Virus genome (UHGV): UHGV-0120185 | Direction: 5' to 3' (one strand) | Length of the DNA stretch: 18,367 bases | Origin: a virus | Translations under genes and position numbers: made by a program | The notes under the pieces: generated by a model | What the model was told of the DNA's origin: nothing | What the model saw: only the letters and a program-made list of their open reading frames with translations | Databases searched by the model: none | In this document: piece by piece, positions 1 to 18,367 of the stretch | How positions within the stretch are numbered: the first letter of the stretch is position 1 | Layout: every line of letters begins with the position of its first letter

Positions 1-1456
1 ACTTACAGCTCAGTCTGCCACCCCGTGTCAGCAGGGAGACTGCGTCATCCACCGGGCGCGTCAGGGACCAGGCTTTATTGCTCTGCTTGGTGATCTTAAA
101 TACACCCTCTGACAACTGAATTCCGCCATTCTTAATGCTCCAGCCCTGCGCAGCAGCATCTCCGGCTGTCGGCAACAGGGAGATTGTGCGTACGGATGCA
201 TCTTCAGACGGCCCCGATGGCGTGTCGCCGCCGGGCGAGGGTTTGATTTCCGGTGCCTTACCACTGATGAAGGCTAAGGTGCGACCGGCTACGTTCAGAA
301 TAGCGGTTGCCATACGATCGGGAATAATGCCACGACGCGCCCATGAGCTGAAATGCGTCTGGCGATTTGATGATACCCAGTTTTTGTTCGTTCGGGATGC
401 CGAACCGTAATATCCCTCACTTGCAGCATCCGGATCTTCCGTTGGTGCGTTGGTGGAGGTATTGTTGCCACTACCATCGGTCAGGAACGGCACAAAGAAA
501 ACGTTGTCGCTCTCCCTGTTTTTGTACGCCCCGTAAATGGTGTCGTACTGCGTGCCGTAGGTGTTTTTCCAGTAATACGTCGTGTCACCACAAATCCATG
601 GCACACTTGCCGCTCTGCCTCCATGACACTGCGTGTTAAACTCGGTAATGTCCGCACGAAACTGTTTCAGCATGGCCGTAAACAGCGGAGGTTGCTGTGA
701 GTACGTAGCGGCGCTCATGTCAAATTCGCCCTGCATCCAGCATACGGCCAGCAGCATGTTTTTTGGGTTTTTCTGCAATGCGGCCTTCGTGCGCAAAATC
801 AGGTCCTGATATAAAGGTTTACCCACACCCCAGCGAGCCGAATCCTGACTGGCTCCTGTGGACTCGCTGAATGTCCCCTCCGCGCCCAGGGTGAATGCCG
901 AACCACCACGACAGCATGGAACCAGTAAAATCCCGGCATTCTGTGGAATGTAAGGCAACAGGCGTTTGGCAATATGCAAGCCCTGTCCGACACAGCCATA
1001 CTGCCCTTTGCTCAGGTCTGCATTCGGGTGATTCAGTGCGCTCATATCCTGAACATCATGCAGGCAGTGGTCTGCCGGAATGATGTCGTTAAATGCGCAT
1101 GCTTTACCACCGGGAGTCACTGTGTTGCGACGGGCCAGTTGCTTAATGCGTGGGTGGGGCGCATCGTAAGAATCCGGCAGCGGCATTCCCTCACCATATG
1201 ACATGGCATTGGATTGACCAGCAAGTACCACCACGTAATACCACTCCGGCACGCTGCCGTGCTGGGGGGAATCAGGTGAGATGTCTGTAGTGCCATCGGC
1301 CACCATTGCCTGCATTAGATACCACGGGGTGCCGGGTTCGTAGGCAACCCGCGTCTCCCCCTGAAGATGCCACCCTTTCGCAAGATGTTCATTCACCTTT
1401 TGAGTCAGTTCAGCCTGTGTCATGGCTGTAATCAGTGCAAAGTTCTTACTGGTCAT
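1..1456 (-). CDS. NanS-like sialate O-acetylesterase (SGNH/SASA family), 3'-truncated by window start; at least 485 aa
   Basis: Hand translation of the minus strand from ATG at 1456 to position 1 has no stop. GQSN-type motif 'VVLAGQSNAMSYGEGMPLP', 'PCCRGGSAF', 'CWMQGEFD' and 'GDTTYYWK' match my recollection of E. coli NanS/YjhS and prophage NanS-p. N-terminal ~60 aa resemble the DUF1737-like leader. Start ATG overlaps the o-spanin stop (ATGA); RBS GGGAG upstream. Absent from the ORF track because it runs off the window. Confidence 0.7.
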   Translation of the reverse strand, partial: MTSKNFALITAMTQAELTQKVNEHLAKGWHLQGETRVAYEPGTPWYLMQAMVADGTTDISPDSPQHGSVPEWYYVVVLAGQSNAMSYGEGMPLPDSYDAPHPRIKQLARRNTVTPGGKACAFNDIIPADHCLHDVQDMSALNHPNADLSKGQYGCVGQGLHIAKRLLPYIPQNAGILLVPCCRGGSAFTLGAEGTFSESTGASQDSARWGVGKPLYQDLILRTKAALQKNPKNMLLAVCWMQGEFDMSAATYSQQPPLFTAMLKQFRADITEFNTQCHGGRAASVPWICGDTTYYWKNTYGTQYDTIYGAYKNRESDNVFFVPFLTDGSGNNTSTNAPTEDPDAASEGYYGSASRTNKNWVSSNRQTHFSSWARRGIIPDRMATAILNVAGRTLAFISGKAPEIKPSPGGDTPSGPSEDASVRTISLLPTAGDAAAQGWSIKNGGIQLSEGVFKITKQSNKAWSLTRPVDDAVSLLTRGGRLSCK

Positions 1457-1764
1457 TGTGTTACTCCCGTCTGGTGTGTCAGTTCGGCTATTCTCTTATC
1501 CAGTTCAGCAATGGCCCGTTTATCCGCGTTACAGGTTTCCAGTGCATCCAGAAGGCGGTCGCCCCATATTCCGAGGTTTCCCCATGTGGGTGGGTCAGGG
1601 AAGGGGGGAGGCGTTACCGGCATGGTCAGCGTCTGCGGTATAAGCCGGACTGACGGCGCTGGCCCTGGCGCGTTCTGCGTGCCTGCGCAACCTGTCAGTA
1701 AAACGAGCGTCAGGCAAAGCGTGGGCGCATTCATCTTTTGCAATATCGTTGCGTAGCTGTTCAC
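1453..1764 (-). CDS. o-spanin (Rz1/LysC-like outer-membrane lipoprotein)
   Basis: Lipobox 'LTLVLLTGCAG' after a short leader (probable start at the second Met, ~1734). Proline-rich mature part. Begins inside the i-spanin gene in another frame and extends past its stop, the overlapped spanin architecture. Confidence 0.6.
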   Translation of the reverse strand: MNSYATILQKMNAPTLCLTLVLLTGCAGTQNAPGPAPSVRLIPQTLTMPVTPPPFPDPPTWGNLGIWGDRLLDALETCNADKRAIAELDKRIAELTHQTGVTQ

Positions 1765-2002
1765 GTCTTACCTCTCCGTCCTGATTGCGTTGCTGATTTT
1801 CCGCGCGGAGCTGAGCCAGCACCTGCTGCATATCCTGTACCCCGGCGCTGATGATATTCAGTGTGTCGACGGTACTTTTCAGGGTGCTGGTCTGCGCTTC
1901 GTTTCTGGCGTTCTCCCGGCCCAGCGACCATGACAGACGCATGGATGTTCCCCATGCGGCAATCAGAAGGAAAGTGACGCCAAGCGTGGGCCAGAGCTTC
2001 AT
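1595..2002 (-). CDS. i-spanin (Rz/LysB-like), start at internal Met of the track ORF
   Basis: N-terminal TM 'MKLWPTLGVTFLLIAAWG' then coiled-coil-like Q/R/E-rich segment. ATG at 2002 overlaps the endolysin TGA stop (ATGA). Position directly after the endolysin. Confidence 0.6.
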   Translation of the reverse strand: MKLWPTLGVTFLLIAAWGTSMRLSWSLGRENARNEAQTSTLKSTVDTLNIISAGVQDMQQVLAQLRAENQQRNQDGEVRREQLRNDIAKDECAHALPDARFTDRLRRHAERARASAVSPAYTADADHAGNASPLP

Positions 2003-2391
2003 GCCGGATAGGCTCCGTGTGGTAACTGAAAATGCGGTCCGTCTTTCAGGGTCTTCCAGTCGCCGCCCCATTCCACCGGAATATTCAGTTCCCGGCTGGC
2101 CTGTCTGAATGCTGCTGCGATTTTTTCGTACAGCGGCCATTCCCATGACACCTGGCTGCCAACATAAGCCACAACATCCACGGCATGCCCTGTGAGATGG
2201 CGACTGTTCATGGTCTGGCTCTTGCCTGTGGTCACGAGCTGCTTCTGACGATAACGACTGCGCAATCCTTCGGTGATACCAAAATCCACTTCCGAAATTT
2301 CCAGTGCCCGTCGGGTCACTTTCACCAGATCAGGATTTACGCCCTGCAAATTCTTTTCGCTCCGGCTGCTGAATTTAAATGTGTTGCTCAT
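1999..2391 (-). CDS. endolysin, peptidase M15 family (L-alanyl-D-glutamate peptidase-like)
   Basis: Zinc-ligand motif 'SRHLTGHAVDV' (SxHxxGxAxD) and downstream 'DGPHFQ'. 130 aa, between holin and spanins. Start ATG overlaps the holin stop (ATGA). Confidence 0.8.
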   Translation of the reverse strand: MSNTFKFSSRSEKNLQGVNPDLVKVTRRALEISEVDFGITEGLRSRYRQKQLVTTGKSQTMNSRHLTGHAVDVVAYVGSQVSWEWPLYEKIAAAFRQASRELNIPVEWGGDWKTLKDGPHFQLPHGAYPA

Positions 2392-2711
2392 TCGTCCTTC
2401 TCCTTCACCCTGCGATTAAAGGCCGCAATAACCTTGTCGCGTGCTTTCTCTGCCCCCATAAAACCGATTGATGCGCCGATAAACGTCACGGCATCTTCAG
2501 GAAAACCGAAGAAGCGCAACGACCCGGCCACGGCCATGGCAAGAACGCCGCACGCCAGCGATCCCGTTACGGTCTGAACCAGTGTTCGTCCGTCATAAAG
2601 ACTCATCAGCGCGGAAATGCTGACCGCCGCGCCTACTGCATACACCGTTGGCAGGTGGTCAAAGAGCCATGCAATAACCTGTTCTGTGATCCCTGTTTGA
2701 ATGGTGCTCAC
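2388..2711 (-). CDS. holin (P2 gpY-like), GTG start
   Basis: 107 aa from GTG at 2711 with RBS GGAG 5 nt upstream, directly after the gpX TAG stop. Three hydrophobic segments and a charged C-terminus (RRVKEKDE). The longer track ORF (start 2930) would overlap gpX/gpL and is rejected. Confidence 0.6.
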   Translation of the reverse strand: MSTIQTGITEQVIAWLFDHLPTVYAVGAAVSISALMSLYDGRTLVQTVTGSLACGVLAMAVAGSLRFFGFPEDAVTFIGASIGFMGAEKARDKVIAAFNRRVKEKDE

Positions 2712-2713
2712 TG

Positions 2714-2914
2714 CTACTCCCCCCACAACTGAATCATTTCTCGTTTCTTCTTCTCCGGCTCCGGCATCTCCACTTCCTGCCCGGCGTCCAGAAATACCTG
2801 CTGACAGAGTCCGGGGTTGGCATCCAGCACCTTTTCGGTGACGCCCTGCGTCGTGCCGTAGTACCGGAAACAGAGCGAATCCACGGTGTCGCCTTCCAGT
2901 GCCTTCACTTTCAT
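2714..2914 (-). CDS. X: P2 gpX-like tail protein X (LysM-like)
   Basis: 'LEGDTVDSLCFRYYGTTQGVTEKVLDANPGL' matches the gpX family signature as recalled. 66 aa from internal Met; start overlaps the gpL stop by 1 nt. Confidence 0.75.
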   Translation of the reverse strand: MKVKALEGDTVDSLCFRYYGTTQGVTEKVLDANPGLCQQVFLDAGQEVEMPEPEKKKREMIQLWGE

Positions 2915-3417
2915 CAGCACAACTCCGCAAAGATTCGCGGGCGGCACAGAATGTCAGAGATGGCCCAGCTCACATCACGCCACAAATCCGATGTCTGTAT
3001 ATCCAGAGCGTCCGCCCGGCGGTCGCCCTTGTCCGTTGTGTCTGCATCACGATAACGCTCCAGAATCAGGGCGCGCGTGGCGGTATAAACAGCATTGCGC
3101 CAGTGCCAGAGATTGACGCTTTCTCCGTTAATTACAGGGGCCGGAACATCGGCCAGCGTCTGATGGCCAGCCGCCTGCTGTTCCTGCTGCCACGCTTCCA
3201 GCTCGCGGGTAACGTGTGCCACGGCCCCGGTGGCGGTATGCAGCAGGCGGGAGGTGGTCACACGGCCCGGCAGTCGTACCGCCAGACGCAGCTCACGCAG
3301 CACAATATCCGGCCAGAATGCACCCGCTGAAATACGGGTATCACCATCATCGGTATCGGTGATGTCGTCCTCTGCGGGTCCGGGGTTGGTTCTGGCAACC
3401 ATACTCATGGGGTTCAC
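2914..3417 (-). CDS. L: P2 gpL-like head completion/stabilisation protein
   Basis: 'LADVPAPVINGES', 'ERYRDADTTDKGDRRADALD', 'DLWRDVSWAISDI' align with P2 gpL as recalled. RBS AGGAG 8 nt upstream of ATG at 3417. Confidence 0.8.
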   Translation of the reverse strand: MNPMSMVARTNPGPAEDDITDTDDGDTRISAGAFWPDIVLRELRLAVRLPGRVTTSRLLHTATGAVAHVTRELEAWQQEQQAAGHQTLADVPAPVINGESVNLWHWRNAVYTATRALILERYRDADTTDKGDRRADALDIQTSDLWRDVSWAISDILCRPRIFAELC

Positions 3418-3509
3418 TCCTGAAAAAATCGGGCGGTGGGTGCGCGGTGTAAACGGTCACGGAGTCAAACCGGAACACCGCGCACGCCGCCCGCTGACGG
3501 GGTCAGTCG

Positions 3510-3977
3510 TTAACCGCGCTTCGCCTTCTGCGTCGCGGTGGTTTTTCGTGTTGCAGGCTTCCGCGTTGTCTTTTTACTTTTGCTGCTTTCGTCCTGCGCC
3601 TGCGGTGTGCTGGCATCTTCTGGTGCGGCTGCGGAATCGGCTTTTTTCAGGGCGCGGGAAAGGGTTGCAATCTCGCGTTTCACACCTGCGTTCGGGTTAC
3701 GGCGTTTGATGCCGTCATAACTGCTATTCGTGCGCGCAATTGGCCCGGTGGTGTCCAGGAGGATTTTTTCGCCTTTCTGGTCGGTCACGCCGATCACGTT
3801 AATTCTTTTCGTAAATTCGGTACTTTCCTTTGAGGCGTTTTCAAAACGCTGCTGCACCGCGGGTTCCACGGTAAATCGCGATACCAGTGCAGATACCGGG
3901 ATATTGTTAAGCGACGCCTGCTGCGCCATATAGCAACCCAGCTTGTTGCGGGTAATATCTGACATCACCAGATTCAT
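3510..3977 (-). pseudogene. in-frame fusion of capsid gpN N-terminus with small terminase gpM C-terminus (deletion remnant)
   Basis: Residues ~30-95 ('FTVEPAVQQRFENASKESTEFTKRINVIGVTDQKGEKILLDTTGPIARTN') match the N-terminal region of P2 major capsid gpN. Residues ~105-155 ('AGVKREIATLSRALK...TTRKPATRKTTATQKAKRG') match the basic C-terminal tail of gpM. Only 155 aa, where N plus M normally span about 600 aa. Confidence 0.6.
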
Positions 3978-4000
3978 AAAAAATTTGCTCCTTTGTCTTA

Positions 4001-4837
4001 TCAGAAGTCAGCCAGCTGGTCGGAGGCTGCGCCCGTTGCGGTGAAGCGGTTCTGCGGATCGCCGTCCTGCGTGCGCAGTTTTTCCGTCAGAGCTGTCAGC
4101 TCTGTGGTCAGTGACGTGATTTTCTTGCTGTCCTGCTGATGGCGGGTTTCCAGCACATTAAAACGGTCGATAATGTCGGCCTGTGACGTTGCGACGCCTT
4201 CCACCGCTTCCTGAATACGGGAGAAACTGGCGTCATCCGCTTTGCGGCCACGACCAATAATCCCCATTACGCGGTTAAACCACTGGGTGCCTTCTTCCTG
4301 GCGTTGTTCTGCCATTTCGATGATTTCAGACTCGATGGCTTCGGAGATAAGCGGTGCTTCACCCTGGATACTGTTGAACGTCATCACCGCCTGACGCTGC
4401 TGTGCCGTGAATTTCAGGCGCTCAGTGCCCAGGCTTGCCGGGGTGTCGGTCATCGCCAGCCCGACCAGATAGGCGCGCCCGTTAACGGAGAACTGCGGGT
4501 GCAGTTCGATACTGGAATAGATTTTCTTGCCGTCAGCGACAAGCTGCTTCATGCGCTCGGTCGGTTCGATTTCTGCATACAGCGCAGTACGTCCGGCCAG
4601 CGGGCCTTCCGTAATATCTTCCGTACTCAGCGCGGTGACATCGCCCATTGCGGAAAATTCGCTTGACGGGCATGGCGAGAGATAGTGCTCAACGTTCACG
4701 CGGGCAGCGTAAACATCCGGGTTGAAGTTCTCGGCGGCTTCACGCAGATGTACCGGGCTGATTTCGCGGCCATCAACAGTTGATCCGGAGACAGCCACGC
4801 GAAACTTTTTGCGGGATGTCTTTTTTTCATTAGCCAT
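4001..4837 (-). CDS. O: P2 gpO-like capsid scaffolding protein
   Basis: 'YLVGLAMTDTPASLGTERL' and overall collinearity with P2 gpO as recalled. Start at second Met (4837) with RBS GAGGGG ~9 nt upstream; 278 aa. Confidence 0.85.
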   Translation of the reverse strand: MANEKKTSRKKFRVAVSGSTVDGREISPVHLREAAENFNPDVYAARVNVEHYLSPCPSSEFSAMGDVTALSTEDITEGPLAGRTALYAEIEPTERMKQLVADGKKIYSSIELHPQFSVNGRAYLVGLAMTDTPASLGTERLKFTAQQRQAVMTFNSIQGEAPLISEAIESEIIEMAEQRQEEGTQWFNRVMGIIGRGRKADDASFSRIQEAVEGVATSQADIIDRFNVLETRHQQDSKKITSLTTELTALTEKLRTQDGDPQNRFTATGAASDQLADF

Positions 4838-4991
4838 AGTTTTTGCCCCTCTGACTGGTTCTTCAGTCATGATGGCAAAGCGTAACAGGCTGATACAAAG
4901 GGCTTTTGTTGTAAGAAAACGGCCAGAACAGGGGGTTAAGGAGAACGGTTTCGCGCGCGGGTAATCTTCCTGTAATTACTCAGGGGGAGCA

Positions 4992-6743
4992 ATGATTCAG
5001 GACGCTTTTGTGCGCCAGCGTGCGCGGCAACTTTACTGGCAGGGTTATCCGCCCGCAGAAATATCACGTCTGATGGGAATAAACCCGAACACGATTTATG
5101 CGTGGAAAAAACGCGACCAGTGGGATGAAACGCCACCCGTGCAGCGTGTCACGCAGTCCATCGATGCGCGCCTCATCCAGCTTACTGAAAAACAGAATAA
5201 AACAGGCGGTGACTTTAAGGAAATAGACCTGCTGACCCGGCAGCTTAAAAAGCTGCATGATGGCCAGCCGGATGTGACGGCCGCAGGAAAGAAAGGCCGG
5301 GCGAAAAAACTCAAAAATCATTTCACGCCGGAACAGATTGCCGCACTGCGGGAAAAAATCATCAGCAGGCTGGAGTGGCATCAGCGGGGCTGGTTTGACA
5401 CCCTGACCCTTTGCAGGGAAGCCGGGATACGTAACAGGATGATCCTGAAATCCCGACAGATTGGGGCGACCTGGTATTTTGCACAGGAAGCTCTGCTGAT
5501 GGCGCTGCGTGACGATGTGGCGCAACCTTACCAGCGTAACCAGATTTTTTTGTCTGCGTCGCGTCGTCAGGCGTTCCAGTTTAAAAGCATTATTCAGAAG
5601 GCCGCGGCTGAAGTTGATGTGGAGCTGAAAGGGGGCGATAAAATCATCCTCTCCAACGGCGCAGAGCTGCATTTTCTCGGCACTTCTGCTGCGTCGGCAC
5701 AGTCCTATACGGGCAATTTTTATTTTGATGAATTTTTCTGGGTCAGTCGCTTTGCTGAACTGCGCAAGGTGGCTGGCGCTATGGCAACCCTCAGCGGACT
5801 GCGGCGCACCTACTTTTCCACGCCATCCACCGAAACGCACGAGGCATACGCCTACTGGAACGGCGACCGCTGGAACGAGAAAAAGGCCTCGCATAAACGC
5901 CAGCGTTTTTCTGTGGACTGGAAAACGCTGCATAACGGGCTTATCTGCCCTGACCGGACGTGGCGGCAAATTGTCACGCTGGAAGATGTGGTTAATCACG
6001 GCTGGAAACACACCGATATCGACGAAATTCGTGATGAAAACACCGAAGATGAGTTCCTCAATCTCTATATGTGTGAGTTTGTCCGCGAAGGGGAATCGGC
6101 ATTTAACCTGAATATCCTGATTGGCTGCGGTGTTGACGGATACGACGACTGGAAAGACTGGAAACCTTTTGCTCCCCGCCCGATGGGGAATCGTCCGGTA
6201 TGGATTGGGTATGACGCAAACGGCAGCAGTGGAAACGGCGACAGCGGCGCTGTGTCCGTGGTGGTTCCTCCGGCTGTTCCTGGAGGCCGTTTTCGAACGG
6301 TGGAGACGCGACGCGTTCAGGGGCTGGAGTTTGAAGAACAGGCCAGAGTCATTGAAGAGTTCACGTGTCGCTACAACGTGGAACACATCGGCATTGATGT
6401 GACAGGCGGGAACGGGGAGGCTGTTTATCAGATAGTGAAACGGTTTTTCCCTGCTGCTATTCCGTACACCTTCACGCTGTCATCAAAACGGTCGCTGGTA
6501 CTGAAAATGCTGCAAATAATGCGTGCCGGGCGGTGGGAATACGATCGCGCCGAACGCGAGCTGGTCGCAGCCTTTAACGCCGTGCGTAAGGTGAAAACAC
6601 CGGGCGGCTTTATCACTTACGAAACGGACCGCGCGAGGGGGATCAGCCACGGCGACCTTGCGTGGGCAACCATGCTTGCTGTCATTAACGAACCAATTGG
6701 CGGCGAAGGAGAAAACGAGCGTTTCACGGTTATGGAGTTCTGA
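4992..6743 (+). CDS. P: P2 gpP-like terminase ATPase (large) subunit
   Basis: 583 aa, divergent from O as in P2. RBS GGGGGAG before ATG. Terminase-like nuclease region 'WIGYDANGSSGNGDSGAVSVV'. Confidence 0.9.
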   Translation: MIQDAFVRQRARQLYWQGYPPAEISRLMGINPNTIYAWKKRDQWDETPPVQRVTQSIDARLIQLTEKQNKTGGDFKEIDLLTRQLKKLHDGQPDVTAAGKKGRAKKLKNHFTPEQIAALREKIISRLEWHQRGWFDTLTLCREAGIRNRMILKSRQIGATWYFAQEALLMALRDDVAQPYQRNQIFLSASRRQAFQFKSIIQKAAAEVDVELKGGDKIILSNGAELHFLGTSAASAQSYTGNFYFDEFFWVSRFAELRKVAGAMATLSGLRRTYFSTPSTETHEAYAYWNGDRWNEKKASHKRQRFSVDWKTLHNGLICPDRTWRQIVTLEDVVNHGWKHTDIDEIRDENTEDEFLNLYMCEFVREGESAFNLNILIGCGVDGYDDWKDWKPFAPRPMGNRPVWIGYDANGSSGNGDSGAVSVVVPPAVPGGRFRTVETRRVQGLEFEEQARVIEEFTCRYNVEHIGIDVTGGNGEAVYQIVKRFFPAAIPYTFTLSSKRSLVLKMLQIMRAGRWEYDRAERELVAAFNAVRKVKTPGGFITYETDRARGISHGDLAWATMLAVINEPIGGEGENERFTVMEF

Positions 6744-7789
6744 TGAGCAGAAAAAATAAAAAAGTGCGCATGAGTTCACGCATTGATCTCGCTGATGCGC
6801 TCAGGAAAGAATCATCGCTCAGTGCATTCACATTTGATGGTCCTTATCGCCTGACCGGGCATGACCTGCTGGACAATATGTACTGTGCTGATAACGGGCG
6901 GTGGTATGAAACACCGGTGGACTGGTACGGTCTGGCAAGAGCTGCCCGGCAAACGTCCTGGCATCAGTCTGCGCTTTACTTTAAGCGCAATGTATTACTC
7001 GGTTGCTACATCCCGCACCCGCTGCTTTCCCGGCAGGATTTCTCGGCGCTGGCGCTGGACTGGTTTGTGTTCGGTAACGCATTCCTTGAGCTTCGAAGCA
7101 ATATGCTCGGCGAACCGCTTAAATTACGGCACGCCCTGGCGAAATACATGCGACGCGGAAGCGATCTTGAATCATGGTGGTATGTGCAGGATGGTAAGGA
7201 TGCGTTTCAGTTTCGCCCAGGCAAAGTGTGCCACCTGATGAATCCTGACATTAACCAGGAAATCTACGGCATGCCGGAATATCTTGGCGCATTACTCTCG
7301 GCCAGCCTGTCTCATTCGGCGGACATGTTCAGAAAACTGTATTACGACAACGGATCCCATGCCGGGTGCATCATCTACATCGGTGCAGCGCAGGTAAACC
7401 GCGAAAGCATGGACTCCCTGAAAGAAACGTTACAGGGTGCGCGTGGTGGCGGTGCGTTTAAAAACGTGCTCATTCATGCGCCCAACGGGGGCAAAGAGGG
7501 GGTGCAAATTTTGCCGTTCCAGCAGATCACCGCAAAGGATGAGTTCATGAATGTTAAGGCGGCATCCCGTGATGATGTGCTGGCTGCGCACCGCGTTCCG
7601 CCGCAACTGATGGGGGCGATGCCGGGCGAAAAAAGTGCGTTTGGTGATGTGGAGAAGGCCGCGCGGGTTTACGCAATTAACGAACTGATGCCCGTCATGG
7701 AGGCCATGAAGCACATCAATGACTGGCTTGGCGAAAAGGTGATCCGCTTTAACCCTTACGCACTGTTAGACACCCAGCCCACATCCTGA
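6743..7789 (+). CDS. Q: P2 gpQ-like portal protein
   Basis: 348 aa immediately after P with overlapping TGATG junction. Size and position match P2 Q, reading toward cos. Confidence 0.85.
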   Translation: MSRKNKKVRMSSRIDLADALRKESSLSAFTFDGPYRLTGHDLLDNMYCADNGRWYETPVDWYGLARAARQTSWHQSALYFKRNVLLGCYIPHPLLSRQDFSALALDWFVFGNAFLELRSNMLGEPLKLRHALAKYMRRGSDLESWWYVQDGKDAFQFRPGKVCHLMNPDINQEIYGMPEYLGALLSASLSHSADMFRKLYYDNGSHAGCIIYIGAAQVNRESMDSLKETLQGARGGGAFKNVLIHAPNGGKEGVQILPFQQITAKDEFMNVKAASRDDVLAAHRVPPQLMGAMPGEKSAFGDVEKAARVYAINELMPVMEAMKHINDWLGEKVIRFNPYALLDTQPTS

Positions 7790-7814
7790 CGCGCTTCGCT
7801 TGTCTGCTGCTTCG

Positions 7815-7841
7815 CCGGGGCATAAAAAATTTATGCCCCGG
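7815..7841 (+). terminator. perfect 12-bp-stem hairpin downstream of Q (CCGGGGCATAAA-aaa-TTTATGCCCCGG)
   Basis: Perfect inverted repeat read directly from sequence, 26 nt after the Q stop. No clear U-tract, so function as terminator is inferred. Confidence 0.4.
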
Positions 7842-8213
7842 CTCTCCAGCTCCTGTATCAATCAGATAATTTCACGACGCTTTCCTGCTGATTGCCATCA
7901 TCGACAGTCAGACTCTTACGCAATCCCACCGCGTTGACTGCATGTTCTCGCCGTCTCAGTGCGATTTTGACGGCCTTACCTTTCACCCCATCAAATCAAA
8001 AGCCCTCACGTCTTTTTCACGCTCAGCGTGAGAAATACAGCCATTCTGTTGTATCTCTGCGACATCGTTCAGGGAATGCTATTTACCCCCTGAAACGCGG
8101 GCTGTTCCCCCGTCACCTGCGCGCAGAAAAAACGCGTTTTTTTGTGCACGCACGGATCCCTGACGGATCCAGCCGCCACGCGGGCCGGAAGGGCAAAAAG
8201 TCGTTCAAAAAAA

Positions 8214-8240
8214 TTGTGCAAATTTGTGCACTATTGTGCA
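8214..8240. repeat. three direct TTGTGCA repeats phased at exactly 10 bp
   Basis: TTGTGCA at 8214-8220, 8224-8230 and 8234-8240, read directly. Confidence 0.55.
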
Positions 8241-8250
8241 TTGAAATAAA

Positions 8251-8271
8251 CGCCCTGGAAGAGGGCGTTTT
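8251..8271 (-). terminator. rho-independent-like terminator for the minus-strand accessory operon (possibly bidirectional)
   Basis: Hairpin CGCCCT-ggaag-AGGGCG 14 nt after the stop of the 112-aa gene, with T-rich tracts on both sides. Confidence 0.5.
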
Positions 8272-8280
8272 GGCTCATTT

Positions 8281-8619
8281 CTATAGCTTTGATGCAGGCT
8301 GGGCTAGGTCTCCTTTGATGCCAGTGTTTACAACCTGACAAGCCTCTTTGAGTACCCAGTCAACAGCGTCTTTCCATGCTCCGGTTTCGGCTGGCGGATT
8401 CTCACGCTTTACCAGTTCATAGAATCGTACTGCTCTAACCAGTCCATCTGACGGTTTTGCCTGTAGTGCAGCCTGAGCTATGCGGTATGCCTGGAGCATA
8501 CGGGCGTCGTTGATATCCATTCCGAACGGAATTTCTGATGATTGTGATTCTGCATCTTCAAGCCTGGCAATTTCTTTACGTAAAAAGTATTTCAACTCTT
8601 GTTTTTGTTTTCTGTTCAT
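8281..8619 (-). CDS. hypothetical protein (112 aa), partner of the ClpX-zinc-ribbon-like protein
   Basis: ATG overlaps the upstream gene's stop (ATGA), followed by the terminator. No family recognised. Confidence 0.55.
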
Positions 8620-8948
8620 GCGTTTTTTCCCTTTTTGTCTGTCACTTCTCTCCTGATAATTTCATTGCACAAATCCACGCACTCATTGCAGATGCAAACA
8701 GACGGTCCGGCAATCACCTTTGTGACTTCGTACTGAGATTTATTGCAGAAGCTGCAATAAATCGTCTCCTCGCCTGAAGTCCATGTTTTGCTGGTTTCGC
8801 CAGACATCAGTTGTTTGAGGTCTTTTTCACGACGAAGAACTATCTGGCCACATTCAGCTATTTTTTGGATGTTGACATTTTCTTCTTTCGCCAGCGCTTC
8901 CATCCGCTCAATCAGTCGCTGCGCTTTTTCTCTGTCAATGTGTTGCAT
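8616..8948 (-). CDS. small protein with C-terminal ClpX N-terminal-type C4 zinc-ribbon domain
   Basis: C-terminal '[39 protein letters not shown]' versus ClpX N-domain '[39 protein letters not shown]' as recalled (about 30/40 identical, all four Zn-ligand Cys kept). N-terminal ~60 aa unrelated and helical. RBS AAGGGGG before ATG at 8948. Confidence 0.75.
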
Positions 8949-8982
8949 TGTGTCCCCCTTGTTTATGTTCCCGGATTAAAGT

Positions 8983-9006
8983 CATCAGGGCGGATGCGCC
9001 CTGATG
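8983..9006. promoter_or_regulatory. perfect 10-bp-stem hairpin (CATCAGGGCG-gatg-CGCCCTGATG) between parR and the zinc-ribbon gene
   Basis: Read directly. The arm CGCCCTGAT recurs at 9026-9034 inside the parR 3' end. No U-tract on the coding strand. Confidence 0.35.
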
Positions 9007-9011
9007 TTGTG

Positions 9012-9323
9012 TTATTCGGGAAATAACGCCCTGATATTTCCGGCCATCCGACTGGTTATCTGTGAGGTTGGTACTGGCTGTGACGCGGGGCGTTCTGTCC
9101 TGGTTTGTGTCACTGATAACGCCTCATCGTCAGCCCATGCAGCCAGTCGGTAAGCCTCTGCCGGATTCATTTTCAGAAGTGCCAGCCCGGCCAGAAAAGC
9201 CACACGTTGGCCGCTTTTGCGGGCTTCTGGTGTAAGGCTGTCCAGCCAGGTGCATGCTTCGCCTTCGTTCTTGACGGCGGCGGGCTTCAGATAGAAACTT
9301 ATCCGTCTGGTTGGTGTCGTCAT
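9012..9323 (-). CDS. parR: ParR-like centromere-binding protein (type II partition)
   Basis: 103 aa from internal Met 4 nt after the parM stop, RBS AAGGAG. 'RRISFYLKP...LDSL...RVAFLAGLALLKMNP...NIRALFPE' parallels plasmid R1 ParR as recalled. Confidence 0.7.
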   Translation of the reverse strand: MTTPTRRISFYLKPAAVKNEGEACTWLDSLTPEARKSGQRVAFLAGLALLKMNPAEAYRLAAWADDEALSVTQTRTERPASQPVPTSQITSRMAGNIRALFPE

Positions 9324-9327
9324 TGGT

Positions 9328-10287
9328 TTACTCCTTGTCCATTGCGTACAGCCCATTAACCAGAGCAAACTGTGGCACCCCGTCCGCGATGAAAGTCGCA
9401 TTAACTCCGCAGGCTTCGCGGATAGCGGGTGCCACAATCTCCGCCCCGCCACCGACAACCATCACCCGCCCGTAACCCGAAAAACCCGCCAGCGCGCGGA
9501 TCACTCGTTGTTTCAGTGTTTCTTCCTTTTCACGAATAACCGCCATCAGGCTGTCGTAATGCGCGTCATTGTGGATGTGCTGGCGCAGCCAGGCTTCATC
9601 ATGGCGATGTTCGATAATGGTATTGGCGATGTGGTGACTGGTGCGCATACCGTTAGTGGCCATCACCGACAGTACGGCATCGGCCATCAGAGAAACGCCT
9701 ACGTGTGGATCGCAAAACACCTGGCTGATACCTGCCAGTTGCCCCTGAACCTTTGCCACATCCAGCGTGGTTCCGCCCAAATCCACAATCAGCAGGGATT
9801 CAAACGGACTCATGTCAGCCAGTGCCTTAAAGCCAGCCGGAATGGATTCAGGCATAACCCGCACGTTACGGATAGTGAATGCTTCGCCGTTCTGGTACTC
9901 CACCGGGCGCATAACGTTCGCTTTTTTGCGGTTGATGTTGGCCATGTCCGGCTGTGCGTTTGTGTCGAAATACTCGCTCAGTGGCAGGGTGACAACCACA
10001 TCCACCTCCTGTGGCGTGATGCCTGATTTGACCAGCGCGTGATGAATGGCAATTACATTCACATCGCTGTACTGGTATTGCGTGTCGGTCGTCTGGACAA
10101 ATCGATCGCTGACCGGATCAAAACCATAGCGCACGCCATCAAGCATGTAGTTTGCGGGCTGCATGCCACCGAACGGCGCAGACCATTCCGATTTGAAGCT
10201 GTTCGGGCTGATGGCGTTGCGGCGTTCGCCGTTCTCAGTCCATGCCAGCTTGATGTTGGTGGAGCCGTCGTCGATACAAATTTTCAT
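9328..10287 (-). CDS. parM: ParM-like actin-type partition ATPase
   Basis: 'MKICIDDGSTNIKLAW', 'YQYSDVNVIAIHHAL', 'RKKANV', 'VMPESIPAGF', 'LLIVDLGGTTLDV', 'VMVVGGGAE', 'ALVNGLY' are collinear with plasmid R1 ParM/StbA as recalled. RBS AAGGA before ATG. Confidence 0.9.
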   Translation of the reverse strand: MKICIDDGSTNIKLAWTENGERRNAISPNSFKSEWSAPFGGMQPANYMLDGVRYGFDPVSDRFVQTTDTQYQYSDVNVIAIHHALVKSGITPQEVDVVVTLPLSEYFDTNAQPDMANINRKKANVMRPVEYQNGEAFTIRNVRVMPESIPAGFKALADMSPFESLLIVDLGGTTLDVAKVQGQLAGISQVFCDPHVGVSLMADAVLSVMATNGMRTSHHIANTIIEHRHDEAWLRQHIHNDAHYDSLMAVIREKEETLKQRVIRALAGFSGYGRVMVVGGGAEIVAPAIREACGVNATFIADGVPQFALVNGLYAMDKE

Positions 10288-10316
10288 GTCGATTTTCCTT
10301 ATGTTGATTAATTAAT

Positions 10317-10429
10317 CGTTTACGGGGTTTTTAAATCCCGTTTTTGCCTGTTTTATGCGCGCTTCATATATCGCGGCGCGTTTTTTGCTCATTTACGGGT
10401 TTTGTGAATCCCGTTTCTGTCTGTTTTTT
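10317..10429. repeat. two ~38-bp direct repeats 73 bp apart, candidate parC-like centromere/operator
   Basis: Copy 1 at 10317-10354 (cgtttacggggtttttaaatcccgtttttgcctgtttt), copy 2 at 10390-10429 (catttacgggttttgtgaatcccgtttctgtctgtttttt), ~85% identical. Each holds an ACGGG...CCCGT hairpin. Copy 1 is in the A-parM gap, copy 2 inside the last codons of A. Confidence 0.5.
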
Positions 10430-13186
10430 GTTTCCACTGGTCAGGCTACCCCGCAGCAGGTCTGCTTTGCGGCGGGCGCGTTCAGTGGTTTCACTGATTC
10501 TCTGTGCGTGCTCTGCGTCACGGATGGCGCGCAGCATGTCAGAAAGCACGGTAACGGGGGTTTTCATGGTGTTCTGGTCCTGCTGAAGTGTGGATGCCAG
10601 GCGTGCGGCGGCTTCGGGGTCTGATGCCCCCAGCTGTTCCAGATAGCCGGCGACCGGGTTATGGCGGATCTCCGTGCTGCTTACGCCGTGATTACGGCTC
10701 AGGCGCTGCCAGAGCTGCGTGATTCGGCTGTCCGGGCGGGTATCCGGTTTGCGTACAATTTCAAATCCCTGCGGTGCAATGATGCTGCCGTCAACGTACA
10801 GGCTGCCGCCCCGTAACAGGTGCTGCATCTGCTGTTCACCGATATGCAGGCCGAGAGATTCGGCAGACTCCCGCCATTCTTTAGCGAGTAATTCGTGGTT
10901 ATCAGGCAAAGGCCGCTGCTGTTTGCGGCTCTGTGTCCAGCTCTGCATTTCATCACTGCTGTTTTTTGCCTGTTTATCATGAAGCGAACGCATCAGCGCC
11001 CGGCGTTCGTGCCGTTTCAGTGAGCGCATCCATTCGTTCACTTCAACGCCATCAGGGAGCTGCGGCCACGGTGCTGGCCGTTCTTCCGGCTGTTCTGCCC
11101 CGTTGTTGTTCGTTTCCTGTACACGGGGACAGTTATTGCCACGAGTCCAAGGGGCGGCAGGGCCGCCCTGAAGGTCAAAACCATTTTCGCGGGCGCTGTC
11201 TTCCGCTTCCGGTTTACGTCTTACCAGCTTCCAGTTATCCGGATGCGTGCACACACGGGAGGATTCCCCGATGAGTGGTGACCAGATCCCGTAAATCTGT
11301 ACGCTCTGTTCGCCGTAATCGTTCAGCTCATCTGCGAGGTCGTAGGCGGTGCGAATCAGGTAGTCCTTGCGCGGAACAAGTACGCCACCCTGTTTTTCAA
11401 TGTAGGTGGCAAAACACCCGGCATCAGCGGCAGCAAGAACCGCATCCATTGCGTCATCCTTCAGCCGTTGCGGGCCTTCCGGGCTGCGTGCCATCTGGCT
11501 GGCAAGGCGGCGGAGTTCACGCCACACCTGACGGGAGGGAATGCCAAAGAACTGGAACTGGCGGACCCGGTGAAGGCGCGCCCAGCCGATGGCGCGTTCC
11601 ACGCTCTCGGCCATTGATTTTCCGGTTTCGTGGTCAACGCGTGGTTTGCCTGTTTTCGGGTCGATGCCATCCACGGCCCGGCTGTCCAGGTTTTTTCCGA
11701 TGTAGGTCGCGATATAGCTGGTTGGTGTGCCTTTTGAGCCGTCGACATACTCCGCCTTAAAGCGCGGAGTAATATCATTGCCCAGCTCGTGGCGGTCTTC
11801 CTGAATGGCAATATCGCGGGTGATGGCCACGATGCTGTCGATTTCTTCCGGATGAGCAAAGACCATCATATGCCAGTGCACGGTGCCGTCATGGTGAGGC
11901 TCCACCGTGCGGATGCCATACCAGCGAAGACCGTCGCGGTTCAGTTTTTTGCGGACCGCCGCAAAAAACGTGTTAACCAGGTAATCGCTGGAGTCGCGCA
12001 TGGTGGCCCCGTTCCATCTGGGATTCGGATGACCGTTCTCCGTTGTGGCGTGGTATTTTGACGGGCAGGTGACAGTCAGAAACACCGCTTTGTCGCCACG
12101 GGCTTCAGCCAGAAGTTCCAGCCCCTTCATGGTGGCCATCATTTCTGCCTTACGGTGAACCGGGTTACTTACTCCCGCGTAATACACCGTCTCGAGATCA
12201 ATCGTGAACCCGTCTTCATTTTCCAGCATGAAACTTTTCAGGAAATCGCGTGTTTTCTCGCGCTGTGCGCGAAACTCGCTTAACGCGTCCTGGCTCAGAT
12301 AGGGCGATGTTTTTCTGGAAACCAGACAGGCGGCGCGGAGTTGTTCTTCTCTCCACTCGCAACGTAACAGCCACAGTTTGCGTTTCCACCATTCCGCACA
12401 GGTCAGGCGAAGGATTGCGCCCGGCAGCAGTTCTGTGTCCGGTTCGTGCCTCCGGTCTTTGTCTGTTGTCAGTGCGTCATAATGCGGAGGCATGGCGTGT
12501 AAGTGTAACGCCATGCGGGCCAGCATCTGATACGCCTTCAGCGTTACATCCATGGTCAGCTCGCCATCAGTCGCGCCAAAACCATCGCAGAGTTTTTCGA
12601 AGGTGCTGCTGAACATCGCCGCCGTCATGGTGGCCAGCGTCTGTATCTGGTGTTTGTTGAGTTGCGGCAGGTAAAGCAAATCGTCCAGGCGTTCACGTCC
12701 GGCAAGGGAGCGATAACCCGATGTCAGCCAGCGGTGATCGGTGCGCTCCAGACGTTCGAATATTTTGCGCAGGGTCCCACGCGCATAGCGTTCTGCCTGC
12801 CTGGCGTTTTTTCCTTTCTGACGATCGGCTTCCTGTTTTTTGCGCAGGAAGGAGAGGTGGCGAATAAGCGGATCGCGCAGATAGGACGGCAGCAGGCGCA
12901 GTGAGGCCATGGCCTCATCTACCGCGCCGCGTGCCTGTTTTCTGGCGTCTCCTGCCAGTGTGATTGTTTTGTCCTGTTTTTCCTGTGCGTCCAGGCTTTT
13001 ATTAATCAGGTTGCCCAGCGGCGTGGCGGAGAACGCCGCATCAGCCATTTCCTGGCGGCGCTCGTTCTCTGCCCGGTAGGCATCCAGCCAGGAGGAAAGC
13101 GCGGATTCAGGAGCGGGGATCCCCGTTCCTTCACGCCCCACTGCGTGGCGCGGTTGTTGCCAGTCCCTGATGTACTCTGCCGTCAT
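10364..13186 (-). CDS. A: P2 gpA-like rolling-circle replication initiator (HUH endonuclease)
   Basis: HUH motif 'VHWHMMVF' and twin-tyrosine motif 'SYIATYIGK'. 940 aa, position between early genes and the accessory locus as in P2. Confidence 0.85.
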   Translation of the reverse strand: MTAEYIRDWQQPRHAVGREGTGIPAPESALSSWLDAYRAENERRQEMADAAFSATPLGNLINKSLDAQEKQDKTITLAGDARKQARGAVDEAMASLRLLPSYLRDPLIRHLSFLRKKQEADRQKGKNARQAERYARGTLRKIFERLERTDHRWLTSGYRSLAGRERLDDLLYLPQLNKHQIQTLATMTAAMFSSTFEKLCDGFGATDGELTMDVTLKAYQMLARMALHLHAMPPHYDALTTDKDRRHEPDTELLPGAILRLTCAEWWKRKLWLLRCEWREEQLRAACLVSRKTSPYLSQDALSEFRAQREKTRDFLKSFMLENEDGFTIDLETVYYAGVSNPVHRKAEMMATMKGLELLAEARGDKAVFLTVTCPSKYHATTENGHPNPRWNGATMRDSSDYLVNTFFAAVRKKLNRDGLRWYGIRTVEPHHDGTVHWHMMVFAHPEEIDSIVAITRDIAIQEDRHELGNDITPRFKAEYVDGSKGTPTSYIATYIGKNLDSRAVDGIDPKTGKPRVDHETGKSMAESVERAIGWARLHRVRQFQFFGIPSRQVWRELRRLASQMARSPEGPQRLKDDAMDAVLAAADAGCFATYIEKQGGVLVPRKDYLIRTAYDLADELNDYGEQSVQIYGIWSPLIGESSRVCTHPDNWKLVRRKPEAEDSARENGFDLQGGPAAPWTRGNNCPRVQETNNNGAEQPEERPAPWPQLPDGVEVNEWMRSLKRHERRALMRSLHDKQAKNSSDEMQSWTQSRKQQRPLPDNHELLAKEWRESAESLGLHIGEQQMQHLLRGGSLYVDGSIIAPQGFEIVRKPDTRPDSRITQLWQRLSRNHGVSSTEIRHNPVAGYLEQLGASDPEAAARLASTLQQDQNTMKTPVTVLSDMLRAIRDAEHAQRISETTERARRKADLLRGSLTSGNKKQTETGFTKPVNEQKTRRDI

Positions 13187-13192
13187 AGTGAT

Positions 13193-13558
13193 TTACTTCG
13201 TCATGCCATTCAGGGTGTCGCGGCAGACTGTAGCCAGCCGCTGAATTTCCAGCACGGTGTCTTCTGTGTCGGCATGGCGATGTGTGATGCGGATGCTGTC
13301 GGCAATCACATCGACGATTGCAGAGGATGGGCGCTGGTAAATGCCAATAACGGACGGGGTGCCACCTTCAATGCGGTAAAGCCTGTAATTTCCCTCGTGG
13401 CTGTCAATCATGTAGCGACCATCAATAACAATCTTTCCGTCAGCGAGCTGCGGTACAGGCAGGGATTTCAGGTACATGTCATAACGTTCACGCACGCGAA
13501 CGGCAAGATCACGCTCTGTGTTGAGCAGGTATTCAAGAAAGTCGTTGGCGAGAATCAT
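13193..13558 (-). CDS. hypothetical early-operon protein (121 aa)
   Basis: RBS AAGAGGA before ATG; ends 7 nt before the A start. No family recognised. Confidence 0.5.
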   Translation of the reverse strand: MILANDFLEYLLNTERDLAVRVRERYDMYLKSLPVPQLADGKIVIDGRYMIDSHEGNYRLYRIEGGTPSVIGIYQRPSSAIVDVIADSIRITHRHADTEDTVLEIQRLATVCRDTLNGMTK

Positions 13559-13699
13559 TGCGGCAATCCTCTTGTTACAGATGTGCGAAGGCCTCCCGCC
13601 ACAAGGTGCAGGAAAGACCCGGAACAGGAATTAATGGAGTTTGTTTTGCTGCCGGATGAGCTGCTGAAGCCCGACGTGGTTTCCGGCAGTTGGAGGTGC

Positions 13700-14146
13700 T
13701 CATGCTCTGATTTCCCTCAGTAGCTGGTTGAACATCTGGGTTAGTGGGTTGCTACACCCAAACGGCATCGGGTTTACCTGATAAGAAAAGCGACCGCCTG
13801 TTTTGCGCTCTTTTCTTATGACTGAACCGCTGCGCCAGAGACGGCGTAGCTCCGCATTAATGGTTGTGGTTGGTGTATTCAGTGCTGCGGCGATTTCTCC
13901 ACCGCTACAACCCGGATTGGCAGCGATGTAGTCCAGAATGGTCATCTGCGTGACTCCTGTACCTGTCTGATAAGATTTACCTGCACCACGTTGGTGGCGC
14001 AAAAAGTAAGTGCCGTCAGTGAGATAGATGTGATATGCATCCTTTTCTGAACGGTGTTTGTCGATTGTGGTAATCAGGCGTTCGTCAACTTCGTATTCAC
14101 GTCCTTTGGAGGTGAAACGAACGACGGGAAAATGCTTAATTGCCAT
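13700..14146 (-). CDS. hypothetical early-operon protein with putative winged-helix DNA-binding region (148 aa)
   Basis: Start at internal Met (14146) with strong RBS AAGGAGG 5 nt upstream. 'MTILDYIAANPGCSGGEIAAALN...INAELRRLW' is HTH-like. Confidence 0.5.
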   Translation of the reverse strand: MAIKHFPVVRFTSKGREYEVDERLITTIDKHRSEKDAYHIYLTDGTYFLRHQRGAGKSYQTGTGVTQMTILDYIAANPGCSGGEIAAALNTPTTTINAELRRLWRSGSVIRKERKTGGRFSYQVNPMPFGCSNPLTQMFNQLLREIRA

Positions 14147-14232
14147 TACGCCTCCTTGGCGTGTGCGAATACCTCCGCGAATGCGGATTGTTTTCACATT
14201 TTCTTATTTAACCTGGGGTCTTATTTGCGCGG

Positions 14233-14346
14233 TTATTCTTCAGTGAAAAAGCGTTCAATCTTTTTTACTGAATTAATAATTCGCATAATCCCAATGGCGC
14301 AGACCACCGAAATAATCAGAACAAGCCATGAGATAAATATACTCAT
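14233..14346 (-). CDS. possible small hydrophobic peptide (37 aa)
   Basis: 'MSIFISWLVLIISVVCAIGIMRIINSVKKIERFFTEE': one TM helix plus basic tail. ATG overlaps the stop of the upstream 81-aa gene (ATGA). Below the track's size cut-off. Confidence 0.3.
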   Translation of the reverse strand: MSIFISWLVLIISVVCAIGIMRIINSVKKIERFFTEE

Positions 14347-14588
14347 GCGATATTTCCCAGCTTATACGGTTCAATATGTTCCCCGCATTCTGCGGCATAG
14401 ATCAGCTCGGAAAGTTCGTTAAGTGCATCCAGATCATCAGCGTAAAAAGCCACGTCATACAGACTTCGGATTGCTCTGGTCAATGAGTCACGGGCCGCAC
14501 GTTCAGCATGAGCGCCTGATGCACTTAAGCGAAAATAAAAACGCTCAAGTGCTTTGTTAATGAGAGTTTTATATTCTTTGCCCATCAC
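14343..14588 (-). CDS. hypothetical early-operon protein (81 aa)
   Basis: ORF with RBS AAGGG; GTG/ATG start ambiguity at 14588/14585. Confidence 0.45.
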   Translation of the reverse strand: MMGKEYKTLINKALERFYFRLSASGAHAERAARDSLTRAIRSLYDVAFYADDLDALNELSELIYAAECGEHIEPYKLGNIA

Positions 14589-14596
14589 AACGCCCT

Positions 14597-14875
14597 TTAA
14601 TCTGCTTTCTGAATTTCAGCTTCTGAATCCATACAAATAATTTCGATATAGGGTTCATCGCCATTAACCTGACGTGCCTTTTCAGCTTCGCTAATGATTT
14701 CTCGTACGGTCTGGTACGGAAGCTCCACAGTCAGGCGCGTACCGTTCAGATAAACGTAAGTAGCTGCGTTTTTTTCGGATGGAACAACTACGTCAATGGC
14801 TGATGCGCGTAATAACAGTTCACCGCGAAAATCAATAAAACGGATAAATACACCTTGTGCATGCTCTTTGGTCAT
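14597..14875 (-). CDS. hypothetical early-operon protein (92 aa)
   Basis: Start at internal Met with RBS AGGTG; the upstream extension of the track ORF would overlap the neighbouring gene. Confidence 0.45.
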   Translation of the reverse strand: MTKEHAQGVFIRFIDFRGELLLRASAIDVVVPSEKNAATYVYLNGTRLTVELPYQTVREIISEAEKARQVNGDEPYIEIICMDSEAEIQKAD

Positions 14876-14885
14876 AAAGCACCTG

Positions 14886-15236
14886 TTATAAATCAGCCTG
14901 TTTAATAAAACTTTGCCCGCGAAGCAGACGATCAACCGTGCGAAGTGCTTCGTATAATGTGAAATCCTGCCCGAAGTGATTGTCGCCGCAGTTCAATGCA
15001 AAAATGCGGTTTCCGGTAAACGGATTGCGTGGGCATTTGTGGACCACGATTCCAGCTTTCTCAATCAGCCAGGCATGCTCGCCGATTTGTTTTACAGCGT
15101 GGCCATCCGGTGTTGCGTGCGTCTCGTTCAGGTTATAGCGACTGTTACTACGTGATGCACTGGTAGCGACGTGGTGTACATGGCGTTCTACGCCATTACG
15201 AAATTTGGAGTATGGATTATTAGCGTTTTTTTTCAT
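14886..15236 (-). CDS. hypothetical early-operon protein (116 aa)
   Basis: ORF directly after the Cox-like gene on the same strand. No family recognised. Confidence 0.45.
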   Translation of the reverse strand: MKKNANNPYSKFRNGVERHVHHVATSASRSNSRYNLNETHATPDGHAVKQIGEHAWLIEKAGIVVHKCPRNPFTGNRIFALNCGDNHFGQDFTLYEALRTVDRLLRGQSFIKQADL

Positions 15237-15257
15237 GATGGTGCTCTGTTCATTGTT

Positions 15258-15461
15258 TTAGCTGTTAGCCAAAGCGTCTTTTAACATCGCCACAAGGTTT
15301 ACTTCAGGCTTTTCCATTTTGGCGCGTTTGGGTCGGATAATAATTCGACCGTCAGCCAACATCTTTTTGCATGTATTAAGAGGGATACCTGTTATCTCTG
15401 CATATTTCTGCAGGGATACATAGGGGGCATTCACATTGATATTGATGGTTATACCTGACAT
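15258..15461 (-). CDS. Cox/Apl/AlpA-like small HTH excisionase-regulator
   Basis: 67 aa; 'LQKYAEITGIPLNTCKKMLADGRIIIRP' resembles the Cox/AlpA HTH. Early position in the operon divergent from the repressor, as P2 cox. Confidence 0.55.
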   Translation of the reverse strand: MSGITININVNAPYVSLQKYAEITGIPLNTCKKMLADGRIIIRPKRAKMEKPEVNLVAMLKDALANS

Positions 15462-15477
15462 CCCACTAGCCTCCTGA

Positions 15478-15684
15478 TCAGGAAGATTTGTTTTGTTCTT
15501 TCTGGGTTAGCTCTAGGCCGCGAAGGAAGATCATGCGCGCCATGTTAGAGGATGAGCGTTGTTCTTTAGCTGCCATTTCATCAATGACGGCTCGCTCCTC
15601 GAGGGACAGCCGAAGTGCCAGTCTTGGACCTGTGGCGGTGTTACGCGGAATGCGTGATCTGGAATCGTGAAGAACTTGTTTCAT
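15478..15684 (-). CDS. small putative ribbon-helix-helix-like DNA-binding protein (68 aa), first gene of early operon
   Basis: 'LRLSLEERAVIDEMAAKEQRSSSNMARMIFLRGL' has an RHH-like beta-alpha-alpha pattern. Begins at the switch region. Confidence 0.45.
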   Translation of the reverse strand: MKQVLHDSRSRIPRNTATGPRLALRLSLEERAVIDEMAAKEQRSSSNMARMIFLRGLELTQKEQNKSS

Positions 15685-15759
15685 AGTGGTATATTGTGAT
15701 CATCTAATAGCTCGTGAAATCATTTTGGTATCAAAAAAGATACCTGTCAAGGTTTTTGT
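15685..15759. promoter_or_regulatory. lysis-lysogeny switch region with divergent promoters and operator-like palindromes
   Basis: 75-bp gap between divergent genes. Palindrome GGTATC-N6-GATACC at 15727-15744; TGATCA at 15697-15702; TATATT at 15690-15695; TTGACA on the minus strand (15750-15745) next to the palindrome. Confidence 0.5.
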
Positions 15760-16164
15760 ATGAAAAATGATATTGGTCAGCGGTTGCGTGAGGAAAGGGA
15801 AAGATTGGGACTTAGTCAAGTTGCCATGAGCGACATTGGTGGAGTCAAAAAGCTAACTCAGCTTAGATATGAGAAAGGAGATAGCTTTCCTGATGCTGCG
15901 TATTTGGCAGCGCTGTCTCGTTTTGGCCTTGATGTTCAGTATGTTGTGTTGGGAATTCACTCACCTGAAACTTATAACGATGATGAGCAGGAGTTGATTA
16001 CTCGCTTTCGAGCAGCTTCGTTAGATGTGAAAAATGCGGTGATTGGGGCTTTAAAAGGTGCGATCAGTGAAAAGGAAACTCAGCCATCAGGACGTGAGTT
16101 AAATATTTCTGGTGGTAATAACCGTATCGCTGGTCGTGACTATAACGAAACTAAGGGTAGGTGA
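15760..16164 (+). CDS. XRE-family HTH immunity repressor (C/CI-equivalent)
   Basis: N-terminal HTH 'RLREERERLGLSQVAMSDIGGVKKLTQLRYEKGDSFPDAAYLAALSRFGLDV'. Divergent from the Cox-like gene and upstream of int, as P2 C. Confidence 0.8.
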   Translation: MKNDIGQRLREERERLGLSQVAMSDIGGVKKLTQLRYEKGDSFPDAAYLAALSRFGLDVQYVVLGIHSPETYNDDEQELITRFRAASLDVKNAVIGALKGAISEKETQPSGRELNISGGNNRIAGRDYNETKGR

Positions 16165-16179
16165 TAGTAGGGAGGTGAC

Positions 16180-16830
16180 ATGGCCGTCAACTCAAACGGT
16201 TCAAACAATCGCGTTGCTGGGCGTGATTTTCACGAAAAGAATATTCAGATAGAGCGATATGATGGTTCTCAGACCGTCAATATCGCAATCCCTTCGAATA
16301 ATGATGATGACGATCGCCCTTTGCTTAAGGCTCAGCGTAAGGAGCTAAATAGCTTGGTTGCTGCTATTGCAGAAGCTAGCAATACTGAAGCGTTTATTAT
16401 TTGGCAAAAAGTACATGCGGAGATTGGTGTAGCTGGTATTGATGATATGACAGTAAATCAATATAAAACAGCGGAGAGTTTTCTGCATGCAATGCTTGAG
16501 CGATGTAAAGATCATGATGCCTGTAAGGCTCTTGTAAGTTTATTACTACGTAACAGTGAAGACTGTGGACTTCGACAAAAACTTCTGCGGTATTGCCATA
16601 TCAATTTCGGTACAGGACGTTTAAACGATCTTACTCGTTCTCAGTTACAGTCTGCATTGTCGTGGTTAGAGCAACAATCGGCATCAAGCCACACAGAGAG
16701 TTCGACCTTACCAGAAGTCCGACTTCGTGCTTCAGAATTAATCCGACTTTATCCAAAAGAAATAATATTCTTTATCTGCGTAGGGGTTTTGGTAGGCGGT
16801 GTCATTTCTAGGGCGTTTTTTAATTTGTAA
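16180..16830 (+). CDS. tail-anchored membrane protein of unknown function (216 aa), lysogeny-operon moron
   Basis: Strong RBS GGGAGG before ATG. Single C-terminal TM 'IIFFICVGVLVGGVISRAFF'; acidic DDDD stretch. N-terminus repeats the repressor C-terminal motif. AT-rich relative to the backbone. Confidence 0.65.
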   Translation: MAVNSNGSNNRVAGRDFHEKNIQIERYDGSQTVNIAIPSNNDDDDRPLLKAQRKELNSLVAAIAEASNTEAFIIWQKVHAEIGVAGIDDMTVNQYKTAESFLHAMLERCKDHDACKALVSLLLRNSEDCGLRQKLLRYCHINFGTGRLNDLTRSQLQSALSWLEQQSASSHTESSTLPEVRLRASELIRLYPKEIIFFICVGVLVGGVISRAFFNL

Positions 16831-16859
16831 TCTTACTTGAGCTAAATTGAGGTAATGAT

Positions 16860-17207
16860 ATGAAAGTAAAAAAGGTTCAACTATTAGTTACTTTTTTATC
16901 TATGTTTTCTTTTTCCGCCGTCGCAATGCCTTTTAAAACTATTGAACGTGAGAGTTTCAATGGGGTATGGCCATTTAATACTGATGAGGTTCAATTACAG
17001 TGTCTTGATGGTAATCCTTATGTGATGAATTTTGACGATAATAAGTTATATGCACTTACAGGTTTGGCTCGAATAAAAGGTAAAACATTTGGTGCGTTAC
17101 CGTTAGATAACAATAATCCATTTTGGCTAGATAATGATGCCGCCCCAGGGTTAAAAAAGAGTCTGGGGGATGTCACTAAGGCTGCATTTGATTTATGTGA
17201 TAAGTAA
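16860..17207 (+). CDS. secreted/periplasmic small protein of unknown function (115 aa), lysogeny-operon moron
   Basis: Signal peptide 'MKVKKVQLLVTFLSMFSFSAVA' with an AVA cleavage site; two Cys in the mature part. RBS GAGGT. Very AT-rich. Confidence 0.65.
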   Translation: MKVKKVQLLVTFLSMFSFSAVAMPFKTIERESFNGVWPFNTDEVQLQCLDGNPYVMNFDDNKLYALTGLARIKGKTFGALPLDNNNPFWLDNDAAPGLKKSLGDVTKAAFDLCDK

Positions 17208-17212
17208 CTAAA

Positions 17213-18214
17213 ATGTCGGTTCGTAAGATTCCATCAGGTAAATGGCTTTGCGAATGTTATCCCTACGGGGCATCGGGAAAACGCATTCGTAAACAGTTTG
17301 CGACAAAAAGTGAGGCGCTCTCTTATGAGCGCCGTTTAATGAATAGTAGAGTTGGAGACGAGTTTCAAGATGGTTCTGGTCCTCGTCTTTCTGAGTTGAT
17401 TGCTCGTTGGTTTGAGATGTACGGTAAAACCTTGTCCTCTGGTGCAGAGCGCAAAGTCAAACTTGAGGCGATTTGTTCCAGGCTGGGAGATCCATTTGCT
17501 TCTCAGTTTGACAAAAATATGTTTGCTACTTATCGGGAAAGAAGGCTATCAGGAGAATGGAATCCCAAGGGGAAGAAAAAACTTAGTGAAGCAACCGTTA
17601 ATCGCGAGCAGTCATATCTACATGCTGTTTTTGCCGAACTGAAGCGCCTTGGGGAGTGGTCTGGTGAAAACCCCCTGACTGGTATTCGCAAGTTTCGTGA
17701 GGAAGAAAAGGAACTGGCGTTTCTGTATGTAGATGAGATTGAACGCCTTCTGATTGCGTGTGATGAGTCACGGAATAAAGATTTGGGGGTTGTTGTCCGT
17801 ATTGGGCTTGCGACGGGTGCTCGGTGGAGTGAAGCAGAAGGATTAAAGCAATCTCAAGTACTGCCCGGTCGAATCACATTTGTTAAAACTAAAGGAAAGA
17901 AGAACCGCACTGTACCGATTTCACCTCAATTGCAGGCTATGCTTCCTAAAAAACGAGGAGCGCTATTTTCACCATGTTATGAGGCTTTTGACGCTGCAAT
18001 TAAGAGAGCGAAGATCGAGCTTCCTGATGGGCAATTAACTCATGTGCTACGTCACACGTTTGCCAGTCATTTTATGATGCGGGGCGGAAATATTCTTGTG
18101 TTGCAAAAAATACTGGGGCATAGCGATATAAAAATGACTATGCGTTATGCGCATTTTGCTCCAGGTCATTTAGAGGCTGCTGTTGAATTGAACCCTTTTG
18201 ACAATAGAGGGTAA
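17213..18214 (+). CDS. int: P2-type tyrosine integrase
   Basis: 'LATGARWSEA', 'FVKTKGKKNRTVPIS', 'HVLRHTFASHFMMRGGNILVLQKILGHSDIKMTMRYAHFAP', 'LNP' match the P2 Int catalytic region as recalled (R, H-x-x-R, Y). Confidence 0.92.
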   Translation: MSVRKIPSGKWLCECYPYGASGKRIRKQFATKSEALSYERRLMNSRVGDEFQDGSGPRLSELIARWFEMYGKTLSSGAERKVKLEAICSRLGDPFASQFDKNMFATYRERRLSGEWNPKGKKKLSEATVNREQSYLHAVFAELKRLGEWSGENPLTGIRKFREEEKELAFLYVDEIERLLIACDESRNKDLGVVVRIGLATGARWSEAEGLKQSQVLPGRITFVKTKGKKNRTVPISPQLQAMLPKKRGALFSPCYEAFDAAIKRAKIELPDGQLTHVLRHTFASHFMMRGGNILVLQKILGHSDIKMTMRYAHFAPGHLEAAVELNPFDNRG

Positions 18215-18320
18215 AAAGTGGCGATAAAAAGTGACAATAGATTCAAATGGCGTTGTATAGAGCCATTTTCAAAGTTAATAAAATCATAAGGTTATGATTT
18301 ATAAATGGTGGTTGATAGTT

Positions 18321-18367
18321 TTTAAAATCCCTCGGCGTTCGCGCTGTGCGGGTTCAAGTCCCGCTCC
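18321..18367 (+). other. att core: 3' part of a class II tRNA-Leu (anticodon UAA, leuZ-like), truncated copy continuing past the window end
   Basis: TTTAAAATCCCTCGGCGTTCGCGCTGTGCGGGTTCAAGTCCCGCTCC matches the anticodon-loop-to-T-arm portion of enterobacterial tRNA-Leu(UAA) as recalled. T-arm GCGGG-TTCAAGT-CCCGC and long variable arm are visible. Upstream sequence cannot form the anticodon stem or acceptor/D arms, so this is a partial copy. Confidence 0.6.

Follow-up and report, generated by a model that had tools for sequence, protein, structure and literature searches.

A predicted NanS-p-type sialate O-acetylesterase gene between lysC and R in the late operon of a P88-like Escherichia coli prophage

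Published work treats NanS-p esterases almost exclusively as accessory functions of lambdoid EHEC phages, those with Shiga toxin among them, and the occurrence of such a gene in a P2-family late operon raises the questions of what the encoded protein is, how the gene came to stand beside the lysis genes, and what it does there. The gene lies at the left end of the window, the 18,367-nt stretch of DNA analyzed here (UHGV-0120185), which is a P88-like (Xuanwuvirus, P2 family) prophage of E. coli. The answer that the evidence favors, and that can be held with good confidence, is a three-domain NanS-p sialate O-acetylesterase carried as accessory cargo in the late operon, which would be released at lysis and would de-acetylate host sialic acids. 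A search of the literature for NanS or acetylesterases linked to P2-like phages or Peduoviridae returned nothing relevant; the enzyme is thus of a familiar type, but the literature searched does not describe it from this phage family.

The reading frame that runs on the minus strand from position 1456 to position 1 is open across all 485 codons up to the left window edge, with no internal stop, and the intact frame on which the earlier note depended is thus present. Neither the coding strand nor the truncation of the gene at the window edge is mentioned in that note. Positions 1–1456 are 100.0% identical at the DNA level to NZ_CP077477, where the gene measures 1878 bp and its product (WP_000202140.1) 625 aa; the window holds codons 1–485 of these 625, with the 3′ end of the gene falling outside on the left, and the C-terminal 140 residues and the genes farther leftward are deduced from relatives. 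The assignment of 1–1456 as a NanS-p-type gene combines the open frame and this relative with the Pfam, PHROG and structural matches described below. The plus strand reads TCAT at 1453–1456, so that the ATG of the esterase (1456–1454) and the TGA of lysC (1455–1453) form an ATGA overlap, and the claim that the esterase follows the o-spanin directly with such an overlap holds on direct reading. A Shine-Dalgarno sequence, GGGAG (1464–1468, minus strand), lies 7 nt upstream of the ATG within the 3′ end of lysC.

The earlier observation of an esterase gene at this site is confirmed, and so is its description as a large SGNH enzyme resembling NanS-p. The proposed comparison with SASA profiles gave a Pfam SASA (PF03629) match of 43.5 bits, above the gathering threshold of 24.8, and DUF1737 (PF08410) matched residues 4–53 with 29.3 bits against a cut-off of 24. 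PHROG 143 matched with an E-value of 2.6e-258, and the NanS 9-O-acetyl-Neu5Ac esterase structure (PDB 3pt5) aligned to residues 69–388 with an E-value of 7.4e-126, while no NCBIfam model matches the protein. By its profile matches, the protein is an SGNH hydrolase of the SASA/CE6 branch with the predicted three-domain architecture of NanS-p. All of its parts are encoded on the minus strand, beginning with DUF1737 at 1298–1447, which belongs to a subtype here called B that characterizes P2 contexts and carries the invariant loop motif EPG[TV]PWYLMQ. A low-complexity linker (residues 54–68, DGTTDISPDSPQHGS; 1253–1297) follows, with pLDDT below 50 for residues 57–70, and leads into the catalytic SASA/SGNH domain (residues 69–388; 293–1252), placed by alignment to 3pt5. 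The first ~64 residues (422–485; 1–193) of a lectin-like jelly-roll C-terminal domain complete the part of the protein within the window.

The catalytic blocks can be located by the definitions of a SASA review, which include the EcNanS-type Block V that lacks the usual Asp (PMC9487903). Block I (LAGQSNAMSYG) aligns with the corresponding motif of 3pt5 and contains the nucleophile Ser82 (GQSN; codon 1213–1211) preceded by the oxyanion-hole residue Gln81, and Block III (CWMQGEFD) contains Gln242-Gly243-Glu244 (733–725), of which the Gly and Glu are invariant in all aligned homologues. In Block V, R-Q-T-H368-FSS aligns with RSSHFSS of NanS; His368 (355–353) is invariant, and the residue at position −3 from it is Arg instead of Asp, as in EcNanS. 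Across 17–18 homologues, Gly80-Gln81-Ser82-Asn83, Gln242-Gly243-Glu244 and His368 are all invariant. The AF2 full-length alignment comprised only 17 sequences and gave pLDDT values of 30–40 over residues 82–157 and 327–374; because the catalytic domain was poorly predicted, the model was used for the N- and C-terminal domains only. At the N-terminus, strands at residues 5–11, 30–38 and 46–53 and a helix at 14–26 were predicted (pLDDT 70–84). At the C-terminus, the model of a 99%-identical full-length homologue has an all-beta domain at 422–620 (pLDDT 80–90), and PF20350 (DUF6645) matches residues 476–586 with 70 bits in a full-length relative that is identical over the part in the window. [quoted passage not shown]

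The same domain order (DUF1737, SASA and DUF6645/lectin) occurs in the NanS-p proteins of EHEC lambdoid and Stx phages, such as L0105/z1466 of 933W and vb_24B_21 (gp84) of phi24B. Their catalytic motifs are identical to those of the esterase described here, which has 48–51% identity to the phi24B/933W-type alleles and 80% to the JLK-2012/Stx1a-type alleles, and both groups are phage-borne and lack an evident secretion signal; the present gene, like the EHEC ones, would be expressed late. The EHEC genes, in contrast, belong to lambdoid phages and lie between Q/stx and the holin gene S, whereas the present gene belongs to a P2-family myovirus (Xuanwuvirus), follows the lysis cassette, is apparently coupled to the o-spanin gene and has a separate DUF1737 subtype. 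The lambdoid location typifies NanS-p genes but is no part of what defines the protein family. Chromosomal NanS (YjhS; 3pt5) is homologous over the full length of the catalytic domain and shares the SASA-type inverted oxyanion hole (GQSN and QGE) and a Ser-His pair without the Block V Asp, but it is a single-domain protein of ~326 aa from the sialic-acid catabolic regulon and lacks both DUF1737 and the lectin domain.

The surroundings of the gene correspond to a P2-type late operon, as had been proposed, and gene order in relatives bears this out. To the right of the esterase, also on the minus strand, lie the o-spanin lipoprotein gene lysC (1453–1641; 62 aa; Pfam LysC, 1.6e-13, and the RefSeq annotation of the relative), with its LTGC lipobox in MNAPTLCLTLVLLTGC, and a lysB-like i-spanin gene (DUF2570; 1595–2002; PHROG 214, Rz-like spanin, 9.6e-42, and annotation). 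These are followed by an M15-peptidase endolysin gene (1999–2391; Pfam Peptidase_M15_4; PHROG 465, 2e-76) and a holin gene (2388–2711; Pfam Phage_holin_3_1, 5e-19, and the annotation of the relative). Outside the esterase region the window is 97–98% identical to P88, including O, L, X, holin, M15 endolysin, spanin, terminase, portal, ParM and replication genes. It differs from P88 by a further 1,431-bp deletion, with blastn breakpoints at an 8-bp microhomology (3691–3698), which created an in-frame fusion of the first ~95 codons of the capsid gene N and the last ~60 codons of the small-terminase gene M (3510–3977, minus strand), visible as split Pfam and PHROG matches. This junction was found in none of 5,426 complete genomes. 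Most of the capsid and small-terminase sequence is lost, and the prophage copy is defective for head assembly.

The earlier note had offered two accounts of the position of the gene, a moron placed for release at lysis or a mosaic replacement of the tail region, with the esterase standing where P2 has the tail-completion genes R and S. The region to the left of the window, which that note had advised inspecting, contains the tail genes in relatives: in the 100%-identical relative the esterase stands between lysC and R, and S and all tail genes come after R, so the gene is a 2.0-kb insertion and the tail region has not been replaced. The order lysC–esterase–R–S–V recurs in close and distant P2-like prophages, and R, S, V, W, J, I, H and G are intact in every relative that extends past the gene. 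Direct overlap of lysC and R, with no esterase between them, is seen in P88 and in at least ten records of related phages. Relative to P88, a segment of 1,995 bp stands in place of only 93 bp, and it begins within lysC (its last 56 nt), takes in the esterase and a 23-nt spacer, and ends after codon 14 of R. The 56 nt of lysC (1453–1508) differ from P88 and belong to the esterase cassette, with the match to P88 beginning at 1509. The GC content of the insert (0.52–0.57, against 0.53–0.63 in the flanks) is not informative. Replacement of the tail-completion or tail region is accordingly very improbable: its one point in favor is that the window ends inside the gene and leaves R and S out of direct view, and against it stands the presence of R, S, V, W, J, I, H and G after the gene in the 100%-identical relative and in all other P2-context copies, together with the loss of 93 bp of P88 sequence and no more. 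Rare hybrids (for example, L017), in which lambdoid genes follow the esterase, look like products of crossovers within the gene and not like its normal state.

A classical moron is an independent transcription unit with its own promoter upstream and a terminator downstream. The present gene is of another kind, as its start overlaps the lysC stop, no terminator follows it and only a 23-nt spacer separates it from R. An esterase promoter was considered and rejected: the single weak sigma-70-like match near the gene (9/12) has its end within the start codon, and such matches are no more frequent than chance predicts (2 in 5.1 kb against 2.9 expected). No terminator was found between lysC and the esterase, and a search for the Ogr-type late-promoter motif TGT-N12-ACA gave 2 matches, fewer than expected by chance, none of them near or upstream of gene O. 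The moron idea therefore stands as far as accessory cargo is concerned, with most P88-like phage records lacking the gene, and fails for the autonomous unit, given the missing promoter and terminator and a junction that is conserved in distant P2-like lineages.

From its place in the operon, the esterase would be expressed late, being read from a transcript that would also span O-(N-M)-L-X-holin-endolysin-lysB-lysC, and its translation would be coupled to that of lysC through the ATGA overlap and the Shine-Dalgarno sequence inside lysC. Judged by eye, the N-terminus has no signal peptide, and release by lysis is for this reason a reasonable inference: the enzyme would escape as the holin, endolysin and spanins expressed alongside it break the cell open. 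By analogy, NanS-p has been found to be induced together with late genes by mitomycin C (PMC10462455), and NanS-p enzymes remove O-acetyl groups from Neu5,9Ac2 and from mucin glycans (PMC8065619). A 9-O-acetyl sialic acid esterase activity is probable on the same analogy with NanS and NanS-p relatives. Once released, the enzyme would use its Ser82/His368 active site, with an oxyanion hole formed by Gln81 and the QGE motif, to remove 7/8/9-O-acetyl groups from the sialic acids of mucus glycans, the lectin-like domain may help to target the substrate, and the de-acetylated sugars would become usable by sialidases and by E. coli. A wider set of strains, including pandemic ST131, might in this way gain access to O-acetylated host sialic acids through lysis of a subpopulation.

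A bacterial substrate is an unlikely alternative, in which the enzyme would strip O-acetyl groups from O-antigen or a polysialic-acid capsule and so aid the adsorption of progeny or their release from debris. The idea has been raised for NanS-p in the literature (PMC8065619), and late expression, a possible association with the virion and the existence of a tail-fibre-fused variant would suit a role in the phage life cycle; however, every characterized relative acts on free or mucin-bound O-acetyl sialic acids, the catalytic domain is 57–65% identical to that of catabolic NanS, and the nearest non-phage Foldseek match of the lectin domain is a sialic-acid-binding module. Still less credible is a decaying, non-functional passenger gene. 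The prophage copy is itself defective through the N-M deletion, which would fit decay, but the frame is intact, every catalytic motif is kept, intact copies occur in hundreds of genomes, and dN/dS is ~0.1–0.2 for each esterase domain for which it could be estimated, values that indicate purifying selection on the gene.

Display on the virion is a further reading, and one that would add to release at lysis without excluding it. In phi24B, the DUF1737 of gp84 forms a hexamer that plugs hexon pores through a loop tyrosine, and in its T=9 capsid gp84 occupies only the hexon on the threefold axis (phi24B cryo-EM and proteomics preprint). DUF1737 might similarly dock the esterase at the centers of gpN hexons, with possible later shedding by self-cleavage; this has a minor though appreciable chance of being correct. 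The predicted fold of one helix and three antiparallel strands agrees with the description of phi24B gp84, the loop between the second and third strands is the most conserved segment of the subtype, and purifying selection acts on the domain (dN/dS ~0.09). Every P2-context copy has the distinct subtype B, which has 56–100% identity to other P2-context copies and 22–38% to lambdoid copies; at equal divergence of the catalytic domains (~70%), the N-terminal domains share 56–64% identity within P2 contexts and 22–33% across phage types. P2 head genes lie upstream in all 25 subtype-B loci and in none of ~68 subtype-A1 loci, the gene sits amid structural genes without regulatory signals of its own, and in another prophage (P0102) this esterase core is joined to the N-terminal domain of a tail fibre.

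On the other side, the idea that the DUF1737 subtype always tracks head type failed on the lambdoid loci, where one and the same A1 N-terminus accompanies a lambda-like head module in 17 loci and an unrelated, HK97-like one in 7, and this lowers confidence in capsid adaptation. Selection is also not required to account for the association of subtype B with P2, since recombination with lambdoid alleles needs homology and homology stops at the linker (~1250). The tyrosine of phi24B (Tyr42) is not positionally conserved: the aligned position is Thr43, the loop differs in length, and Trp45-Tyr46 are invariant within the subtype. P2 heads (T=7) lack the threefold-axis hexon that is the sole site of gp84 in phi24B. 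In addition, the gene is dispensable for head stability, because most P88-like phage records are without it. That the P2-context DUF1737 is a docking module matched to the gpN shell, carrying up to hundreds of esterase copies per head, is a tentative and less probable proposal. The N-M deletion has removed capsid and small-terminase sequence from the present copy, and hence the free-enzyme route alone is open to it. If display were true, P2-family heads would have their first described enzymatic decoration protein, and the NanS-p catalytic and lectin core could be seen as a portable payload on whichever virion anchor suits the phage; four N-terminal anchors are found, namely DUF1737-A in lambdoid phages, DUF1737-B in P2-like phages, the tail-fibre N-terminal domain, and a different N-terminus in Mu-like prophages. 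The P2 capsid, which is structurally well studied, offers a second capsid for testing whether NanS-p enzymes ride on virions.

The preferred reading of a released enzyme concerns an arrangement that is widespread, as lysC–esterase–R occurs in about 300–370 of 5,426 complete E. coli genomes (~6%), including ST131 strains, and also in more distant P2-like prophages. Among phage records, the esterase is carried by vB_EcoM-569R5, vB_EcoM-705R2 and PV468777. A full-family scan placed the three-domain proteins in Escherichia only; a scan of one genome per species for the subtype-B motif found none, and when the N-terminal 71 aa served as a protein query, the matches were all truncated pieces of this protein, with no stand-alone or differently fused subtype-B DUF1737. 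The P2-like prophage of EC958 (ST131) has a 625-aa orthologue at the same position within a 4-kb region that is 98.3% identical to the window, and EC958_1029 is probably this gene. EC958_1029 shares 82.7% identity with its lambdoid paralogue EC958_1546 (617 aa), in agreement with the figures obtained here, and overexpression of EC958_1029 gave no motility phenotype, unlike that of the paralogue, in an assay that is silent on esterase activity (PMC5425062). That motility screen treated it only as a NanS-like paralogue and left its P2-type context undiscussed (PMC5425062). Megablast matches to lambdoid copies cover only positions 1–1250, the similarity at the DNA level stopping at the linker, and a gene common to P2-like and lambdoid prophages of one chromosome is a recombination bridge that can rearrange genomes and create hybrid prophages.

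The window carries a P88-like prophage (Xuanwuvirus, Peduoviridae), in which the genes for the O scaffold, an N'-M' fusion, L, X, holin, endolysin, lysB, lysC, and the esterase lie on the minus strand and those for the terminase P and the portal Q on the plus strand. To the right of P/Q lie genes for ParM and for partition, for a 940-aa replication protein, and for an integrase, together with a repressor region. In the closest complete genome, E. coli O111:H21 15A (99.3% identity over 1-4000 and 100.0% over 1-1456), the 1878-bp esterase gene, annotated as a "DUF6645 domain-containing protein," is followed by a 23-nt gap and then by R, S, V, W, J, I, H, and G, and the same layout occurs in EC958 (ST131) and with a second esterase allele of ∼89% DNA identity. 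P88 and at least 10 related phage records align to the window from 1509 onward only, and in P88, unlike in these strains, lysC directly overlaps R. Alignment places 1,995 bp, comprising the last 56 nt of lysC, the esterase gene, the 23-nt spacer, and the first 14 codons of R, where P88 has 93 bp. Since R, S, and the tail genes persist downstream in the relatives, the esterase gene was inserted where lysC meets R, with R/S and the tail region not replaced, and the mosaic replacement of the tail region entertained in the earlier note is wrong.

The esterase frame (minus strand, 1456 to 1) translates as 485 codons with zero stops and stays open past the left end of the window, so that the uninterrupted ORF first read by hand stands. 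Plus-strand TCAT at 1453-1456 reads ATGA on the minus strand, where the esterase ATG (1456-1454) overlaps the TGA (1455-1453) of lysC, and a minus-strand GGGAG (1468-1464) precedes the ATG by 7 nt. The preceding gene encodes an o-spanin (Pfam LysC, 1.6e-13; lipobox in MNAPTLCLTLVLLTGC) and is nested in the 3' end of the i-spanin gene, with an M15 endolysin and a holin further upstream. Near the esterase gene, a single weak sigma-70-like match ends within the start codon, the regional count of such matches being at chance level, and no terminator-like site was found between lysC and the esterase gene, which therefore looks like an integral late-operon cistron rather than a self-contained moron. 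The GC content around the insert shows nothing distinctive. The esterase would be transcribed late with the operon, its translation would be coupled to that of the upstream gene, and its product would leave the cell through lysis. In Stx phages, NanS-p genes are upregulated by 1-2.4 logs after mitomycin C induction (PMC10462455), and the encoded enzymes remove O-acetyl groups from Neu5,9Ac2 and mucin glycans (PMC8065619).

The encoded protein matches DUF1737 at aa 4-53 (29.3 bits against a Pfam cut-off of 24) and SASA at aa 75-271 (43.5 bits against 24.8), aligns end to end with PHROG 143 (E 2.6e-258), and aligns over aa 69-388 with E. coli NanS (PDB 3pt5; E 7.4e-126), which confirms the family proposed in the earlier note. 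Among the SASA-defining motifs (PMC9487903), Block I GQSN (Gln81, Ser82), Block III QGE (residues 242-244), and the Block V His (His368) are present and unchanged across 18 homologues, with the usual Asp of Block V missing as it is in EcNanS. An AlphaFold model of the full-length homologue P0011 (99% identical), built on a shallow alignment and poor in the catalytic domain, predicts a strand-helix-strand-strand N-terminal domain (pLDDT 70-84) and a C-terminal jelly roll, all beta, spanning residues 422-620 (pLDDT 80-90), and Foldseek against the PDB ranks NanS 1st and the sialic-acid-binding domain of V. cholerae sialidase 3rd. Taken together, these matches give the esterase the full NanS-p architecture, with residues 1-485 of 625 inside the window; with the ATGA overlap, they make its description as a NanS-p-like esterase next to the lysis cassette correct, and its coupling to that cassette probable.

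The gene is a mosaic of domains. DNA similarity to lambdoid alleles ends at about window position 1250, the boundary of linker and catalytic domain, and residues 1-71 find 100% matches by tblastn in three P88-like phages only, all others being at most 36% identical. Other P2-context copies match the window protein at 56-100% in DUF1737, 69-89% in SASA, and 37-98% in the C-terminal domain, and lambdoid and untyped copies at 22-38, 67-93, and 35-98%, respectively; the closest lambdoid-type alleles (JLK-2012, P0019, P0028, and P0030) reach 82-93 and 80-98%, respectively, in the latter two domains. The homologues P0049, P0068, and P0082 are 53-64% identical overall, yet share the N-terminal subtype of the window protein, including its motif EPG[TV]PWYLMQ, and they too lie at the lysC|R junction, in more distant P2-like prophages with a lysozyme-type endolysin. 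Among IMG/VR and other fetched loci, P2 head genes lie upstream of subtype B, the DUF1737 version of P2-context copies, in 25 of 25 copies and upstream of the lambdoid subtype A1 in 0 of ∼68. Judged by substitution patterns, all domains are under purifying selection, with dN/dS ∼0.1-0.2 per domain where estimable (0.09 for DUF1737 against P0049, where dS is near saturation). Two P88-like alleles (window 1-1456 and L004 3582-5459) are identical in DUF1737 (0 differences in 55 codons) but differ in the catalytic domain at a dS of ∼0.46, a sequence contrast that indicates recombination inside the esterase gene even among P2-context copies.

Hybrid prophage junctions also lie inside the gene. Locus L017 combines P2-type head and lysis genes and a subtype-B esterase (10001-11884) with downstream lysis, terminase, and portal genes of lambdoid type, and in L024, L034, and L086 the P2 genes R, S, V, W, and J come after a lambdoid early/Q region and a subtype-A1 esterase. 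These look as if a P2-like and a lambdoid prophage had undergone homologous recombination via the shared gene, for example by chromosomal inversion, and may also include assembly chimeras. In P0102 (L093 1015-3768), the SASA and DUF6645 core carries a tail-fibre N-terminal domain (PF08400) and a coiled coil, the gene lying at a prophage end after a tail-fibre assembly gene; in P0129 (L091 10001-12070), from a Mu-like prophage, the same core has an unrelated N-terminus of ∼110 aa, and the gene adjoins the invertase. In distant P2-like, Mu-like, and lambdoid contexts (L006-L008 and L010, ∼12036-12213; L091, 12235-12707; L003, 5387-5879), the esterase is succeeded by a small DUF1378 gene, at times accompanied by DUF826, which suggests a cassette travelling together; the DUF1378 gene is absent from the lineage of the window, where R follows after 23 nt.

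A role in the virion, additional to release at lysis and not an alternative to it, has to be weighed. In a phi24B preprint, the NanS-p homologue gp84 is abundant in virions, its DUF1737 forms a hexamer that, via a loop tyrosine, plugs the hexon at the centre of every facet of the T=9 capsid, and the remainder is cleaved off (2026; 10.64898/2026.04.10.717836). The predicted DUF1737 fold of the P2-context protein agrees with gp84, conservation within subtype B is highest in the beta2-beta3 loop, this subtype accompanies the P2 context, and the esterase core is fused elsewhere to a prophage tail-fibre N-terminal domain (P0102) or, in a Mu-like prophage, to a different N-terminus again (P0129). 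However, N-terminal subtype does not track head type among lambdoid loci, where an identical A1 sequence precedes both a lambda-like head module (17 loci) and an unrelated HK97-like module (7 loci). The link of subtype B with P2 can also arise mechanically, because exchange with lambdoid alleles needs homology, which stops at the linker, so that the N-terminus stays linked to the upstream flank. Moreover, Tyr42 of phi24B is not conserved in position, and T=7 heads lack the threefold-axis hexon used by gp84. On this evidence, DUF1737-mediated capsid display in P2-like phages appears rather unlikely.

The window copy lacks 1,431 bp that all relatives have. The deletion carries the 8-bp microhomology TTCGGGTT at 3691-3698 and joins, in frame, the first ∼95 codons of N, the capsid gene, to the last ∼60 of the small-terminase gene M (window 3510-3977), a junction absent from 5,426 complete E. 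coli genomes. The prophage is consequently defective for head assembly and packaging, and its esterase could be active only as a free enzyme, provided that its late and lysis genes can still be expressed.

Of the 5,426 genomes, 374, many ST131 strains among them, contain ≥80% of window 1-4000, and 299 records carry the 1-1456 copy at ≥95% identity. The protein is encoded in 353 of 50,697 phage records, three of them P2-like (PV468777, vB_EcoM-569R5, and vB_EcoM-705R2) and the others lambdoid, mostly Stx phages; with one genome per species scanned, three-domain members occurred only in Escherichia. No paper linking NanS-p to P2-like phages was found in the literature searched. In a 2017 ST131 study, EC958_1029 appears as a NanS-like paralogue of the lambdoid EC958_1546, with which it shares 82.7% identity; by position and identity, EC958_1029 is probably the same gene as the window esterase. 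The enzyme family and its chemistry are already known; the modest novelty lies in residence at a conserved junction of the P2-family late operon, a P2-specific DUF1737 subtype, and wide occurrence outside EHEC.

Elsewhere in the prophage, the minus-strand genes at 8616-10287 encode a ParM-type segregation ATPase, a partition/stability protein, and a ClpX-type zinc-finger protein, a plasmid-like maintenance module in an integrating P2-like phage that P88 carries too. ARAGORN found no complete tRNA in the window, and its last 47 nt (18321-18367), which come soon after the integrase gene (17213-18214), exactly match the 3' portion of the tRNA-Leu gene beside pgsA in strain 15A and are thus probably the attachment-site core. 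The replication gene is shortened beside pgsA in 15A (L001 20795-21674) and complete in the window (940 aa; 10364-13186), so that 15A and the source strain of the window hold differently decayed copies of one prophage.

What the first reader, a model, noticed from the sequence alone, without database searches (positions are those of the whole stretch)
3510..3977. In-frame N'-'M deletion fusion: major capsid and small terminase genes missing
Between gpO and gpL, P2 has N (capsid, ~357 aa) and M (small terminase, ~247 aa). Here there is one 155-aa ORF whose N-terminal part matches gpN and whose C-terminal part matches the basic tail of gpM, implying a ~1.4-kb deletion that kept the frame. The element therefore cannot build its own capsid or recognise its DNA for packaging. 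It is probably a defective prophage kept for its accessory genes, lysis cassette or lysogeny module.
Basis: partly seen in the sequence, partly recalled or inferred. Interest (0 to 1): 0.55.

Follow-up and report, generated by a model that had tools for sequence, protein, structure and literature searches.

The report
Capsid–terminase deletion in P88-like prophage
A 1,431-base in-frame deletion in a P88/P2-like E. coli prophage has fused the start of the capsid gene to the end of the small-terminase gene, which is ordinary prophage decay except that the capsid-side breakpoint is a spot where many independent deletions begin.

Summary
The 155-aa ORF (3510-3977, minus strand) is residues 1-96 of the major capsid protein gpN joined in frame to residues 205-266 of the small terminase gpM. 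The two share an Asn-Pro-Asn overlap.

Against phage P88 and the closest E. coli prophage (99.7% identical), the window lacks exactly 1,431 bp (477 codons). The deletion lies between two AACCCGAA octamers. No other N or M copy is in the window.

It is not an assembly artefact. The identical protein and DNA occur on 16 contigs from independent samples, including a 5-Mb chromosome. It is rare: none of 5,426 complete E. coli genomes has the junction, and about 1,040 carry this head module intact. A sub-lineage has a further 14-bp frameshift in gpL, which shows continuing decay.

"Kept for accessory genes" is untested.

The unexpected part is the capsid-side breakpoint (CCGTAA|CCCGAA). It is shared by at least ten different deletions with different partners, in both directions and on several allelic backgrounds. 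The same N'-'M junction sits on at least three near-junction haplotypes, so it probably arose more than once. The cause of this hot spot is unresolved.

The parts
3510..3977 (-). 155-aa N'-'M fusion ORF. It keeps the start codon and upstream context of gpN and the stop codon of gpM.
3690..3977 (-). gpN' part: codons 1-96 of the P2-family major capsid protein. This is the N-terminal stretch that aligns to P2 gpN residues ~4-92 of PDB 7jw1; the remaining ~254 residues of the fold are absent.
   Evidence: tblastn gpN 1-96 = 3977-3690; Pfam PF05125 positions 4-82 of 327; P88 gpN vs 7jw1 E=9e-83
3510..3698 (-). 'gpM part: codons 205-266 plus stop of the small terminase, i.e. its basic, low-complexity C-terminal tail only.
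   Evidence: blastp fusion 94-155 = gpM 205-266; no PF05944 hit on the fusion
3691..3698 (-). Deletion junction: the 8-nt microhomology AACCCGAA (Asn-Pro-Asn codons) present once in N and once in M of intact relatives. The adjacent CCGTAA|CC is the recurrent breakpoint.
4001..4870 (-). gpO capsid scaffold/protease, intact (relatives annotate 278 or 289 aa).
   Evidence: PF05929 E=3e-90
2914..3417 (-). gpL head completion protein, intact here (164-167 aa). The 14 nt at 3151-3164 are deleted in a sub-lineage carrying the same fusion (L004, L007), truncating L to 88 aa.
   Evidence: PF05926 E=2e-45
4992..6743 (+). gpP large terminase, intact.
   Evidence: Terminase_6N/6C/Terminase_5
6743..7789 (+). 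gpQ portal, intact.
   Evidence: PF04860
1453..2914 (-). Tail protein X (2714-2914), holin (2388-2711), M15 endolysin (1999-2391), LysB/LysC spanin-like genes. All are as in intact relatives.
8281..18367 (.). Rest of the prophage left arm. Contents: ClpX-type zinc-finger gene (8616-8948), ParM (9328-10287) with an adjacent partition/stability gene, replication endonuclease gpA (10364-13186), early genes, HTH repressor-like gene (15760-16164), a 216-aa gene annotated as membrane protein in strain 15A plus DUF2511 genes, integrase (17213-18214), and the att core resembling a tRNA 3' end at the window edge. One SNP and no indel relative to the strain 15A prophage.

Best explanation
The window is the left half of a P88-like (Xuanwuvirus, P2-family) prophage of E. 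coli integrated next to yecA. A single deletion removed 1,431 bp between two copies of the octamer AACCCGAA: one at codons 94-96 of the capsid gene N, the other at codons 205-207 of the small-terminase gene M. Both octamers encode Asn-Pro-Asn in the same phase, so the product is an in-frame chimera of N residues 1-96 and M residues 205-266 (shown).

The event is a RecA-independent, microhomology-mediated deletion: slipped mispairing or break-and-join (inferred from the junction). The chimera lacks about 254 of 350 capsid residues and the whole Pfam-recognisable part of the terminase small subunit. The prophage therefore cannot make capsids or recognise its DNA for packaging, and is defective for particle production (inferred from the essential roles of N and M in P2).

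Integrase, repressor, replication, lysis and, in the 5-Mb assembly, tail genes remain. After induction the element would at best excise, replicate, lyse the cell and release tails, or depend on a related helper phage (inferred). The lineage is real, recent and rare, and is already decaying further in head genes.

The N-side breakpoint is a recurrent deletion endpoint in P88-like prophages, so this particular fusion probably arises repeatedly. The nearest good microhomology partner of that fragile site is the octamer in M.
For: Gene content and order are Q-P | O-[fusion]-L-X-holin-endolysin. Identity to phages P88, Chuche, PhiR44_2 and others is 98%, always in two pieces spanning about 3,731 bp against 2,301 bp of query. 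The two pieces overlap by 8 nt at the junction, and the difference between their offsets to P88 is 1,431 bp. The only indel against the 99.7%-identical prophage of strain 15A is this 1,431-bp gap. The exact protein is on 16 contigs from NCBI, ENA and Logan samples, and their DNA is 100% identical to the window apart from a 14-bp gap in two of them. That gap lies between 7-nt repeats GCTGGCC and truncates gpL. P88 itself is a mitomycin-C-inducible, plaque-forming myovirus with a 50-55 nm head (PMC5285337), so the intact form of this module is functional. Recurrent breakpoint.
Against: No experiment shows that the prophage is non-productive. A co-resident P2-like prophage could supply N and M in trans, and I could not inspect the rest of the host genome. 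The cos site was not located; a P2 cos motif recalled from memory gave no match, although the Q-proximal region is unchanged relative to strain 15A. Whether the chimera is expressed or stable is unknown. Recurrence of the same junction rests on protein-level haplotypes for most alleles; DNA was obtainable for only two.
Confidence: 0.9

Rival explanations
1. The junction is an assembly artefact: a chimeric or collapsed contig in a low-coverage metagenome, and the real prophage is intact.
For: The window is a metagenome contig of about 5.8x coverage (record name NODE_1687_length_18367_cov_5.78). No complete RefSeq E. coli genome has the junction.
Against: The same junction with identical flanks is present in a 5.05-Mb NCBI assembly and in seven other listed contigs from ENA and Logan samples. 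Seven further cluster members carry the same junction on other alleles. An 8-nt repeat cannot mislead assemblers that use k of 31 or more.
Confidence: 0.01
2. The deletion is selected rather than neutral. One version: the headless prophage is being domesticated as a tail-only killing particle (tailocin-like). Another version: the N'-'M chimera interferes with capsid assembly or packaging of superinfecting P2-like phages. Either would explain why in-frame fusions at this point recur.
For: The same in-frame junction occurs on several allelic backgrounds. Another in-frame N-M fusion (P0009) and an in-frame internal N deletion (P0033) share the N breakpoint. All lesions seen in this lineage hit head genes (N, M, L), while lysis and tail genes are intact. 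R-type tailocins are P2-tail derivatives (established knowledge).
Against: Most other deletions from the same breakpoint are out of frame or remove lysis and tail genes too (P0025, P0026, P0027, P0035, P0020). One retains the opposite side and deletes O and N' (DLI.5a), which argues for a mutational bias and against selection for an N' product. Portal, large terminase and scaffold genes are still present. Sequence identity among copies is 100%, so no selection signal can be measured. The lineage is rare (0 of 5,426 complete genomes).
Confidence: 0.07
3. The element is not dead but helper-dependent. With cos, replication, portal, large terminase and tail genes intact, it is packaged when a related P2-family phage supplies capsid protein and small terminase, behaving like a satellite or defective interfering genome. 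That would also let the deletion allele spread and recombine into other backgrounds.
For: Everything except N and M matches intact relatives. 53 of 54 SNPs against strain 15A lie in a 2.8-kb patch around the deletion. L144 shares only -158 to +76 around the junction with the window, showing recombination around the junction. About 20% of complete E. coli genomes carry a P88-like head module, so helpers are common.
Against: There is no evidence of packaging. None of at least 120 IMG/VR viral contigs with this N segment has a junction directly after CCGTAA at the hot spot, and the P88-like phage genomes listed in the phage collection all span the intact length. Haplotype differences 6-11 codons from the junction are hard to explain by homologous exchange.
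Confidence: 0.1
4. All N'-'M fusions descend from one ancient deletion whose flanks were later reshuffled by homologous recombination; the event is not recurrent.
For: L144 and the window share an identical 234-nt block around the junction and diverge about 2% outside it, as expected for a shared origin plus flanking recombination.
Against: Cluster members differ at gpN residues 85, 90 and 91 (S/T, I/T, K/N), only 15-33 nt from the junction, and each haplotype also exists in intact N genes. The same N breakpoint is used by at least nine other deletions, so recurrence is expected.
Confidence: 0.3

Closest known systems
Escherichia phage P88 (Xuanwuvirus P88, Peduoviridae; NC_026014) and P88-like prophages of E. 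coli
   Same: 97.7-98.2% nucleotide identity across O, N', 'M, L and X. Same gene order Q-P | O-N-M-L-X-holin-endolysin. Same ParM/partition, ClpX-zinc-finger and gpA genes. P88 is inducible and plaque-forming (PMC5285337).
   Different: The window lacks P88 nt 15452-16882 (N codons 97-350, the N-M spacer, M codons 1-207). It carries a different integrase/immunity end and a SASA/DUF6645 gene between the lysis genes and gene R.
Bacteriophage P2 gpN (major capsid, PDB 7jw1) and gpM (small terminase)
   Same: P88 gpN aligns with P2 gpN over its whole length (E=9e-83). The fusion's first 96 residues belong to that family (PF05125).
   Different: Only the N-terminal ~27% of the capsid protein and the C-terminal ~23% of the terminase subunit remain. 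No solved structure matches gpM.
Cryptic or defective P2-family prophage remnants in E. coli
   Same: Loss of morphogenetic genes by deletion while other prophage genes persist. One such remnant (O-N'-'D-PIN_4-ogr, lying between a btuCED-like gene cluster and pheT plus an HU/IHF-family gene) uses the same N breakpoint.
   Different: This element has lost only two genes and is otherwise co-linear with a functional phage, so it is an early stage of decay.
Spontaneous deletions between short direct repeats
   Same: Endpoints lie in an 8-nt direct repeat. The second lesion in the sub-lineage lies between 7-nt repeats.
   Different: One endpoint is reused with partners sharing only 0-4 nt of homology up to 19 kb away, which short homology alone does not explain.
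R-type tailocins (P2-tail-derived bacteriocins)
   Same: A P2-family element without a capsid gene but with lysis genes and, in L004, tail genes.
   Different: Portal, large terminase, scaffold, head-completion, integrase and replication genes are all still present. No evidence of domestication.

Membership tests
P2-family major capsid protein (Pfam PF05125, HK97 fold) | Match over essentially the whole ~327-position profile / ~350-aa protein | tested here: not met
   Only residues 15-95 match profile positions 4-82 of 327; gpN 97-350 absent
P2-family small terminase gpM (Pfam PF05944) | Presence of the Phage_term_smal domain | tested here: not met
   No PF05944 hit on the fusion. Only gpM 205-266 is retained. 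Intact relatives carry PF05944.
P88-like (Xuanwuvirus) prophage | High nucleotide identity and co-linearity with phage P88 over the head, lysis and replication modules | tested here: met
   97.7-98.2% identity in two co-linear pieces; gene content
Complete (particle-forming) P2-family prophage | Intact Q, P, O, N, M, L head and packaging genes | tested here: not met
   Q, P, O, L intact; N and M truncated and fused. No second copy in the window or in L004.
Complete (particle-forming) P2-family prophage | Production of infectious particles on induction | not testable with these tools
   Needs induction, electron microscopy and plaque assay of an isolate of this lineage
R-type tailocin | Tail and lysis genes retained, all head, packaging, integration and replication genes lost | tested here: not met
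   Portal, TerL, scaffold, gpL, integrase and gpA are all present
P4-like phage satellite | No structural genes of its own; own primase/helicase and capsid-size/helper-control genes | tested here: not met
   Carries P2-type portal, terminase, scaffold, tail and gpA genes
DNA-invertase (Gin/Cin/Hin) crossover site at the breakpoint | Two 12-nt half-sites of the form ...AAACC NN GGTTT... around a 2-nt core, with crossover in the core | tested here: not met
   P88's own site is TTCCTGTAAACC GA GGTTTTAGATAA. By my own base-by-base comparison the N site shares at most 5 of 12 positions per half-site. The junctions do not fall in a common core, and the partner sites are not gix-like.

The most novel reading that the evidence does not exclude
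The capsid gene of P88-like prophages contains a site-specific fragile point (CCGT/AA/CCCGAA, P88 nt 15444-15451). DNA is repeatedly broken or switched there by an unidentified agent, such as a nuclease, a recombinase or a replication block. The result is a stream of headless derivatives, of which this N'-'M fusion is the commonest nearby outcome. Left-retaining and right-retaining products both keep the AA dinucleotide, as expected for a short staggered cut.
Probability: 0.3. Interest if true: 0.6.

Novelty: new member of a known kind. Interest (0 to 1): 0.33.

Why it matters
As a single locus it is a clean, datable example of the first step of prophage inactivation: two essential head and packaging genes lost in one in-frame event, then a second head-gene frameshift in a sub-lineage. 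Databases label the chimera simply 'P2 family phage major capsid protein', so prophage-completeness tools could score the element as intact. The wider point, if it holds, is that inactivation of a very common E. coli prophage family (about 20% of complete genomes) is not random. It is channelled through one few-nucleotide site in the capsid gene. That makes the mechanism of prophage domestication experimentally approachable.

Tried and rejected
- **Assembly artefact.** Rejected: identical junction in 16 independent contigs.
- **A second N or M copy in the window or the 20-kb L004 locus.** None found.
- **The junction in complete genomes and phage records.** None of 5,426 E. coli genomes has it, and the P88-like phage genomes listed span the intact length.
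- **IS element at the breakpoint.** The IS600 seen in related prophages sits in gpP, not in N.
- **Invertase pseudo-site.** No resemblance to the phage's gix-like site, and the crossovers are not in a common core. The L018 junction lies a few nt from a gix-like site but is offset by one base from a conservative crossover.
- **Exceptional hairpin.** The ACGGC-n7-GCCGT stem folds no better than shuffles (z 0.6 to -0.7).
- **Similarity to attP, or to P2 cos/ori motifs recalled from memory.** None.
- **Simple motif-specific nuclease.** An identical 12-mer CCGTAACCCGAA in ParM (other strand) has no junctions among the ParM truncations and fusions. AACCCGAA is over-represented in P88 (6 vs 1.27), but this was a post hoc motif, and the three occurrences I translated (N, M and the large-terminase gene) all encode Asn-Pro-Asn.
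- **More junctions in IMG/VR, JGI metagenomes and GTDB representatives.** Zero relevant hits; the three metagenome hits had no BLAST similarity to P88, and the 17 GTDB hits came from non-enterobacterial taxa and were not examined further.
- **Not tried.** CRISPR spacer search against the site; structure prediction of the chimera.

Full report
**What the window is.** The 18,367-bp window is the integrase-to-lysis half of a P2-family prophage, read in reverse orientation.
- Genes present: integrase (17213-18214), an HTH repressor-like gene, early genes, replication endonuclease gpA (10364-13186), ParM with an adjacent partition/stability gene, and a ClpX-type zinc-finger gene.
- Then come portal Q (6743-7789) and large terminase P (4992-6743) on the + strand.
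- On the - strand lie scaffold O (4001-4870), the 155-aa ORF (3510-3977), head-completion L (2914-3417), tail protein X, holin, M15 endolysin and LysB/LysC. A SASA/DUF6645 gene runs off the window start.
- The closest sequenced phages are Escherichia phage P88 and relatives (genus Xuanwuvirus) at 97.7-98.2% identity.
- P88 is a mitomycin-C-inducible, plaque-forming myovirus with a 50-55 nm head (PMC5285337).
- The closest chromosome is E. coli O111:H21 strain 15A (99.7% identity), where the prophage lies next to yecA.
- The window itself is an ENA metagenome contig, ERZ651856 NODE_1687.

**The observation.**
- Pfam sees only the first quarter of the P2 capsid family in the ORF: residues 15-95 against profile positions 4-82 of 327.
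- BLASTP against P88 proteins gives residues 1-96 = gpN 1-96 (E=2e-66) and residues 94-155 = gpM 205-266 (E=4e-37). The overlap is Asn-Pro-Asn.
- At DNA level every intact relative aligns in two pieces whose ends overlap by 8 nt in the window (3691-3698, coding strand AACCCGAA). The pieces lie 1,431 bp further apart in the relative.
- A global alignment with strain 15A has that 1,431-bp gap as its only indel.
- The missing stretch is P88 nt 15452-16882: N codons 97-350, the spacer, and M codons 1-207. That is 477 codons, so the frame is kept because both octamers encode Asn-Pro-Asn in the same phase.
- No other N or M fragment exists in the window or in the 20-kb locus from the chromosome-scale assembly.

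**Real or artefact, common or rare.**
- The exact 155-aa protein is on 16 contigs from independent NCBI, ENA and Logan samples. These include a 5.05-Mb contig (GCA_949768945.1) and at least one contig named as a human gut metagenome.
- Their DNA is 100% identical to the window over up to 14 kb. The exception is two contigs (L004, L007) that lack a further 14 bp between GCTGGCC repeats in gpL (window 3151-3164), truncating L to 88 aa.
- The deletion is therefore genuine, recent and clonal, and the lineage is continuing to lose head functions.
- It is rare. No complete RefSeq E. coli genome (0 of 5,426) has the junction, while about 1,040 carry this head module with the extra 1,431 bp. The P88-like phage genomes listed in the phage collection span the intact length.

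**Consequences (inferred).**
- P88 gpN aligns over its whole length with P2 gpN of PDB 7jw1. The chimera keeps only the N-terminal 96 residues.
- It keeps only the basic tail of gpM and lacks the PF05944 domain.
- N and M are essential for head assembly and DNA packaging in P2 (established genetics). The prophage should therefore be unable to form capsids or to recognise its DNA.
- Everything else in the window matches strain 15A: one SNP outside the head region and no indel. L004 shows the tail genes R to G downstream.
- The expected phenotype is excision, replication and lysis with free tails, or dependence on a helper. None of this was tested.
With zero divergence among copies there is no signal of selection.

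**Origin of the junction.**
- The cluster at 90% identity has eight members with the same junction (…KRRNPN|AGVKREIA…).
- They differ at gpN residues 40, 49, 58, 62, 72, 85, 90 and 91, and in the gpM tail. Each N haplotype is also found in intact N genes.
- Differences at residues 85-91 lie only 15-33 nt from the junction, too close for ordinary homologous exchange. At least two or three independent origins is the more economical reading.
- One other allele for which DNA was available (L144) shares just -158 to +76 around the junction with the window and is about 2% divergent beyond. Recombination around the junction also occurs.
- 53 of the 54 SNPs between the window and strain 15A fall in 2670-5492, a mosaic patch around the deletion.

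**The recurrent breakpoint.** The homology search with the chimera returned many other truncated or fused capsid proteins that diverge from gpN at residues 93-97.
- *Left-retaining junctions checked at DNA level* (all N sides end at …AAACGCCGTAA|CC, P88 15444-15451):
  - to M nt 16875 (this window; microhomology AACCCGAA);
  - to M nt 16750 (ACC);
  - to N nt 15882 (AACC, an in-frame internal deletion);
  - to gene S nt 19825 (AA);
  - to gene G nt 25134 (GTAA);
  - to gene U nt 27907 (GTAA);
  - to gene D nt 34187 (AA). This last is a remnant on 17 contigs and in one complete genome, lying between a btuCED-like gene cluster and pheT plus an HU/IHF-family gene;
  - to a point beside a gix-like site upstream of the invertase gene.
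- *Right-retaining junction.* The complete genome of strain DLI.5a has the converse product. The partition/stability gene beside parM is joined without microhomology to |AACCCGAAT…, deleting Q, P, O and N 1-93.
- *Crossover position.* All left-retaining junctions are compatible with a crossover at CCGTA|A or CCGTAA|. The right-retaining one is at CCGT|AA.
- *Independence.* They come from different sequencing projects and three local alleles (GGCACAAAACG, GGAACAAAACG, GGCATCAAACG).
- *Background.* By my reading of the sequences, about a dozen junction-type truncations lie elsewhere in the first ~250 codons of gpN. Truncations of ParM, used as a control gene, are spread over codons 103-247 with at most two at one codon.
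- *The M-side point.* GAA|CCCGAA is reused in an unrelated 12.3-kb deletion from an SPFH gene.
- *Caveat on ascertainment.* The first set was retrieved with a query that ends at residue 96, which favours short N' proteins. That bias does not favour residues 93-97 over 35-92. The DLI.5a and SW071610 cases came from an unbiased nucleotide search of complete genomes.

**What the hot spot is not.** The following were tested and are not supported:
- an IS element at the site;
- a pseudo-site for the phage's Gin-like invertase;
- an unusually stable hairpin;
- similarity to attP, or to P2 cos or ori motifs recalled from memory;
- a nuclease recognising the 12-mer CCGTAACCCGAA, since the identical 12-mer in ParM is not a breakpoint.

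At least 120 IMG/VR contigs carry the capsid segment followed directly by the intact base at this site, and none carries a junction there. JGI metagenomes and GTDB representatives added nothing. The cause remains open. Candidates not tested are a staggered cut by a homing-type or defence nuclease, CRISPR self-targeting, or a replication arrest site.

**Comparison and verdict.** The element works like, and is, a defective derivative of a known temperate phage.
- It passes the membership test for a P88-like prophage.
- It fails those for an intact capsid protein, an intact small terminase, a complete prophage, a tailocin and a satellite.
- The finding as written is correct and, taken alone, ordinary: one more decaying prophage, a new member of a known kind.
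- What raises it slightly above routine is that its capsid-side endpoint is a shared, bidirectional deletion hot spot in a prophage family carried by about a fifth of E. coli genomes. This is unexplained and testable.

Noticed in passing
window 3691-3705 (P88 NC_026014 nt 15444-15451); loci L013, L017-L020, L023, L145, L146: At least ten different deletions in P88-like prophages share the gpN endpoint CCGTAA|CCCGAA. Their partners lie 0.4-19 kb away (M twice, N, S, G, U, D, a gix-adjacent point, and the partition/stability gene beside parM), with 0-8 nt microhomology, in both directions. Cause unknown.
   Followed up: partly
window 3151-3164 (gpL); L004 pos ~10814, L007 pos ~4652: Two contigs with the same N'-'M fusion, including the 5-Mb assembly, have an extra 14-bp deletion between GCTGGCC repeats. 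It frameshifts gpL to 88 aa, a second head-gene lesion in a sub-lineage.
   Followed up: yes
window 2670-5492: 53 of 54 SNPs relative to the otherwise identical prophage of E. coli O111:H21 15A cluster in this 2.8-kb stretch around the deletion, with one SNP in the other 15.5 kb. This is a recombinant (mosaic) patch covering X-L-'M/N'-O and the start of P.
   Followed up: partly
L168/L169 (P0061), P88 nt 4603-4608 joined to 16878: An independent 12.3-kb deletion in another P2-family prophage fuses an SPFH/Band_7 early gene to the same gpM point (GAA|CCCGAACG). It gives a 235-aa SPFH-'M chimera annotated as an SPFH-domain protein.
   Followed up: partly
L021 (P88) nt 9662, 14054, 15444, 16875, 18063, 32586; window 3691, 5082, 9474: The octamer AACCCGAA occurs 6 times in P88 against 1.27 expected (0 of 100 shuffles reach 6). 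The three occurrences I translated (N, M and the large terminase) encode Asn-Pro-Asn. The motif was chosen post hoc, so the significance is uncertain.
   Followed up: partly
L003 1-11555 and L012 10333-24000 (NZ_CP077477.1, strain 15A): In the strain 15A assembly the prophage region appears as a large inverted duplication: two mirror-image copies of head, lysis and tail genes meeting at the invertible tail-fibre segment. It is either a real rearrangement across the invertase sites or a misassembly.
   Followed up: no
window 2-1456 (-): A 625-aa gene with DUF1737, SASA (sialate O-acetylesterase-like) and DUF6645 domains sits between the lysis genes and tail gene R. It is absent from P88 itself, so it looks like an accessory (moron) gene, possibly acting on surface carbohydrates.
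   Followed up: no
ParM gene, window 9328-10287 (proteins P0091-P0104): ParM of P88-like prophages is also found fused or truncated in many assemblies (partners: tail protein I, baseplate J, gpO, Ead/Ea22, a macro-domain gene). Junctions lie at codons 103-247, six of nine in codons 204-224. Deletion endpoints in these prophages may be generally non-uniform.
   Followed up: partly
L017 (SRR9668659 contig): One contig carries three separate deletions relative to P88 (15447>16750, 17177>21741, 21924>22727), each at 2-5 nt microhomology. It is a heavily rearranged derivative, or a minor variant population within the sample.
   Followed up: no
window 18300-18367: The window ends in a sequence resembling the 3' part of a tRNA (…GCGGGTTCAAGTCCCGCTCC), which I read as the att core next to the integrase. 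ARAGORN finds no complete tRNA at the equivalent place in strain 15A, whose tRNA-Leu/Cys/Gly cluster lies at the other prophage end.
   Followed up: partly

Follow-up and report, generated by a model that had tools for sequence, protein, structure and literature searches.

A phased TTGTGCA repeat array as a probable distal sub-site of the cos signal in a P88-like prophage of the P2 family

Introduction

What is a run of three identical heptamers, set one helical turn apart, doing between the portal gene and the accessory cargo of a P2-like prophage? The locus is found in the 18,367-nt virus genome UHGV-0120185 (hereafter the window, i.e. the whole stretch of DNA analysed, to whose first letter all coordinates refer unless stated otherwise). 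An initial annotation of the window had noted three TTGTGCA copies near a presumed cos site and offered three readings of them, namely a recognition array for the terminase, an IHF-type architectural site, and an operator for the neighbouring accessory cassette. As set out below, the comparative evidence from related sequences strongly favours the terminase reading, and the other two did not survive.

How P2-family terminases recognise cos is poorly characterised. The arrangement seen in the window, with a cargo hotspot beside cos, has been described for P2-like phages (PMC9122126). A delimited signal of 160 bp would supply a rule for which helpers mobilise which satellites and defective prophages, its edge would explain why the anti-phage cargo hotspot of P2-like phages starts at one exact base, and it would allow minimal cos cassettes to be designed for cosmid delivery based on P2 and P4. 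This type of cos is present in about one fifth of complete E. coli genomes.

Results

The repeat array

Copies of TTGTGCA follow one another on the + strand at an exact period of 10 bp (8214-8220, 8224-8230 and 8234-8240; the stretch 8213-8240 reads ATTGTGCAaaTTTGTGCActATTGTGCA), and units 1 and 3 of this triple share a longer match (ATTGTGCA). The one-turn phasing reported in the initial annotation is real, a triple exact 7-mer at period 10 having arisen in none of 1,000 shuffles of the window (analytic expectation ~7e-5). The heptamer is not enriched across the window as a whole (six copies observed vs 4.4 expected), and the signal lies in its clustering and phasing, with four of the six copies packed into 100 bp. 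An array of three, as first described, was correct as far as it went but missed a fourth copy and a fixed 72-nt link towards cosN. This fourth TTGTGCA (8142-8148, same strand) precedes the first repeat by 72 nt and is part of the same feature; we refer to it as site 1 and to the triple (TTGTGCA-N3-TTGTGCA-N3-TTGTGCA, 8214-8240, + strand) as sites 2-4.

All four repeats share one orientation and fall roughly on one face of the helix, and A-tracts and T-tracts border sites 1 and 2. Their GTGCA cores start at 8144, 8216, 8226 and 8236, which corresponds to +45, +117, +127 and +137 from the start of the cosN homologue described below. Site 1 is invariant in all relatives, and sites 2-4 have the family consensus TTGYGCR, the third copy being the most variable. 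The spacer between site 1 and the triple (8149-8213, not assigned to a strand) measures 72 nt from the start of site 1 to the start of site 2 and ends in a conserved A-tract (8207-8213).

The host prophage and its N-M deletion

The window is a P88-like (Xuanwuvirus, P2-family) prophage. Upstream of the array it encodes gpO (4001-4870, - strand), an intact large terminase gpP (4992-6743, + strand) with an N-terminal helix-turn-helix domain (residues 6-63, PF06056; window 5007-5180), and the portal protein gpQ (6743-7789, + strand). A cos block (8081-8240, + strand) separates gpQ from the cargo region, an operon on the - strand (8281-10287) next to gpA (10364-13186, - strand). Read along the window, the cargo operon comprises a 112-aa ORF with no Pfam hit (8281-8619), a ClpX-zinc-finger protein (8616-8948), a Plasmid_stab_B/ParR-like protein (9012-9458) and ParM (PF06406/PF21523; 9328-10287), all on the - strand, and its terminator is a strong hairpin (8248-8270, - strand; -13.4 kcal/mol, z -3.5). 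The array thus lies where the initial annotation placed it, between the end of the portal gene and the accessory-operon terminator, and the block as a whole occupies the location of a P2-family cos, with portal gene Q to one side and, to the other, the right-end accessory region next to gene A.

The same annotation stated that the small-terminase gene is deleted, and comparison with P88 bears this out: 1,423 bp are absent, which takes most of M (PF05944) and also most of the capsid gene N. N is lost from about codon 96 and M loses its first ~204 of 266 codons, leaving an in-frame N'-'M fusion ORF (3510-3977, - strand) that joins the first ~95 codons of N to the last 62 codons of M across a junction with an 8-bp overlap (3691-3698). 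A search of 5,426 complete E. coli genomes did not recover this junction in any of them, which marks the lesion as private and probably recent. Because N and M are deleted, the prophage cannot package itself; its cos is intact, and a related helper acting in trans would be its only means of being packaged.

A ParM/partition pair is also annotated in several other P88-like records, and integrating phages of this type with partition cargo may have a plasmid-like state as well.

Limits and conservation of the cos block

A blastn search with a 501-bp query returned 18 phage records, and many of these matches stop at query position 451 (window 8240) or 465. In the nine relatives that were aligned, among them the Enterobacter phage phiT5282H at only 75% identity, none of the four heptamers varies, and homology stops right after repeat 3, each phage carrying different cargo beyond it. 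Of the 5,426 E. coli genomes, 1,147 contain a 121-bp core, and 8240 is again the endpoint of most of 1,136 matches in this species. In an alignment of 31 unique portal-anchored sequences the information content falls from 1.4-2.0 bits before 8240 to ~0.2 bits after it, with peaks at 8099-8124, 8139-8148 and 8214-8240. We therefore delimit the complete cos block, of ~160 bp, as 8081-8240 (+ strand), which is also the sole segment common to the phage lineage and to a satellite island considered below. Between cosN and site 1 the block carries a palindrome (AAAAAACGCGTTTTTT, 8127-8142, no strand assigned) of which a T-run (8139-8143) is kept and the remainder varies by lineage; its RNA fold is not significant (z -1.19).

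Two of the sequences collected depart from this picture. One IMG/VR contig (L208, 12833-12900) diverges 2 nt past the cosN 19-mer into GGTAATGACTCCAACTTATTGATAGTG, which we take to resemble the terminal inverted repeat of an IS1-type element; in that case cosN would have been cut off from the repeats by an insertion. The second is a prophage of Candidatus Symbiopectobacterium endolongispinus (L180, ~3830-3990) with an eroded array, whose spacing is no longer intact and whose site 1 has become GTGCG, the expected outcome of relaxed selection on a dead packaging signal.

The cosN homologue and the layout in P2, 186 and P4

For P2, 186 and P4 the annotation of the 19-nt cohesive ends (cosN) is based on experiment, and the genome ends of all three were rewritten in the orientation of the window. 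A homologue of this cosN, the predicted cohesive-end cleavage region, lies at 8099-8119 (- strand; GGTGACGGGGGAACAGCCC in P2 map orientation), with nick positions placed to within +/- ~2 nt. It is situated 95-115 bp upstream of the triple, in agreement with the suggestion that the array is near a presumed cos. The 19-mer at 8099-8117 (GGGCTGTTCCCCCGTCACC) is identical to the P2 cosN 19-mer at 13 of 19 positions, a figure that rises to 14 of 19 in sister lineages (L152, L160, L170), and sister lineages from Brenneria, Klebsiella and Morganella carry CTTGCTCCCCCGCCTCGCC-type 19-mers 24 nt from site 1, as in P2. Among the relatives 8099-8124 is near-invariant, and the alignment from cosN to the array, including the flanking GCGCGC, is essentially ungapped across P2, 186, P4, the satellite and four P88-type lineages.

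Along this alignment P2, 186 and P4 carry RTGCA, in the form ATGCA, at +43, +115, +125 and +137/138 from the start of cosN. The step from site 1 to site 2 is 72 nt in the window, P2, 186 and P4 alike, and is followed by steps of 10 and 10 nt in the window. The distal array of P2, 186 and P4 reads ATGCAA-N5-ATGCAC-N7/8-ATGCA, and the first two units of the triple conform to RTGCAA-N5-RTGCAC in these three genomes and in the window. Where the window has the palindrome at 8127-8142, the three have a GC-rich inverted repeat followed by TTTTA. Alignment of the cos regions of P2-like phages had been proposed in the initial annotation as a check on the array, and the layout proves to be kept in P2, 186, P4 and hundreds of relatives, those of the P88 type included.

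Two other placements of cosN were considered and dropped, one at 8177-8195 (from the end of the linear record LR595891) and one in the 19-nt stretch that separates GCGCGC from site 1, because the lineages with P2-like 19-mers place the homologue at 8099-8119. LR595891 (LR595891.1) ends at window position 8195/8196 and IMGVR_UViG_2874920711_000009 at 8163/8164, both inside the spacer, and no contig or record ends at the predicted cosN. Although these two ends conflict with the homology-based cosN, we have taken them as arbitrary linearisation points, and the deposited ends of P88-type linear records should not be read as cohesive ends.

The layout in sets retrieved independently of the motif

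A first scan of IMG/VR had demanded the heptamers, and hence three sets were built without the motif. The first comprised 52 GTDB loci retrieved via the portal protein (31-99% identity). A strict pattern, which allowed an inter-pentamer spacer of 65-69 nt, was found in 15 of the 52, and the spacer was always exactly 67 nt. A relaxed four-site layout based on [TC]GC[AG] was present in 33 of the 52, downstream of the portal gene and on the + strand, against a background of 0 matches in 478,813 other bases. The 19 misses comprised six near-misses (one degenerate site or a 1-nt indel), two truncated loci and 11 distant phages. In distant P2-like phages of Shewanella, Pseudoalteromonas and Porphyrobacter, with portal proteins no more than 42% identical, no array was found within 2.5 kb of the portal gene.

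The second set was retrieved with the P88 cosN 19-mer, not with the array pattern, and in it site 1 is invariant and sites 2-4 read TTGYGCR. Retrieval of the third set with the P2 cosN 19-mer only gave 73 unique sequences with 65 distinct spacers, and ATGCA occurred at +43 in 69 of the 73, at +115±1 in 64 and at +125±1 in 53, against a chance expectation of ~0.14 per offset. Identity of the spacers (+48 to +114 in P2, 186 and P4) among these three genomes and the window ranges from 0.18 to 0.31, the exception being 186 and P4 (0.54), so that the sequence of the spacer is at the level of random identity and its length is fixed. Since the motif-independent sets agree on the layout, these comparisons indicate that the array is constrained and that selection maintains its distance to cosN but not the DNA in between.

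Part of this otherwise free spacer (8153-8199) is semi-conserved in P88-type lineages (GCC..CA...GG.C.G, GGGCAAAAA), and a GCGCCAG-N2-4-CTGGCGC type of palindrome occupies the equivalent position in several lineages and in 186 and P4. This palindrome, or the semi-conserved stretch, may be a further sub-site.

Arrays of three to five TTGTGCA-type repeats with a 10-bp period were also observed in unrelated IMG/VR contigs (L038, L025, L052, L058, L041, L046 and L079/L096). In L038 the array (14351-14377 of the contig, - strand) lies 23 nt from the end of the contig and ~37 nt upstream of an HK97-type portal gene, after which come genes for a protease and a capsid protein. The array of L025 (4976-5002, - strand), which has relatives in L052 and L058, follows a terminator near a DUF6291 gene. 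Such arrays may be other packaging sites or iteron sites.

A satellite island that shares only the cos block

Two divergent matches (L016 and L017) fall in a satellite-like island adjoining hpt. In E. coli NCTC9082 the island occupies 3103-5084 and 5533-12089 of L016, next to hpt, and L017 is arranged likewise. Both are near-identical to the window over 8081-8240 and unrelated to it outside. The satellite has a cos of the P88 type with all four heptamers kept, and the differences comprise ~12 nt before site 1 and ~27 nt within the spacer. Its genes encode an integrase, a toprim primase, Ogr/Delta-like and Icd-like proteins and a P2-family capsid protein; no portal or terminase gene was found in the island. 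Homology between P2 and its satellite P4 is likewise located at cos (PMC9122126). A helper and a satellite that share solely the cos block, here 8081-8240 in L016 and L017, are the classical signature of a packaging signal.

The satellite's own capsid gene specifies a major capsid protein of the P2 family (PF05125; 423 aa, with an N-terminal extension of ~120 aa), and the island also encodes a 236-aa protein without a Pfam hit. Between its cos and its integrase gene the island has dense clusters of GGTTACA/TGTAACC, oriented both ways (6330-6620 of L016 and 6290-6580 of L017), which could be replication iterons or arm sites for the integrase.

Discussion

A cosB-like recognition array

Taken together, the position of the repeats, their conservation and the analogy with better known cos sites suggest that they are probably the distal sub-site of a P88-type cos of the P2 family, that is, a cosB-like recognition array contacted by the terminase. 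In window order the unit would consist of cosN, a short palindrome with a T-run, site 1, a spacer of fixed length and sites 2-4. The four direct repeats would dock a multimeric terminase and thereby set its nuclease on cosN, with gpM (PF05944, the small subunit), the helix-turn-helix at the N-terminus of gpP (PF06056), or the two together making the contact. Sites 1 to 4 span ~97 bp and the spacer corresponds to about seven helical turns. The fixed spacer could then mean that ~100 bp of DNA wraps around the terminase complex or forms a loop on it; steps of 10 bp together with a spacer that is fixed in length and free in sequence would fit such wrapping or looping on an oligomer, by analogy with the ring-shaped small terminases.

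As to which subunit may read the repeats, the helix-turn-helix of gpP is more conserved within the GTGCA class than the rest of the protein (77-85% vs 65-77%). Its recognition helix follows NT[IVL]Y[AS]W[KR][KR]RD in 35 distinct GTGCA-class sequences, including a divergent Morganella protein, and reads PTVQSWKQRD in P2. A recognition helix that differs with the class of repeat is a suggestive lead, drawn from two or three independent lineages and confounded by their phylogeny. For gpM (PF05944), a sequence search gave no relative in the PDB.

Alternative explanations

The alternative that fares best, though we consider it unlikely, is that the repeats act within cos in termination or end processing, in the manner of lambda cosQ, or as a polarity element, and not in initial docking. 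Lambda cosB sits on the side that is packaged first, and the repeats of the window are on the right-end side of cosN, with all helper-satellite homology outside cosN on the repeat side. However, four phased direct repeats over ~100 bp resemble a docking site for a multimer, whereas lambda cosQ is a single short element, unlike the array. P2, moreover, packages monomeric circles, so that the same cos would serve both initiation and termination and the distinction may not apply.

That IHF, Fis or a similar architectural protein of the host binds the repeats and bends cos, the terminase having no part in reading them, is an improbable account of the data. The A- and T-tracts beside sites 1 and 2 would suit it, as would the use of IHF by lambda cosB, but the IHF-type site proposed in the initial annotation finds no support in the window, where no match to the IHF consensus WATCAANNNNTTR within one mismatch occurs anywhere in 8081-8245. 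The difference between GTGCA and ATGCA is also systematic between phage classes that live in the same hosts, for which a reader encoded by the phage is the better fit, and the motif class of a satellite is that of its helper lineage.

It is more improbable again that the repeats mark a recombination boundary for exchange of the hotspot cargo, such as the site of a recombinase. Homology does break exactly after repeat 3 in many lineages, and cargo hotspots next to cos are documented (PMC9122126); yet purifying selection on a packaging signal beside exchangeable DNA yields the same sharp break, the constant 72-nt distance that ties the array to site 1 and cosN would have no role, and no dedicated recombinase co-occurs with the array.

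We give very little credence to a transcription signal for the accessory operon, whether operator, promoter or a back-up terminator that shields cos. A weak hairpin on the minus strand (GTGCA-CAAATT-TGCAC, then a T-run) and the P2 old promoter, which lies near the equivalent array, speak in its favour. However, the 5-bp stem of the hairpin is not significant (-7.4 kcal/mol, z -1.25; 27 of 200 shuffles fold as well), there is a strong terminator just downstream (8248-8270), no promoter-like site is found in 8200-8245, and the ATGCA arrays of the P2 type are unable to form the hairpin. Relatives and satellites, in addition, have other cargo or none beside an unchanged array, and the operator suggested at the outset is contradicted by repeats that stay invariant while the neighbouring cargo is replaced in relatives and in the satellite.

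Least credible of these alternatives is a parC centromere of the ParM/ParR-like cargo module (9012-10287): centromeres are phased direct repeats, and ParM and the Plasmid_stab_B protein are encoded ~0.8-2 kb away, but the array also occurs where no par gene is annotated next to cos (phiT5282H, the satellites, P2, 186 and P4), other cargo intervenes between array and par in Chuche, 569R5 and Shae_phiSM, and the position of the array is locked to cosN and not to par. A site for the P2 late-promoter activator (TGT-N12-ACA) was rejected by eye, the array giving ACT in place of ACA and P2-type arrays lacking TGT, and to our knowledge the repeats are a poor match to a DnaA box or a Cox box.

A possible recognition code across the family

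The terminase-recognition reading can be extended, tentatively and with a good deal less assurance than for the window itself, to the P2 family as a whole. The four-site layout would then be a recognition code for P2-type terminases, consisting of a proximal RTGCA, a free spacer of exactly 72 nt and three phased RTGCA, with the length of the spacer reporting one wrap of DNA round the terminase. The ATGCA class (P2/186/P4) and the TTGTGCA class (P88-type) would, on this possible scheme, define separate compatibility groups for packaging between helpers and satellites, the second of which would include a P4-like satellite with its own P2-family capsid gene.

Comparison with known systems

The nearest known counterpart is the cos of P2, 186 and P4. 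As in these genomes, the block of the window lies between portal gene Q and the right-end cargo, contains a homologue of cosN, is shared between helper and satellite, and has a proximal RTGCA 24-26 nt from cosN followed by a 72-nt step to a phased RTGCA triple. It differs in its repeat, which is TTGTGCA (GTGCA core) in the window and ATGCA in P2, 186 and P4, in the distance between sites 3 and 4 (10 nt in the window, 12-13 nt in theirs), and in an A6-CGCG-T7 palindrome that replaces their GC hairpin after cosN. On the portal side, homology between the window and the satellite island also runs on for a further ~18 nt (8081-8098), compared with just ~7 nt between P2 and P4.

A "55-bp core" has been described for the P2-family cos (PMC5694545, PMC3931495). 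By alignment, this core would contain cosN and site 1. The core goes back to Ziermann and Calendar (1990), who reportedly found that ~125 bp, more than the core, is needed, which would be consistent with a requirement for the distal sites. No text on distal phased repeats or on a 72-nt rule was found in the accessible literature, and a prior description is possible. We regard the feature as the P88-type member of the P2-family cos signal, and its family-wide layout of four sites with a fixed spacer as possibly newly described.

The likeness to lambda cosB is one of function and not of homology: in both, short repeated elements lie by the nicking site (here four direct repeats from +45 to +141, adjacent to cosN) and the terminase, which in lambda needs such elements for specific recognition, has two subunits. 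Lambda cosB is built as R3-I1-R2-R1 and is bound by gpNu1 and IHF, with R sites of ~16 bp in mixed orientation and a bend made by IHF, whereas the window has four direct repeats of 5-7 bp, no IHF consensus and a long spacer of fixed length. The side on which the repeats lie relative to the direction of packaging may also differ, and the small subunits are unrelated, that of the window's family being PF05944.

A further parallel is offered by the ring-shaped small terminases of P22, Sf6, SF6, SPP1 and PaP3, with which phased contacts over ~100 bp would fit a wrapping of the DNA. For these phages DNA is proposed to wrap on an oligomeric TerS ring (for the general picture, see PMC9611059 and PMC7672466). 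Unlike these systems, the P2 family has a large subunit with a helix-turn-helix domain of its own.

Follow-up and report, generated by a model that had tools for sequence, protein, structure and literature searches.

A small gene of a P2-like phage encodes a 110-residue protein in which a helical hairpin precedes a zinc-binding domain (ZBD) of the ClpX type, and this protein may be, at a probability that we put at roughly 45%, a single-gene ZBD mimic that acts as a decoy for ClpX N-domain ligands or competes for them. The gene is real, the identity and the fold of its domain are clear, it constitutes a module independent of its present downstream neighbor, it runs in the same direction as replication gene A, and selection has acted towards ClpX-likeness.

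Genomic setting of the ZBD gene and its neighbor

The window (the entire stretch of 18,367 nucleotides that was analyzed) derives from a P2-like temperate phage, a prophage of E. coli that is near-identical to P88; positions 7800-10400 align over their full length and with 98.1% identity to Escherichia phage P88 (Xuanwuvirus, Peduoviridae). On the minus strand, the integrase/repressor region and early genes are followed by replication gene A (Phage_GPA, 10364..13186), parM (9328-10287), a parR/stbB-like gene (9012-9323), the ZBD gene (8616..8948), the gene for a 112-residue protein (8281..8619), a terminator and the cos-proximal spacer. The ParM/ParR module, located between gene A and the ZBD/112-residue pair, has the same orientation as the pair, with parM upstream of parR and parR directly upstream of the ZBD gene; the portal gene Q (6743..7789, plus strand) is convergent with the pair. 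The two proteins correspond to P88 gp19 (hairpin plus ZBD, PHROG 6797) and P88 gp20 (all-helical, 112 residues).

An earlier reading of this DNA from its letters alone (the sequence-only reading) had described a translationally coupled pair of genes at 8281-8948, and both reading frames are indeed present on the minus strand, the stop of the ZBD gene overlapping the start of the 112-residue gene in the tetranucleotide ATGA at 8616-8619. Both frames are under purifying selection, with dN/dS values of 0.15-0.5 in most comparisons. The GC content of the two genes is 44-46%, as opposed to 52% for the window and 55-57% for genes A and parM, and is typical of accessory cargo. A search of positions 7700-10500 against Rfam yielded no match.

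Domain structure of the 110-residue protein

The C-terminal portion of this protein matches the Pfam family zf-C4_ClpX (PF06689) over residues 64-99 with E=2.9e-16 (59.5 bits, the cut-off being 27; 37 of the 39 profile positions), and the best matches among PDB sequences are the E. coli ClpX N-domain entries 1ovx and 2ds5 (E ~1e-18, phmmer). The zinc-ligating cysteines C65, C68, C87 and C90 (CxxC ... CxxC) are invariant in an alignment of 29 sequences. In the AF2 monomer model (mean pLDDT 75.8), helices 6-23 and 27-48 form an N-terminal hairpin (codons 1-48, 8805..8948, minus strand), residues ~49-62 make up a low-confidence and probably flexible linker (codons 49-62, 8763..8804, minus strand) with pLDDT values below 50 at residues 53-59, and the ZBD with Cys65/68/87/90 (codons 63-108, 8625..8762, minus strand) ends in a helix spanning residues 88-108. 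Foldseek superimposed the ZBD of the model on 2ds5, 2ds6, 2ds7 and 2ds8 with rmsd values of 0.6-0.8 Å over 38-40 residues (target TM 0.86-0.91), i.e., the model has the treble-clef fold of the ClpX structures. A C-terminal ClpX zinc-binding domain with all four cysteines kept, fused to an unrelated helical N-terminus, is what the sequence-only reading had proposed, together with a profile search and a structure prediction of the protein alone as means of checking it, and on both counts the proposal has held. By these measures, the resemblance to the ClpX zinc ribbon lies far beyond chance.

PHROG 6797, the label of which names no function, is matched from end to end (E=1.1e-57; residues 1-106 align with profile positions 5-107 of 107). 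The NCBIfam equivalog models for ClpX itself, TIGR00382 and PRK05342, were not reached: the score was 48.5 bits where 370.75 are required, with model positions 6-52 alone being aligned. Since the match is confined to the first ~50 positions of these models and stays far below the cut-off, the protein is a ZBD-only protein devoid of an AAA+ module and not a ClpX. It already bears the name 'ClpX C4-type zinc finger protein' in RefSeq. The P88 record labels it 'carboxylate--amine ligase', which is wrong. When the hairpin alone served as the query, truncated copies of the ZBD gene were retrieved and no other protein architecture, and no target for the hairpin emerged from this search.

An old relative of the host domain

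The ZBD alone is matched by ~17,000 representative proteins of varied architecture, whereas among 1.8 billion representatives the full-length relatives comprising hairpin and ZBD make up ~8 clusters at 50% identity. The full-length relatives reside in P88-like phages, other P2-like phages, D6 and PhiR41_1. Over its core of 38 residues, the ZBD of the protein studied here is 79% identical to residues 14-51 of E. coli ClpX, but the corresponding DNA is only 66% identical. The same picture emerged for the whole family: every member has a 38-residue core with 71-89% identity to E. coli ClpX, while identities between the N-terminal halves fall to 27-42%, and in distant family members the ZBD is as close to ClpX as the ZBDs are to one another. 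At the DNA level, the core shares no more than 0.64-0.77 identity with K-12 clpX across the family, which rules out a recent capture of the domain from the host gene. The combination of low DNA identity with high protein identity points to an old acquisition that selection at the protein level has kept similar to its host counterpart.

Conservation is mixed at the residues that experiments on ClpX tie to the docking of ligands. The F16/I46 patch of ClpX binds lambda O, trigger factor, SspB and RssB (PMC7804408), and its equivalents in the phage protein, F67 and I97, are both conserved, the latter in at least 90% of the sequences; I63, the equivalent of ClpX L13, is I or L family-wide. ClpX L12 and H23 are needed for binding of MqsA and of the SspB tail (PMC8808172). 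They correspond to T62 and Y73 in the phage protein, with H at the second of these sites in some alleles, and because L12 and H23 are not kept, the ligand range of the phage protein may differ from that of ClpX.

These findings bear on a reading in which the ZBD would be a generic dimerization or binding scaffold without any link to ClpXP and the activity would reside in the hairpin, for instance through binding of a phage or host regulator. Domains of this type do combine with many others and even occur as tandem arrays in ZBD proteins of 125-136 residues, the hairpin is conserved throughout the family and features a recurrent ..C(A/S/G)xI(V/I)xRR.. motif, and ClpX L12 and H23 are not conserved. 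However, a scaffold would not need to stay as similar to ClpX as it does in every member of the family while the remainder of the protein drifts apart, nor does it account for the retained F67/I97 surface patch, and we regard this reading as possible but somewhat unlikely.

The 112-residue protein

The partner was held by the sequence-only reading to lack any recognizable family, which no longer applies. It is matched by PHROGs 26213, 660 and 250 with E values of about 1e-28 (PHROG 26213, E=2.6e-28, residues 37-104; PHROG 660, E=4.4e-28, residues 57-104), and 591 homologues were found. Searches against Pfam at E<=1 did not retrieve any family, Ead_Ea22 (PF13935) included, there was no NCBIfam match, and a PDB sequence search as well as a Foldseek search with the four-helix model (pLDDT 67) returned nothing below E=0.6. 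The alignment of the homologues reveals a common layout, consisting of an N-terminal helix, a PFG-xD motif, a helix with the signature ..ALxxLxAxP.., a variable middle segment and a nearly invariant C-terminal module of 46 residues. The variable middle segment is absent from the 112-residue protein.

The C-terminal module (codons 57-104, 8308..8451, minus strand) recurs in Ead/Ea22-like and other prophage proteins, and some of its carriers additionally contain the Pfam domain Ead_Ea22. Matches to the DNA of positions 8308-8451, at about 85-93%, occur in 754 of 5426 E. coli genomes and also in assorted phages and plasmids. The 112-residue protein has in common with the Ead/Ea22-like mosaic proteins the layout, the near-identical module of 46 residues and the occurrence in arrays of accessory genes, and it differs from them in lacking both the variable middle and the Pfam Ead_Ea22 region. 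It is a minimal member of a large and very common mosaic family of prophage proteins; among the Ead/Ea22-like mosaic proteins, none that carries the C-terminal module was found to have a known function. A 170-residue relative is encoded in the same P1/D6-type array that elsewhere carries the ZBD gene. In phage-plasmids, the Ea22-like neighbors of the ZBD gene do not encode the C-terminal module of the 112-residue protein.

Distribution of the ZBD gene

The ZBD gene is present in 112 of 5,426 complete E. coli genomes (~2%), UTI89 and ST131 strains among them, as compared with 754 E. coli genomes for the family of the 112-residue protein. At least 80% of the pair region was detected in 86 of the 112 ZBD-positive genomes. 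A survey of IMG/VR provided 62 loci with a full-length ZBD gene, of which 42 are P88-like, seven are divergent P2-like and 13 are phage-plasmid contigs. In the P88-like loci, which have the order A-ParM-ParR-ZBD, the next gene is that for the 112-residue protein or a form of it with 103 or 104 residues in 27 of 42 cases. Another four of the 42 retain no more than the N-terminal 67 codons of the 112-residue gene, fused to a different C-terminus, and in the remaining ones an unrelated gene for a 174-residue protein (or a fragment thereof) or an ASCH/DUF3850-like gene resembling P2 orf91 lies downstream. That the 174-residue protein might be a diverged homologue of the 112-residue protein was ruled out by BLASTP (E=8.5). 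The junction between the ZBD gene and its neighbor falls within the last ~8 ZBD codons, the tail being DKKGKNA in the window and DHEEKTHE ahead of the 174-residue gene.

In the seven divergent P2-like phages, which lack ParMR, the ZBD gene either stands alone or precedes HicA/HicB-like genes. In Salmonella P2-like prophages, a 43%-identical homologue closes the series of genes that follows A and adjoins a convergent gene, and here the ZBD gene is bracketed by direct repeats of 71 nt, which show 97% identity, lie 499 nt apart and mark out a single-gene cassette. As Salmonella prophages and other P2-like phages contain the ZBD gene without ParMR, a role as a functional part of that partition module is ruled out. 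Homologues with 48-51% identity are encoded by the P1-like phage-plasmid D6 and the ~108-kb PhiR41_1/CMS-2020a, in both cases inside long 'ea-type' arrays together with genes for Ead/Ea22-like, EaA, DUF4752 and DUF4014 proteins. Comparison across lineages thus did not reveal the co-occurrence that an obligate two-gene system entails, and the ZBD gene, found alone or with other neighbors, is an independent module and not an obligate part of the pair. The pair is most readily understood as two genes drawn from a common accessory pool that became joined in the P88 lineage.

The same data bear on a possible identity of the pair as a type II toxin-antitoxin module. The small size of the two genes, their overlap and their place in a hotspot fit this idea, and toxin-antitoxin genes, such as those for YafO and HicAB-like proteins, adjoin ZBD genes in other arrangements, but neither protein matches a toxin-antitoxin family in Pfam, NCBIfam or PADLOC and each gene is widespread without the other, which renders this explanation exceedingly improbable.

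Orientation, expression signals and the P2 hotspot

In P2, the cos-proximal region between A and Q is a recognized hotspot that holds old and tin (Rousset et al. 2022, PMC9122126). With the order A, parM, parR, ZBD gene, 112-residue gene, terminator and Q, the pair occupies this slot, bounded upstream by A and on the other side by Q, and its assignment to the tin/old hotspot in the sequence-only reading was correct. The analogy with tin and old implied by that reading extends to position and not to transcription. P2 old and tin have their own promoter near cos and are transcribed opposite to gene A, orf91 being the only gene of this region that is co-directional with A. The ZBD/112-residue pair has no homology to old or tin, it is co-directional with A-parMR, and a scan for sigma-70 sites upstream of the pair did not reveal any promoter-like site, so that neither orientation nor promoter scan indicated independent, opposite transcription of the old/tin type. 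Because the pair runs with A and is not preceded by a promoter-like site, expression in the lysogen is not evident from sequence, and the pair rather looks like the tail of an early A or parMR transcript.

Of the signals that the sequence-only reading had assigned to the pair, the ribosome-binding site stands. The spacer of 63 nt between parR and the ZBD gene (8949..9011, minus strand) contains the SD-like sequence AAGGGGG 6 nt 5' of the ATG at 8948, and also a 10-bp GC-rich hairpin (8983-9006) that has a poor U-tract on the coding strand. The terminator, in contrast, is not the pair's own. It lies 3' of the 112-residue gene (8240..8270, minus strand) and consists of a GC-rich hairpin (8248-8270) with the tail AUUUCAAU. 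In a divergent P2-like phage, the same element recurs directly 3' of a ZBD gene that stands alone, and there it is followed by the same GTGCAC-rich cos-proximal sequence; for this reason it belongs to the phage backbone and not to the cassette.

These features must be weighed against the proposal that the two coupled genes constitute one new superinfection-exclusion or defense system that is expressed by the prophage and equivalent to old and tin. The pair does reside in a validated P2 defense hotspot, its ATGA overlap implies co-expression, and it is the commonest arrangement in E. coli, both in the ZBD-positive complete genomes (86/112) and in the P88-like IMG/VR loci (27/42). Were the recognition of MuA by ClpX blocked, exclusion of Mu-like phages would be expected, which also counts in its favor. 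On the other hand, many lineages carry the ZBD gene but lack the partner, hundreds of genomes have a member of the partner family but no ZBD gene, unrelated neighbors (the 174-residue, ASCH-like and HicAB genes and the phage-plasmid arrays) take the place of the partner, and both genes are drawn from 'ea-type' early accessory arrays of phage-plasmids. The pair also differs from old-tin in being co-directional with gene A and devoid of a promoter-like site. PADLOC-DB 2.0 did not produce any match for the ZBD protein and only a non-significant one for the 112-residue protein (PDC-M28C, E=0.013). Moreover, cargo of the hotspot is not always defensive: of eight further P2 systems that were cloned, three were active (Rousset et al. 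2022, PMC9122126). The one-system proposal of the sequence-only reading is therefore unlikely, and the single-gene reading centered on the ZBD protein is preferred.

The notion that no such system had been described needs qualification as well. PADLOC has a model for neither of the two proteins, and a literature search for a functional study or description of the phage ZBD protein did not find any. The type of locus as such has been listed, namely as 'StbA + Plasmid_stab_B + zf-C4_ClpX + hypothetical' in Table S5 of Rousset et al. 2022 (PMC9122126), a study that identified a partition system in about a quarter of P2-like phages and has no ClpX entry in its table of tested systems. The ZBD gene is thus already annotated in RefSeq and catalogued, and calling its domain is routine.

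Proposed function of the ZBD protein

Through its N-domain, ClpX docks the substrates lambda O, MuA, UmuD', FtsZ and MqsA as well as the adaptors SspB and RssB. In vitro, free ClpX ZBD supplied in trans inhibits the RssB-mediated breakdown of sigma-S as performed by wild-type ClpXP (PMC7226468), and titration or redirection of ClpXP by the phage protein would fit this result. With a ClpX-like ZBD kept under selection, the protein would most simply be a competitor for N-domain ligands.

The mechanism that we envisage starts from an old copy of the host ZBD that is kept host-like by selection, is flexibly linked to a family-specific hairpin and would serve temperate enterobacterial phages as a single-gene accessory function. 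We infer dimerization, ligand binding, any influence on ClpXP and the timing of expression as follows. Transcription of the gene would probably come at the end of the early A(-parMR) operon, and the protein would dimerize via its ZBD in the manner of the ClpX domain and present the hydrophobic patch at which lambda O, MuA, UmuD', FtsZ, MqsA, SspB, RssB and trigger factor dock on ClpX. It would then either compete with ClpX for N-domain ligands or form mixed dimers with ClpX N-domains, and proteolysis by ClpXP would be selectively dampened or redirected, stabilizing, e.g., labile antitoxins, sigma-S or phage and plasmid proteins. The hairpin may add oligomerization or a second, specific partner. 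The 112-residue gene would be a separate 'ea-type' accessory gene which, in the P88 lineage, modular recombination placed beside the ZBD gene. As to the beneficiaries, labile antitoxins, sigma-S, UmuD'/HumD and phage replication proteins are speculative candidates.

Several considerations temper this proposal. ZBD-like domains exist in ~17,000 proteins, and a ZBD need not imply ClpXP biology. Decoy action needs concentrations of the ZBD protein that are comparable to those of ClpX. We know of no P2 function that depends on ClpX. The sequence-only reading had named both Mu and lambda as phages that depend on ClpX, which is inexact for lambda: Mu needs ClpX, whereas lambda O is degraded by ClpXP. 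The formation of heterodimers is uncertain, as the ZBD dimer of ClpX is reportedly very stable (so Wojtyra and colleagues are said to have found in 2003).

This stability also weighs on the view that the protein is an adaptor, in which the ZBD would enter a mixed dimer with the ClpX N-domain and the hairpin would recruit a specific target to ClpXP for destruction. Two domains joined by a flexible linker do resemble tethering adaptors, and the high identity to ClpX over the whole ZBD core is compatible with heterodimerization, but as the ClpX dimer is said to be so stable and no target for the hairpin was found, we consider an adaptor distinctly unlikely. That the N-domain mimics of phages and phage-plasmids reprogram the substrate choice of ClpXP, be it as anti-adaptors or decoys or as poison subunits via mixed ZBD dimers, is a proposal that we make tentatively and that may well prove wrong. 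Possible effects would include a block of ClpXP-dependent antitoxin decay and hence of abortive infection, stabilization of sigma-S or of phage and plasmid proteins, and exclusion of Mu-like phages that depend on ClpX.

Comparison with known systems

The closest relative is the N-domain of E. coli ClpX itself (residues 1-60; PDB 1OVX, 2DS5-2DS8), with which the phage protein shares the Pfam domain, the four cysteines, the fold and the F/I patch. Unlike ClpX, the phage protein does not possess an AAA+ module and is thus unable to unfold substrates or deliver them to ClpP. Its ZBD is C-terminal and preceded by the hairpin, whereas that of ClpX is N-terminal, and the equivalents of L12 and H23 are changed.

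Phages are known to modulate host proteases by other means: lambda RexB acts against ClpP-dependent antitoxin decay, lambda CIII against FtsH, and T4 PinA and T7 gp4.5 against Lon, while SPO1 gp53 is an adaptor-like protein that acts on ClpCP. All of these are small accessory phage proteins that alter degradation by a host protease, and the use predicted for the ZBD protein by analogy, i.e., protection of labile proteins and counteraction of abortive infection based on toxin-antitoxin systems, would be the same. None of them, however, copies a domain of the protease, and none is related in sequence to the ZBD protein. With regard to the underlying logic, mycobacterial ClpC2, an N-domain-only homologue of ClpC1 that is a decoy in cells, and the E. 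coli anti-adaptors IraP, IraM and IraD offer parallels, in that a free docking domain or binder diverts ligands from the full-length unfoldase. These are cellular genes, the products of which target ClpC1 ligands or RssB directly, whereas the ZBD protein is viral and derived from ClpX.

Biological significance

If the proposed function is true, the ZBD protein would be the first viral protein to inhibit an AAA+ protease by copying the protease's own substrate-docking domain, and it would be a natural and selective inhibitor of N-domain-dependent ClpXP proteolysis. Should it act by competition for ligands, domain mimicry would represent a new strategy among the few phage-encoded protease modulators. 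For discovery efforts that rely on hotspots, the locus calls for caution: position between A and Q of P2-like phages does not by itself signify defense expressed in the lysogen, and some of the cargo at this site is co-directional with the early operon and drawn from the 'ea-type' pool of other temperate phages. Because the ZBD gene is carried by ~2% of the complete E. coli genomes, UTI89 and ST131 strains included, any effect in the lysogenic state on sigma-S, SOS/UmuD, FtsZ or antitoxins would touch the physiology of clinical strains, and the ZBD mimic offers a clean and testable lead in well-studied strains.

The partition module and the neighboring gene A

A complete ParM/ParR (StbA/StbB) partition module (9012-10287) is encoded directly 3' of gene A in a P2-like phage that also carries an integrase. 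A 42-nt direct repeat (10316-10357 and 10389-10430), the copies of which are 83% identical and each contain the hairpin ACGGGGTTTTTAAATCCCGT, occupies the 3' end of A together with the A-parM spacer and might represent the centromere (parC) or the promoter region. The product of gene A itself (10364-13186) comprises 940 amino acids, the Phage_GPA domain being confined to residues 179-503, and the C-terminal part beyond this domain forms a long extension; the A gene of P2 (NC_001895) is shorter, with 2286 nt. On the other side of the module, the 9-mer ATCAGGGCG occurs three times between positions 8984 and 9035, that is, in the spacer between parR and the gene for the protein with a ClpX-type zinc-binding domain (ZBD gene, 8616-8948, minus strand) and in the 3' end of parR. 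Two of the three copies form an inverted pair, which makes up the hairpin in the spacer. When up to one mismatch is allowed, the window contains 12 matches to ATCAGGGCG versus 4.5 expected by chance.

A shared module in the 112-aa gene

Of 5426 E. coli genomes, 754 contain the 3'-terminal approximately 140 nt of the gene for the 112-aa protein (window positions 8308-8451) at about 85%-93% DNA identity, and conservation at the DNA level extends to unrelated phages and to plasmids of about 90 kb. The stretch encodes a C-terminal module that is common to many mosaic proteins with differing N-termini, and it could serve as a recombination linker in addition to specifying a protein module. In the 191-aa protein P0075, present on 143 contigs, residues 1 to about 120 of ParM are fused in frame to residues ~38-104 of the 112-aa protein. 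This fusion is the product of a recurrent deletion at the locus, in which parR and the ZBD gene have been lost along with the 3' half of parM.

The ZBD protein and its occurrence elsewhere

Codon 85 of the ZBD gene (window positions 8694-8696) specifies a cysteine here (PSVCICNEC), while tyrosine, tryptophan or phenylalanine is present in other family members. Cys85 is a fifth cysteine, located two residues ahead of the zinc ligand Cys87, and several E. coli genomes contain alleles identical to this one. In the P88 record (NC_026014/KP063541, gp19) and in many NCBI entries (e.g., P0001, P0003 and P0004), the protein is wrongly named 'carboxylate--amine ligase'; the newer RefSeq name is 'ClpX C4-type zinc finger protein'. 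Architectures with a free ZBD are widespread outside phages as well, as is evident from metagenomic proteins with two to six tandem ClpX-type ZBDs (e.g., P0187-P0191, P0200 and P0284) and from proteins of 125-136 aa consisting of a ZBD and a C-terminal segment.

The ZBD gene of Salmonella P2-like prophages lies between two 71-nt direct repeats (4891-4961 and 5390-5460 in locus L009; also in L008) that are 97% identical, 499 nt apart and strongly structured, which suggests a discrete, mobile single-gene cassette. The common E. coli variant (L013, 5094-6077) carries a 197-aa gene and a gene for a YafO toxin after the ZBD gene, and in divergent P2-like elements (L090, L091 and L094, 4405-5042) HicA/HicB-like genes follow. 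Such toxin-antitoxin-like neighbors may merely be co-residents of the hotspot; they are noteworthy in view of the role of ClpXP in antitoxin turnover.

Follow-up and report, generated by a model that had tools for sequence, protein, structure and literature searches.

P1 is a well-known type of phage-plasmid with a partition system. In plasmid R1, the partition system is parMRC (stbAB), in which the cis-acting parC region consists of ten 11-bp iterons arranged as two sets of five (PMC2241845). The srpMRC module of the SXT/R391 integrative conjugative elements (ICEs) stabilises the transient excised form of the element, which replicates by rolling circle, and the module is expressed only together with the excision functions (PMC4489591). 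In the Corynebacterium glutamicum prophage CGP3, AlpC and AlpA are induced early and bind circular phage DNA, which does not replicate efficiently without them (PMC4446434). Closer to the subject of this work, Pfeifer et al. 2021 noted partition genes in integrated phage P88 and suggested that this phage has both episomal and integrative states (PMC7969092). Here we compare these systems with a parM-parR cassette found in an 18,367-nucleotide stretch of Escherichia coli DNA (the window).

A parM-parR cassette in a chromosomal P2-like prophage

The window is chromosomal DNA that adjoins yecA in E. coli O111:H21 strain 15A, and its final 47 nt match positions 33-79 of that chromosome's tRNA-Leu gene exactly. 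ARAGORN found no complete tRNA in the window and Rfam no RNA family. We found in this DNA each of the features expected of an integrated element, that is, an integrase, a tRNA-Leu att core and a chromosomal context (Table 1), and the chromosomal location is not that of an autonomous low-copy plasmid. The element is a chromosomally integrated P2-family (P2-like) prophage, in agreement with the initial annotation, which had described an integrative P2-like prophage with a tyrosine integrase and a tRNA att core. The sole replication gene found in the element is gpA, which encodes an HUH rolling-circle endonuclease.

Table 1. Features of the cassette and of the surrounding prophage, in window positions
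Feature	Position	Strand	Evidence or remark
GC-rich hairpin, 10-bp stem	8983..9006	.	just past the parR stop; terminator-like on +
parR (stbB), 103-aa candidate centromere-binding adaptor	9012..9323	-	PF10784, PHROG 2515
parM, 319-aa actin-fold segregation ATPase	9328..10287	-	Pfam, PDB 1mwk, PHROG 691
Proximal candidate ParR site (parC half B), 42-nt repeat	10316..10357	-	palindromic core 10319-10343
gpA, 940-aa rolling-circle replication endonuclease	10364..13186	-	Phage_GPA 2.1e-130
Distal candidate ParR site (parC half A), 42-nt repeat	10389..10430	-	core 10392-10416
Tyrosine integrase	17213..18214	+	Int_N 5e-32, Phage_integrase 2.5e-22; marks the element as integrative
att core = 3' part of tRNA-Leu, copy	18321..18367	+	47-nt identity

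The cassette had been annotated as a complete ParM/ParR pair at 9012-10287, collinear with StbA/StbB of R1 and lying between gpA and the accessory cargo. Both the coordinates and the gene order are exact, and profile searches place both proteins in their families, with matches in Pfam and PHROG for both and in PDB for ParM. As judged from its amino acid sequence, the larger product is an actin-fold ParM with intact nucleotide-binding motifs, as in type II partition systems. Specifically, Pfam detects StbA_N (2.7e-82) and the ParM C-terminal domain (1e-68), structures of R1 ParM (PDB 1mwk) match residues 2-316 at 1.2e-92, and the motifs DDGSTN, PESIPAG, DLGGTTLD and GGGAE are kept relative to R1 ParM. 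Since the NCBIfam models for ParM gave only sub-threshold matches, we relied on Pfam and PDB for its identity.

The smaller product, encoded directly downstream of parM, belongs to the StbB/ParR family, whose members type II systems carry in this place as adaptors. Read from the ATG at 9323 to the end of the open reading frame at 9012, it has 103 aa, and a spacing of 4 nt separates it from parM, in the gene order of R1-type plasmids. Its match to PF10784 (Plasmid_stab_B), the Pfam family of StbB/ParR, is at 4.4e-24 and exceeds the gathering score, and PHROG 2515 ("partition protein", 6e-58) covers the protein over its full length. Both its N-terminal part (RRISFYLKP), which presumably reads the DNA, and its C-terminal tip (NIxxLFPE, with NIxxLF invariant) are conserved, whereas the linker that joins them is hypervariable. 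Alignments indicate that the N-terminal motif and an N..xLF tip are common to plasmid ParRs, and the NIxxLF tip aligns with the tail of R1 ParR, KKNAMKLIN; two non-phage ParRs that we aligned, one from an ICE and one from an integrated plasmid, are 26-29% identical. Among solved ParR structures, a sequence search of the PDB returned nothing meaningful, and an AF2 monomer model had helices that fit the ribbon-helix-helix (RHH) layout and left the N-terminal strand unmodelled; because its mean pLDDT was 55, a fold search with this model was not justified.

gpA lies directly upstream of parM on the same strand, across a gap of 76 nt. In the gpA-parM interval we found no sense-strand terminator and no sigma-70-like promoter, the latter by a simple consensus scan that could miss a weak or activator-dependent promoter; the corresponding intervals of relatives in Plesiomonas and Serratia likewise contain no sigma-70 consensus promoter and no sense terminator. 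At the other end, the GC-rich hairpin past parR marks where the module gives way to the variable cargo, and similarity to other P88-like phages breaks either near this hairpin or inside parR. Downstream of parR are genes for a ClpX-zinc-finger protein and a 112-aa open reading frame, followed by the portal gene. The same order, gpA-parM-parR-cargo-portal, recurs in Plesiomonas, Hafnia, Serratia and Enterobacter, in P2-like prophages whose ParMs are 63%, 62%, 59% and 54% identical to this one, respectively. The module is conserved and linked to gpA, unlike the recombination-prone cargo that adjoins it. We also dropped a reading of the module as a defence system, since PADLOC gave no match for the module or its neighbours.

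The cassette is present in 1304 of the 5426 complete E. coli genomes (24%), compared to 1445 genomes with this type of gpA. The copies in phage P88 (Xuanwuvirus), in Citrobacter phiSM and in Sp13, a prophage of E. coli O157 Sakai, occupy the same position, are about 98% identical in nucleotide sequence over the entire cassette, candidate sites included, and are annotated as ParM and "partition protein"; the window copy differs from them only in the ParR linker and the downstream cargo. The cassette also has PHROG families of its own (691 and 2515). With these annotations, a frequency of 24% and the precedents of SXT/R391 and CGP3, to call a partition cassette in such an element unexpected, as the initial annotation did, was an overstatement. 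The module is a common, already catalogued and previously discussed feature of P88 relatives and is not new; what we add to prior knowledge is the gpA-parM-parR order across genera, a separate ParM clade, the evidence of selection, a two-site centromere candidate, the finding of neither promoter nor terminator in the gpA-parM interval, and the almost exclusively chromosomal residence of the copies. An mSphere paper on ST95 that mentions ParMRC and prophage concerns plasmid pUTI89 and is irrelevant here.

The parM gene is under strong purifying selection, with dN/dS values of 0.02-0.14 among nine copies. A profile search of IMG/VR with the ParM alignment, in which the 80 loci kept were all at least 99% identical copies, recovered an intact parM in 79 of 80 viral contigs; these loci contain 47 distinct ParR sequences, with differences confined to the linker. 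Clusters of full-length ParM comprise 1308 and 4287 sequences, and there are also some truncated copies. Searching genome contigs with the single ParM recovered near-identical copies only, in E. albertii, Salmonella and a "Vagococcus" assembly, and the more distant relatives were found via a protein search and contig look-ups. The "Vagococcus" assembly is probably contaminated.

The ParM family as a whole is found overwhelmingly on plasmids, for which there are at least 5000 records. Identities to plasmid ParMs are about 47-52%, and the nearest of them are at most 52-53% identical. The ParMs of the P2-like prophages form a clade of their own, comprising 16 of the 107 sequences in the tree and excluding all seven plasmid or ICE ParMs whose contexts were checked. 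Indeed, no plasmid ParM exceeds 53% identity and no phage ParM falls below 54%, a gap that coincides with this monophyletic phage clade, which spans five genera.

Candidate ParR sites between gpA and parM

The repeats that the initial annotation placed upstream of parM, at 10300-10440, are real, and consist of two 42-nt direct repeats that are 83% identical and 73 bp apart. We consider these two palindromic repeats to be candidate ParR sites that together might form a parC. The core of the proximal site (AAACGGGATTTAAAAACCCCGTAAA) lies about 30 nt upstream of the parM start, while that of the distal site (AAACGGGATTCACAAAACCCGTAAA) lies within the last codons of gpA. The 25-nt palindromic core occurs in these two places only, both in the window and in the whole of a related 34-kb phage, compared to 0 occurrences expected by chance. 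Across 81 loci, the GGGAT...ATCC core of the proximal site is kept in nearly all, and common variation is mainly central. The Plesiomonas P2-like prophage has the same layout, with two repeats 72 bp apart, the first of which overlaps the gpA stop. Moreover, the half-site AAWCCC is common to the candidate sites and to R1-type iterons.

Two properties of these repeats bear on how they should be read. Tandem Repeats Finder (TRF) found no tandem iteron array upstream of parM, and since there are only two palindromes and no such array, the candidate centromere may be an operator and not a full centromere. In addition, when read on the opposite (+) strand, the palindromes look like weak intrinsic terminators, with a hairpin followed by a T-run, and so they may not be ParR sites at all. 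We give the terminator reading less weight because, as RNA, the palindromes would form weak hairpins (-6 to -12 kcal/mol, z of -0.5 to -1.6).

Roles considered for the module

We propose, with a probability of roughly 60%, that the cassette is a phage-adapted type II (ParMRC-like) module of the early replication operon of P88-like (Xuanwuvirus) and related P2-family phages. Its most likely function is to segregate or position short-lived circular phage DNA, without making the phage a plasmid. According to this proposal, firing of the early promoter, either after infection or after induction and excision, would result in transcription of an operon that ends with gpA-parM-parR, and gpA would then start rolling-circle replication, yielding monomeric circles. 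ParR would bind the two palindromic sites at the gpA/parM junction, and ParM-ATP filaments, if ParM polymerises as we suppose, would be captured by the ParR-DNA complexes and push sister phage circles apart. The phage might benefit in two ways: replicating or packaging templates could be spread through a cell that often filaments, and each daughter could receive a copy if division precedes lysis or (re)integration. The module would not be expressed while the prophage is integrated and repressed. We base this proposal on the family membership of ParM and ParR, the purifying selection on parM, the invariant ends of ParR, the conserved linkage to gpA with no promoter or terminator found in the interval, the separate ParM clade, and the unique pair of sites with its counterpart in the Plesiomonas prophage; srpMRC of SXT/R391 and AlpAC of CGP3 are experimental precedents for it.

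Some observations run against this proposal. Partition has little obvious use within a lytic cycle that lasts tens of minutes, and P2 and 186 are not known to carry such a module. Moreover, one complete circular copy of a P88-like genome, of 34,461 bp, has been deposited as a plasmid (pZ1323PEC0009-2).

This deposited copy bears most directly on the suggestion of Pfeifer et al. 2021, which the initial annotation had also raised, that the phage is a facultative plasmid prophage. In such a second lysogenic or carrier mode, the excised genome would persist over many generations as a gpA-replicated, ParMRC-partitioned low-copy episome, as an alternative to integration. We regard this as unlikely, even though the screen for phage-plasmids listed P88 for its partition genes and a replication protein (PMC7969092), and a P2-like phage with a plasmid prophage does exist, namely Burkholderia KS14 (PMC3091744). 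Against it, chromosomes carry 1450 of the 1452 copies of the cassette in complete E. coli genomes, and a contiguous attP junction was found in 0 of the 5426 genomes, a collection that excludes the strain carrying pZ1323PEC0009-2 and a count that would miss a record opened exactly at the junction. A sister strain has an integrated chromosomal copy that is 100% identical to pZ1323PEC0009-2 over the 24.9 kb compared; thus the deposited plasmid may be an assembled excised or replicating phage. The other "plasmid" matches are very large records or, in the case of a Shigella boydii "plasmid" that we rejected, a linear, degraded, IS1-riddled prophage fragment. Furthermore, the sole replication protein is the HUH protein gpA, in a repressor-controlled early operon, with no plasmid-type initiator, and the consensus scan found no promoter belonging to parMR itself. 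If the facultative plasmid reading were true, the P88-like phages found in about a quarter of E. coli genomes would be integrative phage-plasmids built on a rolling-circle replicon, and the centromere of the episome would be a minimal one of two palindromes, embedded in the end of the replication gene.

Somewhat less probable still, in our estimate, is that the module acts while integrated, with ParR regulating gpA or the early region or ParMRC positioning the chromosomal locus, or that the repeats are terminators or replication signals. The repeats do overlap the 3' end of gpA and are terminator-like on the + strand, similar antisense hairpins are present in the Serratia relative, and plasmid ParR proteins are also autorepressors (PMC2241845). 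As terminators, however, the repeats would be weak RNA hairpins, with which no Rfam family is associated, and terminators are absent in the Plesiomonas relative, which nonetheless keeps the two-site layout. A role confined to the integrated state also leaves unexplained why a full-length, highly conserved ParM motor is retained.

We also considered that the module might be an incompatibility or exclusion device, as the initial annotation suggested, such that ParR of the prophage or its chromosomal parC would disturb the partition of incoming plasmids or phages with the same centromere. The module does have as its neighbour the cargo region, which extends from parR to the portal gene, and in P2 the exclusion genes old and tin lie at the corresponding position. 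Centromere-based incompatibility is itself established for ParMRC systems, for example in Clostridium perfringens plasmids (PMC9426499). We nevertheless think such a device very improbable. A megablast search of PLSDB found the cassette or its sites on no plasmid except copies of the phage itself, and potential targets look different: the nearest plasmid ParMs are at most 52% identical, the two non-phage ParRs 26-29%, and R1-type parC is differently built. Up to three copies of the cassette, with their sites, coexist in one genome. Finally, the module has no PADLOC match, and its conservation and linkage to gpA set it apart from the neighbouring cargo.

Last, the idea that the cassette is a passenger of plasmid origin, neutral or in decay, that entered the mosaic recently and does nothing for the phage, is largely refuted by the data on selection and synteny, in that strong purifying selection, intact genes in nearly all copies, conserved cis sites and a monophyletic phage clade that is always adjacent to gpA outweigh the plasmid-borne character of the family, the recombination-prone cargo next door and the truncated copies; the plasmid-derived mosaic of the initial annotation can hold for the deep past only, and not for a recent event.

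If the module does segregate or position transient circles, it would be the first counterpart in an enterobacterial tailed phage of CGP3 AlpAC and SXT srpMRC, and it would show that rolling-circle replicons whose stay outside the chromosome is brief have, in actin-type partition, a general accessory. There is also a consequence for classification: on the partition genes alone, screening pipelines call P88-like prophages phage-plasmids, though they are overwhelmingly integrated. Since these phages are common (Sp13 of O157, P88 of ETEC, phiSM of Citrobacter) and genetically tractable, the question is cheap to settle.

Comparison with known partition systems

The system most like the cassette in its proteins is parMRC (stbAB) of R1/R100. 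The two share a ParM similarity of 1e-92, the ATPase motifs, a ParR of the same Pfam family and a near-zero gap between parM and parR. Both have a bipartite upstream cis region, in which the blocks are about 31 bp apart here and 39 bp apart in R1, and the AAWCCC half-site resembles the R1-type iteron core. In contrast to R1, each block here is one 25-nt palindrome within a 42-nt repeat rather than five direct 11-bp iterons, the stretch between the blocks contains no consensus promoter, and the distal block is inside the coding end of gpA. ParR is also shorter (103 aa, compared to 117), ParM shares only about 47-52% identity with its plasmid counterparts and falls in a clade apart from them, and the module is on an integrated prophage, not a plasmid.

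In its genetic setting, the cassette is closer to srpMRC, which likewise combines an actin-type ATPase, a small adaptor and upstream repeats in a tyrosine-integrase element with HUH rolling-circle replication (PMC4489591). SrpM, however, is distant from R1 ParM and SrpR has no recognisable ParR domain, whereas both proteins here are clear members of the R1 family; moreover, the host of srpMRC is a conjugative element and not a phage, and function has been demonstrated for srpMRC, while for this module it is a proposal. The AlpC/AlpA/alpS system of CGP3 is similar in that an actin-like filament former is paired with an adaptor that binds upstream repeats (PMC4446434), but it belongs to another actin-like subfamily, has alpA before alpC and resides in an actinobacterial host.

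The phage-plasmids are, like this element, tailed temperate phages with plasmid-type partition genes, and the ParM of D6 is 48% identical to that studied here. KS14 shares the P2-like virion genes, but has RepB and ParA, lacks gpA and is extrachromosomal (PMC3091744). The element described here, by contrast, has gpA only, along with a tRNA att site and an integrase, and over 99% of records place it in the chromosome.

The partition genes and their setting

The cassette is real and complete, and the initial annotation had identified it correctly and described it well: the coordinates 9012-10287 fit two minus-strand genes exactly. In addition to its two Pfam domains, ParM matched solved R1 ParM at 1.2e-92 across nearly its entire length, and its phosphate- and adenosine-binding motifs are intact in that alignment. 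The parR product falls in the StbB/ParR family (PF10784) and matches PHROG 2515 'partition protein' over its full length. Collinearity with R1 also held, as parM, a 4-nt gap and parR follow one another in the same way in the R1-type plasmid locus taken for comparison. The position between gpA and accessory genes was likewise borne out, with gpA upstream and variable cargo downstream; 3' of parR, a ClpX-zinc-finger protein and a 112-aa ORF are encoded, and a non-coding stretch separates them from the portal and terminase genes. The Phage_GPA domain of the window gpA is limited to residues 179-503, and gpA of relatives ranges from 785 to 907 aa.

Features of the module and its surroundings
Feature	Position	Strand	Description
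Zinc-finger gene	8616-8948	-	110 aa; unknown N-terminal half and ClpX-type C4 zinc finger (PF06689 2.9e-16)
Hairpin	8983-9006		10-bp stem (CATCAGGGCGGATGCGCCCTGATG); T-run on + strand only
parR	9012..9323	-	ATG 9323, stop 9012; 103 aa; PF10784 4.4e-24
parM	9328..10287	-	319 aa; Pfam StbA_N 2.7e-82 and ParM C-terminal domain 1e-68
Proximal 42-nt direct repeat	10316-10357		upstream of parM; 83% identical to distal repeat, 73 bp start to start
Distal 42-nt direct repeat	10389-10430		upstream of parM
gpA	10364-13186	-	940 aa; Phage_GPA 2e-130; 76 nt upstream of parM, same strand
Two accessory genes	16180-17207	+	216-aa membrane protein (PHROG 5825) and 115-aa DUF2511 protein

The element is integrative, as had been claimed: it encodes a tyrosine integrase and a repressor-like HTH protein, the final 47 nt of the window reproduce positions 33-79 of tRNA-Leu exactly, and its source is the chromosome of E. 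coli O111:H21 strain 15A, adjoining yecA. We noted that the source chromosome (NZ_CP077477.1, about 1-61 kb) matches the cassette at three places, among them a second copy that has a truncated gpA and abuts pgsA and the tRNA Gly-Cys-Leu cluster, which suggests that P88-like prophages at its leuZ site are tandem or rearranged.

Other features were seen nearby. The 110-aa zinc-finger protein, encoded immediately 3' of parR, lacks the ClpX ATPase and might be a mimic or titrator of ClpX adaptor binding; its gene is present in P88, and other P88-like phages carry different cargo there. The strong hairpin between parR and the cargo probably halts transcripts entering from the portal/terminase operon and demarcates the recombination boundary of the cargo region. 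The genes for the membrane and DUF2511 proteins, flanked by the repressor-like HTH gene and the integrase gene, are likely morons expressed in lysogeny.

Prevalence, descent and selection

To call the cassette unexpected, as the initial annotation did, is an overstatement: 1304 of 5426 complete E. coli genomes carry it, and P88-like phage records already annotate both genes (ParM; partition protein). The cassette and its flanks are 94-98% identical to P88, PhiR44_2, P884B11, Citrobacter phiSM and other Xuanwuvirus or Peduoviridae records, and PHROGs holds a separate family for each protein. The phiSM paper presents a cassette gene only as 'fitness' cargo (PMC6456863), the P88 paper does not mention the cassette (PMC5285337), and we found no functional study of P88-type ParM/ParR in the searchable literature. 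Thus, neither the cassette itself nor the main hypothesis on it is new: Pfeifer et al. 2021 (PMC7969092) remarked on the partition genes of integrated P88 and proposed that it has both episomal and integrative states, as yet as a hypothesis only. What we add is a gpA linkage conserved in five genera, a phage-specific ParM clade, a selection pattern, a two-palindrome candidate centromere overlapping the gpA end, the apparent absence of a promoter of its own, and quantitative evidence that P88-like phages are integrated, not episomal. A 226-kb contig of the Gram-positive 'Vagococcus sp. WN89Y' (NZ_JBQPOM010000071.1) also bears a cassette, 97% identical to that of E. coli, which is almost certainly contaminating or mis-binned enterobacterial DNA.

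Relatives of ParM in the phage collection were confined to P88-like phages (at least 95% aa identity) and the P1-like phage-plasmid D6 (48%). No PLSDB match exceeded 60% other than copies of the phage, and plasmid ParMs, which number thousands, were at most 52% identical. A search of 5.8 billion proteins yielded a thin series of intermediates in P2-like prophages of Plesiomonas (63%), Hafnia (62%), Serratia (59%) and Enterobacter ludwigii (54%), which share the order gpA, 0-2 small genes, parM, PF10784 parR, variable cargo, portal; five homologues at 49-53% came from an ICE, an integrated plasmid, Rep3 and ParA plasmids, or other non-P2 settings. A neighbour-joining tree was built from 107 full-length ParMs; in it, the proteins from phage contexts define a clade of 16, and all seven from plasmids or ICEs fall outside that clade. 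Together, the ParM identity gap, the phage-only clade and the gpA linkage in five genera speak against a stray plasmid piece; the suggested plasmid-derived mosaic would hold only for the deep past. The gpA type of the window, also found in the Sp13 prophage of E. coli O157:H7 Sakai, is present in 1445 E. coli genomes, compared to 1304 with the cassette, and the cargo beside the module differs among P88, 520873, phiSM and 569R5. From the linkage across genera, the separate clade and these genome counts, we conclude by sequence comparison that the module is an old, lineage-specific companion of gpA, apart from the interchangeable cargo next to it.

Selection on the two genes takes different forms. 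The dN/dS of parM was 0.02-0.14 (nine copies, dS up to 0.19), and parM was full length in 79 of 80 IMG/VR copies. ParM was at least 99% identical across the same 80 loci in which the ParR linker is hypervariable, with 47 distinct ParR sequences and several alleles down to ~50% identity. This variation falls entirely within residues about 64-95. Neither the N-terminal segment (MTTPTRRISFYLKP...) nor the C-terminal tip N-I-x-x-(L/F)-F-P varies, and the DNA sites stay fixed as well. In alignment, this tip corresponds to the KKNAMKLIN tail of R1-type ParR, the ParM-binding helix. A working adaptor, with a DNA-reading end, a disordered linker and a motor-binding end, would be expected to show this pattern. 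An AF2 monomer model of ParR was too poor to establish its fold. We also observed at least two N-terminal ParR allele types (NEGEACAWLDSLTPEARKSGQRVAF... and SEQEACNYLDSLPASERSRAQRAAF...) with identical DNA sites.

Candidate ParR sites and expression

Each 42-nt repeat is centred on a 25-nt near-palindrome, AAACGGGAYTnnnRAAnCCCGTAAA, that is absent elsewhere in the window and in a complete 34-kb relative (0 expected). The GGGAT...ATCC core hardly varies among 81 loci (56 distinct sequences), and common variation lies mostly in the 4-nt centre and adjoining bases, although one frequent proximal variant alters an arm base (TCCCGT to TCCTGT). The distal repeat lies inside the last gpA codons, where its central variants alter gpA amino acids; since the long gpA C-terminal part ends inside the distal palindrome, coding sequence and putative centromere overlap. 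The two-site layout recurs in the Plesiomonas phage, where the repeats are spaced 72 bp apart and the first one spans the gpA stop; in the Serratia and Enterobacter phages there are inverted arms of 14-20 nt with a common CAAAAACGGGAAC motif. The half-site AAWCCC recurs in the direct 11-bp iterons of R1-type parC, but R1 parC consists of two blocks of five iterons flanking the promoter (PMC2241845) rather than two palindromic repeats, and TRF found no repeat array upstream of parM. With T-runs on the opposite strand the palindromes score as terminator-like, but the paired Plesiomonas sites do not; as RNA they fold at -6 to -12 kcal/mol, no better than shuffles, and Rfam found no RNA family there. 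We regard the two repeats as probable ParR sites.

In the gpA-parM interval of the window, consensus scans found neither a sigma-70 promoter nor a sense-strand terminator, and they found no usable promoter ahead of parM in the Plesiomonas and Serratia relatives; a weak match seen by eye in the window, TTTAAA-17-ATTAAT, is not conserved in relatives. The simplest reading is that transcription of the early operon reads through into parMR, in which case the module would be co-produced with the replication proteins and off in the repressed prophage.

Proposed role in segregation of phage circles

In R1, ParM filaments capped by ParR-parC complexes push paired DNAs apart. We propose, with a probability of roughly 0.6, that in P88-like phages the ParMRC module works on extrachromosomal circles, which gpA would generate after infection or induction; it would spread phage templates and, if the cell divides ahead of lysis or (re)integration, deliver a phage genome to both daughters. 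We hold the four alternatives with lower confidence than segregation of these circles.

The first, plasmid persistence as a facultative prophage with a stable episomal state, is unlikely. One of seven PLSDB cassette matches, pZ1323PEC0009-2, is a complete circular phage genome (34,461 bp), but a chromosomally integrated copy in a sister isolate shows 100% identity to it over the 24.9 kb compared, so that the circular record may be an assembled excised or replicating phage. Another match is a linear prophage fragment disrupted by IS1, and the rest are very large records. Against a stable episome, the cassette copies in complete E. coli genomes occupy 1452 places, 1450 chromosomal and 2 on plasmids, and a 1.56-kb junction query found a contiguous attP junction in 0 of 5426 genomes. 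The element also has no plasmid-type replication initiator, unlike KS14, a genuine P2-like plasmid prophage that encodes RepB and ParA (PMC3091744). Two isolates of one study series thus carry the same phage, 100% identical over 24.9 kb: that from a cat has it deposited as a 34.5-kb circular 'plasmid' (NZ_CP148288.1), and that from a human has it as an integrated prophage (NZ_CP148378.1).

It is improbable that the module acts in the integrated state, or that the cis sites are not ParR sites. We give still less credence to an incompatibility weapon, the exclusion of competitors raised by the initial annotation, and least to a neutral passenger with these parM dN/dS values.

The proposed segregation of extrachromosomal circles draws, beyond the R1 mechanism, on analogy with two systems that have been studied by experiment and that both match the anatomy of the P88-type module. 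The actin-type srpMRC module of SXT/R391 ICEs, which bear an integrase and replicate by rolling circle, is expressed only when the excision functions are, and it keeps the transient circle stable (PMC4489591). Similarly, AlpC/AlpA of prophage CGP3 are induced early, link circular phage DNA to filaments, and are required for efficient replication (PMC4446434).

Follow-up and report, generated by a model that had tools for sequence, protein, structure and literature searches.

The 115-bp stretch at positions 10316-10430 of the window, by which we mean the whole 18,367-bp piece of viral DNA analysed, is probably the ParR-binding centromere/operator (parC) of a prophage type II ParMRC cassette. 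This putative parC consists of two 42-nt repeats around a 31-bp core (42 + 31 + 42 bp). Like known type II parC sites, it lies directly upstream of parM and parR, is accompanied by a ribbon-helix-helix ParR whose C-terminal tail is of the ParM-binding type, and is co-inherited with its module and conserved in diverged relatives. Its repeats have the split two-block layout, but with two strong 20-bp palindromes in place of 8-10 direct 10-11-bp iterons, and a consensus scan revealed no ParR-repressed par promoter. The first-pass annotation had likened the layout to a parC centromere/promoter. The centromere part of this comparison is borne out by the module shared with parMR, the conserved position and spacing, and the R1-like split, whereas the promoter part is not, since the sigma-70 scans were negative. 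The partition genes of P88 have already been noted (PMC7969092), and no description of their cis site was found in the literature searched.

Genomic setting and the partition genes

The prophage in the window is P88-like (Xuanwuvirus, Peduoviridae, P2-family). Its repeat region shares 96-98% identity with phages P88, 520873, P884B11 and others, and a 181-bp slice shows a 100% match to the chromosome of the E. coli strain R1 from cattle. The element is present in about a quarter of the complete E. coli genomes (1270/5426), and 1404 of its 1406 places are chromosomal. P88 is an integrating phage, because its genome encodes an integrase, a C repressor and Cox. A complete P88-like genome has also been deposited as the 'plasmid' of an E. 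coli isolate (NZ_CP148288.1, 34,461 bp, circular), with integrase, Cox, gpA, parM, parR and structural genes. This circular record fits an episomal or induced state, as an anecdotal case only.

The genes gpA, parM and parR follow one another in that order on the minus strand (Table 1). The gene next after parR encodes a small ClpX-type C4 zinc-finger protein, for which the P88 annotation 'carboxylate--amine ligase' looks a misnomer. A family profile of eight ParRs including that of the window matched the pB171 ParR structure 2JD3 (E 4.8e-16), while a PDB search with the single ParR sequence alone gave no match. An alignment of ParR sequences revealed a conserved N-terminal strand (RRISFYLKP) and a conserved C-terminal N-x-x-x-LFP tail. 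Judged by profile and alignment, the prophage ParR is a true member of the ParR family.

Table 1. Coordinates of the repeat region and of neighbouring features in the window
Feature	Positions	Strand	Remarks
gpA, replication endonuclease, 940 aa	10364..13186	-	Pfam Phage_GPA, E 2e-130; stop codon TGA at 10366-10364, within the core
Distal 42-nt block	10389..10430	-	A-rich 17-mer + 20-bp box, in the last ~22 codons of gpA
Distal 20-bp palindromic box	10395..10414	-	ACGGGATTCACAAAACCCGT; start -127 from parM ATG
Core, 31 bp	10358..10388	-	GC/AT-mixed, most polymorphic part of the element
Proximal 42-nt block	10316..10357	-	Intergenic; 29-70 nt upstream of parM ATG (10287)
Proximal 20-bp palindromic box	10322..10341	-	ACGGGATTTAAAAACCCCGT; start -54 from parM ATG
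parM leader	10288..10315	-	Motif ATTAATCAA (10304-10312) and Shine-Dalgarno AAGGA (10296-10300)
parM, actin-like segregation ATPase	9328..10287	-	StbA_N + ParM domains, E 1e-82
parR, 103 aa	9012..9323	-	Pfam Plasmid_stab_B (PF10784), E 1e-23; presumed box binder
ClpX-type C4 zinc-finger protein	8616..8948	-	Just past parR
MarR/winged-helix protein	13700..14197	-	Upstream of gpA

Anatomy of the repeats

A repeat search identified two 42-nt copies with 35 of 42 identical positions (83%), starting 73 bp apart and separated by 31 bp. The first-pass annotation had described tandem direct repeats of ~38 bp and ~85% identity. Two direct repeats at a distance of 73 bp are indeed real, but the unit is slightly longer and less well matched, and the copies are interspersed rather than arranged head-to-tail. 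No other pair in the window has at least 35/42 matches at a distance of up to 150 bp. In 200 dinucleotide shuffles, the best pair always stayed below 30/42, so that chance is excluded. The 20-bp palindrome pattern, which was derived from the relatives of this locus, occurs twice in the window against 0.06 expected. No such boxes were found in the rest of the window or in the rest of the P88 genome.

Read on the coding strand, each copy starts with an A-rich 17-mer, (T/A)AAA(A/T)(C/G)AG(G/A)CA(A/G)AAACG, which is followed by the 20-bp palindrome and by AAA(T/C)GA; a third copy of the 17-mer lies after the distal box. The palindrome has the form ACGGGATT-N4-AA(A/C)CCCGT in the window copies and ACGGGATT-N4-AATCCCGT in the clade consensus. 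Both copies carry the ACGGG..CCCGT element and the T-rich tail that had been noticed earlier, with the tail on the plus strand only, antisense to gpA and parM. It was also correctly seen that one copy is intergenic and the other lies in the end of gpA. The distal copy spans gpA codons about -8 to -22, and the gpA stop falls between the two. The AAAC sub-repeats within the blocks have a loose periodicity, and their spacing of 7-14 bp led us to drop a strict 10-11-bp sub-iteron reading.

Close relatives and the module boundary

The P88-like clade set comprised 84 loci with ParM 93-100% identical, among which the 170 nt upstream of parM occurred in 60 distinct versions. ParM scans of genome contigs and IMG/VR returned matches of 97-100% identity only, and more diverged relatives were collected through a protein search and contig look-ups. 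In this clade, both boxes most often take the form of a perfect 8+4+8 palindrome, with the consensus ACGGGATT-CACA-AATCCCGT for the distal and ACGGGATT-TCAG-AATCCCGT for the proximal box. The window represents a minority variant with one mismatch per box at the equivalent arm position (10327 C, AAT>AAC, and 10400 A, AAT>AAA; 3/64 distinct sequences each). The GGG/CCC cores are invariant within the clade, whereas the 4-nt spacers vary; other frequent polymorphisms affect GGGA(T/C) and the base preceding the box. Across 64-66 distinct P88-like sequences, polymorphism in the repeats was not below that of the flanking coding DNA, and the core and the proximal block were if anything more variable than the flanks. 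Therefore, the population data do not show constraint, the clade being too shallow.

The boundary of the conserved unit is marked by two loci with other upstream genes. In L051, a different gpA of 773 aa and then a 159-aa ORF precede the same repeats, and in L059 a 783-aa gpA is followed by a 155-aa ORF. In each of them, homology to the window sets in precisely where the distal repeat has its outer edge (...AAAAACAGACAGAAACGGG, ~10429), and it extends over the core, the proximal repeat and both partition genes. The genes downstream of parR also vary between relatives. Because both the upstream DNA and the neighbours downstream of parR differ, the conserved unit is repeat-core-repeat-parM-parR, and by this comparison the repeats are inherited with parMR as one module. 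Three unrelated upstream ORFs enter the distal repeat and share an end of ~20 residues, ...KKQTETGFT(K/N)PVNEQKTRRDI. The module boundary would thus force unrelated upstream genes to take their last ~20 codons from the centromere.

Conservation in diverged lineages

All ParM relatives found at 54-63% identity by the protein search are encoded in P2-like prophages, adjoin portal and terminase genes and keep the gpA-(orf)-parM-parR order. Two of them, from Hafnia (L089, ParM 62%) and Plesiomonas (L091, ParM 63%), retain two GGGA..CCC boxes at distances from parM similar to those in the window. The Hafnia boxes ATGGGATTGAGGAAACCCAA and TCGGGTTCATTAAATCCCAG start at -130 and -57 (73 bp apart), and the Plesiomonas boxes GCGGGACAACAAAAACCCGA and GCGGGACAACACTAACCCAC at -133 and -61 (72 bp apart), compared with 73 bp in the window and its P88-like relatives, whose ParM served as the reference. 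In a four-way alignment, the core and flanks have diverged, and the invariant columns are GGGA and AA-CCC (twice) together with an ATTAAT-AA motif before the Shine-Dalgarno sequence. The leader motif ATTAATCAA is kept in the P88-like, Hafnia and Plesiomonas loci, while the rest of the leader differs; it may be a -10-like element, act as a signal for translation or supply stop codons in two frames.

Several other properties of the repeats are lost in these lineages. The plus-strand T-tails are absent in both Hafnia and Plesiomonas, and the Plesiomonas stems have only 3-4 bp. In the Hafnia locus, the upstream ORF reads the distal box in a different frame and has its stop inside the proximal box. 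Because T-tails, stems and reading frame are not kept, the constraint appears to act on double-stranded DNA half-sites and their spacing, rather than on a peptide, on terminator function or on hairpin stability.

The relatives from Serratia and Enterobacter (ParM 54-59%) have one long inverted repeat instead, CGGGAAC-GATATAGAAAAAT ... ATTTTTCTGTTTC-GTTCCC, so the two-box design is not universal. These loci still use a GGGAAC half-site with the flank GCAAAAACGGGA. In L092 and L094 (Serratia) and in L095 and L101 (Enterobacter-like), the inverted repeat is located ~130-60 nt upstream of parM, one example being GAAATAGAAAAATG-N26-CATTTTTCTATTTC with GGGAAC/GTTCCC on the flanks. The Serratia loci have hicAB directly after parR.

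Promoter and terminator scans

A consensus scan of positions 10288-10460 detected no sigma-70-type promoter at a threshold of at least 9/12 matches or at a relaxed threshold of at least 8/12, although such a scan could miss a weak or activated promoter. The same thresholds gave no sigma-70-like site in L097. As a control, the relaxed 8/12 scan does find a promoter in the core of an R1-type locus. No sense-strand terminator was found between gpA and parM. With neither a recognisable promoter nor a sense-strand terminator, parMR probably shares the early-operon transcript of gpA, as far as negative consensus scans indicate.

Alternative explanations for the repeats

A conserved palindrome looks alike as a protein site or as an RNA hairpin, and the repeats might act as structured elements of the gpA-parM mRNA, with two hairpins that tune its processing or stability, or that uncouple or tune parM translation. 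Each repeat can form a coding-strand hairpin (-6.6 and -6.7 kcal/mol; z -2.8 and -1.65), and some clade variants (A>G, C>T) keep G-U pairs on the coding strand only. We nevertheless consider this unlikely. In the window, the mRNA stems are weak, comprising just 5 bp that close 10-nt loops. The Plesiomonas stems are limited to 3-4 bp, with CGGG opposite CCCA in one box, and the natural variants ACAGG, CCCAT and CCCGC break pairs. An Rfam scan gave no meaningful match (14.7 bits against a gathering score of 100), and mRNA hairpins would leave the conserved 72-73 bp spacing and the A-rich flanks unexplained. No clean double compensatory change was found within the clade; covariation is not discriminating here, because symmetric changes are expected of a palindromic protein site as much as of an RNA hairpin. 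It is highly improbable that the repeats are a duplicated coding segment with the peptide K-Q-x-x-T-G-F-x-x-P-V-N as the functional unit. This peptide is encoded by both copies, in the gpA C-terminus and in a 26-aa ORF (10392-10312, minus strand; MSKKRAAIYEARIKQAKTGFKNPVND) whose frame relative to the proximal copy equals that of gpA relative to the distal one. In L051, a 31-aa ORF (2832-2924) with a strong Shine-Dalgarno sequence (GAGGGGG) ends with the same peptide as gpA, and three different upstream ORFs read the distal copy in one common frame. However, the peptides are similar because the DNA of the copies is similar, which follows automatically, and the 26-aa ORF is without a Shine-Dalgarno sequence. 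The frame across the distal box differs in Hafnia (TAT GGG ATT vs ACG GGA TTC), where the ORF stops inside the proximal box, and clade variants in the box are often non-synonymous (F>L, N>K, V>A, V>I, T>M). The A6 run in the core (10381-10386, minus strand) is A5 in one IMG/VR relative, which could reflect a sequencing error or natural length variation. With this A5 variant, gpA would enter the 26-aa ORF frame and read through both repeats. Joining of gpA to the 26-aa ORF by +1 frameshifting or slippage on A6 is very unlikely, as there is no stimulatory context.

Two further readings had been raised in the first-pass annotation, and both were excluded as candidates. A role as part of the replication origin, extended here to accessory gpA binding sites, is suggested by the location of the P2 ori within gene A, by the distal copy lying in the 3' end of gpA, and by phased A-tracts, which are origin-like. 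The P2 nick site, however, is annotated 427 bp before the A stop, and its sequence GCGGCATCGCCGCGCCTCGGAGTCCTGTCAATAACTGT aligns to positions 11120-11173 of the window, in a homologous peptide block ~750 bp from the repeats. In four loci (L051, L059, L089 and L095), ORFs intervene between gpA and parM and the boxes still adjoin parM. L051 combines a different gpA with the same repeats, and P2, which lacks parMR, has no such boxes. An origin function of the repeats therefore seems very doubtful. The aligned segment at 11120-11173 (minus strand) covers gpA codons ~672-689, where the window has GCGGCCCTGCCGCCCCTTGGACTCGTGGCAATAACTGT against GCGGCATCGCCGCGCCTCGGAGTCCTGTCAATAACTGT in P2, and is probably the replication origin of this prophage. 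P2 (L098) contains a 14-nt direct repeat, GGAAAAAATTCACG at 2753-2766 and GGCAAAAATTCACG at 2822-2835, 69 bp apart, which straddles the A stop and the orf91 start in a genome without parMR and is probably due to chance. The suggestion of tandem intrinsic terminators has hardly any probability left. On the plus strand, the proximal copy does score as a terminator, with an 8-bp stem followed by TTTTTGCCTGT (-9.8 kcal/mol), and the distal copy has a similar T-rich tail. This strand, however, is antisense to gpA, parM and parR, and the nearest plus-strand operon (terminase, portal) ends at 7789. The coding-strand hairpins are followed by AAACGA/AAATGA and have no U-tracts. Terminator-like matches in the region numbered 3 against 2.0 in shuffles, which is no excess, and in Hafnia and Plesiomonas the T-tails are gone while the boxes are kept.

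Comparison with known partition systems

Split and continuous types of parC have been reviewed previously (PMC5016525). The parC of plasmid R1 is a 159-bp site with two sets of five iterons around a 39-bp core, in which one ParR dimer binds per iteron to form a U-shaped complex (PMC2241845). In the R1-type plasmid locus that we analysed, two blocks of AAACCC-type 11-bp iterons lie 94 bp apart around a promoter-bearing core, directly upstream of the parM Shine-Dalgarno sequence. The putative phage parC resembles it in its place directly upstream of parM-parR, in its two repeat blocks around a short core, and in its A-rich composition with AAACCC-like motifs. In both systems, the block spacing is close to whole helical turns (73 bp, ~7.0 turns, in the phage; 94 bp, ~9.0 turns, in R1), and the ParR proteins are homologous (PF10784, ~28% identity). 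The phage ParM, in contrast, is only about 47-52% identical to plasmid ParMs. Each phage block has one 20-bp palindrome with inverted half-sites and a conserved A-rich flank instead of five direct 11-bp iterons. The phage core has 31 bp and no detected promoter instead of 39 bp with an autoregulated promoter, and the distal phage block forms part of the terminal coding sequence of the gene preceding it. In an IncL/M plasmid locus encoding a ParM with 52% identity to that of the phage, iteron copies are spaced 10 and 73 bp.

The pSK41 parC that Schumacher et al. described in 2007, summarised in PMC5016525, consists of continuous direct 20-bp repeats bound by ribbon-helix-helix ParR dimers, one per 10-bp half. 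The phage site shares the 20-bp repeat unit with it, but its two units are palindromic and 73 bp apart, whereas those of pSK41 are contiguous direct repeats.

Partition loci are also found on other elements that normally reside in chromosomes. Like the prophage cassette, srpC of the SXT/R391 ICEs belongs to a type II partition locus on a normally chromosome-integrated element, and its proposed target is the circular form that replicates after excision (PMC4489591). It comprises four short repeats, direct and inverted, just upstream of a parM-like gene (PMC4489591). Unlike the phage boxes, the srpC repeats are 13 bp long and located in the 5' UTR, and SrpR has no detectable homology to ParR (PMC4489591). 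For srpC, binding and stabilisation have been demonstrated experimentally (PMC4489591). The AlpAC/alpS system of the Corynebacterium prophage CGP3 is likewise encoded by a prophage and pairs an actin-like filament with an adaptor whose target repeats precede its own operon (PMC5539076). The CGP3 AlpACS system has been proposed to move replicating viral DNA after induction (PMC5539076). Its actin-like family and adaptor are unrelated to those of the phage, and alpS is a short TTAAnnG repeat present in many copies (PMC5539076).

Proposed mechanism and implications

The design of the phage site is best explained as a two-palindrome split variant of parC, the distal half of which appears to have become part of the 3' end of the replication gene. 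This would be a compact form of parC, in which seven helical turns separate the two palindromes and a coding region contains one of them. We infer a mechanism comprising ParR binding, core looping, ParM filament-end capture and co-transcription of parMR with gpA. Ribbon-helix-helix ParR dimers would bind the GGGA(T/C)..(A/T)CCC half-sites, with probable cooperative spreading along the A-tract flanks. Once loaded, the two blocks, on the same helix face, would bend the core into a loop like that of R1, and the C-terminal tails of ParR (..N-x-x-x-LFP) would capture the ends of ParM filaments, which would push circular copies of the phage genome apart. Such a complex would be active on excised or replicating phage DNA, not on the integrated prophage. 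Bound ParR could also damp read-through into parMR.

ParMRC is a textbook plasmid-segregation machine, found here in an integrating P2-like prophage of about a quarter of the complete E. coli genomes. As a tentative suggestion, which we consider less likely than not, P88-like prophages (1270/5426 complete E. coli genomes) may carry a minimal promoterless two-box centromere fused to the 3' end of a replication-initiator gene. Production of ParMRC would in that case be tied to that of gpA and confined to the time after derepression. Rather than maintaining a plasmid, ParMRC would separate or position phage genomes that replicate by the rolling-circle mode, or it would sustain a facultative episomal state. 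Narrowing the cis site to two 20-bp boxes provides a small and precise target, with which the question why an integrated phage needs a centromere becomes testable. If this suggestion is true, a very common integrating coliphage would routinely use actin-like DNA segregation in its life cycle.

Follow-up and report, generated by a model that had tools for sequence, protein, structure and literature searches.

Why does a presumed immunity repressor end in nearly the same peptide with which the membrane protein encoded by the next gene begins? The question is raised by the window, the whole 18,367-nucleotide stretch of DNA analysed here, which is a P2-like E. coli prophage whose repressor-integrase operon opens with the two genes:

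16180..16830, + strand: tail-anchored membrane protein of 216 residues, comprising an N-terminal motif region, the helical Flk_N domain and, at the C-terminus, a transmembrane helix.
15760..16164, + strand: presumed immunity repressor of 134 residues, comprising an XRE-type helix-turn-helix (residues 1 to 65), two helices (residues 74 to 105) and a disordered tail (residues 105 to 134).

The repressor matches the Pfam families HTH_31 and HTH_3, at scores below the curated cut-offs, as well as phrog_8, phrog_4 and phrog_3, which are transcriptional regulator or repressor families. Its role in immunity is assigned from gene position: the order fits that of P2 C, with the HTH-protein gene first in the int operon and divergent from a cox-like gene, and the neighbours in the locus are Cox-like (phrog_575), Arc-like (phrog_3431) and an integrase. 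A Peptidase_S24 domain, as found in self-cleaving proteins of the LexA/CI type, gave no match in the repressor, which ends 30 residues past its last helix. The AF2 model has pLDDT values above 89 at residues 11 to 60 and below 50 at residues 105 to 128, and searches by fold and by sequence returned no significant relative of the protein among solved structures. In a set of 5426 complete E. coli genomes, 521 carry this locus. Among sequenced phages, the module was found only in Escherichia phage 520873, in whose record the membrane gene is unannotated. Elsewhere in the window, positions 8616-8948 encode a small protein with little beyond a ClpX-type zinc finger.

The first-pass annotation had placed a peptide shared by the two proteins at 16100-16240, and the two copies were indeed located there:

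16099..16149, + strand: motif copy 1, repressor residues 114-130 (L114-E130), LNISGGNNRIAGRDYNE.
16186..16236, + strand: motif copy 2, membrane-protein residues 3-19 (V3-E19), VNSNGSNNRVAGRDFHE.

By alignment, 10 of the 17 residues are identical, and the I/V and Y/F replacements are conservative; the strong similarity described at first pass therefore stands, with the count of about 11 of 17 corrected to 10. A BLOSUM62 local alignment of the repressor against the membrane protein scored 62, a value reached by none of 5000 shuffles (mean 29 +/- 4.7, maximum 56; Gumbel fit p ~6e-5). When the six frames of the window were scanned with a motif profile of 50 instances, only these two sites were recovered, at 37.7 and 34.8 bits, the third-ranked site scoring 7 bits. 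The resemblance between the repressor tail and the membrane-protein N-terminus is real.

At the DNA level, a repeat search of the window detected the motif as a 34-nt direct repeat with 74% identity and 87 nt spacing, and nucleotide identity over the 17 aligned codons is 59%. An RNA- or DNA-level role of the repeat was discarded, since the copies are direct and not inverted, differ this much in nucleotides and are conserved at the peptide level. AF2 predicts disorder for both copies in the monomer, and each borders a domain that is folded with confidence; in the membrane protein, the region of copy 2 has pLDDT values below 50. Such low values at both copies are what is expected for segments that become ordered only on binding.

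The membrane protein holds a further segment that resembles the motif:

16249..16290, + strand: degenerate second motif copy, membrane-protein residues 24-37, IERYDGSQTVNIAI, 15 residues past the first copy.

In a MAFFT alignment, the single motif of other lineages falls on this segment, and in relatives that include L018 and P0265 the first copy is followed, at a distance of exactly 15 residues, by a clear second GRD copy. In the window itself the assignment is weak, because the copy has decayed. Two motif copies occur in 11 of about 147 Flk_N representatives, mostly exactly 15 residues apart, and most lineages have a single copy.

The two genes of the window share a reading frame, are 15 nt apart and meet at the following junction:

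16162..16179, + strand: gene junction, consisting of TGA TAG TAG, GGAGG, four bases and ATG, as read from the sequence.

Read-through is ruled out by the three stops in a row that separate the genes. Frame relation and spacing also vary between loci, from a 4-nt overlap to gaps of 0 to 74 nt, and a fusion protein made by read-through or frameshifting was rejected on both grounds. Adjacency, the common frame and the short gap in the window would suit an evolutionary leftover, in which the motif is a functionless scar left by the splitting of one gene or by a local duplication at the junction, and MAFFT places repressor tails on the membrane-protein motif as if they were homologous. The codons argue against such a scar. 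In the window, 6 of the 10 identical residues are encoded by different synonymous codons (aat/aac twice, aac/aat, cgt/cgc, ggt/ggg and gac/gat), the same codon sets that the first-pass annotation had pointed out. Over 26 cognate pairs, codons differ at 131 of 239 identical residues (55%), with a mean nucleotide identity of 59%. Synonymous sites are thus near saturation while the peptide is kept, which excludes recent duplication or gene conversion for the window pair and the 26 pairs alike. The motif is under peptide-level selection, and the preference for this over recent duplication, voiced at first pass, is borne out. The leftover reading is very unlikely also in view of the distribution of the motif, which is the best-conserved stretch of an otherwise variable repressor tail and has been kept across Gamma- and Betaproteobacteria, on dissimilar partners and in two unrelated phage backbones. 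Natural fusions of repressor and partner were absent from the top 120 matches of either search and from 177 representative clusters drawn from 1.84 billion proteins. No ancestor-like fused protein is therefore seen there that would speak for fission, and by the same token an interaction of the two proteins receives no 'Rosetta stone' support.

The second protein was described at first pass simply as a membrane protein, and this description can now be refined to a tail-anchored Flk_N-domain protein:

16312..16695, + strand: Flk_N helical domain, residues ~45-172, AF2 pLDDT 91-95 over five helices.
16753..16821, + strand: C-terminal transmembrane anchor, residues 192-214, modelled by AF2 as a helix over residues 192-214.

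The protein matches phrog_5825 (E 7e-103), and its homologues carry the precomputed Pfam assignment PF27202, named Flk_N. The NCBIfam Flk model NF007987 aligns with residues 35-166 at 58 bits (E 8e-16), against a cut-off of 353 bits; the phage protein is thus not Flk itself. The Kyte-Doolittle maximum over 19 residues is 2.36, at residue 195. Searches of solved structures by fold and by sequence gave nothing significant for the Flk_N domain or the whole protein, and PADLOC recognised no known defence family in the membrane protein, in the DUF2511 protein or among the hotspot genes. In the search for fusions, a protein of 270 residues (P0385) gave a partial Flk_N profile match, confined to residues 99-177, and its N-terminal region is unrelated.

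The motif is conserved in both families. Among the matches listed, 120/120 membrane-protein homologues have it at the N-terminus, and most of the closer repressor homologues, which are chiefly enterobacterial and ~50-80% identical, have it at the C-terminus. In the enterobacterial repressor tails it reads [IV]N[IV][ST]G-x-G-[NH]R-[VI]-AGRD-[YF]-x-E, preceded by a variable linker. In IMG/VR, a motif-tailed repressor ends 9-18 nt upstream of the membrane-protein gene in 80/80 loci, on viral contigs that are related and enterobacterial, and the same arrangement is found in Salmonella and Yersinia genomes. The first-pass interpretation, which would have fallen had homologous gene pairs lacked the motif, is therefore upheld by the N-termini, the closer tails and the contigs. 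More broadly, the window and over 30 further loci have a stretch of 17-25 residues common to the repressor C-terminus and the next N-terminus. Scores of tails against neighbours fall into two groups, with 42 loci at or below 30 and 33 loci at or above 33. Tail-less repressor paralogues, for example those beside a response-regulator gene, have no matching neighbour.

Exceptions occur on both sides of the pair. Two motif-bearing Flk_N proteins (L086 and L087) lack a matching upstream tail; a systematic scan found G/N/Q/V-rich repressor tails without an above-threshold partner at L004, L012, L016, L027 and L031, and the tail at L029 had no convincing partner. The motif may therefore also work alone. 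These cases would suit independent self-association, in which the motif serves only tetramerisation or cooperativity of the repressor and clustering of the membrane protein, without cross-talk, and in which the resemblance comes from common origin and common structural constraints. Many temperate-phage repressors do need C-terminal oligomerisation elements. We nonetheless regard separate self-association as quite improbable. Identical motifs made from one operon in one cytoplasm would be expected to cross-react, and a harmful cross-reaction should drive the copies apart, whereas they stay matched while drifting between lineages. The co-occurrence on all of the 80 viral contigs also speaks against it.

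How closely the copies stay matched was assessed in Gamma- and Betaproteobacteria, in whose P2-like and Mu-like prophages the tail and the next N-terminus carry the same lineage-specific version of the motif. Examples are the pairs at L017 (tail YGNAQIGQASAGDIVN, N-terminus FGGAQIDQAAAGDINN), L013 (tail QIFNGDISGQFAGNQIIN, N-terminus QEFNGTAQGQFSSRDIIN) and L085 (tail VIHGDVLGNVIKGDVT, N-terminus VNGDVGNVVSGDVT). For 27 pairs from distant lineages, cognate tails and N-termini score 45 on average, versus 27 for non-cognate combinations; the observed sum was reached by 0/20000 permutations of the pairing (p < 5e-5), and the result holds for the 20 pairs left after removal of near-duplicate lineages. 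Within a motif type, the cognate partner scores best in only 7-9/20 cases. The enterobacterial type shows no fine-scale co-variation between the two copies: the position after NR varies freely in the membrane protein, and the repressor keeps V or I. The co-variation raised at first pass is thus present between distant lineages and absent within the enterobacterial type.

Matched versions bear on the possibility that both termini are recognised by one third factor, be it a protease such as ClpXP, Lon or FtsH reading a degron or a phage regulator, so that the two proteins would be co-degraded, co-controlled or in competition without touching each other. Degrons are typically terminal and disordered, like both motif copies, and the repressor tail ends in a short basic segment:

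16150..16161, + strand: last residues of the repressor, basic (TKGR); the corresponding ends of homologues are NKK, KKK, RKRK or similar.

These basic ends may resemble the basic C-terminal signals of ClpX. The small ClpX-type zinc-finger protein encoded at 8616-8948 could be counted on the same side, as could the presence of the module in Mu-like prophages: as cited in PMC10584840, ClpXP degrades the repressor of phage Mu by way of a context-dependent, normally hidden C-terminal determinant. A common third factor is nevertheless unlikely in our view. Host proteases are highly conserved and so would not drive matched lineage-specific versions of a motif. Besides the repressor/partner pair, no phage-encoded neighbour is conserved between the P2-like backbone of the window and the Mu-like backbone, with its transposase and Ner neighbours. 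The most degron-like part, the basic end, is missing from the membrane protein. Finally, known N-terminal and C-terminal signals of ClpX differ from each other, unlike the one sequence present here at both kinds of terminus. Of the roles tentatively suggested at first pass, namely an interaction, cleavage or degron element, the data on the motif favour an interaction over a shared host degron.

A direct interaction would also accommodate the variety of the partners. The N-terminal motif is found on at least five otherwise dissimilar architectures, four of which are membrane proteins. They include the Flk_N domain with tail anchor, a coiled-coil protein that has a membrane segment and Cys in its C-terminal region, two kinds of small two-helix membrane proteins, and soluble forms. 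The membrane partners without Flk_N have one or two ordinary hydrophobic segments, as in the 57-residue partner at L025, which has one.

The most likely reading, which we hold with moderate confidence, is that the two copies are a matched pair of putative interaction tags coupling the repressor to its membrane partner. One tag would be the disordered C-terminal tail of the immunity repressor and the other an N-terminal extension, disordered and facing the cytoplasm, on the membrane-anchored protein that the next gene of the operon encodes. The copies may bind each other directly through like-with-like β-strand pairing, and this pairing would physically couple the two proteins. Part of the repressor pool could then be retained or detected at the membrane; alternatively, the repressor's state could gate the activity of the membrane protein. 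Contact between the copies is inferred, and so are its binding mode (a defined β-pairing complex or amyloid-like templating) and its biological output. No description of a shared-tag pairing between a repressor and a membrane protein was found in the searchable literature, and our analysis suggests a physical coupling of the repressor with the adjacent membrane protein in a way not described before.

The make-up of the motif raises a specific mode of this coupling. N is enriched 2.5x, Q 2.3x, G 2.2x and V 1.7x, and L (0.13x), P (0.40x) and K (0.45x) are depleted, a composition typical of β and turn structure; no helix is predicted. The bias reported for BASS motifs is similar, with Q, N, G, V and I enriched and K, P and L depleted. 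The motif might thus be prion-like, as in the amyloid signalling pairs NWD2/HET-S of fungi, BASS1-10 (Bell-domain/NLR) and Bab/Agp: clustered repressor tails would adopt a cross-β form, template the N-terminal motif of the membrane protein and so activate that protein, with aborted infection or membrane damage as conceivable results. We consider this mode rather unlikely. The layout agrees, in that motifs of ~17-25 residues are shared by the termini of adjacent genes' products, one of which acts at the membrane, and in both cases there are several lineage-specific motif families, BASS1-11 in the known systems. BASS and HET-s effectors carry two or three pseudorepeats and the receptor one; some lineages here have two copies on the presumed effector and one on the repressor, and most have a single copy on each. 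Bab/Agp (BASS11), located in defence hotspots of E. coli prophages, is a precedent in the same setting. The differences weigh on the other side. The presumed sensor here is a small HTH immunity repressor rather than a protein of the NLR, STAND or TPR kind. The motif is C-terminal on the presumed sensor and N-terminal on the presumed effector, an orientation opposite to that of the known pairs. The partners have true transmembrane helices or Flk_N in place of a Bell or HeLo domain. Isoleucine is not enriched (0.91x). The enterobacterial version of the motif carries much charge (R, R, D, E), and like charges would presumably stack in an in-register parallel sheet. In addition, every lysogen presumably makes the two proteins at the same time, and a self-propagating switch would therefore need tight restraint.

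A further version of the amyloid analogy makes the repressor itself the sensor in a self-templating pair with the membrane-protein N-terminus. A changed state of the repressor, whether through clustering, release from DNA or capture by an anti-repressor such as epsilon of satellite P4, might then activate the partner and lead to cell killing, a block to superinfection or induction. We regard this version as unlikely.

If the tags bind each other, in whichever mode, a common class of prophages would have its master switch tied to the cell membrane by a direct protein link. Such a link could explain how repressors without a self-cleaving peptidase domain, like the one studied here, are controlled; P2, to our knowledge, is not SOS-inducible. 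The same link could account for the restraint of accessory membrane proteins that lysogens produce. As the motif would act as a portable address label on dissimilar membrane proteins, it offers a simple rule for finding repressor-coupled effectors, namely to compare, in any genome, the C-terminus of a repressor with the N-terminus of the next gene's product. Should the amyloid mode apply, the known scope of bacterial amyloid signalling would be widened, and with the repressor as sensor, a form of signalling known from NLR-type receptors would operate in the lysis-lysogeny switch of P2-like and Mu-like phages as well. The module consists of two genes and 17 residues, and its small size makes it easy to test by mutagenesis and motif swaps.

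The proposed coupling combines features of several known systems. Accessory genes in the operon of an immunity repressor, presumably expressed in the lysogen and in some cases encoding membrane proteins, are familiar from lambda cI-rexA-rexB and P2 C-int; we know of no peptide shared by repressor and accessory protein in either. The repressor of Mu, like that of the window, has a flexible C-terminal tail, which in Mu is a regulatory element, and no second protein of Mu is known to us that carries a copy of it.

Flk (Fluke) is a tail-anchored regulator of the specificity switch in flagellar type III secretion (PMC13344023). The phage protein resembles it in having a Flk_N helical domain, a C-terminal anchor and a cytoplasm-facing topology. 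Chromosomal Flk differs in its size of 330-430 residues, its often duplicated domain and its start with MQP..., and has neither the motif nor a repressor neighbour.

The logic of the pair is best compared with SinR/SinI and SlrR/SlrA of Bacillus subtilis, in which a phage-repressor-like HTH protein is opposed by a small antagonist that copies its oligomerisation segment. There as here, the genes are adjacent and a C-terminal segment of an XRE-type repressor is copied in the neighbour's product, a copy through which, by analogy, neighbour and repressor would be able to form a heteromer. The arrangement at L030 comes closer to SinR/SinI: there, a 55-residue ORF copies the helical C-terminus of a tail-less repressor paralogue. 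The segment in SinR/SinI is a helical hook, whereas the motif described here is G/N/Q-rich and predicted to be disordered (pLDDT below 50) with no helix, and SinI is small and cytosolic whereas most of the partners here are membrane-anchored proteins of several kinds.

Residues 114 to 130 of the repressor (LNISGGNNRIAGRDYNE, nt 16099-16149) form an ungapped alignment with residues 3 to 19 of the adjacent membrane protein (VNSNGSNNRVAGRDFHE, nt 16186-16236). The likeness of the two termini claimed in the first-pass annotation is confirmed, with 10 identities over 17 positions instead of about 11, and six of these ten residues use different synonymous codons, where it had noted several. The BLOSUM62 local score of the two peptides is 62, a value reached by none of 5000 shuffles (mean 29 ± 4.7), and a motif-profile scan of the six-frame translation of the window returned these two sites only. 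The predicted repressor structure comprises a confident HTH domain (residues 1 to 65), two helices (74 to 105) and a tail (105 to 134) with pLDDT below 50. For the membrane protein, AlphaFold2 with an alignment gives a pLDDT below 50 for residues 1 to 40, followed by a five-helix domain (45 to 172, pLDDT 91-95) and a helix at 192 to 214. Both motif copies are thus predicted to lie in segments that do not fold alone. No solved structures similar to either protein were found.

The window belongs to a P2-like prophage, and the genes around the motif pair are as follows.

Genes around the motif pair
15258-15461, - strand: Cox-like gene, divergent from the operon
15478-15684, - strand: Arc-like gene (phrog_3431, E = 3e-28), divergent from the operon
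15760-16164, + strand: HTH protein (presumed repressor), first in the operon
16180-16830, + strand: membrane protein, second in the operon
16860-17207, + strand: DUF2511 protein, third in the operon
17213-18214, + strand: integrase, fourth in the operon

The gene order is that known from the P2 C-int operon, plus two inserted genes, and we therefore infer, from position and family, that the HTH protein is the immunity repressor. The repressor and membrane protein genes share a reading frame, but three successive stop codons, TGA TAG TAG, and then GGAGG stand between them (16162-16179), so that no fusion protein is possible. The repressor start codon is preceded, at a distance of 16 nt, by a perfect palindrome, GGTATC-AAAAAA-GATACC (15727-15744), which is a candidate operator. 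The Arc-like ORF is missing from the RefSeq annotation of E. coli 55989 (L168), where a 45-aa ORF on the + strand is annotated in this region instead. The 1.5-kb stretch around the motif pair is 100% identical to several E. coli strain chromosomes and 99.9% identical to that of E. coli 55989, in which the module adjoins yecA and encodes WP_000786769.1 and WP_000290355.1; among complete E. coli genomes, 521 of 5426 contain it. Elsewhere in the prophage, the variable region that separates the packaging genes from gpA, the replication gene, contains two - strand genes, one for a ParM/StbA actin-like segregation protein (9328-10287) and one of the Plasmid_stab_B family (9012-9458). These plasmid-partition genes are unexpected since the prophage also has an integrase. 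In the 940-aa gpA-like replication protein (10364-13186, - strand), the Phage_GPA domain covers residues 179 to 503 only, and the approximately 440 C-terminal residues match no family.

Among the matches listed, 120 of 120 membrane protein homologues start with the motif, as M-x-V-N-S-x-G-x-x-N-R-x-[AS]-G-R-D-[FY]-x-E. Of the closer homologues listed for the repressor, most (chiefly those from Enterobacterales) carry it C-terminally, as [IV]-N-V-S-G-x-G-N-R-[VI]-A-G-R-D-[YF]-x-E-x-K-K, after a linker of variable sequence. In IMG/VR, a motif-tailed repressor ends 9-18 nt upstream at all 80 membrane protein loci (39 distinct sequence combinations), and the same arrangement occurs on Salmonella and Yersinia chromosomes. 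Exceptions to the pairing at other loci are two motif-bearing Flk_N proteins without a matching tail upstream and, from the systematic scan, five G/N/Q/V-rich repressor tails below the match threshold. In 50,697 phage records, the module was present in Escherichia phage 520873 only, where the membrane gene is unannotated. The tblastn match at this locus (NC_049344.1, 2459-3065) is broken into three pieces, which suggests frameshifts or a pseudogene.

Scanning one genome per species with a repressor profile yielded 80 loci. At 33 of them the starting peptide of the next ORF matches the repressor's own tail (score ≥ 33); the 42 others that were evaluated score ≤ 30 and represent, for the most part, tail-less paralogues from Pseudomonas adjoining a response-regulator gene. 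The motif occurs in several versions, and repressor tail and neighbour share the same one.

Repressor tails and N-termini of the next protein at related loci
L017 (Jeongeupia): YGNAQIGQASAGDIVN; FGGAQIDQAAAGDINN
L013 (Pectobacterium): QIFNGDISGQFAGNQIIN; QEFNGTAQGQFSSRDIIN
L028 (Ectopseudomonas): QQFNGPVGSVTSGDVVN; QQFNGAVEQVAAGDIKN
L085: VIHGDVLGNVIKGDVT; VNGDVGNVVSGDVT
L025 (Thiothrix): VIHGEVGQSFGD; EIQGDVGQVFAGD

Comparison of homologues of both genes, a check proposed in the first-pass annotation, shows that both copies co-vary between lineages (27 pairs). In the 27 x 27 matrix of tails and N-termini, the mean score is 45 for cognate and 27 for non-cognate combinations; none of 20000 permutations reached the observed cognate sum, a result unchanged with 20 pairs after removal of near-duplicate lineages. 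Within one motif type, the own partner is the best match in only 7-9 of 20 cases, and no position-by-position co-variation was seen between the two copies of the enterobacterial type. It is thus motif versions, not single positions, that co-vary. Independent self-association of each protein is an improbable explanation of the shared motif, and an evolutionary relic is scarcely credible.

At 55% of the identical residues in 26 cognate pairs (131 of 239) the two copies differ in codon, and nucleotide identity in the motif averages 59%. None of these pairs has the near-identical motif DNA expected from gene conversion or recent duplication, and both origins are rejected on these values. This bears out the earlier proposal of selection on the peptide, and the sequences indicate that the similarity is maintained at the peptide level over long times.

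The helical domain of the membrane protein is assigned to Flk_N from its homologues, which carry Pfam PF27202 (Flk_N); the NCBIfam Flk model matches with E = 8e-16, at a score well short of the model's cut-off. Flk itself, a tail-anchored protein, inhibits the flagellar secretion switch (PMC13344023). An exhaustive Flk_N profile search gave only 177 representative clusters, in which the motif is absent from chromosomal Flk proteins, a variant of it begins most of the other, shorter non-Flk forms, and no Flk_N-HTH fusion occurs. In P0299, a Flk_N protein at locus L086 (2-944), an extra N-terminal helix, DERLARLAELL, resembles DSDRLARIVDLL of the upstream ORF; this could be a shared segment of another type, specific to a separate branch of the family.

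At least five architectures carry the motif N-terminally: Flk_N with a C-terminal anchor, as in the window and in Gilliamella, Pectobacterium, Pseudomonas and Bordetella; proteins of 260-325 aa that combine a predicted coiled coil with one hydrophobic segment and Cys residues in the C-terminal region; small proteins of two kinds, each with two hydrophobic segments; and a few soluble forms. The 57-aa Thiothrix partner (L025), with a single hydrophobic segment, is additional to these. Loci L005, L017, L021 and L050 have Mu-type neighbours such as a Ner-like gene (transposase confirmed in L005), and an rve-family transposase gene lies near L085. Across P2-like and Mu-type backbones only the repressor/partner pair is constant, which points to a two-gene unit complete in itself and speaks against a third, conserved phage protein encoded close by. 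From these comparisons, the motif can be regarded as a portable module.

The best fit, to which we give an even chance, is that the repressor-tail copy and the N-terminal copy of the membrane protein would pair directly, like with like, in whichever form. We prefer direct pairing because of the lineage-matched versions, the strict co-occurrence, the portability on the partner side and the predicted disorder of the monomers. A third partner or a degron common to both copies is unlikely. The hidden ClpX determinant of the Mu repressor provides a precedent for a degron (PMC10584840), but this reading is weakened because host proteases are conserved and would not give rise to versions that are matched within each lineage. 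A 110-aa protein (8616-8948, - strand) has a ClpX-type C4 zinc finger as its sole recognisable part (Pfam E = 3e-16; NCBIfam ClpX positions 6-52) and might disturb the binding of substrates or adaptors by ClpX; if so, it would matter for reading the basic C-terminus of the repressor as a degron.

Amyloid-type templating, a special form of direct pairing, is doubtful. In the motif set, N (2.5x), Q (2.3x), G (2.2x) and V (1.7x) are over-represented, and L (0.13x), P (0.40x) and K (0.45x) under-represented. The same bias has been published for bacterial amyloid signalling (BASS) motifs, which comprise several families of about 25 aa at the termini of adjacent-gene proteins, with one copy in the receptor and possibly two or three pseudorepeats in the effector (bioRxiv 10.1101/2020.01.06.895854). 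Here, two copies are found in 11 of about 147 Flk_N representatives, mostly exactly 15 residues apart, and one in each cognate repressor examined; the second copy in the window's membrane protein (residues 24 to 37) is degenerate. The N-terminal tandem pseudorepeat with this exact spacing is seen in the Flk_N representatives P0265, P0266, P0268, P0272, P0278, P0306 and others (e.g. NKVAGRDFYEENTKINQFVGRDLVNI). Bab/Agp, a defence system of E. coli prophage hotspots, also acts via a shared motif, of 20 residues (bioRxiv 10.1101/2024.11.07.622273). However, an HTH repressor takes the place of the receptor, the motif orientation is opposite to that of BASS pairs, the membrane partners are not Bell/HeLo proteins and the enterobacterial version is highly charged.

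The proposed pairing of repressor and membrane partner is reminiscent of amyloid signalling pairs, in which the receptor templates the effector. It also recalls SinR/SinI, where the neighbour protein bears a copy of the repressor's association segment, in that a C-terminal repressor segment is copied in the product of the adjacent gene. A SinI/SinR-like arrangement occurs within the same repressor family at locus L030 (4001-4600), where a 55-aa ORF after a tail-less paralogue copies its C-terminal helical segment (EDKLVNQYRALADADKKAVHRIV vs DDERMLLTLYREMSEHDRRYIRRM). We place the repressor/partner pair in neither family because defining features of both fail. Full-text literature searches returned no description of such repressor/membrane protein pairing. 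A terminal motif common to adjacent genes is a known principle; between prophage repressors and membrane proteins it appears to be new.
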